Of a stretch of DNA of 64,000 bases, positions 1-64,000 are shown one piece after another. Each line of letters starts with the position of its first letter. The first letter of the stretch is position 1. This DNA is from Octopus sinensis. Taxonomy: Eukaryota. The position numbers and the translations under genes are program-made. Location of the stretch: contig NW_021835996.1 in NCBI RefSeq assembly GCF_006345805.1, positions 434,001 through 498,000 on the forward strand, read 5' to 3'. Below the pieces are notes generated by a model that worked only from the letters and a program-made list of their open reading frames with translations, had not been told where the DNA came from and searched no databases.

Positions 1-668
1 ATGACCGACTTCGAGACCGAGAACCTTTGATAGTCCAAACGAACAGAACTTTAGTCAGCACTTTATTTTCTCGCCCAATTGCATCGCACTCATTCCTAAG
101 TCCCACAACTTTCCCCTCCGCCTTTTTCAACTTTTCAGAGAGTATTAACATGTCCATTTGCAACTGTATAGTTAGAGGAAGACATAGCTACTTGAGGTTT
201 GTATTCCGCACTAATGCTTTCGCTGTGCTGAGTTAGCATGTCCTTTTCAAGTTGTTTGACTTTGCTAGCCAGTTGTGAACTCCGAGTCTTCTCACTGTGC
301 AGTTGAGACGTTAGACTCCGGACGGTTTTTGATAACTCCAGAATTTTTGAGGCAGCAGCGTCTTTTTCCAAAAGGCCTATATTTCATGGGAGAGGATTTG
401 CCATTTCCGGTGAAAAGGTCCTTTTCCTCTGCGTGTCTAATCTTGTTTTTTTGGATCTCAAAAGTGAGGTCGTCAATGTTTTTGAGTAATCTGCTTTTCT
501 CGTTTGTTAGTTGCTATATCAATGAAATAACTGAATCCAACCCTGATCTGCTCGTTCAGATGAATCACAAGACCATTCGATTCTGCATTTATCTCCTTTC
601 AGGAAGTTAGAATATTTTACTTTCAATAGCATATCTTCTTCCACTCCATACACGTTTTCCTTAGGCAT
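1..668 (-). CDS. CCDC13: CCDC13-like coiled-coil centriolar-satellite/ciliary protein, 5' part (runs off the window start)
   Basis: Hand-spliced minus strand reads MPKENVYG...LNEQIRQLTNEKSRLL...FTGNGLLEKDAAASKILELSKTVRSL...LRNECDAIGRENKVLTKVLGLEVG. This resembles CCDC13 segments (..TKIVELSKKNR.., ..KVLAREVG). Five introns of 25-28 nt, one of them GC-AG. Confidence 0.7.
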
Positions 669-1374
669 TGTTACTTAGATACTATTCACTTTTAACCAAT
701 ATTAGTTTATCATACACTTATGTCTATTTAAAAAAAAATGTCGAAAATAATATTTTTTATGATCTAACTCGAGAGAAGCTCTTTTAAACTGGCATAGTGT
801 AAATCATTGTTCTAACCCAGTCGGCACACGAACTTTTTACTTCTTTTAACAATTTCCTGACCTGTCCAAAACTAGCAGCTGTCGTTTACTGCGAAGAGCT
901 GATCCATTTTTTGAAAAATAGTTTATTCTCTTCAGTTTGTCTTTGCATTCAACTACACAGTTAAGCCAGCGTCATTGGCAACGAATGCAAAGTCATATCC
1001 TCACTCAGCATTAAAGTTTTAATTTTCTACTCACGTTTTTGAGATCTTTCCGTTTTTCCAGTGTTAAAAGTTCCCTAGAGTTGTTACAGTATTTTTCTTA
1101 CTAATTCAGTAATACCGTACTTTCTTTATTGGATAGTTTGTAATGTGAGACCCGTTTTGTGTCGATCGATCTGGAAAAGGTGTCATTTGGGAAGTTTGGC
1201 TGAGACGGTACATCTGGTAAAAGATAACGAAAATGTCCAAATGAGAGCTCAAGTGGAACAAAAATCTACCATAGTGCAAACGCAAAGATGGTGGTGTTAA
1301 ATGGATATTTAACATCTTTATTAAAAAAAACTGATTAACTAAGTAATTTTCGAACTAAGTCCAGAGGCTTCGAA

Positions 1375-1521
1375 GTGAGCAGAAAATGGCACTCCACGCA
1401 CCTCCTCCCATTTTTCCTCCTCCTCTCTGGCACTGTAGAACTCCGAGAAGGTGCAGTCCAGCATCTCTGGGAGTCTAAATGTCAGAAAGAGGCTAGATCG
1501 GCAAGCATCAAACTAGACACT
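1375..1521 (+). mobile_element. Short fragment of a CRE-like retrotransposon
   Basis: GC-richer patch encoding HLWESKCQKEARSASIKLD, which resembles the post-RT region of the CRE copies at 4846 and 38353. It is cut off at the TIR at 1522. Confidence 0.35.
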
Positions 1522-1622
1522 CTCTATACCTTTCCAAGTTTAATATGGGAATTTCTAAATTCAATATGGGATTTCCAAGTTCAAAGTGGGATTTTCCAAA
1601 TTCAATATGGGATTTCCAAGTT
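1522..1622. repeat. Left TIR made of ~2.5 copies of a 41-bp unit (20/21-bp subunits)
   Basis: CTCTATACCTTTCCAAGTT followed by repeats of CAATATGGGATTTCCAAGTTCAAAGTGGGATTTTCCAAATT. Confidence 0.85.
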
Positions 1623-1675
1623 AATTTTAAAATATTTGAAAAAAAATCATGACTCATTTATATCAAACGAAAAAA

Positions 1676-2394
1676 TTAAAATGTTACGTCCTTGTAATTT
1701 AATAAAGAAGGCAATAGTCCTTGGATTCTGGCTATTAACTTAGCACAAATCTTTGGAGTAACTTCGTCCATAGATTGTTTAATTAAATCCTCAAATCTCT
1801 GTTTCCGAAATTCTGTTTTTGACAAGTCAGGTTCATTTCCATCTAAGATATTTCCAAGATTTTCAGCCATTTTTCTTTTTACAAAAGCTTTCATTTTAGA
1901 CCATATTTGTTCGATTGGATTTAACATTGGACTGTAAGGTGCAAGTCGAAGTATTTTGTTTTCTGTGAATTCATTTTCTTCAAGTATTTTTTCAATGTCT
2001 GTATGACATGGAGCATTGTCAATTATTAAAACTACTGGACTTAGATAAACTTCATATGCTTTTTTAAAGCATGCTTTAATCCAATCATACGCAGTTTGTT
2101 TATTAAAGGATCCTCTTCGTATTTCAAAGTGTATTACTCCTTTTGTACCGATACAACCGATAACATGAATGTAAGCACCTTTAGATGAAGCTGCACGTGT
2201 ATTACATCGCTGCCCCTTTTTCGACCTCCCTTGTTTCCTTGATATGTGTAAATTAAAGTTGGATTCGTCCATAAAAAGAATCGGAATTTCTATTGCTTGA
2301 TAACCAAGCAGCTTTTCACAAAATCTTTTGCGCTTCTCTTTGTTCTGCATTGAGTTGCTTTTTCAGGTTCGAATCTTATGTTTTTTATGGTATA
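1676..2394 (-). pseudogene. IS630/Tc1-family DDE transposase, C-terminal part (DD35E)
   Basis: Motifs FMDESNFN, IIDNAPCH and LAPYSPMLNPIEQIW, with 35 residues between the second D and the E. YTIKNIRFEPE lies upstream across a 1-nt frameshift. Confidence 0.9.
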
Positions 2395-3077
2395 CTAGCT
2401 CGGCAGCTCGCTTCGCTCACCGCGACCTAGCTCCTGCGGAGGGCCTGTTTCATCAAACAACTATAAGTTTATGTAGATGTATAAAACTACCTGGTTTAAT
2501 GTAACCCTATTCTATCGCCTGTTGATAAACGATGTTTGTCGTCCGTCCTTCCTTGGCATATATGAATAAATTTTCTCTTCTGCCTACCCTCGAGCATCCC
2601 ACATACAGCTGTCCATGTGAAAAGCACTCACTCTCTAAAAATAACCCAACTACCTTTAATGACTGTCCCTGGGCCTTGTTTATTGTCATTGCAAACTTTT
2701 TTTTTCATTTTTTGTGGTTTATTTTTTTTTATATTTAATTTTTTCATTTTTCCTTTGTAATTTCCTTTTTTTTTTTTTTTATTTTTTTGTTTTTTACTGG
2801 CGGAAATGGGGCAGGGGGAGAAGCGGCAGGCGGAAATTCGGCAGGCAAGAAAGCGACACACAAAAAAGCGACACACAAAAAAGATTTAATTAATTACCTT
2901 ATTAAGCTGACCGTTTTTTCTTCAGCTTCGTTTTTCCTCCTTCGGTTATCTATTTAAAAAATTATTTTTGAATAATAAAAAAGTTTAGGAAAAGAGGCAT
3001 ACCGAAAATAAATTCTATCTTTACGAAAAACTCAAGTAAATAGTTAATATTTTTACGCAAATTCTTCTGATTGCGCT

Positions 3078-3285
3078 GTCAATTGGTGGTAAATTGTGTT
3101 AATGGTTGTGCTAATGTGGTTTCAACTATCAAAGTGTTTTTCAAAATCTGTTAATTGCACACTCTATTCAAGGTCGTGCGTCAATTGGTGGTAAATTGTG
3201 TTAATGATTGTGCTAATGTGGTTTCAACTATCAAAGTGGTTTTTCAAAATCTGTTAATTGCACACTTTATTCAAAGTCGTGCAAT
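3078..3285. repeat. Two-copy ~102-bp tandem duplication inside the Helitron
   Basis: GTCAATTGGTGGTAAATTGTGTTAATG... occurs at 3078 and at 3180. Confidence 0.9.
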
Positions 3286-3490
3286 CTGTGATTGCACATT
3301 CTGTCAAAGTCAAATATGATAATAGCTTTAATTTTGATTCATGGTCGATAATGATATATGCATTTAATTTTAAAGAGAAAAACATAGGATGAATTGAATT
3401 TCTTTATCGCGAATAATTGGGAGTTCATCATTGTTAATATTCTCGCTGTCGTTTTCATCAAGGATATTCTTAATACGTGAGATTTTTGCC

Positions 3491-4470
3491 TTGAAGGTTT
3501 TAATGGACCTCATCATGAATGTCGAGGACATTCGCGTTGTTCATTTTAATCAAAATGCAGAAAATAATTTTTTGATTTTTTGGGGGAAGGTTTTAAGGAC
3601 TTCATCATGTAAGTCGAGGACATTGTAGTTGTTCATTTTAACCAAAATGCAGAAAATTTTTTTTAATTTTTTTGGGGGGAAGGTTTTAAGGACTTCATCA
3701 TGTAAGTCGAGGACATTGTAGTTGTTCATTTTAACCAAAATGCAGAAAATTTTTTTTTAATTTTTTTGGGGGGGAAGGTTTTAAGGACTTCATCATGTAA
3801 GTCGAGGACATTGTAGTTGTTCATTTTAACCAAAATGCAGAAAATTTTTTTTAATTTTTTTGGGGGGGAAGGTTTTAAGGACTTCATCATGTAAGTCGAG
3901 GACATTGTAGTTGTTCATTTTAACCAAAATGCAGAAAATTTTTTTTAATTTTTTTGGGGGGAAGGTTTTAAGGACTTCATCATGTAAGTCGAGGACATTG
4001 TAGTTGTTCATTTTAACCAAAATGCAGAAAATTTTTTTTTAATTTTTTTGGGGGGGAAGGTTTTAAGGACTTCATCATGTAAGTCGAGGACATTGTAGTT
4101 GTTCATTTTAACCAAAATGCAGAAAATTTTTTTTTTAATTTTTTTGGGGGGAAGGTTTTAAGGACTTCATCATGTAAGTCGAGGACATTGTAGTTGTTCA
4201 TTTTAACCAAAATGCAGAAAATTTTTTTTTAATTTTTTTGGGGGGAAGGTTTTAAGGACTTCATCATGTAAGTCGAGGACATTGTAGTTGTTCATTTTAA
4301 CCAAAATGCAGAAAATTTTTTTTTAATTTTTTTGGGGGGGAAGGTTTTAAGGACTTCATCATGTAAGTCGAGGACATTGTAGTTGTTCATTTTAACCAAA
4401 ATGCAGAAAATTTTTTTTTAATTTTTTTGGGGGGGAAGGTTTTAAGGACCTCATCATGTAAGTCGAGGAC
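3491..4470. repeat. Minisatellite inside the Helitron: ~10.5 copies of a 92-95-bp unit
   Basis: GTTGTTCATT starts at 3536, 3628, 3721, 3816, 3910, 4003, 4098, 4193, 4287 and 4382. The inner units differ essentially only in T and G run lengths. Confidence 0.95.
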
Positions 4471-4552
4471 ATCGTATTGCCAATTTGAAGTTGGTGTGCA
4501 CACACAGACAGACAGACAGACAGACACACACCATACCATTTTATTATTAAGA

Positions 4553-4782
4553 CATAAGCGAATCAAGATGCAGGCGAACGCACTCACCTGACACTTTTAT
4601 TCCGTACTTATCTTGGATCTCTGCAGCCAATTGTTTGCAAGTAATTCTTTTATCCACCTGTACGCAGTTGTTCTTTTTATTCCGAGAGAACATGGAACTT
4701 GATTCCAATCCCCATCATTTTCGTAAACGGTCAACAAATTTTTTCTTTTTTCAGCTAATTCTTTCTTTTTATTAACGTACAT
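4553..4782 (-). pseudogene. IS630/Tc1 transposase, N-terminal HTH part
   Basis: Reads MYVNKKKELAEKRK...GIKRTTAYRWIK then RITCKQLAAEIQDKYGIKVSGECVRLHLDSLM. It joins in frame to YTIKNIRFEPE at 2394 when the Helitron is removed. Confidence 0.8.
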
Positions 4783-4822
4783 TTTGTAATTTAAGACGAT
4801 TTTAAAATAATAAATGAATCAA

Positions 4823-6147
4823 ATCTTACGATCCTCGGTGCCCCCATGGGGCCTTCTGCCCTCGAATGCTCACTCGCTGGAAAAATTTCCCACTTATCCA
4901 AAATGATCGAGAAGCTTAAAGTCATCGAGCCTCATGTGGCTCTTTTCCTTCTCCGAAACCACTTTTCCGTCCTTAAGATCCTTTACACCCTAAGATGTGC
5001 ACCCTGCTTTCAAAGAGGCGACCTTCTTTCCGACCTTGACAATATCCTCAGGCTCGGTACGAGCTCTCTTTGCAATCTGGCTTTCGACGATCCAGGCTGG
5101 ACTCAGGCATCCCTGCCTGTGCGCTGGGGCGGCCTTGGTTTGAGATCCTATTCCAATCTTACCCTCCCCGCATTCCTATCCGTCCATCACGCTTCTCGTA
5201 CTCTCTCAGACATCGTTCTTAGAAACCTCCCCGAACGGAAATTGTCTGAGGTTTACTCTGCTGCCCGTGGTCGGTGGGAGGCTCGGTTTGGTTCGAAGCT
5301 GCCCAATTCTCAATCTGTACAGCGTCAATGGGACGAAATCTCTTGTCAGGCAATTTTCGAAGGCCTCCTTCCTGTCTCCAATCAACACCGTGTCGCTTGC
5401 CTCCGTGCAGGTCGCTGCGAAGGCAGCGGTGTCTGGTTAAAGGCTCTCCCTCTCCCTTCCATCGGGAACCTGGTGGACAAGGAATGCCTAAGAATTGCAA
5501 TCTCCCTCCGTGTCGGGCTGAAAATCTGCCAGACGCACAAATGCCGTTGTGGGGGAACTGTTGACGAGTACGGTTTACACCCCCTCGCTTGCCGTCGGAG
5601 TGCTGGCCGTGTCTCCCGTCACAGTGAACTCAACTCGATCATACAGAGAGCCCTCGCTTCAGCTGGCATCCCGTCAATCCTTGAACCTGTTGGATTGGAT
5701 AGAGGGGATGGCAAACGCCCAGACGGCATGTCCACCTTCCTATACGAGCAGGGGAAATCCCTTATTTGGGATTCTACCTGTTCGGACACGTTCTCGCTGG
5801 GAAATCTCGCTCTGTCCGCCGCCAATTCTGGGCACGCTTCGAGGCAGGCCGAGGAGCGAAAGATTCTAAAGTACGGCCACCTCTCCAACTCGCTGTTCTT
5901 TACTCCAATTGCTGTGGAGTCCTCCGGGATCTTCGGCCCCAAGACACTCCGCTTCCTTCGCTCGCTCGGTCGACGGATTTCAAGGACTAGCCACGATCCA
6001 AGAGAGTATTCTTGGCTCCTGGAACGTCTGTTGATTGCTGTGATCCAAGGGAACGGCTTCGCCATTCGCGAGGCTGGCCGGGTGTCTCGTGAGGCCTTTA
6101 ATTAGCTTAGCTATCTTTTTACTTTTTGCCAATAATATAAACTTCAA
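4823..6147 (+). mobile_element. 5'-truncated CRE-clade non-LTR retrotransposon (post-RT region, zinc knuckle, RLE endonuclease) with ~14-bp TSD
   Basis: Open 419-aa ORF with CRCG..D.YG.H.LAC..R..RH and LEPVGLDRGDGKRPDG..WDSTC.DT...EERKILKY. TSD-like AATAAATGAAT(T)CAA at 4809-4822 and 6148-6162. Confidence 0.9.
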
Positions 6148-6171
6148 AATAAATGAATTCAATAACCGACT

Positions 6172-6366
6172 TGAAAATCCTTGAACTTGGAAATCCCATA
6201 TTGAATTTGGAAAATCCTACTTTGAACTTGGAAATCCCATATTGAATTTGGAAAATCCTACTTTGAACTTGGAAATCCCATATTGAATTTGGAAAATCCC
6301 ACTTTGAACTTGAAAATCCCATATTGAATTTGGAAAATCCCACTTTGAACTTGGAAAGGTATAGAG
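6172..6366. repeat. Right TIR made of ~4.5 copies of the same 41-bp unit, inverted
   Basis: Repeats of GAACTTGGAAATCCCATATTGAATTTGGAAAATCCTACTTT ending in GGAAAGGTATAGAG. Confidence 0.85.
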
Positions 6367-6405
6367 TCCTCTTAAAAACAGTTGAATACATATAAGTTTG
6401 TAGAG

Positions 6406-7000
6406 CAGTGCTTCCTGAGTGGAGTGCCTGAAATTTTTTAGGGGGTGCCTGGAACGATTTTAAAAATCATGATTACTTTTACAAATATTTAAATGATTTA
6501 TAAATAAAATATATAGCAAGAAAATTTAAGTACATTTATATTTTTTTAAATATATTTTTGAAAACTCGTGGTTTTTATGTCAACGTGTGACAAAATTCAA
6601 AAATGGAATGAAGACTATGTTAACTATGGTTTTAAGAAAATAATCATTGATGGAATCGATCGACCCCAGTGCATCCTTTATGATACAATCTTTTCTAACT
6701 CTAATTTGAAACCATCGAAGCTGAACAAGCATTTTTTGGTTATGCACGGGGGAATAAAACGTTCAGGAAATGATTTCGAATGTTTGAATGCTAAAAGGAC
6801 CAGATACGATATTAAAGGAACGCTTCCGAAGTATGGATTTATTTCCATTGACAAACCGTTACTTTTAGCATTATTCCAAGTAGCATATGAAGTTACAAAA
6901 TACTATTCCCGAGACTCTTATTAAACCGTGTGCATTGGAAATTGTGAAAACAGTTCTGGGCCCAACTACGGTGGATGTCCTGTTGTCAAGGAGCTTCTTA
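6406..7000 (+). mobile_element. hAT (Buster/Charlie) transposon, 5' remnant
   Basis: Begins CAGTGCTTCC. The ORF reads KWNEDYVNYGF...RPQCIL...NLKPSKLNKHF (BED-like) and later LIKPCALEIVKTVLG. No right end was found. Confidence 0.75.
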
Positions 7001-7267
7001 AAAAGAGATTACCTCGGAAAACTAGAGATCAGTCTACTAAACTGAAATTTGATACGTCTTCCGCAATGAAAATACAAGACAAAAAGATCAAAATAGAACA
7101 AAATACCTGGAAAGGATGAAACTTTAGTAAAAGTATAAAATTAGTGGACGCTGAGGTTCAGACCGACGATATCTATGAATACATGTAAAACACTTTGAAA
7201 ACTGCGACACCCATTATATTTACGCAAAAACCAAAATTAAAGTTGGAACAAAATCGTTGAAGAAAAT

Positions 7268-10200
7268 TTGTGCGAACTAATTACATTGAAAATACCAACA
7301 TCCCTTGGATGGATATCTGTAGGAGCTATGTACTCCATATCAATGAAGAATTATCTAAATCTTATAGAAGAATTTTTTCAAAACAGTGATAGAGGAATTC
7401 TAATAGGAGACCAAAACACACATCGTACGGTTGTGCTAATACAAATTCAGACGGTCATATATTCCTCCGATTATCGAAAAACTGCGGCTTTAGTGTTTTG
7501 ACCTCACGAGAACCAAACCATTTCTCTTGTTATGGGGAGGATTGTATTGGAGTTTTCCTCGTATCGGCTGATCTTGTTCATCAATGCAGCATACCACCAA
7601 TTGAGATAAACATTGGTAGTGATCACCTACCTCAATCTTTATGTATGCGAACATCATCTACGACAGTGATTCTCAACCGTGGTGCATGTGCACCATTTTT
7701 GGTACATGGAAAATACTCGAATGGTGCATGGAAAAAAAATTGGTACATGGTATTATTTTTTTACTATCAGTAATTAGTACATTACGATGGTTAACCATTA
7801 TCATTTGATATCTATAAATACTCGTGTCAATCACATGTCTGCTGGTAATTCATGTACGCCTCGGATTTATCGTAAAGAATATCTGAAATATTGATTTATC
7901 CCTTCCAATGGAGACAAATCTAGGCCTTTTTGCATAATCTGCAAAATTTCTTTGGCCGATAGTTCAATGAAATTATCAAGATTAATAAACCATTTGAGGA
8001 CTAGACATCCAAATCTAGTCGGATCTTCGCTTGAATATTTTCAAAATATAAAAAAAAATTGATGAACCTACAACTCTTCAAAAGTTAATCACTCATCATG
8101 CTCTTGCGCGAAAAAGTATTCCTTTTAACCTATTTCATAGATGGGTTACTTGCATCCTACAAAATTGCCCATATTGTTGCTAAAAATAATGCTACCCATG
8201 ATTTGGGAACAAATAATTAAAATTTTATTATGTTTTCCAACAACATATCTGTGGAATCAGGATTTAGCGTAATAAACAGAATATTGAACAATGAACGTAA
8301 CAAGCTTGATATTTGCTCGCGAGGAGATGTCAGATTATTTTTAACAGGCTTGGACCCTGATATTCAGGAACTAATTAAAATGCATGAAAACCAAGGCTCT
8401 CATTAAATAGTTAAAAAAAGATTTTAAGTCAATAAAATTAATTAAAAAATTAAATAAGTCTTTGTTTCTTTGGTACACGAAATAAGATGGTTTGGTACAC
8501 TGACGTTTTTTTTGGTACACCAAAAAAAAAGGTTGAGAATCACTGATCTACGATATGCTAAGATCTTTTCATCGGATATGATACGTCTCGGACAATCTGG
8601 TCTGACTTCGAGATGTCAATAAAAATGCATTTGATACCGTATCCAATAGAAAACATCTCCTCGAATATACAAATTGAAAAAATTGATAAAATTCTCAGAG
8701 AAGCTATACTGGATTTTCTTCAAAAATCTTCGGTCAGAAAATACATCATGTCAAATAGTAACAGAAAAACCCTGATAGACGAATCTTTGAGAAAACTTAT
8801 AAAATAAAAGGGAAACCTTGAAAAGAAGCTAAAACGTGCAATGACTCCATAGATCGCATTCGTCTTCGGGATAAGATTCGTATCGTGAAAACAGAGATAA
8901 ATGATGTAGCAAAAAAACATTCAGACTTTGCTTGGAACAGTCAATGCTCGAAACTGAATAAGAAAAATTTTTTGAAGGTTTTCAATAGACTAAGTAATAT
9001 GAAGAATAAAGGAGAAGAGATCCGACTAAAAACAACTAAAGAAATAGCTATTCCGCTCGATGAAGTTCCCTCACATTTGCGAAGACAACTGGCAAAAGTT
9101 CAAGAGGTGGATCCGATCGACATGGTTCCGAAAGAATCTACATGTGAGGCACAGAGAAGTCTGCGAGCTAACTTGAATTATACGGGACCACTGTGCAGAG
9201 GTATAACGTTGGAAGAAACGTATGCCGCTATTATGAGCTGCAAGAACAATGCACCCGACCATGACTACATTCCAATTACTGTATTCAAACATGCTCCAAT
9301 TATTCTCCTAAGATACTTGACCGCACTATACAATGCAAGCTGGAGACTTGGATACGTACCGGACTCTTGGAAAAAGTCAATCGCACGTATGATTCCAAAG
9401 CCTAGCAGAGAACTATCGGCCAATAAGCCTAATATGCTCCGTCTCTAAAATTATAGAACGGATTGTCTTTGCAAGGCTTTCGAACTTCGTAGAGGAATCA
9501 GGTGCACTTACAGCGGAGCAGTGAGGATTCCGACGAAAAAGATCCTGCGGAGATTGCTTCGGAGAAGAAGAAAAAGCATTTTGCTTAGTCTTGCAAACAA
9601 TATAGCTTTTGACAGCGTATGGCACCTGGGCCTCTTAGAAAGTGTCGCCAGAATCAAACCCGGGTCTAGAACGGTCAATTGGCTGAAGAGCTACCTATCC
9701 ATGAGGAGGTCATACATACGATGCGGAAACCGTTTGTCGGGATCTGTCGATCTCAAAAGAGGGGTACCTCAAAGCTCGGTCTTGAGCCCTCTGCTTTTTA
9801 ATATCTACGTTGCTGATATTCCAAAACCGAAAGATCTTACCAGTCGTCTCATGATCTACGCGGACGACATACTACATACTAATGGAGAAAAGACATTTTG
9901 TGGAGGAAATTAAAAGGATACGTGACAAGTGTGGTGCAGATCAAAAGGACTGACACTCGCAAAAGAAAACTGCACCGCCACTTGGATTGCAAAACAGGGA
10001 GTTAAACGAAAACCGCCGAGAAACCTCCATGGGTTTACAGTAACGGAGAATCTGAAATACCTTGGGGTTGAAGTTAAATCCAAGGGTTCTTACTTCAGAT
10101 ACATCGATTCGAGAAGAAGGAAATGCGTTCAAATTCTCAGGAGCATAATTCACTTCCACCTTTGTCCGGAAACTTTTTATATGTTTATAAAACGTGCGTC

Positions 10201-10460
10201 GAACCATTGCTTACCTACGGGTTCGAGGAATGGTACCCTACTGCTGAGAGGGATGGCATTATCGCTAAGCTCGAAAAGACGAGACGATATGCTATCAAAT
10301 TGGCAAATGGACTCCAGCTGGACCAACCCATCCCTCAAGAGATGGAAGACGCGACGGAAACGATTGGAAGTGTTCTTAAGAGTCTTTTCCTTTCGAATCT
10401 TGAACATAAAAAAGATGGAAACAACGGAGAAGAGGCATACGTTGTCTCATTAACTTTCTC
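7268..10460 (+). mobile_element. Decayed APE-RT LINE (I/Jockey-like)
   Basis: Endonuclease remnants (LIGDQNTH, GSDHLP) and RT remnants (WKKSIARMIPKP, AFDSVWH, GVPQSSVLSPLLFNIYVAD, IYADD), with many frameshifts. Interrupted by the hAT at 7664. Confidence 0.8.
7664..8545 (+). mobile_element. Internally deleted hAT (Buster) element with perfect TIRs and 8-bp TSD
   Basis: 15-bp TIR CAGTGATTCTCAACC / GGTTGAGAATCACTG. TSD ATCTACGA at 7656-7663 and 8546-8553. Residual BED-finger and C-terminal dimerisation (ESGFSVIN) coding pieces. Confidence 0.95.
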
Positions 10461-10499
10461 TCTCTTTTTTCGGCTTTTCCGTTTTAATAAAAAAATTCA

Positions 10500-10960
10500 T
10501 TCAATTCAACCCAGTCTTCCCGGGTCGTGCAATCAACCCCTTCTGCAATGGCAAGAACCCTGAATTCCCTACCAAACTGGAACATGTTGGGCTTGATCGT
10601 GAAGACGGAAAAAGCCCAGATGGAGTCACCGTTTTTCCATGGATTCTACAGACACGGACAGATTTCCGGGAATGAATATAGTCAACTCGGCAAACAGTCC
10701 AGGGTCAGCCGCTAAAAAGGCTAAAGATCTTAAAATCTTGAAATACTCTAACCTGTCGGACAACGTGATCTTTTCCCCAATCTCCGTATAAACATCCGGA
10801 GCCATGACCAACAAATCTCTGGAACTCGTTGGGAGAATCAGACAATTGATCTCAAAAAGACGACGAAAGCCTCGGGAGAAGCAATGGCTGGTCCAAAGAA
10901 TCTCCATTGCGATTCTGAAAGGCAACATCTTCACGATCATTAGTAGTTTTAGATCTAACT
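10500..10960 (+). mobile_element. 3' fragment of a CRE-like retrotransposon (RLE domain)
   Basis: Encodes KLEHVGLDREDGKSPDGVTVFPW and EKQWLVQRISIAILKGN. Confidence 0.85.
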
Positions 10961-11039
10961 TAATTTTTTTAATGTAATTTCGGTATATAAAAAAAATTAT
11001 ATCAACTAAAATATAAAAAACGGAAATAACGGAACTGAT

Positions 11040-11460
11040 TAGAAGAAAAGACAGGACCGGGGAACCATGGAAAAAACTAAGAAATTAGGTTTCTCAGTGA
11101 CCCTAAAATATTACAAGAAGGAGAACACCTACTTACTCCGCACTATACAAACTGAGGAAGACCTGGCTTGTCTGCAGGAAACTTGACGTGAGAACTAGAG
11201 TTTGTCTTTACGATGACTGGTGGACTTTATACCTCCCTAAAACTCGTGAACCTGGATAGTAAAAAAGGAATACATAAGGTGAACTATTTCCACAGAGATC
11301 AGCTATCACTAATCCTATTTTCACGAGATCAATCCAAAAGGCCTTCCGGAATTCTCTACAAGAGAACAAGAATCACTCCAATCTTAAAGGAGATTCTGGA
11401 GGCAGATAGAGCCTGTTTGGTCACATTCATAGAATAGACATGGATTCCCCCGAACGAGGC
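11040..11460 (+). mobile_element. 3' fragment of an RTE-like retrotransposon
   Basis: Remnants such as LNYFHR.QL and CLFGHIHRID resemble the RTE copy at 23549. Confidence 0.6.
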
Positions 11461-12041
11461 CCGCTTCCGGAATAGCTAATCTCATGTTAAAGTGACTTAA
11501 ATCTGAATAAATAAACAAATAGGTAGGTAGGGTTTATTGTAAAAAAAACAAGGAAAGTGTTAGATAATTAATAAGATGAAACATTTACCAGATAGCTGTT
11601 GATGACAACCAGACTTTTTTAAAATACAACCTGTAAGTCACCGGGAAGACGTAAGTTCATCATTGCGCTGAATATTTGATCTCCTCACCTGGGTCATTTA
11701 CAGACATGTATTTCTGGATCTCTTATTCCATTGTAGGGATCTCATGATCAGCAATATGATCATTGAGACTAAGTCTAAATACTAATTAAAGAGTGAAACG
11801 GCGAGTATACTCAAACTTTAAGACGATATTCTGGAACTGTATCAGACTTCTAGTCCAAATAGAGGACGTGGGAAGATAACTGATTTATATATAAAGGTTT
11901 TCAGGAGGCAGAGTGGTTTTTCATTAAAAAATGATTCATGATACGGTAGAGCGAAAAATGTGCGTATCCGTTACGGTAATAGATATCTAATATAAATCAG
12001 ATTTCCGCAATGCATCTTGGATAGGATTAAAGTGTGACATA

Positions 12042-15000
12042 ATGAGTGGTAATTTGTACATTCGAAATAAAATTAAGAATCTGAAGATTTGTTTGGAGAA
12101 GGAATTGGAGAGTATAGAGGTGTTTATTTCTAATATAAAACATAGAAATAGAACTCGGTTGCAAGAAATCATCACCAATTGAAAAGAAAGGTGAGTTTAT
12201 GATTAAACATTCATTAAAATAATTTATATAAAATAATTAGAATCAGTACATGACACAAATATTCAAAGAATACCAAATACCATTCAGCTTGGTTGATTAT
12301 TAATAAATAAACAAAATAGGAAGTTTAACTCAAACAGGAGCTAATATTCAACTAATTACCCACGAATCGGGTAAATATAACTATAAATCGTTTAAAGACG
12401 ACGGAAAATTAGAAAATCAACCGAATCTAGAAATTCCATACGACGAGGGTACAAAAAAGTAGCTAAGAATATTAGGAGAGACGGAAAAACAAATGGAAAA
12501 ACAAATAGAAACGTGTGACGAAATAGACGATGAAGAAAAGATGGATGTCAATGTCGTAGGAGATGATATATGTTTTATTTGATATTTTATTTAAGTAAAA
12601 CCCGCATACGAAGAGATATCTAAAGATCATGGAAATAAAGAAGATGGTTCTACTATTTCTGAAATGGAAAAACAGATAGAAACGTGTGACGAATTAGACG
12701 ATGAAGAAAAGATGGATGTCAATGTCGTGGGAGATGATATATGTTTTATTTGATATTTTATTTTAGTAACACCCGCATACCAAGAGATATCTAAAGATCA
12801 TGGAAATAAAGAAGATGGTTCTACTATTTCTGAAATGGAAAAACAGATAGAAACGTGTGACGAATTAGACAATGAAGAAAAGATGGATGTCAATGTCGTG
12901 GGAGATGATATATGTTTTATTTGATATTTTATTTTAGTAACACCCGCATACCAAGAGATATCTAAAGATTATGATAATAAACAAGATGCGTCTACTATTT
13001 CTGAAATGGAAAAACAGATAGAAACGTGTGACGAATTAGACGATGAGGAAAAGATGGATGTCAATGTTTTAGGAGATGATATATGTTTTAATTGATATTT
13101 TATTTAAGTAAAACCGGCATACCAAGAGATATCTAAAGATCATGGAAATAAACAAGATGCTTCTACAATTTCTGAAATGGAAAAACAGATAGAAAAGTGT
13201 GACGAAATAGACGATGAAGAAAAGATGGATGTCAATGTCGTAGGAGATGATATATGTTTTATTTGATATTTTATTTAAGTAAAACCCGCATACGAAGAGA
13301 TATCTAAAGATCATGGAAATAAACAAGATGGTTCTACTATTTCTGAAATGGAAAAACAGATAGAAACGTGTGACGAATTAGACGATGAGGAAAAGATGGA
13401 TGTCAATGTCGTAGGAGATGATATATGTTTTATTTGATATTTTATTTTAGTAACACCCGCATACCAAGAAATATCTAAAGATCATGATAATAAACAAGAT
13501 GCTTCTATTATTTCAGAAATGGAAAAACAAATAGAAACGTGTGACGAATTAGACGATGAGGAAAAGATGGATGTCAATGTTATAGGAGATGATATATGTT
13601 TTAATTGATATTTTATTTAAGTAAAACCGGCATACCAAACGATATCTAAAGATCATGATAATAAACAAGATGGTTCTACTATTTCTGAAATGGAAAAACA
13701 GATAGAAACGTGTGACGAATTAGACGATGAAGAAAAGATGGATGTCAATGTCGTGGGAGATGATATATGTTTTATTTGATATTTTATTTTAGTAACACCC
13801 GCATACCAAGAGATATCTAAAGATAATGATAATAAACAAGATGCTTCTACTATTTCTGAAATGGAAAAACAGATAGAAACGTGTGACGAATTAAACGATG
13901 AGGAAAAGATGGATGTCAATGTTTTAGGAGATGATATATGTTTTAATTGATATTTTATTTAAGTAAAACCGGCATACAGAGAGATATCTAAAGATCATGA
14001 TAATAAACAAGATGCGTCTACTATTTCTGAAATGGAAAAACAGATAGAAACGTGTGACGAAATAGACGATGAAGAAAAGATGGATGTCAATGTCGTAGGA
14101 GATGATATATGTTTTATTTGATATTTTATTTAAGTAAAACCCGCATACCAAGAGATATCTAAAGATAATGATAATAAACAAGATGCTTTTACAATTTCTG
14201 AAATGGAAAAACAGATAGAAACGTGTGACGAAATAGACGATGAAGAAAAGATGGATGTCAATGTCGTAGGAGATGATATATGTTTTATTTGATATTTTAT
14301 TTAAGTAAAACCGGCATACCAAACGATATCTAAAGATCATGAAAATAAACAAGATGCGTTTACAATTTCTGAAATGGAAAAACAGATAGAAACGTGTGAC
14401 GAAATAGACGATGAAGAAAAGATGGATGTCAATGTCGTAGGAGATGATATATGTTTTATTTGATATTTTATTTTAGTAACACCCGCATACCAAGAGATAT
14501 CTAAAGATCATGGAAATAAAGAAGATGGTTCTACTATTTCTGAAATGGAAAAACAGATAGAAACGTGTGACGAATTAGACGATGAAGAAAAGATGGATGT
14601 CAATGTCGTGGGAGATGATATATGTTTTATTTGATATTTTATTTTAGTAACACCCGCATACCAAGAGATATCTAAAGATTATGATAATAAACAAGATGGT
14701 TCTACAATTTCTGAAATGGAAATACAGATAGAAACGTGTGACGAATTAGACGATGAAGAAAAGATGGATGTCAATGTCGTAGGAGATGATATATGTTTTA
14801 TTTGATATTTTATTTAAGTAAAACTCGCATACAAAGAGATATCTAAAGATCATGAAAATAAACAAGATGCTTCTACTATTTCTGAAATGGAAAAACAGAT
14901 AGAAACGTGTGACGAATTAGACGATAAAGAAAAGATGGATGTCAATGTCGTAGGAGATGATAAATGTTTTAATTGATATTTTATTTAAGTAAAACCCGCA

Positions 15001-16572
15001 TACGAAGAGATATCTAAAGATCATGGAAATAAACAAGATGCGTCTACTATTTCTGAAATGGAAAAACATATAGAAACATATGACGAAATAAACGATGAGG
15101 AAAAGATGGATGTCAATGTCGTAGGAGATGATAAATGTTTTAATTGATATTTTATTTTAGTAAAACCCGCATACCATGAGATATCTAAAGATCATGGTAA
15201 TAAACAAGATGCTTTTACTATTTCTGAAATGGAAAAACAGATAGAAACGTGTGACGAATTAGACGATGAGGAAAAGATGGATGTCAATGTTTTAGGAGAT
15301 GATATACGTTTTAATGAGATTTTATTTTAGTAACACGCGCATACCAAGAGATATCTAAAGATAATGATAATAAACATGATGGTTCTACTATTTCTGAAAT
15401 GGAAAAACAGATAGAAACGTGTGACGAAATAGACGATAAAGAAAAGATGGATGTCAATGTCGTAGGAGATGATAAATGTTTTAATTGATATTTTATTTTA
15501 GTAAAACCCGCATATCAAGAGATATCTAAAGATCATGATAATAAACAAGATGCGTTTACTATTTCTGAAATGGAAAAACATATAGAAACATGTGACGAAA
15601 TAGACGATGAAGAAAAGATGGATGATCGAAATGTAAATTAAAATTGTTCTCATTATTTCAGAAAAATTTGTTAACATTTCAACCGGCTAATTTGGATAAA
15701 AACAATATGCCAGACTATGTAGAAATCGGTAGTATTTTATCCCGATAATATTTTTAGATATATCTGACGACACTTGTAGTATGAATGCAGTTCCTGGAAT
15801 ATTTTTAAATTTAGACGACGTTGATCCTATTCTGTCTACGCCTATTACTAAATATGGTATTTAAAAATTTGTCATTTTAGATATCGAAGGAATGACAATG
15901 CAAACAAGTACTTAATTATTTTCACATTATTTTAGTCCCAGATCCAATTCCTCTGGAAACGACTCATGTATTTTCTTTACTAAATTAATTTTAGCCGAAA
16001 TTTTATCGTATTCTCGTCGTTGGAAGCAAAAATTCAGGAAAATCGTCTTTACTTAAGCTCATGATTAAATCCAAAGATTCGATAGAAAATTATAACGTCT
16101 TTTTAATTTACAAGTCCTAGTTTGATTATATCACATGCCACTGTCGGAATACGGAATTTGGTGAAATTAATTTTAGTGCCATCGAAATTTTAGGTTGCTT
16201 TTTTCACTATGTTAAGGCGATCCGAATTACTATATACCTAATACATCCTTCTATAAAAATGCTGATGGCTACATTATATGCACAGATTCTATCTCGTTTG
16301 AATCCCTTGAAAAGGTCAGGTCATGGAAAGAAAGAGTGGACGAGATGTTGTATCACCCAGACTCAACACCAAAGACAAGTTTATTGGTCATAACAAAAGT
16401 TAGTGTCGTGTGCTTTTTTTAGTCTGACCTAATAGATATCGGACAAATAGAAACTAAACAATTGAATGATTTCTGCGACCAAGAAAAGATTACGTGTAGC
16501 TGGATATCCACATCGGCTGCGAAGAATTTTAATGTGACGAATGCATTTTATCGGATCATTTCTGGAGTATAA
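12042..16572 (+). CDS. Large acidic-repeat protein with a C-terminal atypical Rab-like small GTPase domain (true start may lie further upstream)
   Basis: A continuous spliced frame runs through about 30 GT-AG introns, mostly 23-29 nt. The C-terminus reads ILVVGSKNSGKSSLL (G1), AIEILGD (G3), FYKNADGYII..SFESLEKVRSWKERVD, LVITKSD (G4), TSAAK (G5), then GV-stop. Confidence 0.75.
12493..15623 (+). repeat. Tandem array of ~18 x 171-bp units, each a 147-nt exon plus a 24-nt intron (49-aa repeat)
   Basis: ATGGAT (mostly ATGGATGTC) recurs every 171 bp from 12541 to 15618, with one 170-bp unit. Each full unit carries GTTTTAWTTGATATTTTATTTWAG; one copy is 23 nt. Confidence 0.95.
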
Positions 16573-17214
16573 CCAAGTCATTATTTTAGCTGTCAACAAA
16601 GTCAGGGCCAAATCCTGAATACGCCGAAAGTGTTCTTTCTGAAACTCCAAAGCAAACTCAGAATAAATGTTGTTAAATCTTGAATTCTTTATTCTCTAAT
16701 TACGATAATAAATAATCGTCGTTTGCTTTTTTAAATTAAACCATCTCGATTCGTGGCCAGTGCCTGTGAGTGTCGAATTCTGAGACCCGACCTCCTAAAC
16801 AAAGCTGATTGTTTTTCCACCCATGGAACCAGACGTCTAACTGCGAATGGAAGGAATTGGTACTTCTCCACAAGTGAATCTTTTTACATTCGACAGTTGT
16901 GGCGATTAATCCCTAACCATAATTGTACAGTATAACCTCCATTTGGGGCAGACCTATGACTTGGGGAACCTCCATTTTTGAAGAAACGTCTATTTTTGGG
17001 GTAGTTTGAAAAGGATATAATTTTTATGCGGTAATTTCCAAATTTAGAAATTACAGGAACCTCTAAGAGGGGCATATACATATTTGCTATTAAAATTAAC
17101 TCGTGTAATTTTTGTATTCTTTTGTTATGGCTCGTAAGCTTAGTCTTGAGTTAAAGATCAAATTGTAAAGGAATTAAGTGAAAATAAGCATCTTACTGAA
17201 CGAGATATTGAAGA

Positions 17215-18050
17215 TTAGACTTCCATTAATTTCTGACGATTAATCGAGTCAAAAGGTCTTGACATATCAATGCCAAGAATGTATGTCGCATTTTTGAACC
17301 TTTGAATGGTGGAACAATGCCATCTATGGGTCCACACGATGTCAGAAGTCGATCTTCCTTCCCGAAATCCGCTGTGAAAAGCGGATATAAATAGTTCGGT
17401 GCGAGGTTTTATTCTTTCTAGCGTAATGATTGCAAGAACTTTCCGTATGCTATTCATAAGAATTACTGGCCTTAGATTCTCCACTTTTCCCTTAGCTTTG
17501 TTTGGTTTTTGGACAGGGACCAGTATCCTTCGTCCAAGGGGTAAATGGTTGTTCGTTTTAAACATTCCGTCGAAGAGGTCCGCAATCAGGACATTTAGCT
17601 TTTCACTTCCATATTTGAGTAGCTCTGGTCCTAGTCCGTCTGGTCTCGGCTTTTATTGTTTTTGAGCTTAGCACATGCTCTTTGCACTTCTGCAGGAGTT
17701 ATTTCCAACTCCAATTTCCTCGGATGCCCGGTATATCCACCAATTCCTTTGCTGTTGGATCTAAACAGTTTCTCGAAGTGTCCGGCGATTAGTTGTGCTA
17801 ATTCTGCGGAATCTGCAATTCGTCTTCCATTTTTGTCATTTATGATTAGTGGTTGTCTGTGTTTACGTCCTCGTAATAATCTGATCGCCTCATAATACCT
17901 TCCATTGTCTTTCAAGGCTTCAATGGCCTTGATCCGTGTCTCAGCCTTATTCCTTGACATATAGGACACGCACTTCTTGATCCTCTTCTTAATATTCGAT
18001 CTTTCCCGACCAAGTTTTTCTTTGATGTGCTTGTCCTCCGCATTTAAAAA
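17215..18050 (-). mobile_element. RTE-like retrotransposon RT fragment
   Basis: Encodes LVPVQKPNK...NLRPVILMNSIRKVLA...GFREGRSTSDIVWTHRW...GIDMSRPFDSI. Confidence 0.85.
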
Positions 18051-18299
18051 TTGTAGCCAAATAGATTTTTGTTTCCTTCATTTTTGGGGCAATTTTTCAA
18101 AATTGATGCCCCAAATGGAGATTATACTGTTTCGGTCTTAATAAAAATGAATTATTTCAATTTTACTAATTTTTTTAGCGGACTTAAAAATGAATTTTAG
18201 GATTATAATGATAAATTAAAGATGAATTCCTTCACTACTTCGAATGGAATTCATTCCAGTGGATTAGAACTGAATCTATCTGTGTAGTTTTCCTCCTAC

Positions 18300-18930
18300 C
18301 GACTTTCCTAAATAGAGACTGCAAACATTCAATCAAATATTATTGATAAAAAGCACTTTCACAGAACCAAACAACGTTATATTTACTAAGGTTCCGTTTG
18401 TGCCACACGTTCCTTTATCTGCTTCACAGGGAGTTTCCATTAGTACCTGTTTTTAGATCTCCTAGGTTTTCTGCAGATATAAGATTTCTTTTAATCCCAT
18501 TGTTTTTATTAGTTTTTGTCGACTTCATATCTGGTGCATGTTGTTGAGAATGTGGACTGTCCAAAATCTAATTGAGAAATTGTAATCCTCATATTTCTAG
18601 GTGATTCCTGGCGGGAAAACTCCTGGATTCCCAATGGAAGTGGTCGATTGGCGTTGATGGGAGACATCCCGTGACTGTACGGAGGCCAACGTTTTGGAGG
18701 CGCTGGAATTTTTGTAAGTTAGGGATACATTCCGGTTCATGCGAATGGTTGAGTAGTTTCTGAATATTGGGCGGCTTTTCGGAAAAGATAGTCTGGTTTC
18801 TTGAAAGAAGACAATATCGATGTTATAGGCATAGAGAAAAGAGGCAAGTTCAGTGGATTTTAGAGAGATTCTATTGATTTTTTGTTGGAAAAGTCTTAAT
18901 TGTCTGAAAGGGCCAGGATTCTTCTCAATG
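18300..18930 (-). mobile_element. Internally deleted LINE remnant
   Basis: The APE start (NINRISLKSTELASFL..NIDIVFFQET) is fused to a post-RT segment (LQNVGLRTVTGC). Confidence 0.55.
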
Positions 18931-19262
18931 TGTCTGCAAAGGGCAAGAAATTCCGGGAAGCAGGAGGTTTGTGCTGCTCAATTGCTGCCAAGAGAAAACC
19001 TCGGAAAAAAAGTACAATGAGCGGAAAAGGCAGGTTTTTTTGTTGCTAAGCATAGCATATCATCCGAATGCCGCTACGAAGATGTGACCCAAATCGACAT
19101 AACCAATGATTCAGTGTTCGATAATAGGCAATAAGATTTAACCAATGAATTTATTATAATATAAATTTTAACTATACTATTTATTTTATATTCATTTTTA
19201 AATAAATTATAGACGTTATTAGTTTTTGTTGCTTAATAAAACCGCAGGTAATTTAATAGAAA

Positions 19263-21165
19263 ATGCCAGAAGAAAAATCATGGTTCGATGAAATTCTTTT
19301 GATCCCGAGAAAGGGAGACTCCTTTTGTGTCAGGATATCATTTAAATCTCATTTTTTGATCATATCTCCCGATATCAATGGAAAAGACAACTTTAATGTT
19401 TTATTTTCGATTAATTTAAAGATATTTTATGAGAACATTGACCGATTGGAAAGATACGATAGTGTTGGATTTTATCTTATTCATTTTTATCTTAAAGATC
19501 TTCAAATTTTTTCATTCCAAATACCTATATCCTGCGAACGCTTTCAGGAAATGGTCGAAGAGTCAAGTAGAGTAGTTTTTAATTTTAAAGTGATTTTTGC
19601 TGCGAAAAACAAATTCGCTTTTACTTGTATGGAGGATTGTGGAAATCAGGACATTTGGAATATTCTCGATTTAAAGTCAGAGCTAACCAAGATGGTTGAT
19701 TTGAACAGAAAGTTACGAATAAGCAGAATCAATAAAGAATATAAGGAATTTTTATAATTTGTTATAAAAGTAGATTTGTAGTTATTATCCTGAGTTGGTT
19801 GTCGTTCCCCAAAGCATTGACGATTGCTTAATTTCCCCGATTTCAAAATATCGCGGAAATCGGTGTTTTCCAATCTGTGTTTATGTTAATCCTAATAATA
19901 AGGTTTGTTCATTTTGAGCTTTACTCGAAGGCAATGCTCATTCGTAGTTCCCAGCCCACTTTCTCTAACAAAAGGCAGTACATGGACGAAGTTCGGTTTC
20001 TCAACGCATTTTCTCCGAATAGCAAGAATTTCATCATTGATTTAAGATCTCTTATAGATATTAAAAATCACGAACAAGCAGGTTTTAAAGTACGTCAAAT
20101 CATATTCGGCAGGAGGAGGGAGAGAAATACAAGAATACTGTCCTTTTTGGAAGATTTTGATTGTATCTATGGAAAAAGCTTCAAAAATTGCCAACAAATT
20201 CGACGAGGTTGTTAAAGGTAGGATATTTTTTTAATAATTTTTAGCCTTTTCCGACGGACACAAATTCTATTCTCGGATTGTTGAGTCAGGGTGGCTTTTG
20301 ACTATTGTCTTCGTAATGGATTTGGTGCTTAAACTGACCGCAAAACTACAAAACGATGGTTTTATTTTACCTTTATAAAATTTTACCTACGGAATGAGAG
20401 TTCCATTTTAAAACACTTTTTACTCATAAATCGCCTCTGCTAAAATAATTTAGTAACGGCCATTCACATCCATGGAAAGTCCAGTACATCTCGTTCCGTG
20501 TTGATCACGTCGTTGGTAATGTTATTGGTGGATTCGGATTTCCGGACTTTTTTTGGTTTTCAAAGACTGATTGTACGTGAATGGATTTGGGGAGGATTTG
20601 ATTTTTCTAACAAGACTAAATCGGTTATCTTTGTCATATTTTTGGACTGTGTTTGGCAGGTGTATTTTCTATAATTTAATCTAAAGATTATGCAACAATT
20701 TCCCACATGTTTTGAATTCAACGAAGATCTACTTCTGCTTTTTTTCTGCCATTCACGCTTTTCTCGTTTTGGAACGTTTATTGGCCGGTCGGAATATCAG
20801 AGGGATTCCATTAATTGCTATAATAGAACGGAGCCTATTTGGTGTTATGAGTGACTGGAATAATCTGACAGGCCTTATATCAAAACAAACTATGAAAAAT
20901 ACAGCAATCCTTTTTTTGACTCACATGAGCTAACTATTCAAGGATTTAATCTTGAAGAATTGGTATTTCCGCGTTTAAATTTGCAAGAAAATTTGGACGA
21001 GTCTATATGGCCGAAATGATTGCTTTTTGCCTAATACTACTTTTGAAGCTACTATTCGTGAACGAATGAAGAGAGTGGACTCACTACAAAGTGAGGTTGA
21101 GTCACTACAAAGGTTTTTCTAATATTTTTAGTCTTGCCAGGATATTTGATATGCTCTCTAAATAA
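19263..21165 (+). CDS. MTMR9: Myotubularin-related pseudophosphatase (MTMR9-like)
   Basis: Spliced product contains YPELVVVPQSIDD, SSQPTF..IIDLRS, IHIHGKSSTSRSVLITSL (no catalytic Cx5R), RTFFGFQRLIVREW and FLDCVWQ|IMQQFPTCFEFNE..FGTF. Confidence 0.8.
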
Positions 21166-21351
21166 GAATCGGATACTAATATGTGAAAAATTATTTGTTT
21201 ATTTATTAAAAGAATAAAAGGTATTCTTAGGTTAGCCACATGTCACTTTTTTCTGTTGAATTAAATTAATGAAAATTTTTATATTTAATTCATAAAAGTG
21301 GTTATAAGTACCATGTGATTTAAATAATTTAATAAATATTGCTGCAACCTA

Positions 21352-21620
21352 GTGATTACTACTATGAGTCGCGCTCTTTCAAAACTTAAAGATTATGAAC
21401 TACCGCTGTATGAGGAAGACGCACTTAGCTTTCTACAATCCGTTGGAATCATTCCTCAAGAAAAACAGTGTCCTAAGAGGCATCAAATGAATGTAATGTT
21501 CCGTGGAAACAGAGCAACCAGGTCTAGTTTTAACCGAGAATGTCGAATTGATGCTCCTATCTGCAAGGGTATATATTACACATTTAGTATTAAAGGAACG
21601 TGGTTGGAAGGTTCCAGTAT
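21352..21620 (+). mobile_element. Merlin/ISXO2-like transposase N-terminal remnant
   Basis: EEDALSFLQSVGIIP...C...M...C...SIKGTW resembles the Merlin zinc-ribbon region. No catalytic domain or TIRs were found. Confidence 0.5.
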
Positions 21621-22189
21621 GGGAAAACCGTTCCCACCCGGTATTGGCGAATATTTATCGTCAATACTTTGAACCGTTTATTTCTACGCCTGCGGATTAT
21701 GGGGACCGATGTTATCTTGGTCCAACCGGAGGAGAATCGATGAGTTCCAACAAAGGGTCCACAGATTTTTGGTTCCACGGTAACAAACGCCTCGGACCGG
21801 CCCCTCTGGAGGACCAGATTAAGCAGAACTCGAGTTTGTTTGCAAATGCCGCGATGAATGCGGCTAGCCGCTCGGAAGTTCTGCATTAACATTGTCTGGC
21901 CCTAGTGCTTTTTGAGTTGTTTAGTCTGGAAACACCCTTTTTAACTTCAAAAAAAATTATTTCTGGTGATAGCTTTCTCGGGTCTCCATCAAATGGATAA
22001 AGCGCTTCCTCTTTTTTAAAATTGAAATATTGGATAAAGCGCTTTCGCTTGGTTGTAGGTGTTCATGCATTTAATATATAGATTCTCTTGTAAATAAGAG
22101 AGGTGATCTATTTGAAGGTCTTGGATTTATTTGAAGGTTTCGGCAATTGTCCCAATCGTGTGATTAGCCGGTGCTTTTATTTTTTACGA

Positions 22190-22376
22190 GTGTATTCCAT
22201 AATATTCCAGCAGGAAAAGGGTTGACATCTGCAAACGACCTTGAGCTCCTGGAAAAATTATACAGGAACAGAAAGAACTGGAAGGGATTAACAAAACGAA
22301 TCTAGGAGAGAGTGGCACAAGCAAGATAACTTTACTAAAGCTGTTTTGGGATGTGCGTGTTAATAAATAATAATAA
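22190..22376 (+). mobile_element. RTE-like 3' end with TAA-repeat tail
   Basis: Encodes LTSANDLELLEKL..NRKNW and ends in TAATAAATAATAATAA. Confidence 0.55.
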
Positions 22377-23136
22377 ACCGCTTAATTTGCCGAGCGAAAG
22401 GCTGACGCGATCAAGAAAGAATTATAGCTTACTATGTATGTATTTTTTTTTTTTTGATGAAAACCAACCAATAACTACAAGTTAATTAATTAAAAGCTTC
22501 AAGTGCGGGAAGCCGACGCGATCGAGAAAGAATTAGAGCGTACTATCGCAAGGGATATCCGCTCGAAAAACCATCTCGATTCGCGGGCGTCGCCTGTGAT
22601 GGCAGACATGCATTATGTATGTATTATATTGGATTGATCCAAATTGAGCCTTCTAAATTTGAAAATACTGATTTGCAAATCAGGGGTCAATTAAAACAAA
22701 TAAACTGCACCTATTGACGATTGCGGGATATCCAGTTTCAAATACGGATTTGAAGGGAAAAAATTATTTTTGAGTCAATCCAAACTGCCAATGCAAGTAG
22801 AAAATGAAGAGGGTTGATTGCAAGCCATTTTCGTTTGTGACAGAATAAGAAATTATCAAAATTACAGAAGAGGAAATAATTCAACCAGTAGTCTGTCAAT
22901 TGAAGCAAATCATTTGTATTAAGACAGTATGAAAAGTGAAGGAAAAAAGTTTACTCTGACATGTGACGAGAGGATAAAAGAAAGGTGTTGGTTATTTCCT
23001 ACTCTAAAAAAATCTCCCATTAAATAATAAGTGAATTAAAAAAGAGTTTCATTTAATAATAAAGATTTATGATATTAAATCGCTCTGAGAACTGTCTTCC
23101 ATGATTAAATTTTTTAAAGATTCGGCATATAAGCTT

Positions 23137-23349
23137 GACCAAAATTTGGTGGACGACCCCGAACAACACTGCCAGCTGTTCTGCAACATGACCTAATTTG
23201 CCTGGAGAAAACTCTAAACAACTACAAGAACTTAGAAAAACTCTGCAGGCAGGCCCAAAATCGCGAAAGGTAGAAAACGATGGTCGTATCGTGTAGCACG
23301 GGAATATGACTTATTCTGTGTATGTTCCCACGGGAAGTGCTATAATAAT
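23137..23349 (+). mobile_element. 5'-truncated RTE-like insertion with ~20-bp TSD
   Basis: Encodes GGRPRTTLPAVLQHDL, with tail TATAATAATAA. Flanked by AAGATTC(GAC)GGCATATAAGCTT at 23117-23136 and 23350-23372. Confidence 0.8.
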
Positions 23350-23548
23350 AAGATTCGACGGCATATAAGCTTAAAGGCACTAAAATCTACACAATTCTCA
23401 GTTGTCTAAATAAACTTGGCCACCTCTGTTTATTACGCTCCAAGGATCCTAGAGAATTTACTTTTTTAATGCAAAGAATCATGTTTGGTCGTTGTGTGCT
23501 GAAAAAGCTATCCCATCCAGTCTGCTGATGGATTAAGTTAATTCCAAA

Positions 23549-24733
23549 ATGATTTCCACTGGCAGGTCCACTGCTGATGTGATCTGGACTCACAGATGGA
23601 CAGCTGCCACATGCCAAAAATATAAACATTGCACTGAAATACTCGGCATCGATATGTCCAGAGCATTCGACTCTGTTCACAGAACTAAACTTGTGGAAAT
23701 ACTTATGACCTTCTTAAATCATGACGACATCAGAATAATCCTAATGCTTCTTCAGAACACTCAATTAGCAACCAAACTTGGTAAAAATGTGTCAAACTAT
23801 TTCTACACATCACGGGGCATACCACAAGGCGATTCGCTGTCCCCAGTTCTCTTTATCGTCTACCTAGAGGCAGCACTCAGAGACTTTCGGCCTCTTGTGG
23901 ACAACACTAAATACAACGAAATAATATATGCTGATGATGTCGACTTCGTATCTGATGATGCTGAAACCCTTCGATTTATTATCGAAACATTACCAGATAT
24001 TTTTTCCAAATGGTTTCTAACAATCAACCACAATAAAACTGAACATACGAAATTTATTCGATCTGAACGAACTCATGATGAGCCCTGGAGAAGACAAAAA
24101 AAAGTCGGATCTCTCTTAGGGGACTCTGAAGACATTATGTACAGAAAAATACTATCAATTGCCACATACAATAAGTTTATGAACATCTGGCGCCTAAAGA
24201 AGCTAAATTCAAAGACAAAACTTAAAATATACAACACATTTGTTGTCCCAGTCCTAATGTACAATGGATCGACGTGGGGAATCAGTAAGACCGATATGAA
24301 CAATTTGGACCGATTTCATCGGAACCAACTGAGAAGAGTGATAAACATGCAATTCTCAAGGAAAATAGCAAATTCCACCCTATACAAAAGATGCAATTCG
24401 AGACCGATCTCTATGGACATCCTGGAGTCCAGATGGCGACTCTTTGGACACATATTAAGACTTGACAGCCTCACTCCGCCGAATATCGCGATGGAAAACT
24501 ACTTTGCCCATTCCAAAGGAGACTTCCGTGGAAGACCCAGGGTCACTCTGGCTACCACGCTAAATGAAGATCTAGCTGGAATTAATAAAAAACTGAAAAA
24601 TGGCGATGATCTCGACTCACTCAGGACGATCGCAACTGACCGGAGAGCCTGGAGACGCATGACCGGGAGAATTTCAATGGTGGCACAAGGAAAGCTTAAT
24701 TAACTTATGACTTTTCCGAAAGTGCTTTATAAT
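23549..24733 (+). mobile_element. 5'-truncated RTE-like retrotransposon with an open RT ORF and (TAA)n tail
   Basis: 384-aa ORF with GIDMSRAFDSV, GIPQGDSLSPVLF, YADD, RWRLFGHILR and GRPRVTL. The tail is TAATAATAATAA. Confidence 0.9.
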
Positions 24734-24848
24734 AATAATAAATGATTTTCTCCTCCCAAATGATTAAATTAAAAAAATAATAAATGTTTAATAATTTTCG
24801 TTAAATGAATAGATTTGAACGTAAAAAAATAAGAAAAGTATTAAAAAA

Positions 24849-26315
<1,467 letters not shown>

Positions 26316-26439
26316 AAAAAGCCTCACAACAGATTGAAAAACGCGAAGTTATTTTATATAAAATTAATTATTTTAGCGTCGAAATAATGATTTATGACTT
26401 TATTTATTTAAATTAATTTCACCAAACAAGAACATTATT

Positions 26440-27300
26440 TCACCGAGTATTTGAAACAAACAAGGGCACCCTCCAAGGAGACGCCTTATCCCCGGTCTTA
26501 TTCATCGTATATCTGGAGGCGACCCTACGAAATGTCAGGAATAATATCCCCAGACATATTACAGAAGTCACCTTTGCAGATGACATAGATTTCACGGCAA
26601 CAGAGCGCCAAATAGAAGGTGCTATGGACAAATTGGCAAACACTTTTGAAAAATCATTCCTAAAAATTAACACTGAGAAAACAGAATACAATATAGTGAG
26701 GCGATGTGACGAACAACACGAGGAAAAATGGAGGCATACAAAGAAACTTGGCACTCTCTTAGGAGATACAGAAGACATGATACGAAGAAAATCACTTGCA
26801 ACTTTCGCGCTCAAGAGATTAAACAACATATGGTTGAGAGGCAAACAAATTTTTGCGTCTTTAAAAATCAAACTTTACAATATGTTCGTAAAACCAGTCC
26901 TACTGTACAACTCCTCCTCTTGGACACTCACAGTGCAGGAAATGGAAAATCTCAATTCCTTCCACAGAATGCAGCTGAAATACATCCTAGGAATCTTTTG
27001 GTCAAAACGAATTTCAAACAAACATCTCTACTCAAGGTACAATGCACACCCGTTGGACGAAGAAATAAGAAGCAATAGATGGGGCTTATTCGGTCACATC
27101 CTAAGAATGGACAGGAATACTCCTGCAAATCTCGCAATGGAACACCACTACGCCCCAAACCCGGGAACAAACTTTCGAGGAAGACCACGAATCACTCTAC
27201 CAACTCTTCTGCACCAGGACCTAACTTTGATTGGAAAAAGACTGAAATCAGCAGACGATCTTGAGCACTTGAGAGAACTATCGAGGAACCGCCTGAGCAT
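26440..27300 (+). mobile_element. RTE-like retrotransposon, RT/C-terminal fragment
   Basis: GTLQGDALSPVLF, FADD, WRHTKKLGTLLGD, RWGLFGHILRM and RGRPRITL. Confidence 0.9.
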
Positions 27301-27924
27301 ATTTCAGGTAGAAAGTCTCGATTACCTAGAGAACAAAAACTTTGTTATTCTCGACTCTAGCATACTTCTCATATTTTTTTCGCTCAGCTTGTTCAGATGG
27401 GGCTGCAGGATCTTCGATTGATAATTTTATATTCTGATTTTAATTTGAGTGCGGAAAGTGTTAAAGGGCTGTATGGAAAGCTTCCTAGTTCCGAAGATAT
27501 GCATTTCCTTCGATGTATTTTGTCCGTACTTATCGCTTTATTCTTTTAGCTTCAGATGCATTAGTAGGCTTTCTTCGGTACAAAAGCAATGGACAAATTC
27601 GAGATTAGATATGAATCGGACATCGACGCCTTAATAACGTTAAAATTGCAAAAACTAGTTGCAACCTAATAATATAATGATATAGGAACTTTGGGATTCT
27701 ATCCTTTCTTGTAATTTCGGATATGAAATTTTTTGCAAACATTAACTTCATTCATTCAGCATTAAAAAAGTTTTAGTTGTGTTAATTGGCAATGTGCATG
27801 ACAAGAATGACTCAGCAAAGTCTAGGCAACCCCAACAACCCTTGGGCCAATCAATCCTCTCATTAAGACTAACTATATTCATCATGAATAGAAATCAGAT
27901 ATTAAGAGCAACAAGATTAATAAA

Positions 27925-30267
27925 TTAATTGTCACAACAGAGAACAAGGGCTACTCTTGAAGGAATATAGACCTAATTTTCCAATCAATCATGAGCATAC
28001 AAAAACACAGTTGGGCTGACTATCAAAAATTTCATTACTAGTGAAAATGGGCAATGATATGTCCACTCTTCCATATCCTCCGTATTTAGAGTCGTCGGAG
28101 CTGAGAATGATTCGATAGCTTTAAATAATGTAATGAAATACCTTCCGGCATGAGGGACTCCGATCTTGTAATCGGTGTAACTCTGATGCGGATGGAAATT
28201 AAATATAAACACCAATCCAGCACGATTACAGACAAAAATCTTGTCATCCTCGTGATGGCGACTCACATAGGCCTAAAACAATAACCAAGACGATCCAACA
28301 GGCCCGGAAGCTAATAACTGAAAATTCTCGTCAACAGCATTTTTATCACGTTCAAATGCATTTAAGAATCGGTACCGCAAATACTCGCTGTCCACCAAAT
28401 TGAACTGTCTTCTTGCATAGTGAAAGCTGTTATTATTTCCAAAACGAGGGAAATCTAGCCACTCTGGGTGACCAAACTCATTTCCTGAAACATTAGTGAC
28501 TACTATTGTCATACCAATAAAATTGAGATATCCCTCTCCGCCCACAGCGTGAGTAATAAGACGAATTAGTTTATGAAGAGCCATTCCACGGTCAATGATA
28601 ATCGAGGGAGACTGGTTTGTGGACATGTTGAAATACATTTCCTTATCCATCAGCCAGAAAGCAATCGATTTATCACCCACAATGGCTTGGTCGTGGCACT
28701 CTGCATAAGATATGCACTTTTCCCCAAAACGTCGATTTGTGAGAGTATGAAAGAAATGTCCCATGCTCCAGTCCTCATCGCGGATTTCCTTCAGCATCCT
28801 TATCCACATGTCCGGAATAGCCATCGCCAGTCTGTAGTCAAACCCAATTCCTCCCTCTTCGACAGGACGACACAACGTTGGCATCCCAGAAACGTCCTGA
28901 CAAATACAGAAAAATAGGAAAACCTCAGCAATCGTGACTATAAAGTCAGGATATAACTTGTGGAGAATAGAGTTGGCCATCATCAGGTACAGAATTGACT
29001 GAAGATCGCAGTTATCTCCAAAGTACTCGTCATAGTGACCACTGAATCCGTGGCCTATTCCGTGGGAATGGTACAGCATTGAGGTTATCCCGTCAAAACG
29101 GAATCCGTCGAACCGAAATTCTTCCACCCAAAACCGCAGATTCGACAAAAGAAACCGAAGTACTTCCAAACTGGCAATTAATAGTAAAAAACACTTTTGA
29201 TAATCGAACAACCGACTGTCCCATAATCCGTGATATCCACGGGGCCCTCTGTTGAAAAAACAAGTTTCAGTTCCATCAAAAAGATTGATTCCGTCGGCGA
29301 CATTCCGCGATGCGTGACTGTGAACGAGGTCTAAGTAAACTTGTATTCCCATTTCGTGAGCACAGTCGACCAATTCCCTCAGCTCGTCGGGAGTTCCAAA
29401 TCGACTGAAGCAGTTAAAAGACAAATAAGAAAGAACCCAACCTTGAAGAGGCAAAAAAGCTAGTGATTTGATACCCAAAACTGGCATAATAGGCATGCTC
29501 CATAACGGCCATAATCTGAATGGCGTTGAAACCTAATTGGATACCAAAAGAGTAAAAACCCAGATTCTTGATTCGAGGAAGCACATCAATCCTGAAATGA
29601 TTGTACGTCGACACATGTTTCTCAGGAGAAGCGATCCCAATGTGGCATTCGTAGATACGTAAGGAGTTTGGTCGAGGTGGGTGTGAGTGCTTCATGACGT
29701 ACGGAGAGGGTGGGTTCCAAATGAGGTTTTGGTAGATCACTTCATTAGGTTTGCAGGCGACATATCGCGCCCATGGGTCAATCCTATCAAAATACGTTCC
29801 ATCAGAGGAGACCAGTCCCAACTATAAAATTACTGCCCAAGATAACTTTGATGTTGGAAAGGTGTTTTGTCAAGTTTTCGTCGCCAGTGATTTTAAGGTG
29901 GAAATGTCCAACACCTTTTTTGGTAAATGGATGAGAACGTCTGTTCCAATTATCTATTTCACTGGTAATCGACACGTAACTGAAGTCTCCGTGCAAGTAT
30001 ACTTCGCTTGCACCAGGTGCCCAAATTCGAGCCTCCAGTGTGCCATTTTCTCGAACGTTGATTCCATAGTCTTTATATGACAGAGTAAATCTGTTCAATC
30101 CGCCGGGATGCTTCTTTAGATTCCTGAATAGCTCGATATAGCAAATGTATCTAAAGGTGTGCCTTCGTTTAATACCTCCGTCTTATTACTTCTTTGTATT
30201 TCCTGAGATATCCATCAATTTCAAAGAGATTCTCAATCTGAGGAGGCAACAGGTCTGGCAAGTCCAT
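27925..30267 (-). CDS. GBE1: 1,4-alpha-glucan branching enzyme (GH13)
   Basis: MDLPDL...[60 protein letters not shown]|[26 protein letters not shown] and [11 protein letters not shown]-stop. Confidence 0.97.
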
Positions 30268-30467
30268 AAAAATTCAATATCAAACATTTATTATAAATGT
30301 TTATTTATATGTATTTTAAATTATAGTGATAAATTTGCAATTTCCCATAAACAAATTATTTAAAAGATAGATTCAAAAAGTGGTTGATAGAAATGTCGTG
30401 GCCTACGTGACTTTGGCTTGTGGTTAGGGTTATACTAGAGAAGGAAAAAGTCAAAAAATAGTATAAA

Positions 30468-31228
30468 TCACATAAATTCATCTGAATCGTTGGAAACCTC
30501 CTATAAAAGTCATCAGCACTCAAATAGACATTATTCGTAAGCATCATATCCTCGACCATCACGGACTTGTACGATCTATAGAAATAAAACAGCTTCCCAG
30601 CAACTCAATGTCACTTCTCAGTCTCGCCTCTCGAATCTTGACCTTCTCCTCTTCTCTCCTCCTCAGCTCGGCAGCACGAGCAAGTTTATGTCTCTCCTCG
30701 TTCTTTTCTTCACTCCATTTTATCATTTCCGTCATTTTAACAGACTTTCGACTTTTATAGAGTCTTCTGATGGTCTGGTTATCACGTGAAACATCGATGT
30801 GGCACAGCATCGATGGGTCGTGGTAGGCAACTTCTCCCGCCTCCATTTTTGAGGTTTTCAGTAGATTAGACCACTTGGTGTACACTACAGATGTAGACGT
30901 CAACTTGCTCCCTCGAATACTGTTTACTTTAGCCAATTGGGAGCAATCTTGGACGAGAGGAAGAGGAATGTCCTCTAAGAATTCAATAGTCTAGAATTGG
31001 ATGATTAGTATTACATTTTTGAGACGTAAATAAACATGTGCAGAAGATAAGTCTGCCACATGGAACCATATATCTTCAATCCATCCATTTCTAATCAGTT
31101 GGTCATCTGATAATTAAGAATATATACTTTCATGCTTATTTTCCCCCATATATATCATATATGTAATATTATCCACTATATTATCAATATTCTTAAATAT
31201 TACCACATGAAACAAATGATAGGACCAT
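30468..31228 (-). CDS. CCDC25: CCDC25 (NFACT-R domain protein)
   Basis: IYMGKNKHE|[38 protein letters not shown] and [12 protein letters not shown]. Ends NDSDEFM-stop, like vertebrate CCDC25. Includes a 21-nt intron. Confidence 0.92.
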
Positions 31229-31692
31229 ATTAGTTAGCAGCCATATTAAAAATAATTCGAAAATCACGTTTGTACAAACTTCCAATTCTTTTTATTTAAA
31301 TGCTTAATTGTGATAGAAATGTTACTAGTTTTTTAGAAAATGAATTGATTCCTGAACTGGTTTTGTCTTGAGAAGTAAATAAATTTATGAAAAGAGGCAT
31401 TTCTTTACTATAAAATATACTAATAATTCAACTTTCTGATCGATAGCCTGAATTAAAAAACGAGATACAGTTTTTTAGCAGATAATTCCAACCTCCACTC
31501 GCCAGGTACACTAGCACTAGACTTAATTGGCTCTATTCGCTAGAAGTTCCTTGTAGTATAAGAAATAAAAACAAAACTACATCACAAAGCACCCTTTTTG
31601 ATGAAGTATCTTTTAAGGATAATTCACTTTTTGATTTTTAAAATAGAATAAATTAATAAAAGGTTCTGTTGTGTGTCTTTGGATTTATTATA

Positions 31693-31953
31693 ATGGGTGA
31701 GAATGTCGTTAGTGAGGAAGAATTAACAAAGTATGATTTATATTAGATTTATCGTAAGATTGGCTATTGAAGAAATTATGCGTGAAACTCAAAGTCGAAA
31801 GGAGAACGTAGAAAAATATGGAGCTGCATATTGGTGACCCATTTATAAATAACATTTTATAGGGTGGCAAACAGACACAAAATTAATAAAACATTTCTGA
31901 AAAATATTGTCCGCAATGCTAAATCTCCTAAGAAACGGTCTAGAAGACGGTAA
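31693..31953 (+). CDS. Small basic protein similar to human POLR1D isoform 2 (not the AC19 polymerase subunit)
   Basis: MGENVVSEEELTK|LAIEEIMRETQSRKENVEKYGAAYW|VANRHKINKTFLKNIVRN..RSRRR, compared from memory with ELERKAIEELLKEAKRGK...GW..TNKRFLINTIKN. Confidence 0.7.
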
Positions 31954-32199
31954 TGCATTCGTTGGTGACTATAATTATTTTTGAATTTTAATCGCTTTTT
32001 TGCTTAATTTATTAAATTAAAACATTTCGGAAACTATTAAAGTCTTTCTAAATAGCTGTATTTGTTTCTCTCGGAAAACTTACGGTTTCTTTACTAAGTC
32101 TCGTACCAATTTCTAAGTGACATGGACTTGATTATTATTCTGGCTGATACGGCCATGTGATTTAATTTGTTTAGAAGAAATTCAAAATGCTCTCCATGC

Positions 32200-32520
32200 T
32201 GTAAATATCTTTTTCGTCCCAAGAAGGAAGGTGGATCTATTGTCACAATTGCGGAATGCAAAAAGATGCGGAAGTACTCCTCACTTACGGAGAAGTTCCA
32301 ATTCCTTCCATTCGCGGTTGAGATTTCCGGTTCCTTGGGCAGTAAGGCAATCAGCTTCGTTCAGGAGATCGGGTCCCGCATGTCTGCTATCACAGGCGAC
32401 GCCCGCGAATCGAGATGGTTTTTCGAGCGGATATCCCTTGCGATAGTACGCTCTAACTCTTTCTCGATCGCGTCGGCTTCCCGCCCATGAAGCTTTTAAT
32501 TAATTAACTTGTAGTTATTA
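32200..32520 (+). mobile_element. 3' fragment of a CRE-like retrotransposon
   Basis: AECKKMRKYSSL..FLPFAVEISGSLG..WFFERISLAIVRSN, followed by an A-rich tail. Confidence 0.85.
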
Positions 32521-33325
32521 TCAAATAGTTTTTAAAAAAAAACAAAGAAGGAAGCTTTTGGGGTGAATTTTCAGATTTTATCGTTTAACCAGACTTGTCT
32601 TTATTTATATATGAATCATATTTTTTTATTATGTCACCGTAGATTATCTTTATCGCATCGGTTATTAGTTCCTAAGAATTTCTTAAGGCTGCTTCCAGGT
32701 CTATGAAAATGAGTGAGACAGTCAATCTTCATGTCCTGCGTAACTTCACATATGGTTTTGTTCTTTAGCAATACTGATTTCGAAAGAATTCTCAAGTAAC
32801 CAAACAATTTATTTCACCAAAAAGTAGCCCTTGTGAGTTATTTCAGTATCTCGAGAAAGCATTGTTGTGAATGAATGTTTAAAGCAGGCCAGTGGCACTA
32901 AAAAGCCGGTCTTAAAATTCAAAATGTGTTTTCTGACTTGCCGACTTGGACCTAATAAAGAATATCAGCTTATTTCCCTTAAGAATGTCAGGGGGAGGTA
33001 ATCTGTGCAGACTGACTATAGTAGAAAGTCAAAGTTTTTTTAATAAAACTAATATTTTAAGCTTGCTCAATTGGGTTTGTTTTAACCTGCAATACAAACT
33101 GCAATGTGCTTTTTCTTGTACATTTCTGTGTTAGGGCAAGGTCATCATCTGCCCCAGTCGAAGAAAACTCACGGACTGTCTGGAAAAGGCTTATTTTCTC
33201 TATCTAAACGATCAATCATTCATGTTCGGGAGCTATTTGTGCTTGGTGTTAAAGTTACTTGAATTTTTAAAAGGATAAATGGAAATCAGACATTTAAACT
33301 TACTAAAATGAGTTACAAGTCCCGA

Positions 33326-33887
33326 TTAATGAGGAGGGAGCTGATTCATGGGACGAACGCCATAGGCATACGAAGGAGGCATTGGAAAACCAGGACGAAC
33401 TATATAATAATCAGAAAATCATGAACCCGGAGGCTGATTCATAAAAGGAGGCATTCCAGGAGGAGGTCTGTTCATGAATCCTCCCATATTGTTCACCATC
33501 GGAGGAGGTTGACTTAAATTGATGGGAGGAGCTCCCGTCAACCAATCAGAGGCTTTCAATTCCCCCATTGGATTAAATTGGAGAAGTGGGTTAGCAATGA
33601 GTAAATGCATTGCAGCTAAAATGGTTGAACGTCAAAGAATACTAGTATTGTCCACCATTTGCTGAACTCTTTCTTGGCGGAGATTCTGGAAGTAATTCCG
33701 GACATTTTCCCTGTGCTTCCTTCCTCCGTTATGGGTCTTTCGAACGGAAGGCTATAGTATTAAGAGATATGACGAATACAGAATCATGAGTTAAATAGAC
33801 ATCACAGTAATCACAGTAGAATCTACAAAGTAAGGTAAATAAGGATTTAAATGATCATATAAAATATTGAATATACCACCTAGGCAT
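33326..33887 (-). CDS. SNRPC: U1 snRNP protein C
   Basis: MPRFYCDYCDVYLTHDS|PSVRKTHNGGRKHRENV (matrin-type zinc finger) followed by a Pro/Met/Gly-rich tail. Confidence 0.95.
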
Positions 33888-34712
33888 TTCACAATAAACA
33901 CTATTTATTAATTAATATTTTTTTTTAATATTTAAAAATATGAATTTTTAATTTAATTTGTTTATTATTTGTTCAACTTTTCAAGGCTATAAACAAACAC
34001 TCACTCTCTTATTATAACTAATACATTGGACTGATGATATTGATTACTGAGAGTTTGTCGAATTCTTATGGACAGTCATATCCATTTAAACCCGACAAAC
34101 AAAGAAAGACATTATCTTCAGAAATTAATTCGGAGGAGGCCTGGCGTCATTTAGTAATAAACGGATAGCATCCTCTTCCAATTTTATGCTGATTTTAAAA
34201 GTAAAGCAAATTACTGCCTAAGAACAGCAGAAATTCTGCGAATCATTAATTCAAAGAAAACACATTTGGCCATTATCGCAGAATTCTTATTTTGAAAATA
34301 CAATGAAAATGTAAATGAATTGACAATATGGGGGGCCCTAAGAGGTTGATGTAACAAATTACTGCAAATTACAGAAATGGAAACTAAATAACTATTAATT
34401 GATGCAAAAAGATTTTTTTCTATGGAAACATAATGTCCTTACTATTTTCGATAGAACACCCAATTCTCCATAGCCAAACAAGATCCATATGTAGAATATG
34501 GCCAAACAGTCTCTATCTGGCGTCAGTGATATCTAGGGTTAGGGGCCTACTCGTGCATTTGTTGTAAATTCCAGCATCCGATATTTTGGCAGGCAAGTGC
34601 ACACCGATAACAGTCTAAGCTTTTTTCTGTGGAACGCATAGACCAAGAGACGAACTCTGATTTGATGACTTTTTCGAGTTGATTTGCAAGTATGCGGATT
34701 TGATGACTATTG

Positions 34713-34943
34713 CTAACAAGTGCTGTCTGTAGCGCACCACTTCTTTATCACCTCAATGTAGGTGTAAAGCCTCATTTCTGAGGCCATCACGTTCTTTGAG
34801 GTGTCAAGGATTAAGACCTCATCTGCATACAAAAACGTTGCCGCACTCGTATGAACCCAAGTCCACCATTGTATAACAGTTTCGATTTCACAAATACATT
34901 GTACATACGCATTCGTAGATTGACATTGAGTCCTTTCAGCCAT
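34713..34943 (-). other. Possible BTB/BACK-domain gene fragment next to an RTE remnant
   Basis: Weak resemblance only (..FLYADEVL..YIEVIKKWC). No complete gene model could be built. Confidence 0.25.
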
Positions 34944-35170
34944 CTCTTTTTGAGTTTTTTATTCGTACTCCAGCAAGTTTTCTGTTATGTACAATTTTAA
35001 AATTTGACTTGTTAAAATTAAAAACCCGTAAAATTTTTATTATTGCTAAAATTCAATTTTTAATATATATAATGATTAACATTATTATTGAATAAAATAA
35101 ATGCTATTAAATTTTTATATTAATGTTTCTATAGAGATCTGTTCATTTAATTCTTATAATTTTAAACTCA

Positions 35171-36204
35171 ATGTTTGGTGATTCTTTGGAGGCAATTTGT
35201 ACACCTAAAAACAATTATTCAATCCCAGGCATTTTTGTAGAAATTTGTTCACTTTTACGCTCAAAAGGTTGTACTTAAAAATCGATTTATGTCTAAATAT
35301 AAAAAATTAACATTTTAATTTAGGTTTTCAATTTCCCGGATTATTCCGTATTGAGGGGCGGAGAGAGGATATTCAAAGTGAAATACAAAGGTTTAATATT
35401 GGGAAAAATTACGATCTGGAAAAACTTGAAATCCCCTTGATTGCGTCATTGATGAAAGCATTCATCAGAGAGTTGTCCTCTCCTTTGATACCCTATGAAC
35501 TGCAGGGCTTGCTGTTAAAAGTGTACGAAAGTAATTGGAGGTTTCACTACATTTCAAGAATACGCCAACAAGGATGCCATGGTCACCAAAATAGGGAAAA
35601 TTCATTATAATTTACTCGCCAAGCCAAACTATCATTTTCTACATTACATATGCTTGTTCTTGAACGAGGCAGTTATGTATGGAGACCTCAACTTGTTGAC
35701 AGTAGAATCAATTGGAATACTTTTTGGTCCTCTCGTATTCAGGTGAAACTAATAATTTTTATTTTTAGATATAATCTGGATAGTTTAGATTTAATACACC
35801 AGATAACAATTTTAAATTCTGTTTTTGGATTTACCGTCAAGTTTTGCTTGCACATATTTTCTCATAAATGTCACGTGAGTTTGGACGAGGAGTTGAGAGT
35901 TATGAACTCGGAAGCGAAAAGTGTTGCCCCTTGTGAATCGAAGTGTCCGGATAAGTTTATTCCCAAGTCTCTTAATTAAAACCATCTATTTTAGAGAAAT
36001 AAATAAAATGGAAATCAAAATAAAAAAGAATAATCTAAAACGTAACACCGACGTAGGAAATTTAGGTTAATAATATTTTTAGAGTTGGAGAAAAATGAGT
36101 ATGGAAACGAAAAGCTCAATCTTGTGGTATTCGAATTATATCCATCAATTTTAGTAATATTATCTGAACTACGGCTGTCACAAATCTACCCTGAACGGCG
36201 TTAA
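35171..36204 (+). CDS. RhoGAP-domain protein (3' end uncertain)
   Basis: MFGDSLEAIC..IPGIFVEIC..G|FQFPGLFRIEG (arginine finger), ASLMKAFIRELSSPLIP, PNYHFLHYICLFL and SIGILFGPLVFR. Confidence 0.85.
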
Positions 36205-36699
36205 AATGTTGAAAATTGATTACATTTCATTAACTTTGAAAAATAAATTATTTATTTAAGTACGTCATCACTTGTTAGGTATTTCAGTAAAAATAAGGAA
36301 CGTAGCAATGTATATGTCCAACAAGAAACAAATGTATTCACTATGATTTCTGTTGGGAATGGTTTTTCAGATGGTGTTTTACAATGTCTTACGTTCTTAA
36401 ATAATTCGATCAATCTTATGGAACCAGGTGGCCTCAATTGTCAGAACTCAGTTGAAAAGAATTATTTATTTCAAATACATAGAAAAAGACTTAATTAAAT
36501 CTTTAGTACCTATGTATTTTTTTAGTTTGAGTTCTGCGTTTTCCGTTTACTTTACACATAACAATAAACTGTATTCTTAATGCTTTCAATCACTCTTGCC
36601 CATCGTCAGAAAATTATCAGGAGTGCGCACCGTAGCTGAGAAAGTGCAACACTAAAATATTAAACACATTTATCTAAGCACATCTTACTATAAATTCGT

Positions 36700-37560
36700 T
36701 GAACTTACTATTCTTTAAACTTAGTAAATTAATTCTTAAGGTATTAGGATTGACTTCCGTCCTCTTCCAAACTATAATATGTGACATGGGCAATGGGTTA
36801 CGCATGGGCAACTGGTTACATTTTTTGACCTTGTAGACGTAAAAATAAAACCCCCTCGGTTTCGATTCAACATTTGCCGGCAATCTGGAGTTCTGCTTTT
36901 TCTGGCCAATCCAGACCTCCTACGACCACTAGCAGCATGAGGTTGTCGTTTGGGTAGAGCCATTGCTCTTGCTTCGAGAAGTAGCAGATGGCGTTGTCCA
37001 GGGGGGTAAAGTTGTTCAGATGACAATTCTTTAGTCAGGATTTCAAGATTTCCTAGAACCGTGGCCAATTCGCCGTATACTAATCGTATGCCACAGGAAA
37101 TTTCCTGGTGATGACTTTCCTTTTGATTCTCACCACGATCGGATTGTGGTCGTTTCTCGTTTCATAGCAGACTGGCCAGTCCGTAGACGATGAAAGAAAT
37201 AAAGAGCATAGAGCTACGTCAGGTGACGTATACTTATCACTCACACTGAGGAGAATCCTTGTGTTACTAGATGGATTGTTCAAAATTGTTAAAGATTCCA
37301 ATTGAGAAAGTAAAAGTTTCTCGCTCGTTTCCGCCGACTGGATGACAGCCATAGGGAATGCTTCGCATTCAAGTCCCCGCATAAGATGGCTTCATCGATA
37401 AATGTCAGTTTAGAGAAATTTGAGATGGTATGGCTTTTGGGCAGGAGCCAGAAAGTGGAATGTACACATTGACCAGCCATAATCGTCCCTACCTTGTACC
37501 AAGTGGGTTTACTTAGTTGGCTTGATTTCAGTGGAACGTTTAATTGAGAATACAATTGGC
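36700..37560 (-). mobile_element. Decayed LINE (APE region), related to the copy at 48780-49800
   Basis: ILCGDLNAKHSLW and DHNPI remnants. Confidence 0.7.
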
Positions 37561-38059
37561 AGGAAAATCAAATCTCAGGAAACATCGAGATACGCAGGTT
37601 TAACTTGGCATCCAGTTAATAAAAGAGCAGCCTTATCATCTAGCGATTCGTGTCACACTTTAAAAAAACCTTCTTACATAAAGATATGAAAAGTTTAATC
37701 CTACTAAGTCGGGATTGTTTTTAAACTTTAAAGACTAGCTAAAAGCACGTTTTTAAATATTTTTTTAAATCAAACTACAATTCTATATAGAAGTGATCCG
37801 AACAAGTTAGGTTTTTATAACATAAAGGCAATTCAGTTAATGTCCCCGATAGTATAAATTTACAAAATCTGACTTGTTCATTTTTTCAATTTTAGATCTA
37901 TTATTCAAAAAAATATCATTTATTTATTATAACTTTTTTAACGTGTTTGATCAAATTAAGTATATTAATTTGAAACATTAACGATATTTTGATTTTTGTA
38001 AAAATATTTGTTATCTAAGTAAAATTTTTTTTTTTTTTAATTATTGAATTAAAAAATTA

Positions 38060-38281
38060 AAATATTCAGAGCTCAAGGACAGGTTCATAGTGCAACCGAT
38101 TATTGTGGAGTCATCTGGAGTCTTCGGTCCGGAATCAATCTCTTTTATTAGGAAACTTGGATCCCTGATCTCGGTTCAGACGAAAGATAGAAGGGAGACC
38201 GAATGGCTGTTTCAACGCCTTTCAACAACCGTTGTCAGGGGTAATAGCCACGCAATCCTTTCTGCTCTTAAGCAACCTTAA
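38060..38281 (+). mobile_element. 3' fragment of a CRE-like retrotransposon, tail-to-tail with the long copy
   Basis: QPIIVESSGVFGPES..RETEWLFQRLSTTVVRGN. Confidence 0.85.
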
Positions 38282-38352
38282 TTAACATATTGAAAATAAT
38301 TCTTTAATTTTTTGTTTTTTAAAAAAAAAAAATAAAAATATTATTGAAATGA

Positions 38353-41300
38353 TTAAAAGGCACTTGCGGTTGCACGCATGATGGAGTGTGCATTGCCGCG
38401 AACGACAGCTATTCCAATTTGTTGGAATAACCATGACACTTCTCGAGGCTCCCCACGTCGCCTAGCAACTTTTCCTCCGACTTCTCTGATGAAAGAAGTC
38501 GTAAGAGGGCCGGTTACCCCAGAAGTCTCCACAGCGATAGGTACGAAGCGGTACCGTTGTCCAAGATTTGCATATTTGGCAATTTTTCTTTGCTCTGCAG
38601 CATCTGCTGCAGAACCTGGAGAAACAGCAGAAGAGATCATATTAGTTTTGGAATGGGTGTCAACACACGTTGAATCCCAAACCAACGATTTTCCACAGGA
38701 GTAGGGAAAAGTGGTCATTCCATCGGGTCTTTTCCCATCTCCACGATCTAAGCCCACTGGCTCTAGGATCGAGGGGAAGGCCGCCGACTCAAGAGCTCTT
38801 AAGATAACATTGTTAATAGCGGAGTGCCGAGGAGCTCGGCCAGCACTTCGTTTGCAAGAGAGTGGGTGTACACCTTTGACGTCAACCATTTTTCCACATC
38901 TACAACGATGTTGTTCGCAGATGTCAAGTCCGAGTCTCAGTGCAGTACCGATACGCATGCAGTCATCCTCTAATAATGTTCCGAGGCCAGCAATTGGCAT
39001 AGCATTCAGCCATGACCCACTGTGTGGCACAGCTGCAGAGCGTAAGCAGGCGAGGCGGTGCTGGTCGAGCCTCATTGCCAGGTTGTCTGCGGTGAATTCG
39101 CAGCGTAATTTGTCCCAGCTCTGTTGGAGTGATGTTTGGATCGGGAATTTTAATCCTGATTCCTTCCACAGCATACATCCATCTTCAAAAGGCCTGTCCA
39201 AAGAAGATTCGGGGGATTTATGTAGAATCTCCAAGGATAGCCTTCGGCAGGATGAGTGAGAGGACAGGAAAGCTGGGAGGGCAAGGTCCAGGGCGGATCT
39301 TAGGCCAGCTCCGCCAGAATTAAGAGGTAGTTTACACTGGGTCCACCCATCATTATCGAAACGGACATTTAGGATCCACTCGGCACACAATCTTAACGTA
39401 TCATCGATAGAATGCAATATTTCATCTTGTATAAAGCAGGGCGAGCATCTCAATAAATATAACAGTTTGGGCACGTGGATGCAATTTTTGAGGAAGAAAA
39501 AGGCCGTGTGGGAGTCAAGTAGAGAGAGGCGTTCAGTAAAACGGGACATTTCGACACTCTTAGCTCTGAGGTGGTTTTGCACTTCGGACTCTCCGAAAGG
39601 ACACCAAGAAAATAAACATCGTTGAGGGTGTTTGTTTGTGTCTGGCAAGATTTCTGAAATCTTTTCCATTACTAAGCCAAAGTCTTGAATTGGGACTGAG
39701 ATATTTATGATCTCAGTTTTTTGGTGTTGATTATCAGCCCCATTTTGCCCAGGGCAGGAAACAATTTATATAACTCATCCAAGACGACATCAACAGGGCC
39801 ACCAATAGTGGCATCGTCAAGGTACCAAAGGTTGAGAGGTGTCTTTACATTACGAGCCACCTCGTCGATTAACAGAGCGAATAGTAAGGGCCCAAGAGGG
39901 TCACCTTGTTGGACTCCAGTCCGTGAACGGACAATGTGTTTGTCAAAGACAAGCGAACTTTCGGACCCGTAAGCAAGGTGAGCCACACTCATGATTTCTG
40001 GGGTACGCTGCGAGCACGATTCCAGCATACAGTCCCTTCTCAGACTGTTGAACGCGTTTGAGATATCCAGCTTCACCGCAAAGGAATTTGGGGAATGTCT
40101 TGTGTCAGGTGAAAAAAAAGCTCTTGTCGCGTGGACAGCAGCTTCACATCGTTGGAAACACCAACTCCCAGTTGGACTGGAGATAATTCAGCGGCAACAC
40201 GGGGACAGACTCTTCGGGCTGCAATTTGCATGCGAGCCTCCGGAAGACATTACCGACTGCAATGGGGCGGACTCCTCCATCGTTCTTTCGGAAAGCAATA
40301 AGATGTGAACAGAAAAGTAGATCCCTTGCAAAGCCTGAAATCTCAGCATTGACAATCCGTTCGACAAGCTCGGTAATACACTTGATCAGGCGGATTCCAG
40401 TCTCCATAGTCAATCGGGAAATCATGTCCTTTATATGACTCGGCCGGAGACCATCAAATCCCCCACTGCTACTCGGTCTGAAAGATTTAATCCCTTCCAA
40501 AATTTCATCATCAGAAATTGACAGTATAATTGCATTGTCTCGTGTGGGAAACTCCCGTAAGTCATCTGGGGGCATCGGATGTTTGTTTTTGAGGTGTTCC
40601 AAAGTCTCGGCAGTAGATTCAGCAAGTGAATCAGCGGACGAAAGGACCCGAACTGCCGCACGGATGTCGCCATCCATGAGTTTACGACTAACTTGGGTTT
40701 TGAACCACTGGGGGGATTTTTCCGTGATGCACGTTTGGTAATTGGTCGCTTCACAATCGAAATCAATCCATGAGACATCCAATCTCGCAGAGTTCGACTT
40801 AATGGCAGCCGAGAGACTCTTCTTTTGTACTGAACCATCAATTGCTTGTCCAAACACACAAGGTGCAAAAGAGAGGAGACGGATCCAAGAATGGTCCCCC
40901 CCGGAGCTTAGCGCATCAGTGATAAGATCGCACAAGCAGTTTGCCGCTGAGATCCGAGCCTGTTTAGGGATACGTAATGGTATCTTCTTAGATTTCCGTA
41001 AGTTGGAAATTTTGAAAATAGTGTTCTGATTTGGGTTCATGAAGCGAAGGAGACTGATGCTGCGAAGCCGCGATTCCGAGTAAAGCCATACAACAGTGGC
41101 AGCTCCAGCGCCGGAGTAATTTCACTGCGGCTTTGGTAAGGTGCGCGCAGCTAATATGCCAGAATTTATTACACATTGAACAGTAAACGCCACATTTCCT
41201 GGTGTTGATCTTATTACACCCATAACAGATAGAGGGATCCCTCCCAACTATCCGAAGAGTTTCCATCGTCTTGGAGTCTTCTTCTTTCATTATATTTCGC

Positions 41301-41434
41301 TCACTCACCTCACCACAAGAAAAACACCTCACCACAAAAAGAACAAGCGGTGTTTTTAGAGCCTTATTTCGTAATGCATAAGATGCACAAGTACCAAATT
41401 TTGTACTACGGCAAAAACGTGAAATAAAGATCAA
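38353..41434 (-). mobile_element. Near-full-length CRE-clade retrotransposon: N-terminal PHD finger, RT, CCHC knuckle, RLE endonuclease
   Basis: PHD CYGC..CSMC..H..C..W.CHCC, then IPKQARISA, GGVRPIAVGNVFRRLA, KLDISNAFN, GVQQGDPLGPLLF, YLDD, CRCG..H..C..RH and RPDG..WDSTCVD. Four frame breaks. Confidence 0.92.
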
Positions 41435-41573
41435 AGTTGTCTTTTTGATACTATTTACCTCAGAACTTGAGGTATTTTATATTCTTTAATATATAAAACC
41501 TGTTCTAAAATTTATAAGTTAATATTTTATTTCTTAAAATACACGTTAGTTGTGTTGCAATTGAGTAATATCA

Positions 41574-44500
41574 ATGTCAATTACGCTTTTCAAAATCGAA
41601 CATGCACAAATAAAACACACAGCAAAGGACCTACAAAAATCCTTTCTGGTGCCAGTTTGTCGTCTTTTCGGCCACACATTATGTGGTTCTCTACAAATAA
41701 ACAATCAATTAATAGGAAGTAGTGTGTGCTGTCACCTGCATGGGCTATTTCCGTATTTTTATGTCCGCGCCCCCAACGAAGACTGCACAAAAGCCGATTT
41801 TTTAAACAAACTGAAATTAGAGATTGATAAATGTCTTAGTACTGGACAACCAAGGAGGTTCGTTCACAAGATCGACATAGAGGACGCTTAGTATATAATA
41901 ATTAAATATATATAGTTCAATTTATGGTTATCATTCAAAAAGTTGTAAATTTTTAAAAATATCTTTTTTATCTCCCGCATCAATTCCAATGTACTATGTA
42001 TATTTATTGATATTAGAGCAGCTAGAGAATTGTTGGAAGGGAATGTTTTAGGAACACCAATGCAGCCCTTTGAGTCACATATCCCCTTCCATCTTCAGGT
42101 GACATACTCCTCATAATCAATAGGTCTGCATTGATCTTAACATAAGTGGAATGGCTTCATTTGAATTCAGTTCTTTTTCTGGTAGAATCGGTTTAGATTG
42201 GATTTTGTTATTTTAGGAAACATTTCTCGACATTCCTGTCAGTTGGTTGACTGTTTTTGTCATAAATTTCGTATAAAGTTTGTTAAAATTACAAAAATCA
42301 CAAAAATAGTAAAACAGGCAATGTAGATAATAATTTGACAACATGTGATATTGAAATTGACGTGAATTGTCGCGATATCATTAAAAATGATACATGTAAT
42401 GATTATTTTTGATTTTTTTATATTAAGAACATTTTATATTGTTGTTAGATCACGAATCCGCACTCGACAAAATGTGTTTTCGTTTAAAGAACGATTTTCC
42501 TGATCAAGATCTTCTCAACTCTTCAATGCCAGAACAATCTGGTAATTAATTAGAATAAACTATTTCAGAAAGGTCTCATGCGAGGGCTGATGATCACTTT
42601 GTTACAAAATTGAGGGATTTTGTCTTAGAAAACCAATCGGCTTCACGAGATCTATTTTCCCAGAATTATAGCTGTTTAATCTCATTAATTACACTCAGTA
42701 ACATCCTCCGACTTTTTGCAGGCAGCAAAGATTTCAGATATGTGCAACGAAATTCAGCCTAATAATTATGACGAAGAAATAATCAGAGAGGTTGAACTAT
42801 CTCAGGAATTCAACTATTCGTTGGCCGATTTGTCAGAAACACAAAAATTCTATAAAAAAGATTGCATATCAACAAATACTGTCTATATTCCCAACATATA
42901 CAACCTAAAAAATAGCTACAAGTAATTATATCCCAATATAATAGATTGTCGGGTCACAAGCAACTCAGTTCTCTCAGAAAATGTCAAATGGTATCTATAA
43001 TGCATGTTTACAACTCCCTAAGATTCGTTTTGTACCCGAAAAGTCTCTAAGCTTCACTCATCTCGAAGATTCTAATATAAACTCGTTTTTCAGTGCAATT
43101 GATAATACAAGAGGAGTGGTTAATCATATAAACGACGATGACGTAATACCATCAGTTGCAGTATTTACTCATAAATCTAAAATAGGATTCTCCCTTCAGT
43201 ATTTTAAACTTGGAAGTATTTTGTGATAGTAGGAATGGACTTTGTCCCGATCCTTGTCAGGATTCGATAAGATTTGTCGTTTGCTGTCTCCAAACTCGAT
43301 CGTTGGTCTTGATCTGGGAAACTTTTGTCCTCCAGGATGAACGTTTGGTGGAAAAAAGTCGATTTGGATTGGAAATATGTCCGGTTGTCGTGTATTCCGA
43401 AGTTGATTTGATAGAAAAGGTGATTGAATATATAATTCGGTTGATGTTGGTGGTGGTTATATGTTAATTAGACACGACCCTGATTTATTAATTGGGTTTG
43501 AAACTGAAAAATCGTCCTGGGGATATTTAATTCAGAGGGGACAGATATTGGGGATTTATTTAGCAGGTCGAATTGGTAGAATTCGAGAACTTCAGTTAAA
43601 AAATCAAGGAAATGAGTACTCAAACTGCAATGAACTATCAGGAGAGGCTATTAGTGGTAGAATTTTACTAAATTTGTGGCGTATTATCAAACATGAGGTT
43701 AGTTAGCTGAGTTACTAGTTTAGGTTACACTTATTAACTATTCCTTTGAAGAGGTAGCAAGGAAGGTTTTAAAAATAAATGTACCGGCTTATTCACAAAA
43801 AACATTATTTTCGCTTTATTGTTCTGCATCAAGAGACAGGTAAACCACTAAAGTGTTTACTAAGTATAAATTTATTTGTAATGTCTCTTCTTCGCCAATA
43901 ATTAAATTGAATATATATTTATTGAATTGAATATATATTAATATATATTAATTCATTAAAATTAAATTTTAAGAGTTTCTGTGATTGAATATTTTCAAAA
44001 AAGATGTAAATATTTGTTTGAGATTATTGAGAAATTGAATGTACTTAATAAAGCGGTGGAATTTGCTAGAATATATGGAATTGAGTTTTACCACGTTTTC
44101 TCTCGAGGATCACAGTATCGAGTGGAGTCAATGTTACTGAGGGTAGCAAAGACACGGAAATTTATTTGCATGTCTCCCAATAGTCAACAAAGGGCTAATT
44201 CTGCTAAGCCACAACATATTCCTCTTGTCCTTGAGCCGATTCCTGCTTTTTACAAAGACCCGATTGTGGTACTTGATTTTCAGTCATTGTACCCTTCTAT
44301 TATGATTGCTTACAACTACTGTTATTCAACCTGTCTTGGTAAAGTTGAAGATATTATTTCTGGGAAACCTTTCACGTTTGGGTGTGGGTTGTTGAGTCAT
44401 TGTGTTTCTGAGATATCTGATGTGTTGGAGACTATTACAGTGTCGCCCAGTGGAACGGCCTTCGTGAGTCAGTCTGTGAGGAAAAGTATACTTGCAGAGT

Positions 44501-46011
44501 AATATCAATATTAAACTATTATTAGATTATTAGAACAACTCCTCAGTAGTCGAGTTATGTTTAAAAAAGCAGCTAAAAAAGTAGATCCAAGCTCGGTTTT
44601 TTATTATTTGTTATATTCTTGGCAGAGAGAGTTTGATAGGTTGAATGCTAGACAGTTGTGTCTCAAGTTGATTGCAAATGTAATATATGGATATACAGCA
44701 GCCGGATGGACGGGGAGAATGCCGTGTGTCGAGGTTGTGTTGAGTATTTTGATTTTAAGGTCAGTGATAGCATTGTCAGTATGGGAAGAGATACATTGGA
44801 GAGAGCCATAGCATTTGTGGAATCTAGTTTTGATGCAAAAGTGGTCTATGGGGATACTGATAGTCTATTCGTGCTCTTGGAAGGTCGGTCATTCGAGGAG
44901 GCATTACAAATTGGAGATGAGATTGCTGTGGCGGTCACCAAGAACAATCCATTCCCTGTTAAACTCAGATTTGAAAAAGTTTAATTATATATTTTAATGA
45001 GGTTTATTTACCTTCTATTCTATTGGCGAAGAAGAGATATGCTGGGTTGCATAGGACTATGACTGACAGGGAGGGATTCTTTGATGCCAAAGGGATAGAG
45101 ACCGTAAGAAGGGATTCTTGTGGATTGGTTTCCAAAGTAAGTACATTAATAAAAACTACAAAATAGATATTAAAGACTGAATTGACCTTGTTATTTTCTT
45201 CAAAGGTTATTGAGGAGATCGAAGTATATTTTAAAAAGCAAGTACTCAAAATTTTGGAGGGAAGATGTGATTTTTCAGACTTTATTTATTCCAAAATATT
45301 CCGAGGGTTTGAGAATTATACCACCAGAGTTCCTACTGTCGAGATTTCAAGACGTATGGAAAGCATCGATGCAATGAGTACTCCACTCCGGGGGGCACGT
45401 GTTCCCTACGTGGTTGTAAGCGGATCGAGACATGAGAAACTTATCAATCTAGTTCGACACCCTCTCGAACTAGTCTCCAGGAAGGATTTAAAAATAAATG
45501 TCGAGTATTATCTACACCGAGCACTCATTCCTCCCTTAAATCGAGTTTTTAGCACGATAGGGATTAATGTTGTGGACTGGTTGTTCCGGAATTACATTTT
45601 AGGGTGTTACAAGTACAAAAACAGTCCTTTTCGCGGGAATCATCTAGGAAGGTTGTTTAAAGAATATATTTTTAGGGCACGTTGTTTGATTATTTTCAAT
45701 ATAAGAGATGTCTGGGGTGTCATGCTTTGGATTTGGCTTCTTGTTTTTGCAGTGAGTGTAGGTCGAGACCAGGGATATTGAATAATCGAGTTTTATTGAG
45801 ATTTGGAGATTTGCAATTACAGAAAGATATGATTCAGCTGGTTTGTGCCATTTTTGATTAATTTGATTAGACTTGTCTTGGGTGTTCTGGACACAACAAT
45901 TGCACTGATAAATGTCAGTCCTGGTTTTGTCCAGTTCGTTTCAAGTTTATGAAATATTCCAATGACTATGACAGATTAAGGGACGTATTAATATTACGTG
46001 ACCTTTTTTAA
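41574..46011 (+). CDS. REV3L: DNA polymerase zeta catalytic subunit (compact)
   Basis: VCRLFG..CCHLHGLFPYFYV, DPDLLIGFETEKSSWGYL, SGRILLNLWRI, VLDFQSLYPSIMIAYNYCYSTCLG, LKLIANVIYGYTAAGWTGRMPC, VVYGDTDSLF, KGIETVRRD, and C-terminal CysA/CysB (CLGC..CSEC; CLGC..C....CP). Confidence 0.95.
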
Positions 46012-46404
46012 ATTATTTATTTGTTTTTTGTAATAAACGGTTTAAATTCGTTTCCAGCGTTCCCATTACAGCCAGAAGTTTCGTGAAATAGGCAAGAAAA
46101 TATGATCCCATAAATTTTTGATTAACTTGTTTGAATCCTCTAAGCCCATCCATAATCTCAAAATAAGGAATCATATGACGTAGTTCAGTCCAACACCAAA
46201 ATAGTCCAGACCAAGGGGTGAGGTACGGTCGGATTTTGAAGCACTTTCGGATTTTGGAGCGCTTTTTAAATTTAACATTTCAACAGAACAAAATGATAAA
46301 TCAATAAAAAATTATGGAAATTAAGACGAAGAATCCCGAATCCCTAGCTTGAGATGATGGGAAGGGTGTAAAGGAGGTCGCACAATTTGGGAGGTCCCTG
46401 TAAT

Positions 46405-46735
46405 GATATGGAGGGTCCTTAGATTTTGTAATGAATTGCGTAAAATATTATGGAATTTGAGGCAGTCCCTAGATGTGAGGATATAGGGTACTTTAGATTT
46501 TGTAATAGATTGCGTGATATATTATGCAATTTAAGGGGTTCTATAAATGTTAGGATGGGGGTACTTGAAATTTTTTAATGAATTACGTAATATATTATGT
46601 AATTTTGGGCGGTCGCTAGACGTGAAGATATGTGCATACTTGAGATTTTTTAATGAATTGCGTAAAATATTATGGAATTTGAGGCATTCCCTAGATGTGA
46701 GGATATAGGGTACTTGAGATTTTGTAATGAATTTT
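46405..46735 (-). repeat. Diverged inverted block of the ~75-bp satellite found at 60445-64000
   Basis: The reverse complement reads AAATTGCATAATATATCACGCAATCTATTACAAAATCTAAAGTACCCTATATCCTCACATCTAGGG, matching the satellite monomer. Confidence 0.9.
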
Positions 46736-48779
46736 TATAGTAGGTCTCAAATCTTGAGACAACGTATTTAGAAAATCCGTTCTGGATTGATAAAACCCTT
46801 AAACAAGAGATTGAACCGATGATTGCACATTCATGAGGATTTTATGATCTTGCCAATCACCTTGCTCTAACAGTGGATGTCATTTGTTGCAACATAGGGA
46901 ACCCCTTTTTTGAAAACTCCAAAAAGCGACTGATTACCTTATCTTACTTTTCACTCGTTTAATATAAATTCTTATACAACCATTATTTCATGATCAATTT
47001 TAAACTGGTTGAACCCTTCTTCGGTCATTTGATGCCGTTGCATCTCAAGGTAAAATTTCTTTTGATAAAACTATATAGTCAATTCAATTTCTTCTAAAAG
47101 CTCCTGCTCAAGACTTTGAACAATCATTTGCGAAACACGACTCAGAATCGTTCAGAAAAACGGATTAAATATTCTGCATACGTTTCTAGAATCTTTTTAT
47201 CAGCGCGTGGTGTATAATAAAATTCTTCAAGAGAAACAATCGATGAAATTTTACAGAGGTTTTGGTATCCTTTGCGCCCCTTGGCTAAAAGTACAAGTGG
47301 ATAGACGACTAAGTGACCTGTTATTCGTTATTTATCATGGCAGGAAAAGGAAGCTACAGTCACCTCAATCCCCATGATAAGCTTAATTCCTACTGCCTGA
47401 AAGCTTTAAAAAAGTCGACGGCGCCATACATGTTGCCAAAGTCGGTTTACGGCAAGATTCGAAAGCGCATAACTTTTCGCATTTTTGCTAGGGGTCTAGC
47501 CGATGCAGTAAAATCAAGAATTGAATACTGTGAATGAAAATGAAGTGGAATCAAACTTATGTTTAATTACCCGCCTGCAAGTTTGGTACGTAGCTTTCTG
47601 TTCCAAAAATGGTTAAAATAATTTCCAAATTGAAAAGGATATTGACATGACCAAGATTTCCATTAAAAACTGTATCACGCAAAAATCCTTTCGTTGATTT
47701 CATTTAGCAGTAAATATCAGCTGCTCATATAAATTTAAACCATTTGTATGCCCAGTCTATATAGACAAATCATCATTAGACTGATTTAATTTATTCGTGA
47801 TTTGAAGACAATTTGCAAAGTAAAAAGTTTTTGTCGTATTATTGAATTAAGAAAAAAACCATAAATTTAGACTGACTTTTTTCCAGAGCCAATCAAGCCC
47901 CAAAGGCCCCAAAGAAGAAGAAATCGAAGCGGATATAAAGGAAATGATAAGGCCATTTGGGAGTATCCTGGAGGTAAAAGAAGTGTTTACTATGGGGCAA
48001 TGATAGTTTTAATTAAAAAGTTTTCTAATATTTTTACTAAGCAGCGAATAAAAAATTTCTCTGAAGATGCACTTAGCTCTGATACTATTTCTTTGAAAAC
48101 CCTGATTAACCAGCTCAAAAACTTAATCAAAGTAAAAAGCTGATCTTTGACACGAACTTCTCCAAGATTTTAACTTAGTAACTCGCGCTGAAATAAAATC
48201 AAGCCTAACCAAACTTAAAATTGTTTTATCAGACATTGATCACTACCTTTTAATGAAGAAAAAAAAGATAGGATTTGAACAGGCTGAATTGGCTAGAAAA
48301 AATGGTTCATGTTCCCTTTATGGAAATTCTAAGAAAACCGCATGATGACTAAAAGGTTAATAAAAGCGCCAGATAACGGTGGACCCATCTTTAGTGATTT
48401 GTATGATCTCTTTAGGCTTACCCAACTCATTTCCAATCCTGACATTTCGGAAGAAGCTCATGAATAACCCTCTAAACTCCGTTCTAAGGAGATAATTTTA
48501 GCGAAAAGAAAAGTGCGTCCTTACGGATAAGGTATATCAAACCCTAAGCTTGCTCTGCGAAAAATCGATATTGAAGTCACTAAGTTTGCCGTTCTTTCCA
48601 AAGAAAAAACTTTTCCTTTTGTGACGAGTTAACTGAAGCATATGAAGATATTCGTTTAAAGTAGCGTTATCTTAATATTCGACATTCCGATGTTGCAGAA
48701 AAAATTGTCATGCGTCACAAAGCAATGTTGTGTAAGGGAGATCACTATAGTACACTGTTAGGCAGGAGTCGAGATGTGG

Positions 48780-49800
48780 ACTTCAGGCCTTCGAGGCACA
48801 CCCTTCCCCTTCGACACTTAGGAGGTTGGTGATCCATAGTTTGAGTTTCGACGGATATTCAGTTTGGAATATCTTCCTTGATAGGAGCTTCTTCGAGACA
48901 GATTTGAATACTTTATGGATGTCTACAAAGCAAAGCACGGTCTTTTGGTGCCTCGATTTGCTTGCAAAACCAGAAGGAATCAATTCCGTCAATGACTGTT
49001 ATGATGAAGACGTGGCCTTTGCCTTCTTGAACCTATGTTGAAAAGGCCTTTCGGATAAAAACTCTCCTATTCTTGCAAAAACCATCTTTTCCTGGATTTT
49101 TGTTATGGAACATAACAGAGAAACCAGCCTGAAAGATGCCGGATCGACTCTTGGTCTTCCAGTATCGGCCTTATTAGTGTCTTTTTTTATAATGACGGAA
49201 TCACAATATGGTTGATTGAATAGTTTAAGATAGATTTTAGAAACGTGACAAATTCGACACCGTAGTCGATTCGAGGGAAGAAAAACGTAAAATTTCATCA
49301 GGTGACGTAGGCCTATCAGTCACTCTGAGTGGAGTCATTGTGTTCCTCGATGGATCGTTTGTTAAGGAGTCCAATTGGTAAAGTAAAAGTTTCCCTCTCG
49401 TATCTGCCGACTGAGTTGACAGCCAAAGGGGATGTTTTGCATTCAGGTCCCCGCATAAGATGACCGCATTGACGGTGCCAGGTTAGAGAGAGTTGGGAGG
49501 CTATAGCTTTTCAGACAAGAACCGAAGGATGGAACGTACATATTGACCAGCCATATTCGTTCCTTTGTTGTGCCAAGCGAGATCCCAATTATCTCGGATA
49601 CCTCGTCAGCTTCGATAAGATTTCTCAGTTCTGCGGAGACATCTGTGTATTTCAAGTTGTTTCTGATTAGAGTGAGCACACCACCGCCTCCGTTTGCTTT
49701 GCCGTCCAGCCTGATAGCTCTGTAGCCTGGGAAAGCGGGCGTATGATCGTTAGGAGATAGTTTGGTTTCTTGTATCATGGCCAAGTTGGTTCTCAGGTTT
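48780..49800 (-). mobile_element. Decayed I/Jockey-like LINE (APE plus RT)
   Basis: MIQETKLSP..GYRAIRLD..GGGVLTLIR, GDLNAKHPLW, DPASFRLVSLLCSITKI and CFVDIHKVF. Confidence 0.85.
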
Positions 49801-50199
49801 GTCAGTAGATTTCAAAGTAAATAATCATCCGGAAAAAGGAACATTCAATTTAATAGACATAATCGGAGTAAATAATTATTAAACCCAGTCTGTGGCAGGT
49901 CTTTAATATTATCTAAACTTTTCCCGTTTTTACAAGATATGATAGAATTTAAGTTGATGTCATCCTAACTTAAATATGACTGACGCCGAGTCAACACTCT
50001 TTACATCTGCTGACATTTCACTTCAATTCCTTTTTTAGAAGGTGGATAAAGTTTTCATAAAAGCCCAACACTATTTTTTTGTTCGTGATGCAGTTGTGTG
50101 TTAATAAAGGATTAATAAATAAAGAATTCGATAGTTGTTATTCTCTGTGGTGCTAGAAGACGAAAAATGCATAGAAATGCTAAATCTTATTAGAGATGA

Positions 50200-50460
50200 T
50201 TTTTAGAAACTAAAATTGACCTGCTTAAATCTAACTTTTCAAAAAAAACCGTAACTTGTCAAAACATGCAATCATTTCCCATTTCAAATTTTACTTAAAA
50301 AAGGAAAAAAGAAAAATTCTTTTAATTATTGACCAATTCCCATCACACAAAATGTTAATCAAATTGAATTTATTAAAATTCTTCTTCTCCCAAAGACCTC
50401 TTTTGATTGGAGTGAATGTTCAAATCAAAAATTTTCTTTGTGAGGGACCTTCTCGAAACT
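50200..50460 (+). mobile_element. Possible pogo/Tigger (DDE_1) transposase remnant
   Basis: KRKILLIIDQFPSH resembles the LLxxDNxxxH motif. Heavily decayed. Confidence 0.4.
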
Positions 50461-51000
50461 GAATTAGATTTTAGGGCGCGAAAAATACAAGATCGCACTG
50501 GTATCAACTTTCTTGAATAATGGATAATTGAGTGTAAGCAATTGCCATCCAGTAAATTATTTTAACAAGTTTCACATGAATATCGACCTATTTTTTGAAA
50601 GCTATACAGTTTTAAAAATTGTAATTGGTTATGGAATCGACTTATCGTCGATACCTTGCTTTGATATCATTAAGGCATTTCCTCTGAGTCAGAAAAGAAG
50701 TTTGCATTTGAATCACCACATATCAGTAGATTCCTTTTTTTGAATTCCAAGTCTAAAAAAATTTGGGGAGTAAAAAATTCCAAGTAGGATCTTATTGGGA
50801 GAATATATTTATTGTGTAAAGTGAGAGAAACTAGACAAGAGATTCGAGGCATAGACTGTGACGACTTGATATGAATTCGAGTATTTTATAATTATGATTT
50901 AATAGAGAATGAATAAATAATTATTAATATTATAAATCAGAAAGTATAATTACTTAGGAAAAACGCGTTTCAATTCGAGAGTTAGGTGGTTTTAAATAGA

Positions 51001-52801
51001 ATGTCTTCTGTCAAGTTAATAAATCCCAAAGCAGAGGTAGCGCGTGCTTCTCAAGCACTCTCGATAATAACAGAAGCCGCTAATGGACTAAAGGAGCTAC
51101 TAAAAACAAATTTGGGGCCTCATGGAACTATAAAAATGTAATTATTGGAAAATATTCCTAGGCTTGTGTCAGGAGCTGGGGATATAAAAATTACGAAGGA
51201 TGGAAAGTGTCTAATGCACGAAATGGTAACAATGAGCTTTAAAACATGTTTAGCAAATAAGTAATCCGATCTGTTCGTTGATTGGTCGAGCCGTGACCGC
51301 GCAAGATGATATTTTGGGTGATGGAACAACCTCTACTGTATTGCTTATCTGCGAATTAGTACAACAAGCAGGAATCTTTATAAGAGAGGTTGTCACGAGA
51401 TAGTAACTGTAGGGTGTTCACCCTCAGTTGATTACAGATGGATTCAGATTGGCGAGAGATATGCTATTAGAGGATTTAGAGAGGTTTGCAGTGAGGAAAG
51501 ATATTGACCGAACGTTACTGGTGAAAGTGGCCAAGACAGCATTGATGACCAAATTGTACGGCGATATGAGCCTGGCAGAAGTTAATATTTATGATTCATT
51601 GATAGAACATTGTTGATTCAGTGCTGGCAATTAAGACTACTGAGATCGACTTGCACATGATCGAGATTATGGAAATGATGCATCAAACCGATTGTGACAG
51701 TAATCTGGTCCACGGAATTGTCCTTGACCATGGCGCTAGACATCCTGATATGCCTAAGAGAGCTACCAATGCTTATATTCTTAGCTGTAATGTCTCGATG
51801 GAGTACGAAAAAAGGTTCTTGATTGCTCATATTGTTAGCGAGGTCAATTCTGGTTTCTTTTATCAAACCTCAGAGCAGAGGGATAAATTAGTGATTGGCG
51901 AGAGGCAGTTCTGCGATGAAAATGTTAAAAAAGTGATTGAACTAAAGAAGAGTCTTTGCAATGAGGGAAATGGATTTGTCCTTATTAACCAGAAGGTGTG
52001 TTTGAATATTAATTAGCAGGGTATTGACCCAATCTCATTGGATGCGTTAGCAAGACATGGAATTATTGCTCTGAGACGGGCGAAGAGGAGGAATATGGAG
52101 AGAATTCCCCTTGCATGTGGAGGATTTACTGTTAATTCGTTCGACCAGCTGTCCAAAGATTGTCTCGGTTTTGCAGGAAATGTTTATGAAACGAGTTTGG
52201 GAGAAGATAAGTTTACATTCCTCGAAGACTGCAATAATCCTCGTTCTGTCACTATACTCCTTAAAGGACAAAATAAGCACACACTCAACCAGCTAAAGGA
52301 TGCTGTGCGGGATGGACTACGTGCTGTCAAAAATACTTTTGATGATAGTTTATAATCTTATATTATGTGTAGATTCTCTTGTTCCTGGTGCTGCTGCTTT
52401 TGAAGTACGTGGGTCTCATCTTTTATCCAGAGCAAATGTTATTGGAATGGAGAAGTGCGGTTGTCCAATATTATTTATTTACAGGAGTTGAGGTTTTTGC
52501 TAAGGCATTGGATGTGATACCAAAGACATTGGCCTCTAATGCTGGACATGACCCCCACCAATCGCTGGCAGCCTTAAAGGACTCGACTCTCTCTTACGTG
52601 GGACTAGACCTGGCTACCGGTGGAGTGATGGATCCTGTTCGTGAAGGAGTGTTCGATAATACTTGTGTTAAGGCACATTCGATATCTTCTGCGTATCTAA
52701 TTTTATTTTTCCTCAGATGTGTTATGGCCTCTAACTTGCTTCAAGTGGATGAGATCATGCGTGCGGGGATATCATCAGTAAAGTCAGGATTGACCAACTA
52801 A
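51001..52801 (+). CDS. CCT6: Chaperonin CCT/TRiC zeta subunit
   Basis: [21 protein letters not shown]|[43 protein letters not shown]|[16 protein letters not shown] and VDEIMRAG. Nine introns of 24-28 nt. Confidence 0.97.
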
Positions 52802-53339
52802 CTGACATTTTGTTTTCGGATTTGTTATTACGGTTATTTCTCAATTGCACATGGTCTATTCTCTTTACTTCATTAGTTGTTAAATTAAATAATTTATATG
52901 GGAATTAGAGAGACCTTCCTCAAACTATTAAAATAAATCTATAGCTACCTCATCTCAACTGCAGTCTTTGAGCTTGCAATACTAATAAAGTTGTTTATAC
53001 AAGTAGTCGAAAGACTTTAACTTTAAAGACTCACTAGTGCTGTAAAAAAGAATTTCCTCATTACGATGCTACTTTATTTTCCTTGCATGGCCCGTTCTTC
53101 TCCTGGTACAGGGTTCTTCACATTTTTATCTTTGAAACAATCGTTCAAACTCACCTGTACTGAGACTTGGACGTCCATTTTTTTGCAAAATGTAAATTTT
53201 CCGCGTTTTTAGTAAGACAGTTCTTATGGATGTACTTTTTGCGAAACTATACAAGTAATTTAAATTTAGCTGATTAATAAGATGAAGAAATAATTCAGAA
53301 AGAATACAAAATGCTTTAATTAAATCGGAGACACATCTT

Positions 53340-54340
53340 TCCACATTAACCCAGTTTATAATGGAAGTTTTTGCAACTAGACCTCATCTCAAATCAATTG
53401 TATGCTCACTCGATCTTCAAAAAATATTCGGCCTATCGATCGACTCGAACATAAAACTCTGGCATTCGAATTTCCACAGCAGAAGGAGAGGGCGTGTATA
53501 CCTGAATGGAATCAAATCAATCTCAAGATTACTTCCAAATGGAGTTCCCCAAGGATCCCCCTCTCTCCTGCTCTATTCAATTTATACCTATCCGACATTT
53601 CTAAGCCTGAAATGGAAGACTCATTCATTTTCGCCTACGCTGACGACCTACTCATTGGATCACGTGATCAAGACCTCTCGAAAGCTTCCAAAAGAACACA
53701 AGATCTCTTATTACAAATTCGAACTTGGCTATATCAAAACAGGATGAACATCTCCCCCGAAAAATCGTCCACTACCGTATTTACGTCGGACAAGAGACTT
53801 TGAAGCCGTTCCGTTGATCTTTTTCTGGAAAACGAAAAGATCCCATTCACGAAGAACCCTAAAATTCTGGGGGTCACTTTTGACACCCACATGTGTTTTA
53901 CTGCCCATTTAGAAAAGGCCATCGGATCCAGTCAGGGAAAAATTGGACTAATCAAATCGATTTTTGGCGGACTAAAGACACCGTTCTCGGCTCTCGGCAC
54001 TCTCTACAAACAATTCATCGAGCCAACAATTGGCTATGCCTGCGCCGCATGGGGAATTAATCTCTCATGGTCTAACTGCCTTACAATTGTGACTACACTA
54101 TGCTGACCGCGGCTAGCATTACGAAAATTTCCAACTTGGACAACATTATCCCAACTCCGCTTGACCACCTTATTAAGAAAGACGGAAAGGGTTTCTTGAC
54201 CATCCAACCACCTGCCAAAAGACCTTAACAACCAGAAGCACATCACCCCGATTCAATTCCTCACAAATTACGGACTTTATCAAAAACAACGGGCTCTCAT
54301 TAATCAATGTATCAATAAAGAATGTCAAAAGCTGCTCTGA
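53340..54340 (+). mobile_element. Decayed LINE RT fragment
   Basis: GVPQGSP, FAYADDLL, ISPEKS and KILGVTFD. Confidence 0.8.
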
Positions 54341-55619
54341 CTGGTTGGTTATCAAGATGGTCGAATGCAACGTATTTCACGACTATTCATATTGCTGAAA
54401 GATTTGAATATAGGTGTACAAACCTCAAAGGATTGGCTTTGAGAAAGAAAATCTTTTTCCCAGAACTGAAATACTATATTGTCTATTAGCGAATATAAAG
54501 GGATCATTATGAAAATCACTGAACAAGCAGCAAAAAAACTGTGATTCATTTGGCAATCTAACGTGAGAAAATGCTTAATAGCGATTAAGTCAGAAAATAC
54601 AACGATGTTGTTACGTAAATTTACTTGCATCCCTATTAGAAATTATGTAATCAACAAAGTGAAAAAATTATACCAGTTCAGTCAATTACAAAACGTTAAA
54701 ATGCACGTTAATTCTTCAATAATAACAAAGTAAAAACTGGAGATGGGAATTCTAGTGCGAAGAGGCGATCTGTGACGTATGGCGCTGTGACAACAATGAA
54801 TAGATGATTAAGTCTTTAGTCAAAATACAAAAGAAGGAAAAGTTATTTAACTAAATATGCCTCAATCTAGTTAACTTATATTTTGATAATAGTAAGACCA
54901 CAATTAATTGTTTCTAATGTATCTATTCAAAATATTGTCATTCTTGTTGTCTAGCGAATAAATTTATTGTAAGAATATTCAATATAGCCTCAAATAATAA
55001 ATCTATAGTTGATAAAATCAAAATATCAGAATAACAAATGACGACGTCCTTTTATTTCGAATGTGCGCCGGCCAAATCTGCTGAGAGGAGGAAGGGTAGT
55101 TGATTTATAAGCATTGATACTATTATAACAAAAGAAAATACCCAGAAACTGCTTTTGGCAACATTCCATTATTATTAAGAAATATATCCTTAATGTTCCT
55201 TTATTTAAAAAAACATGCATACTCCCTTTTCTTTGGCTTTAGTATTCTGTTTTGGTACGGAGTTTCTTGGTCTAACAATATAAAAAACGAACAATTATTA
55301 ACTAAACGAACGTTTATCGCCCACAATTTTCCTCGTTGTATAGCCTTTGGTTGATACAAGCTGGCACTTGAGTGCTACTTATTTGCATCTTTACTTTGCT
55401 AACCTGAATTTTCGCATCTAAGTTCTCTTATTTCTTCTTTTAGTCCATTAATTATTTGTTCATAATAATCCATCATTATACTCGATTTAGTTGTCATACA
55501 TGAAAATGTATCGTATCATTAAAAAATGTATTATCAATTTAAAAAAACAAATTTTTATGTAATGACTAAATCCAGTAAAATTAATTAAAGTAGAGAGATA
55601 TCTTATCCAGATAATATTG

Positions 55620-58600
55620 GTTCCATCATCCTCCTTTTCGCCTCCAATCCGCCTCTTTCTGCCAGACTCATGGGCCGGGATAAAGCGTCCATGTCCTAGA
55701 TAGGTTCCATCGATGTCTTGTCGTGGCTACTCCCTCCTTTCAGTCGCTTAGCTGTGATTCACCGCGGTAGCTGCATGCTATTTTATGTCTGTTAATCACG
55801 ATGGTCTGGACATAGGCACAAGTTGAATTGTCGCATTTTAGAGAGTTTTGATGATGTTTGCAAAATTTAGATCCTACTCCATCACATGTGAGAACCAGTG
55901 ACACGACGATCACCCTTTCATTTTGAATTAACTTCAATTTGCTTGCCAAGATTTTGTATTTATGTAATTTCTCGACTTACATATGAAATATTTTGAAATA
56001 TTGTTTTACAAAACCTGCGGATAAAGCAGAGGACACCAAGAAGAAGAAATATGATAGGCTAACCGATCGTTACGTTTTCCGGCCGGTTGCTGTCGAAACA
56101 CTGGGATAGATTGGGAAGGAGTCGTTGTGCTTCCTCAAGTGTATTATACGTCTCAAGACCTTGAGAACACACAATCCTCTGGAGACGAGATGGCTCCTCC
56201 AGAACGTGTCCCAAGCAATAGTGAGGGGAAACAGGATCGCCATCAGTTCTTCATATTGACCTTAACAATCTAGACATATTTGAACGATTAATTACGAAAT
56301 ATGGACTTACATATTGTTGAAAAGTAATCCAAATGTCAAATGAGCGTAATGATGTTCCGAACTTTGTCGTAGACACAAATGTCCGATTTATTATTATTGA
56401 CTTTACTATCCGTCTTGATCGTCGTGTCCACCCGTATTTTGTTGAACAAAACACAAAATTCCCTCTAACTTTGAAGAGGTGTTCCATTGAGATAACCATC
56501 AGGACGATTCACTCAGATCCACGTCCAAATAATCATATACAAATTAAACAAAATCAAGTAAAGGGGCTTTCTTCGTATCTACTCAATTAAGTAATTTCCT
56601 TGCAAACCCTTTAAAACCTTCAATTTGAAGGTTTCCGGAGTTGCAAATTAATACTTTCTACATACGAATTCCTTGATAGTGGCCATGTATGTTTTCTTTG
56701 ATCTGACAGCGTTAAGGATTCCTTCTCTCCTCAAACAATAAGACGCCTTCATATCAATGTCCCGGAGAAATTCAAGAAGCATTCGCTCGCTTTTATGCTC
56801 AACAGAGATCAATCCTCAAGTCGGTCTCTTGGAAGATAGTCTATGTTTGTTCCCAGGTTTCATGTGTATTTGGTGGCGTTTCAAGACCTTGTGCACATTC
56901 TTGTCAATATTTTCAAATTTGCATGGTTCAATATCAATAAGCCCGATGTAGTAGTTACACAACGATAGTGGATGCTCACTGACAGACTTGAAAAAAATTT
57001 CAGAATTCAGTTTCGAATCTGCAAGGCTATTAACTCTCTCCTTGAAAGCATCCGAGATTGAGGTCATCGTATCATTTTCAGAACGCTGCTATCCTTGTTT
57101 TCCAATACTCCAAGATCCGGAGTTGCAAATTAATACTTTCCACTCACTCTTTTACTGACGCCTGCTCTCGTAAAAACAAACAATCCCGTCATGCACCATG
57201 GCTTTGCCATTCAACCCTTCAAGATTAGTTGCAGACTTTTCAGCATTTTGCTCCAATCCGGCAACTTGAAAGAATTGATCAACCTCGGCATCATCCTCAT
57301 TACAGTGTCTTCCTTCAGAGCAAACACTTTTAGGTCGTCCATAAATAACAAGTTGTCCATAATATCCCCATTTTGTTGATGGATACATTGGTTGAGCAAT
57401 GCCTGCTCTTTAGCTCCTTGGCATATTCTTCTCGTCCACAATTTATTGTCGCTGATCAAATTGTATGCTTAAATGTAGTCCGTCAATTTTTGTTCGCACA
57501 TTTAGTAACAATTTTATATAGATCTTAATAATGGTGTCTTTTCCAAAATCAGCAGTTGTGTCGTCATCACCAGTTACCAGATTATACAATAAAATCGAGT
57601 CTCACACGGGCTCTTGTTTTACCCAAACACTCTCCTAGAATGAGAAACACTGACTCTGGTCAAACATAAACTGCGTATTTTTCTTTTTTTCATTGAAGTT
57701 CCTGTAGAACTGCTATCGGTTAAGTTCAAAACACATATTGTCTCTCAGGAATTTCTTCCTTGTTTATGGGTCACCAGCTTTTTTCCACAATTTTTGCCTT
57801 ATATTCGATGTAGGTGACAACTCTAAACAAGTCTCCTTTTTTGGCCGTCCGGTATCCATATTGGCACAAAGTGTCCCTCAATTCGTCGCTGAATGATTTA
57901 CTCGTTTTGTAATTGTTAGTTAGTGGTGTGACCAACTCGAGTTCCTTCCTATGTTTATCAACCTTCGCGTTCATAATTCAGATCCACTGACTCTTTTACT
58001 GACGCCGTGGGTCAGTGGGTCATATGCTCGCTAGCCAGCATAAAGGATGTCAGCAATGTCATTGAGAATAGCCGGTCGATTTGCTATTATAAATTCCCCA
58101 ATCGATGAATTTATGCAAGTTAAATTTCTTTATTAAAAAGCTGATAAAGAACTTTGCTGGTTGAAGCCTGCAAATCACGTGGAATTAAATTTGCTTGCCC
58201 GATTTGTGAATTACACTCAATTAAGCAATTTGTAAAGAGAGAAATTTCAGTTTTGGAAGATATATTTTCTGGGTTATGACCAGACAGAAATGAGTCCTCC
58301 TTCACTCTACTCCTCTTCACGTTCAATATTGACTTTGTAGCCTGGAACTTTTAATTGAACGTCCGTGTTATATGAGGCGATTCATCGCGAGAAATCCTTC
58401 AAATCTTTGCTTGCCGGAGAGTACAACTTCTGTTGTCCATTGTATCTTATCAGCATTGGTGACTTGATCGATTACGGCCTGCAAGATGAGCAGGGCATCA
58501 TAGCCTACTTGGGGAGCAGGGTTCTGAGATAAGGCAAATTCTTGGGCACTTCATCTACGTTCTCACCGGCTTTTCTTTTTAATTGATTCGTAGGTTGGCC

Positions 58601-58620
58601 CTCAGCTAGCGATTCACAGA
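55620..58620 (-). mobile_element. Decayed R4/Dong-like RLE retrotransposon
   Basis: NLLFMDDLKVFA, GLEQNAEKSATN, NYYIGLIDIEP..HMKPGNKHRL, RVDTTIKTDSKVNNNKSDICVYDK (PD-(D/E)xK region) and LVLTCDG. Confidence 0.7.
56020..56260 (+). mobile_element. 3' fragment of a CRE-like retrotransposon inserted in the R4-like element
   Basis: AEDTKKKKYDRL..FRPVAVETLG..WLLQNVSQAIVRGN. Confidence 0.8.
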
Positions 58621-58710
58621 GCTCAATCCAAACATGCACGTACCTCGAGAATTAATAAAATCTTAATTTAAAATAATATTAAAATAAAATTTTATTTGAA
58701 AAAACTAAAT

Positions 58711-59428
58711 ATGACGTCTCAGTTTTACTGTTGCTATTTGCTTATTTCGCAAAATCAAAAACACAAAGGAAAAGTGTATATCGGATTCACCGTAGACCCC
58801 ATACGTCGTCTTATGCAGCATAATAGGGGAGAACAGTCGGGAGGAGCCCACAAGACTTCTGGGAAAGGACCGTGGTAATGAATCTATAATAATGGAAACA
58901 GGGATATGGCACTGACTATTCACGGTTTCCCTAACGAGATTTCAGCTTTACGAGTAGTTTTTAATTAACGAACAGTAGTTTGAGTGGGCTTGGCAACACC
59001 CCGATCTGTCTCGGACAATTCACATGCGCAAAATTCACAACGAGTCTCCTTTTTTATTTTATGTCCGAGTGGTAAACAGTATTTTGAAGACTCCTCCGTG
59101 GAGTTTTCTAGCACTTTCAATTCAATGGCTGAACCACGAAATGTCAATTCCTATATCTCCTCCCCTACATATGCCAATTCTTTATGGTCCAATTTGCATT
59201 CCTACTGAAAACTCTTGTGAGATTTGGAATAAATGTAGCACATGTCAGCATTCCATCAATCTTTTGTGTGGAATAGCGTGCAATCATTGCTCATCTCAGT
59301 TTCACATGTTATGTCTTGCCAAACAACTAATAAATTCCAAACAAGTAATTCCTCTTCTAGGCAATTGCCCAGTTTGTAGAGGAGATTTGTGCTGGCCTGT
59401 TCTTGTAAAAAAGATATTTTCTTTTTAA
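58711..59428 (+). CDS. SLX1: Structure-specific endonuclease subunit SLX1 (GIY-YIG plus RING-like)
   Basis: [33 protein letters not shown]|..[11 protein letters not shown]|FEWAWQHP and a C-terminal C..C..C..C..H..C..CPVC. Introns of 27 and 25 nt. Confidence 0.95.
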
Positions 59429-59459
59429 ATAAATTATTTTTATAAATCGAGCGAGTTTT

Positions 59460-60430
59460 TAATTTTCTTAGTAAGTATGGAATCAGATTCTCACAGCCGT
59501 GAACCGTATTCGGCACGTGGCCAAGGGCGACGCCACCGAATCGGCTGAAGAATATGATCAAAAAGACGTGAACAACCACATCAAATTCTACGTGAAAACA
59601 GCGCACAAGGAGCACAGGAAATCGGATTCACTTTTCTCAAACAGAAGTCTAAAGAAATAGCCGTACTTTAAAAGAGGTGGTGGATATTTCGCACTCCACA
59701 AAAACTTCGTATTCTCACGGCCCGGACAAAATTTCGGTTATTCTATTAAAAAAATCTCGGTGTCGAAGGAGTCACATTTCTAACGGCTATCTTCAACTAC
59801 TCGAACAAACGTAATGTAATTTCGTCACTATGAAAATAGGCTCTGATAAGGCCGATACTGAAACTTGGAAAATCAAGAGACGACCCGGCATCTTTTAGGC
59901 CTGTTAACCTGTTATGCTCCATTTCAAAAATCCTGGAAAGGATAGTTCTTAGAAAAATAGAAGAGTTTTTTACTCGAAAAACCGTTTCAACATGGGTTCA
60001 AGATGGCAAAGGCCATGTCTTCATATTAACAGGCATTGACGGAATTGATTCTTCTTTGTTTTGCAAACAAACCGAGGCACTAAAAGACCGTGCTTCGCTC
60101 CATAGACTTACACAAAGGCTTCGACTCTGAATCGAGAAGGCTCCTATCAAGGAAGATATTTCGCCGAAACTCAAACTATGAATCTAAGTGGACGAAGGGG
60201 AAGGATGTGCCTCAGAGGACTAAAGTCCACGTCACGACTTCTACCAAACAGAGTATCCCAAGGATCCCCAATATTCCCGGCCCTTTTCCTGAAGATGTCC
60301 GCCTTACCTCGAGAATAATGATATTGTCCTTTCATATGAGGATGACATCGTATTGGCCTCACAGGACCAGGACATCCAGAAGGCCTTTGAATGGCTCCAA
60401 GCTATCTTTGATCGGCTCAACGTATGGCTA
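59460..60430 (+). mobile_element. Decayed LINE RT, same family as 48780-49800
   Basis: Direct nucleotide similarity with the reverse complement of 49020-49150 (GACCCGGCATCTTTTAGG..., CAAAGGCCATGTCTTCAT). Confidence 0.8.
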
Positions 60431-60444
60431 ACTGATAACTCGCG

Positions 60445-63400
60445 GTTTACTTATTTATTACATAATCTCAAGTAATTCACTACATAATATCAAGTACCTC
60501 CATATCCTCACATCTAGAGACCTCTCCATATTGCATAATATATTACGTAATTCATTACATCATCTCAAGTATGTCCATTTAATCACATTTAGGGATGTCC
60601 TTAAATTGCATAATATATTAGGTATTTTATTTTATAATCTCAAGTACCTTTAATCTAGCGAACTCCCAAATTGAATAATATATTACGTAATTTACTACAT
60701 AATCTCAAGTACCTCCATATGGTTACATCTAGCGACCTCCAAAATTGAATAATATATTACGTAATTCATTACCTAATCTCAAGTACCTCCATATGCTTAC
60801 ATCTAGCGACCTCCCCAAATTGCATAATATATTACGTAATTTATTACATAATCTCAAGTACCCTCATATGCTGACATCTAGATACCTCTCCATATTGCAT
60901 AATATATTACGTAATTCACTACATCATCTCAAGTATGTCCATATAATCACATCTAGGGATGTCCCAAAATTGCATAATATATTATGTAATTTATTACATA
61001 ATCTCAAGTTCCCCCATATCCTTACATCTAGAGACCTCTCAATAATGCATAATATATTACGTAATTCATTACATCATCTCAACTATGTCCATTTAATCAC
61101 ATTTAGGGATGTCCTTAAATTGCATAATATATTAGGTCAGAGGTTTCCAAGCTTTTTTTTACGCGCCTCCCTTAGAGAAAAAGTACAATCTTGCGCCTCC
61201 CTTTATATTCCATAATATAATACAATTATTATTTATCAAAAACAATTTTTATCAAAAACAATTTTTTAAAACAAAAAGTTAATGAGATAATTTTTTTTCC
61301 ATCTTGGCGCAAAGTTTTTCAAATCTTGGTGTCATCGCAGAGAGTGCTACTCTTAGCTCATTAGTCACTACTAAACGAGTTCGATATTTAGATTTAATTG
61401 CAGCTAGTGCAGAAAATCCAGTTTCGCATAAATATGAAGTAGCAAATGGCAACAAAACTTTCATTGCTTTATTCGACAAAATTTCATATACCGTTCTTAC
61501 ATTCAACCAAAAAGAAATTAGCGGTTCTCTCTCAAATTTTTGTTTCATAATGTATCGCATGACAATTCTATCAATTTTTCTTTTCAAAAGTTGTCAATGC
61601 AAATTGATTATCTTCTTCATCAATAAATGGATTCTGTATCCATTCGAACATTTTACAGTCGAGATCTTTAAAATAGTGAGCAAAATGCTTCAACAAACAA
61701 TCCAAATGTTCAGCAAATATGTCTTTGTTGCTTCAATGTTCACTATGGCGCAAAAGGTGTTTAAAAGTGGAAACATGTCATAGATATTTTTTTGTATATT
61801 TGATTTCCATAATACCAATTTTTCATAAATGCTTTTATTTTGTCCTTTTGAGAGAATAATGTAGTGTGTGGTCCCTGCATTGATTTATTCAATATACTCA
61901 AAAAATTCAATAAATAGGCAAATTTGACAATAAGTCATCAATCCCTGAACAACTTTGCATCTTCAAATATCATTTTCATCTGCTGCAAGTGTTTTGAGGC
62001 AAAGCAAACAGAGGGGTTTTTCCATAGAATCAACAAATATACGTGTGAATCCTAACAATAAGTAAGATGGAAAGTATTTTCTTGTCTTTGGAGTGGTATT
62101 GATTATATTCCAATCATTTTGATTCTTTGAACCATCGTCAAAATCTTTATTATTCGTGAATTTTCTTTTGCAACCACTCAAGAATTTATTCATGTGTTAA
62201 AATTATTTATTGTCTAATAAATTAAATAAATTTTTGAAAAAATATAATTTTTTAAATTAATAACTCTTATTATCGGAATATAGTCACGTTTTTTACATAG
62301 ATATAATTTTCTAAAAAATGTTTCTGAATACTTTTCGCGCCTCCCTTGACACGAGTCAACGCCTCCCTAGGGAGGCGCGCCTCCCCATTTGGAAACCTCT
62401 GTATTAGGTATTTCATTTTATAATCTCAAGTACCTTTAATCTAGCGACCTCCCAAATTGAATAATATATTACGTAATTCATTACATAATCTCAAGTACCT
62501 CCATATGGTTACATCTAGCGACCTCCCCAAATTGCATAATATATTACGTAATTTATTACATAATCTCAAGTACCCCCATATGCTCACATCTAGATACCTC
62601 TCCATATGCATAATATATTACGTAATTCATTACATCATCTCAAGTATGTCCATATAATCACATCTAGGGATGTCCCAAAATTGCATAATATATTAGGTAA
62701 TTCATTATATAATCTCAAGTACCTTTATATACTCACATCTAGCGACCTACCAAATTGAATAATATATTACGTAATTCATTACATAATCTCAAGTACCTCC
62801 ATAAACTCACATCACGGGATGTCTTAATTTGCATAATATTTACGAAATTCATGACATAATCTCAAGTACCCTCAATATTCTACTCATTCATTACATAATC
62901 TCAAGTACCCCATATTAAAATCTAGGGACCTTCCATATTGCATAATATCTTACGTAATTCATTACATAATATAAATTGCATAATATTTTACGCAATTTAT
63001 TACATAATCTCAAGTACCCCGATATTCTCACATCTAAGACGTCTCCACAATGCATAATATATCACGTAATTCATTACATCATCTCAGGTACTCTCCATTA
63101 TCACATCTGGGGATTTCCCTAAAATGAATAATATATTACGTAATTTATTACATAATCTCAAGTACCCCTATATCCTAACATCTAGCGACCTACCCAAATT
63201 GAATAATATATTACGTAATTCATTACATAATCTCAAGTACCTCCATAAACTCACTTCACGGGATGTCTTAATTTGCATAATATATTACGAAATTCATGAC
63301 ATAATCTCAAGTACCCCAATATTCTACTCATTCATTACATAATCCTAATATGCTAAAATCTAGGGACCTTCTCATATTGCATAATATCTTACGTAATTCA

Positions 63401-64000
63401 TTACATAATCTAAATTGCATAACATTTTACGTAATTTATTACATAATCTCAAGTACCTTCATTTCCTCACATATATGGACCTCATCAAATTGCATATTAT
63501 ATTAGGTAATTCATTACATAATCTCATGTAACTCCATATGCTTACATCTAGCGACCTCCCCAAATTGCATAATATATTACGTAATTTATTACATAATCTC
63601 AAATAGCCCCATATGCTCACATCTAGATACCTCTCCATATGCATAATATATTACGTAATTCATTACATCATCTCAAGTATGTCCATATAATCACATCTAG
63701 GGTTGTCCCAAAATTGCATAATATATTATGTAATTTATTACATAATCTCAAGTACCCCCATATCCTTACATCTAGAGACCTTTCAATAATGCATAATATA
63801 TTACGTAATTCATTACATCATCTCAACTATGTCCATTTAATCACATTTAGGGATGTCCTTAAATTGCATAATATATTAGGTATTTCATTTTATAATCTCA
63901 AGTACCTTTAATCTAGCGACCTCCCAAATTGAATAATATATAACGTAATTTATTACATAATCTCAAGTACCTCCATATGGTTACATCTAGCGACCTCCCC
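60445..64000. repeat. Satellite array of ~75-bp monomers with a ~514-bp 7-mer higher-order repeat (continues past the window end)
   Basis: Monomer TTGCATAATATATTACGTAATTYATTACATAATCTCAAGTAC...CACATCTAG. Monomer starts at 60531, 60606, 60671, 60745, 60820, 60895, 60970, 61045 and 61120. Confidence 0.95.
61138..62401 (-). mobile_element. Internally deleted hAT (Buster/ZBED5-like) element inserted in the satellite
   Basis: 13-bp TIR CAGAGGTTTCCAA / TTGGAAACCTCTG. TSD TATTAGGT at 61130-61137 and 62402-62409. ORF remnants RKYFPSYLLLGF..KPLCLLC and LLPFATSYLCETGFSAL..KSKYR. Confidence 0.95.

Follow-up and report, generated by a model that had tools for sequence, protein, structure and literature searches.

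The 64-kb window analysed here (the whole stretch of 64,000 nucleotides) carries on its forward strand a 171-bp tandem array at 12491-15624, followed in the same spliced frame by a unique linker and by the exons of a Rab-type GTPase domain. TRF scored 18.3 copies with 93% matches and, at its resolution, 0% indels, in keeping with the roughly 18 near-identical units described in the initial annotation. The unit table and the spliced frame divide each unit into a 147-nt exon, phase 1 at both ends, and a putative mini-intron, with 86% of the 171 bp being exon. All of the internal array exons (17 of 17) are exactly 147 nt long. Neither the unit nor any of the unique gene parts recurs elsewhere in the 64-kb window, and Rfam returned no RNA families at 11000-17500.

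The array and its putative mini-introns

The mini-intron motif GTTTTAWTTGATATTTTATTTWAG occurs 17 times at exact 171-bp spacing starting from 12572. The first of the 18 mini-introns, GTTTTATTTGATATTTTATTTAAG, is an exact match at 12572-12595 (+); 15 more recur at 171-bp intervals as far as 15137-15160, and the final exact match is at 15478-15501. The remaining copy, recovered by motif search, is a 23-nt variant, GTTTTAATGAGATTTTATTTTAG, at 15308-15330 (+). It contains the only indel of the array, which, as first proposed, falls inside an intron. GT..AG ends are present in all 18 copies. The exon/intron boundary is a sharp switch in composition, from array exons with 43% A, 23% T, 21% G, and 12% C to mini-introns with 63% T, 25% A, 13% G, and 0% C. 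At the predicted spliced junction within the array, GATGATATAT is joined to TAAMACC (variants TAAAACC and TAACACC). Because the 147-nt exons are in phase 1 at both ends, a change in copy number or the skipping of an exon preserves the frame. The 23-nt mini-intron should also be spliceable, since putative 23-nt introns are found elsewhere in the gene model (16194-16216 and 16567-16589).

Assemblies are liable to collapse or expand tandem repeats, and the 23-nt variant has a TT pair shortened to a single T, which is a plausible long-read consensus error. That the array, its copy number, or this intron is an assembly or consensus artefact nevertheless seems to us highly improbable: the 23-nt copy also has a T-to-G substitution beside the deletion, the period is exact across 3.1 kb, and comparisons between units show 2-21 differences over the 171 positions, arranged in a structured mosaic that artefactual duplication would not give. 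In the four-gamete test, all four gametes were present in 83 of 120 pairs of common sites. Mosaic units sharing common variants point to concerted evolution, as predicted by unequal exchange or gene conversion, and support the proposal that whole exon-plus-intron units were homogenised.

Read without splicing, the array frame has 32 stops in 1025 codons. The TGA that the initial annotation had noticed in each unit lies in the 24-nt segment; an additional TAA occurs in the ...TTTAAG variants, and the stops in the 23-nt copy are TAG/TAA. When the 18 segments are removed, 882 codons remain with no stop, again as anticipated, against 16-136 stops in the remaining five frames. The consensus peptide of the repeat is EKQIETCDELDDEEKMDVNVVGDDILKPAYQEISKDHDNKQDASTISEM, matching the one originally written, and the estimate of about 880 added, strongly acidic residues agrees with a repeat-encoded region of ~900 residues and a net charge of about -195. 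Any deletion of a multiple of three nucleotides that spans the in-frame stops will open the frame, so the open frame alone cannot fix the intron borders; these were set by the GT..AG ends and the length class. When every GT..AG segment of 15-70 nt was admitted as an intron, maximising the length of the spliced ORF returned numerous solutions of equal merit and did not single one out. The gene model was instead curated by hand and checked against Rab homology.

Coding on the minus strand was also considered and rejected. A 142-aa ORF at 13924-14352 is the antisense of the acidic codons and is broken in other units; the minus-strand frame is not open, and the 24-nt segment reads CT..AC in that direction.

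The proposed surrounding gene and its Rab-type GTPase domain

Our model of the whole gene comprises 33 exons, 32 introns, and 1270 aa, with an intact frame that includes the unique Rab part. Immediately upstream of the array, a unique exon at 12320-12448 (+), a 27-nt intron at 12449-12475, and an exon at 12476-12571, in which the array starts, form a continuous open frame. With 12449-12475 removed, the frame runs open from the unique exon into the array; the repeat has its first in-frame ATG at 12493, in the second of these exons. The model was extended by hand to an ATG at 12042, with putative exons (+) at 12042-12048, 12078-12119, 12146-12190, and 12241-12291 and putative phase-1 introns at 12049-12077 (29 nt), 12120-12145 (26 nt), 12191-12240 (50 nt), and 12292-12319 (28 nt). 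These four introns are GT..AG and AT-rich, but their 3′ ends are A-rich instead of T-rich, and homology support for the exons at 12042-12291 was not found. We therefore give this 5′ end (12042-12319) as a tentative model with low confidence. The frame was initially said to join unique spliced exons on both sides of the array; this holds downstream, into the Rab domain, and upstream for 12320-12448, and is tentative farther upstream.

Downstream, the last repeat-derived exon (15502-15632, +) opens into unique linker exons at 15662-15728, 15758-15856, 15881-15907, and 15936-15967. The linker introns, 24-29 nt long, are at 15633-15661, 15729-15757, 15857-15880, 15908-15935, and 15968-15994. The linker frame is open only after these well-formed GT..TTTYAG introns are removed, and the strict mini-intron motif is strongly clustered at 15502-15994 relative to the rest of the window. 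The Rab-like GTPase exons (15995-16676, +), placed by Pfam and by structure alignment, are at 15995-16096, 16121-16193, 16217-16398, 16423-16566, and 16590-16676, with introns at 16097-16120, 16194-16216, 16399-16422, and 16567-16589. A TAA stop codon at 16674-16676 gives a protein ending in ...TQNKCC, and an AATAAA hexamer 31 nt past the stop codon (16707-16712, +) is, by its position, a candidate polyadenylation signal. Between the array and the GTPase domain's end, the frame thus crosses nine GT..AG introns of 23-29 nt. The Ras/Rab32 alignment is unbroken at the intron sites, which validates mini-introns inside the array-bearing gene.

The Pfam Ras family (PF00071) matched this domain with E = 2.5e-15 and 56.9 bits (cut-off 21.6), covering profile positions 1-158 of 162. 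The top solved structures were Rab32 (4cz2, E = 6e-10), Rab7L1/Rab29 (5.5e-09), and Rab38, with Rab11 and Rab1 following within ~1.5 orders of magnitude. The G1 P-loop is intact (GSKNSGKS aligned to GELGVGKT of Rab32), the G4 [N/T]KxD motif is present (TKSD aligned to NKCD), and so is the G5 SAK motif, with one extra residue (TSAAK aligned to TSAK). The C-terminal double-Cys (CC) motif for prenylation (geranylgeranylation), as in the Rab family specifically, is also present. The switch II motif DxxGQ is degenerate: EILGD stands opposite DIAGQ of Rab32, and replacement of both the Asp and the catalytic Gln suggests impaired GTP hydrolysis. Switch I lacks the conserved Thr. Degeneration of both switches, as read from the sequence, could reflect a pseudo-GTPase or decay.

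The repeat region looks disordered: a 16-row alignment of a single repeat exon gave a low-confidence, mostly coil predicted structure (pLDDT 62). The N-terminus plus the first repeat had no Pfam family at E ≤ 0.001, and a three-repeat stretch gave only sub-threshold Pfam matches.

A Rab usually has about 200 aa, several in-frame ATGs lie within and past the last unit, and the exons 5′ of the array have no independent support. The array could, on this basis, be non-coding upstream sequence (promoter, 5′ UTR, or satellite), with the Rab starting at an ATG at or after the array end, such as that of ...EEKMDDRN at ~15617 or a later in-frame Met. We judge this improbable. In a non-coding array, nothing would maintain 882 open codons in precisely the frame that joins the Rab, or all 18 GT/AG pairs, and the array is already separated from the GTPase core by a linker of 80 aa containing five well-formed introns. 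In-frame ATGs are moreover present in every unit, and internal starts would still yield a repeat protein. Plain non-coding satellite DNA was rejected as well, the spliced frame being both open and in phase with the Rab exons.

Querying a collection of 5.8 billion proteins with the last 274 aa, and also with a condensed model of 633 aa, gave no match, so the gene seems to be unannotated. This result is consistent with the earlier prediction that a repeat masker would hide it. The protein and metagenome collections searched yielded no homologue for the N-terminus, for the linker, or for the repeat, and no spliced or unspliced junction was found in metagenome contigs. The 34-aa P-loop exon had two uninformative matches in a representative library of 1.84 billion proteins, and exact-product look-ups of three transposon ORFs, aimed at the record's gene calls near the array, gave no match.

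We consider it likely that the array forms the middle of the coding sequence in a single unannotated gene of a dicyemid mesozoan, spliced to encode an acidic-repeat Rab protein of ~1270 aa. The repeat anatomy, open frame, homology to Rabs, intron lengths, and mosaicism of the units are observed directly; the gene's splicing, expression, 5′ end, and cellular role are what we infer from them. The spliced mRNA would encode a short unique N-terminus, ~18 acidic, predicted-disordered repeats of 49 aa, the 80-aa linker, and the C-terminal Rab domain. That domain would be a divergent Rab32/38/29-like GTPase with an intact P-loop, TKSD, and CC motif and without the switch II Gln. The product may then be a membrane-anchored, probably GTPase-deficient Rab bearing a long polyanionic disordered arm, the length of which could be altered in 49-aa steps, in frame, by copy-number change or exon skipping.

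Source genome and variation between units

The 64-kb window is 100% identical to VCDQ01002078.1 (GCA_006345805.1), which is labelled Octopus sinensis. A glycogen-branching-enzyme gene in the same window has six introns of 24-37 nt that are supported by homology, with no insertion at these places in homologues. Dicyemids, including Dicyema japonicum from O. sinensis, inhabit octopus kidneys, and the D. japonicum genome, from animals collected from this host, has a GC content of 36.7% and 49% repeats (PMC6736024). The GC and repeat content of the window match this species. Among 51 animal genomes compared, introns shorter than 30 bp were found only in D. japonicum and myxobolids; these introns are GT..AG, 22-27 nt long, with reduced splice signals and A residues upstream of the AG (PMC13644364). 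The array introns (23-24 nt, GT..AG, AT-rich) are of this dicyemid-type ultra-short spliceosomal kind, as are the other introns of the Rab gene. Given the 24-37-nt introns in genes of the window and its GC and repeat match to D. japonicum, a 24-nt intron is normal here. The proposal that the 24-nt segments are introns is supported by their GT..AG ends and by a size class shared with the nine introns of the Rab part and those of the branching-enzyme gene.

On this circumstantial evidence, the scaffold is probably a dicyemid contaminant from Dicyema japonicum or a close relative. A myxozoan origin, suggested by similar intron sizes, was set aside in favour of a dicyemid: the scaffold derives from octopus material, and octopus kidneys are where dicyemids live.

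We compared the units with one another for signs of coding constraint. None of the 41 distinct exonic variants creates a stop (simulated P = 0.045), and there are more synonymous variants than expected, 12 against 7.5 (P = 0.038). Per site, nonsynonymous variants are ~0.5 times as frequent as synonymous ones; the corresponding contrast was not significant in a Fisher test (P = 0.086). Diversity is 0.060, 0.064, and 0.079 at codon positions 1, 2, and 3 and 0.048 in the mini-intron, a difference between intron and exon that is not statistically significant. Constraint on coding between units is weakly significant (individual P about 0.04-0.09), and the signals are real but modest.

These modest signals leave some room for a young, effectively neutral expansion, or for an array that is part of a decaying gene, in which the coding look was inherited from the founding exon-plus-intron unit and the sequence need not be translated or functional. 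The three codon positions are similarly diverse, the chance probability of finding no stop is 0.045 and not far lower, and the Fisher test falls short of significance; the Rab domain without its switch II Gln and switch I Thr, and the lack of a homologue among the proteins searched, fit such an origin too. We nonetheless regard it as unlikely. The 1270-codon model is intact over 32 introns, including the unique Rab part, the CC motif and P-loop are kept, and the absence of stops, the synonymous excess, and the intronic position of the sole indel all lie in the same direction. In the preferred reading of a spliced coding array, the exon-plus-intron unit would have been amplified in tandem through unequal exchange or replication slippage, and the amplified units would continue to exchange sequence by concerted evolution.

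Synonymous sites showed 12 of 77 possible changes and the mini-intron 4 of 72 (P = 0.06). A joint reading that we put forward as doubtful is that the 24-nt introns may be more constrained than nearby synonymous sites, with nearly every base functional. The gene would then be both a natural allelic series for minimal-intron splicing, the 23-nt variant included, and a clear instance in which tandem duplication added introns (18 of ~32), and its product a geranylgeranyl-anchored, GTPase-dead Rab32-like protein with a 900-aa polyanionic arm varied by copy number or exon skipping. Dicyemids depend on taking up nutrients by endocytosis, and the protein could conceivably take part in this process.

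Relation to known repeat genes and large Rabs

Tandem genomic repeats that each contain an exon have been described for the SmPoMuc genes of Schistosoma mansoni, where the repeated exon is exon 2. There are up to ~20 units per gene, with an intronic part >94% identical and a variable repeat number in the protein; the unit is ~1 kb, mostly intron, with an exon of 27 bp, and the products are a family of secreted glycosylated mucins with transcript evidence (PMC2576457). The array resembles SmPoMuc in that an entire exon is repeated together with its intron, the units are highly homogenised, and the organism is a parasite, and the SmPoMuc repeat region was likewise hard to assemble and annotate. 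In contrast to the ~1-kb, mostly intronic SmPoMuc unit, the dicyemid unit has 171 bp and is 86% exon, and it belongs to a single predicted cytosolic Rab-type protein rather than to a secreted mucin family.

The spider flagelliform (Flag) silk gene (Hayashi and Lewis 2000, cited in PMC2576457) is a second likeness: its iterated exon-plus-intron modules are reportedly homogenised by concerted evolution, and its introns are reportedly at least as homogeneous as its exons. The Flag units are reportedly of kilobase size and encode a structural, secreted fibre protein. The dicyemid mini-introns are similarly as homogeneous as the exons (0.048 vs 0.060-0.079), the difference not being significant. 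Each dicyemid unit contains a complete symmetrical exon and a complete intron and shows signs of sequence exchange with the others, as is characteristic of tandem exon-plus-intron module arrays such as SmPoMuc and Flag. The initial annotation mentioned neither such previously described modules nor the Rab identity of the gene, nor that mini-introns are normal in a dicyemid genome.

The large Rabs Rab44, Rab45/RASEF, and Rab46/CRACR2A have a long N-terminal extension before a C-terminal Rab with a prenylation motif (PMC8303950). The dicyemid protein shares this layout. Unlike these Rabs, which have EF-hand and coiled-coil regions, it has no Pfam domain that we could find in the N-terminus or the repeat; its extension is a tandem, acidic, predicted-disordered repeat, and its GTPase core is nearest to Rab32/38/29. 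It shares with the latter an Ile in switch II (EILG vs DIAGQ) and has its best structure scores there, by a small margin over Rab11 and Rab1 that makes it at most a candidate member of the subfamily, and it differs from them in the EILGD that replaces the Asp and Gln of DxxGQ and in the missing switch I Thr.

The array is a very compact variant of the known tandem exon-plus-intron module, in a new Rab architecture, which places an acidic, predicted-disordered repeat before a Rab32-like core whose switch II is degenerate. If transcripts confirm it, it will be the most compact exon-plus-intron tandem module known to us, the described cases being of kilobase size and mostly intron. The survey of ultra-short introns covers genome-wide intron lengths, and tandem amplification of a mini-intron with its exon is not described there (PMC13644364). 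The locus would be a concrete example of introns multiplied by tandem duplication, and it suggests that a satellite-sized repeat can be wholly genic where introns are ultra-short. Genes of this kind will be lost or garbled under repeat masking and in gene finders that require introns of at least ~30 nt. With its 18 nearly identical natural copies of a 24-nt intron, the array could also be used to study minimal splicing signals. If the scaffold is of dicyemid origin, a public octopus assembly contains parasite DNA in the form of at least one scaffold (520 kb), and one or more of the proteins catalogued under octopus are actually dicyemid proteins with retained introns.

Structure and coding status of the array

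A single array was located at 12491-15624 by Tandem Repeats Finder (period 171, 18.3 copies, 93% matches). A motif search found GTTTTAWTTGATATTTTATTTWAG 17 times from 12572 onward, spaced exactly 171 bp apart, and the 18th copy of the mini-intron, at 15308-15330, measures 23 nt. The description in the initial annotation of about 18 units of 171 bp was thus accurate. All 17 of the segments between motifs are exactly 147 nt. In the frame originally proposed, the unspliced array holds 32 stops in 1025 codons; removal of the 18 segments leaves none in 882 codons of the same frame, as claimed, while the other five frames of the array have 16-136 stops each. The consensus peptide of the repeat unit is EKQIETCDELDDEEKMDVNVVGDDILKPAYQEISKDHDNKQDASTISEM; within the array, the frame first offers an ATG at 12493. 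Each of the 18 mini-introns has the canonical GT start and AG end. Base composition switches sharply between exons (A 43%, T 23%, G 21%, C 12%) and introns (T 63%, no C). The 23-nt copy is the sole length change in the array and, as first reported, is intronic; the intron makes up 24 of 171 bp and would take about 14% of random indels.

Variation among units was also informative. None of the 41 distinct exonic variants creates a stop (simulated P = 0.045), and 12 are synonymous where 7.5 were expected (P = 0.038). Comparing dN/dS between units with intron divergence, a check proposed in the initial annotation, gave a nonsynonymous to synonymous ratio of about 0.5 per site and, of the possible changes, 4 of 72 seen in the intron against 12 of 77 at synonymous sites (P = 0.06), the intron being the less variable. 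The first, second, and third codon positions have diversities of 0.060, 0.064, and 0.079, which counts against strong constraint, and simple Fisher tests on the unit variants were only marginal; any constraint acting on the repeat is therefore relaxed. Relaxed constraint is typical for disordered low-complexity regions, and a young age of the array is compatible with the same pattern. The open frame, the phase shared with the Rab exons, the intron ends, the composition switch, the variant pattern, and the intronic position of the sole indel together support the array being coding. Coding on the minus strand of the array was considered and rejected. The array region matched no Rfam family, no part of the model matched a collection of 5.8 billion proteins, and none of the metagenome contigs scanned carries the array junction.

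A predicted Rab-type gene with an acidic arm

Beyond the last unit, the frame is stopped unless more short GT..AG segments are excised. Excising nine of these (23-29 nt, mostly ending in TTTYAG) yields an unbroken frame to a TAA at 16674-16676, with an AATAAA hexamer 31 nt past the stop codon. On the 5' side, an exon at 12320-12448 is in frame with the array through a 27-nt intron (12449-12475), and a path to an ATG at 12042 may tentatively be drawn through four further phase-1 introns. The proposal that the frame joins unique spliced exons on both sides therefore holds downstream, where nine introns lead to the Rab domain, and upstream for one exon, with the remainder tentative. Because the array has its own ATG, errors in the 5' exons of the model would not prevent translation of the repeat. 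In total, the model comprises 33 exons and 32 introns and encodes 1270 aa. Introns 1-23 (12042-15632, including the four tentative 5' introns and the 18 of the array) are all phase 1, so that skipping or duplicating any subset of the internal exons would cause no frameshift; later introns are of mixed phase.

The C-terminal 195 residues match the Pfam Ras family (PF00071; E = 2.5e-15, 56.9 bits vs a cut-off of 21.6). The best solved structures were Rab32 (E = 6e-10), Rab7L1/Rab29, Rab38, Rab11, and Rab1, and the tentative subfamily assignment comes from this PDB comparison. The Rab alignment is unbroken over four intron positions within the domain, which is independent, homology-based evidence for real 23-24-nt introns in this gene. 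In the alignment to Rab32, the P-loop is retained (GSKNSGKS), TKSD and TSAAK replace the expected NKxD and SAK, and switch I is without the conserved Thr. Switch II reads EILGD vs DIAGQ in Rab32, so the catalytic Gln is absent. The protein ends in the prenylation motif CC.

The repeat region spans 902 aa, with 289 Asp and Glu vs 94 Lys and Arg, a pI of 4.05, and a net charge of -195, in agreement with the roughly 880 strongly acidic added residues first estimated. No Pfam domain was found in the N-terminus or repeat. AlphaFold modeled one unit with a 16-unit alignment at low confidence (pLDDT 62, pTM 0.13) as mostly coil with one short helix. Judged from its sequence, the product would most likely be a Rab that is prenylated and membrane-bound, is impaired in hydrolysing GTP, and has a long, polyanionic, disordered arm.

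Array evolution and known exon-intron arrays

Units differ pairwise at 2-21 of 171 positions, the most divergent being the 3'-most, 16 and 17. A clean higher-order period is absent, and identity is slightly raised at a lag of 10-11 units. All four combinations occur in 83 of 120 common-site pairs. This reshuffling of common variants bears out the claim that the units were homogenised and indicates concerted evolution via repeated unequal exchange or gene conversion. Intron diversity (0.048) is not above exon diversity. A 12-nt micro-duplication, GGAAAAACAAAT x 2.4, lies at 12483-12511, exactly on the 5' edge of the array, and encodes EKQMEKQ; slippage that began or lengthened the array may have left it behind.

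The class of architecture is already known. Schistosome SmPoMuc mucins contain tandem genomic repeats of a whole exon plus its intron, with up to 20 units and an intron part more than 94% identical (PMC2576457); the article describes the same architecture for spider Flag silk, with introns homogenised more than exons. Whereas the SmPoMuc unit is 1 kb with a 27-bp exon, the Rab-gene unit is 171 bp and 86% exon, which makes this array a compact variant. Its scale, with an intron of only 24 nt, is new, as are the lineage that hosts it and its pairing with a Rab32-like core. The structural interpretation in the initial annotation is supported.

Source genome and other repeats

The top database match of a glycogen branching enzyme gene at ~27937-29821 (-) was 'Octopus sinensis 1,4-alpha-glucan-branching enzyme-like'. 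VCDQ01002078.1 (GCA_006345805.1; 519,584 bp), which encodes the catalogued enzyme, matches the window at 100% identity across 21.4 kb, so the window is VCDQ01002078.1:434001-498000. The enzyme is only ~68% identical to that of Octopus bimaculoides, and six introns interrupt the gene (24, 27, 27, 30, 27, and 37 nt). The catalogued protein (P0001, 451 aa) translates three 3n mini-introns as coding; the public annotation thus mishandles mini-introns, besides apparently mislabelling the species. Dicyema japonicum, a kidney parasite collected from O. sinensis, has a GC content of 36.7%, 49% repeats (LINE-rich), and extremely short introns (PMC6736024). Among 51 metazoan genomes, introns below 30 bp occur only in D. 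japonicum and myxobolid myxozoans (PMC13644364). Given introns of 24-37 nt, a window GC of ~36% (mean of the profile), and reverse-transcriptase and DDE-transposase sequences, the scaffold looks like dicyemid DNA within the host assembly, in which case a 24-nt intron is normal here. A tie between the Rab product and the endocytic feeding of dicyemids would be speculation. A family-B DNA polymerase gene (43981-45781, +; PF00136 at 43981-44502, one ORF tested) and a TCP-1/CCT chaperonin gene (51621-52801, +; PF00118 at 51621-52016, one ORF tested) are likewise split by short introns into ORFs the size of exons, and both genes are suited to phylogenetic confirmation of the organism.

Reverse-transcriptase-like ORF fragments flank the Rab gene at 8885-10563 (+) and 17215-17969 (-), where we read them from the sequence as putative transposon remnants. 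Others lie at 23549-24703 (+), 26624-27421 (+), and 53402-53803 (+); the first of these, the only fragment tested, matched Pfam RVT_1. The fragments look like non-LTR retrotransposons, in keeping with the abundance of LINEs in D. japonicum. A 41-bp (21+20) repeat forms two arrays, at 1531-1622 and 6181-6357, ~4.6 kb apart and apparently mutual reverse complements. Between them lie an ORF for a DDE_3 transposase, another ORF of 419 aa, and a tandem array with 10.4 copies of a 95-bp unit (97% identical), with features at 1676-2350 (-), 3493-4476, and 4846-6105 (+); 1531-6357 looks like a composite DNA transposon whose terminal inverted repeats are themselves built of repeats. A 75-bp satellite family occupies 60472-61134 and 62439-63999, filling the window's right end, and one of its frames is a 156-aa ORF of 25-aa repeats (60745-61215). 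The family also has a smaller block at 46412-46733, whose 74-bp consensus resembles, by eye, the 75-bp unit in reverse complement.
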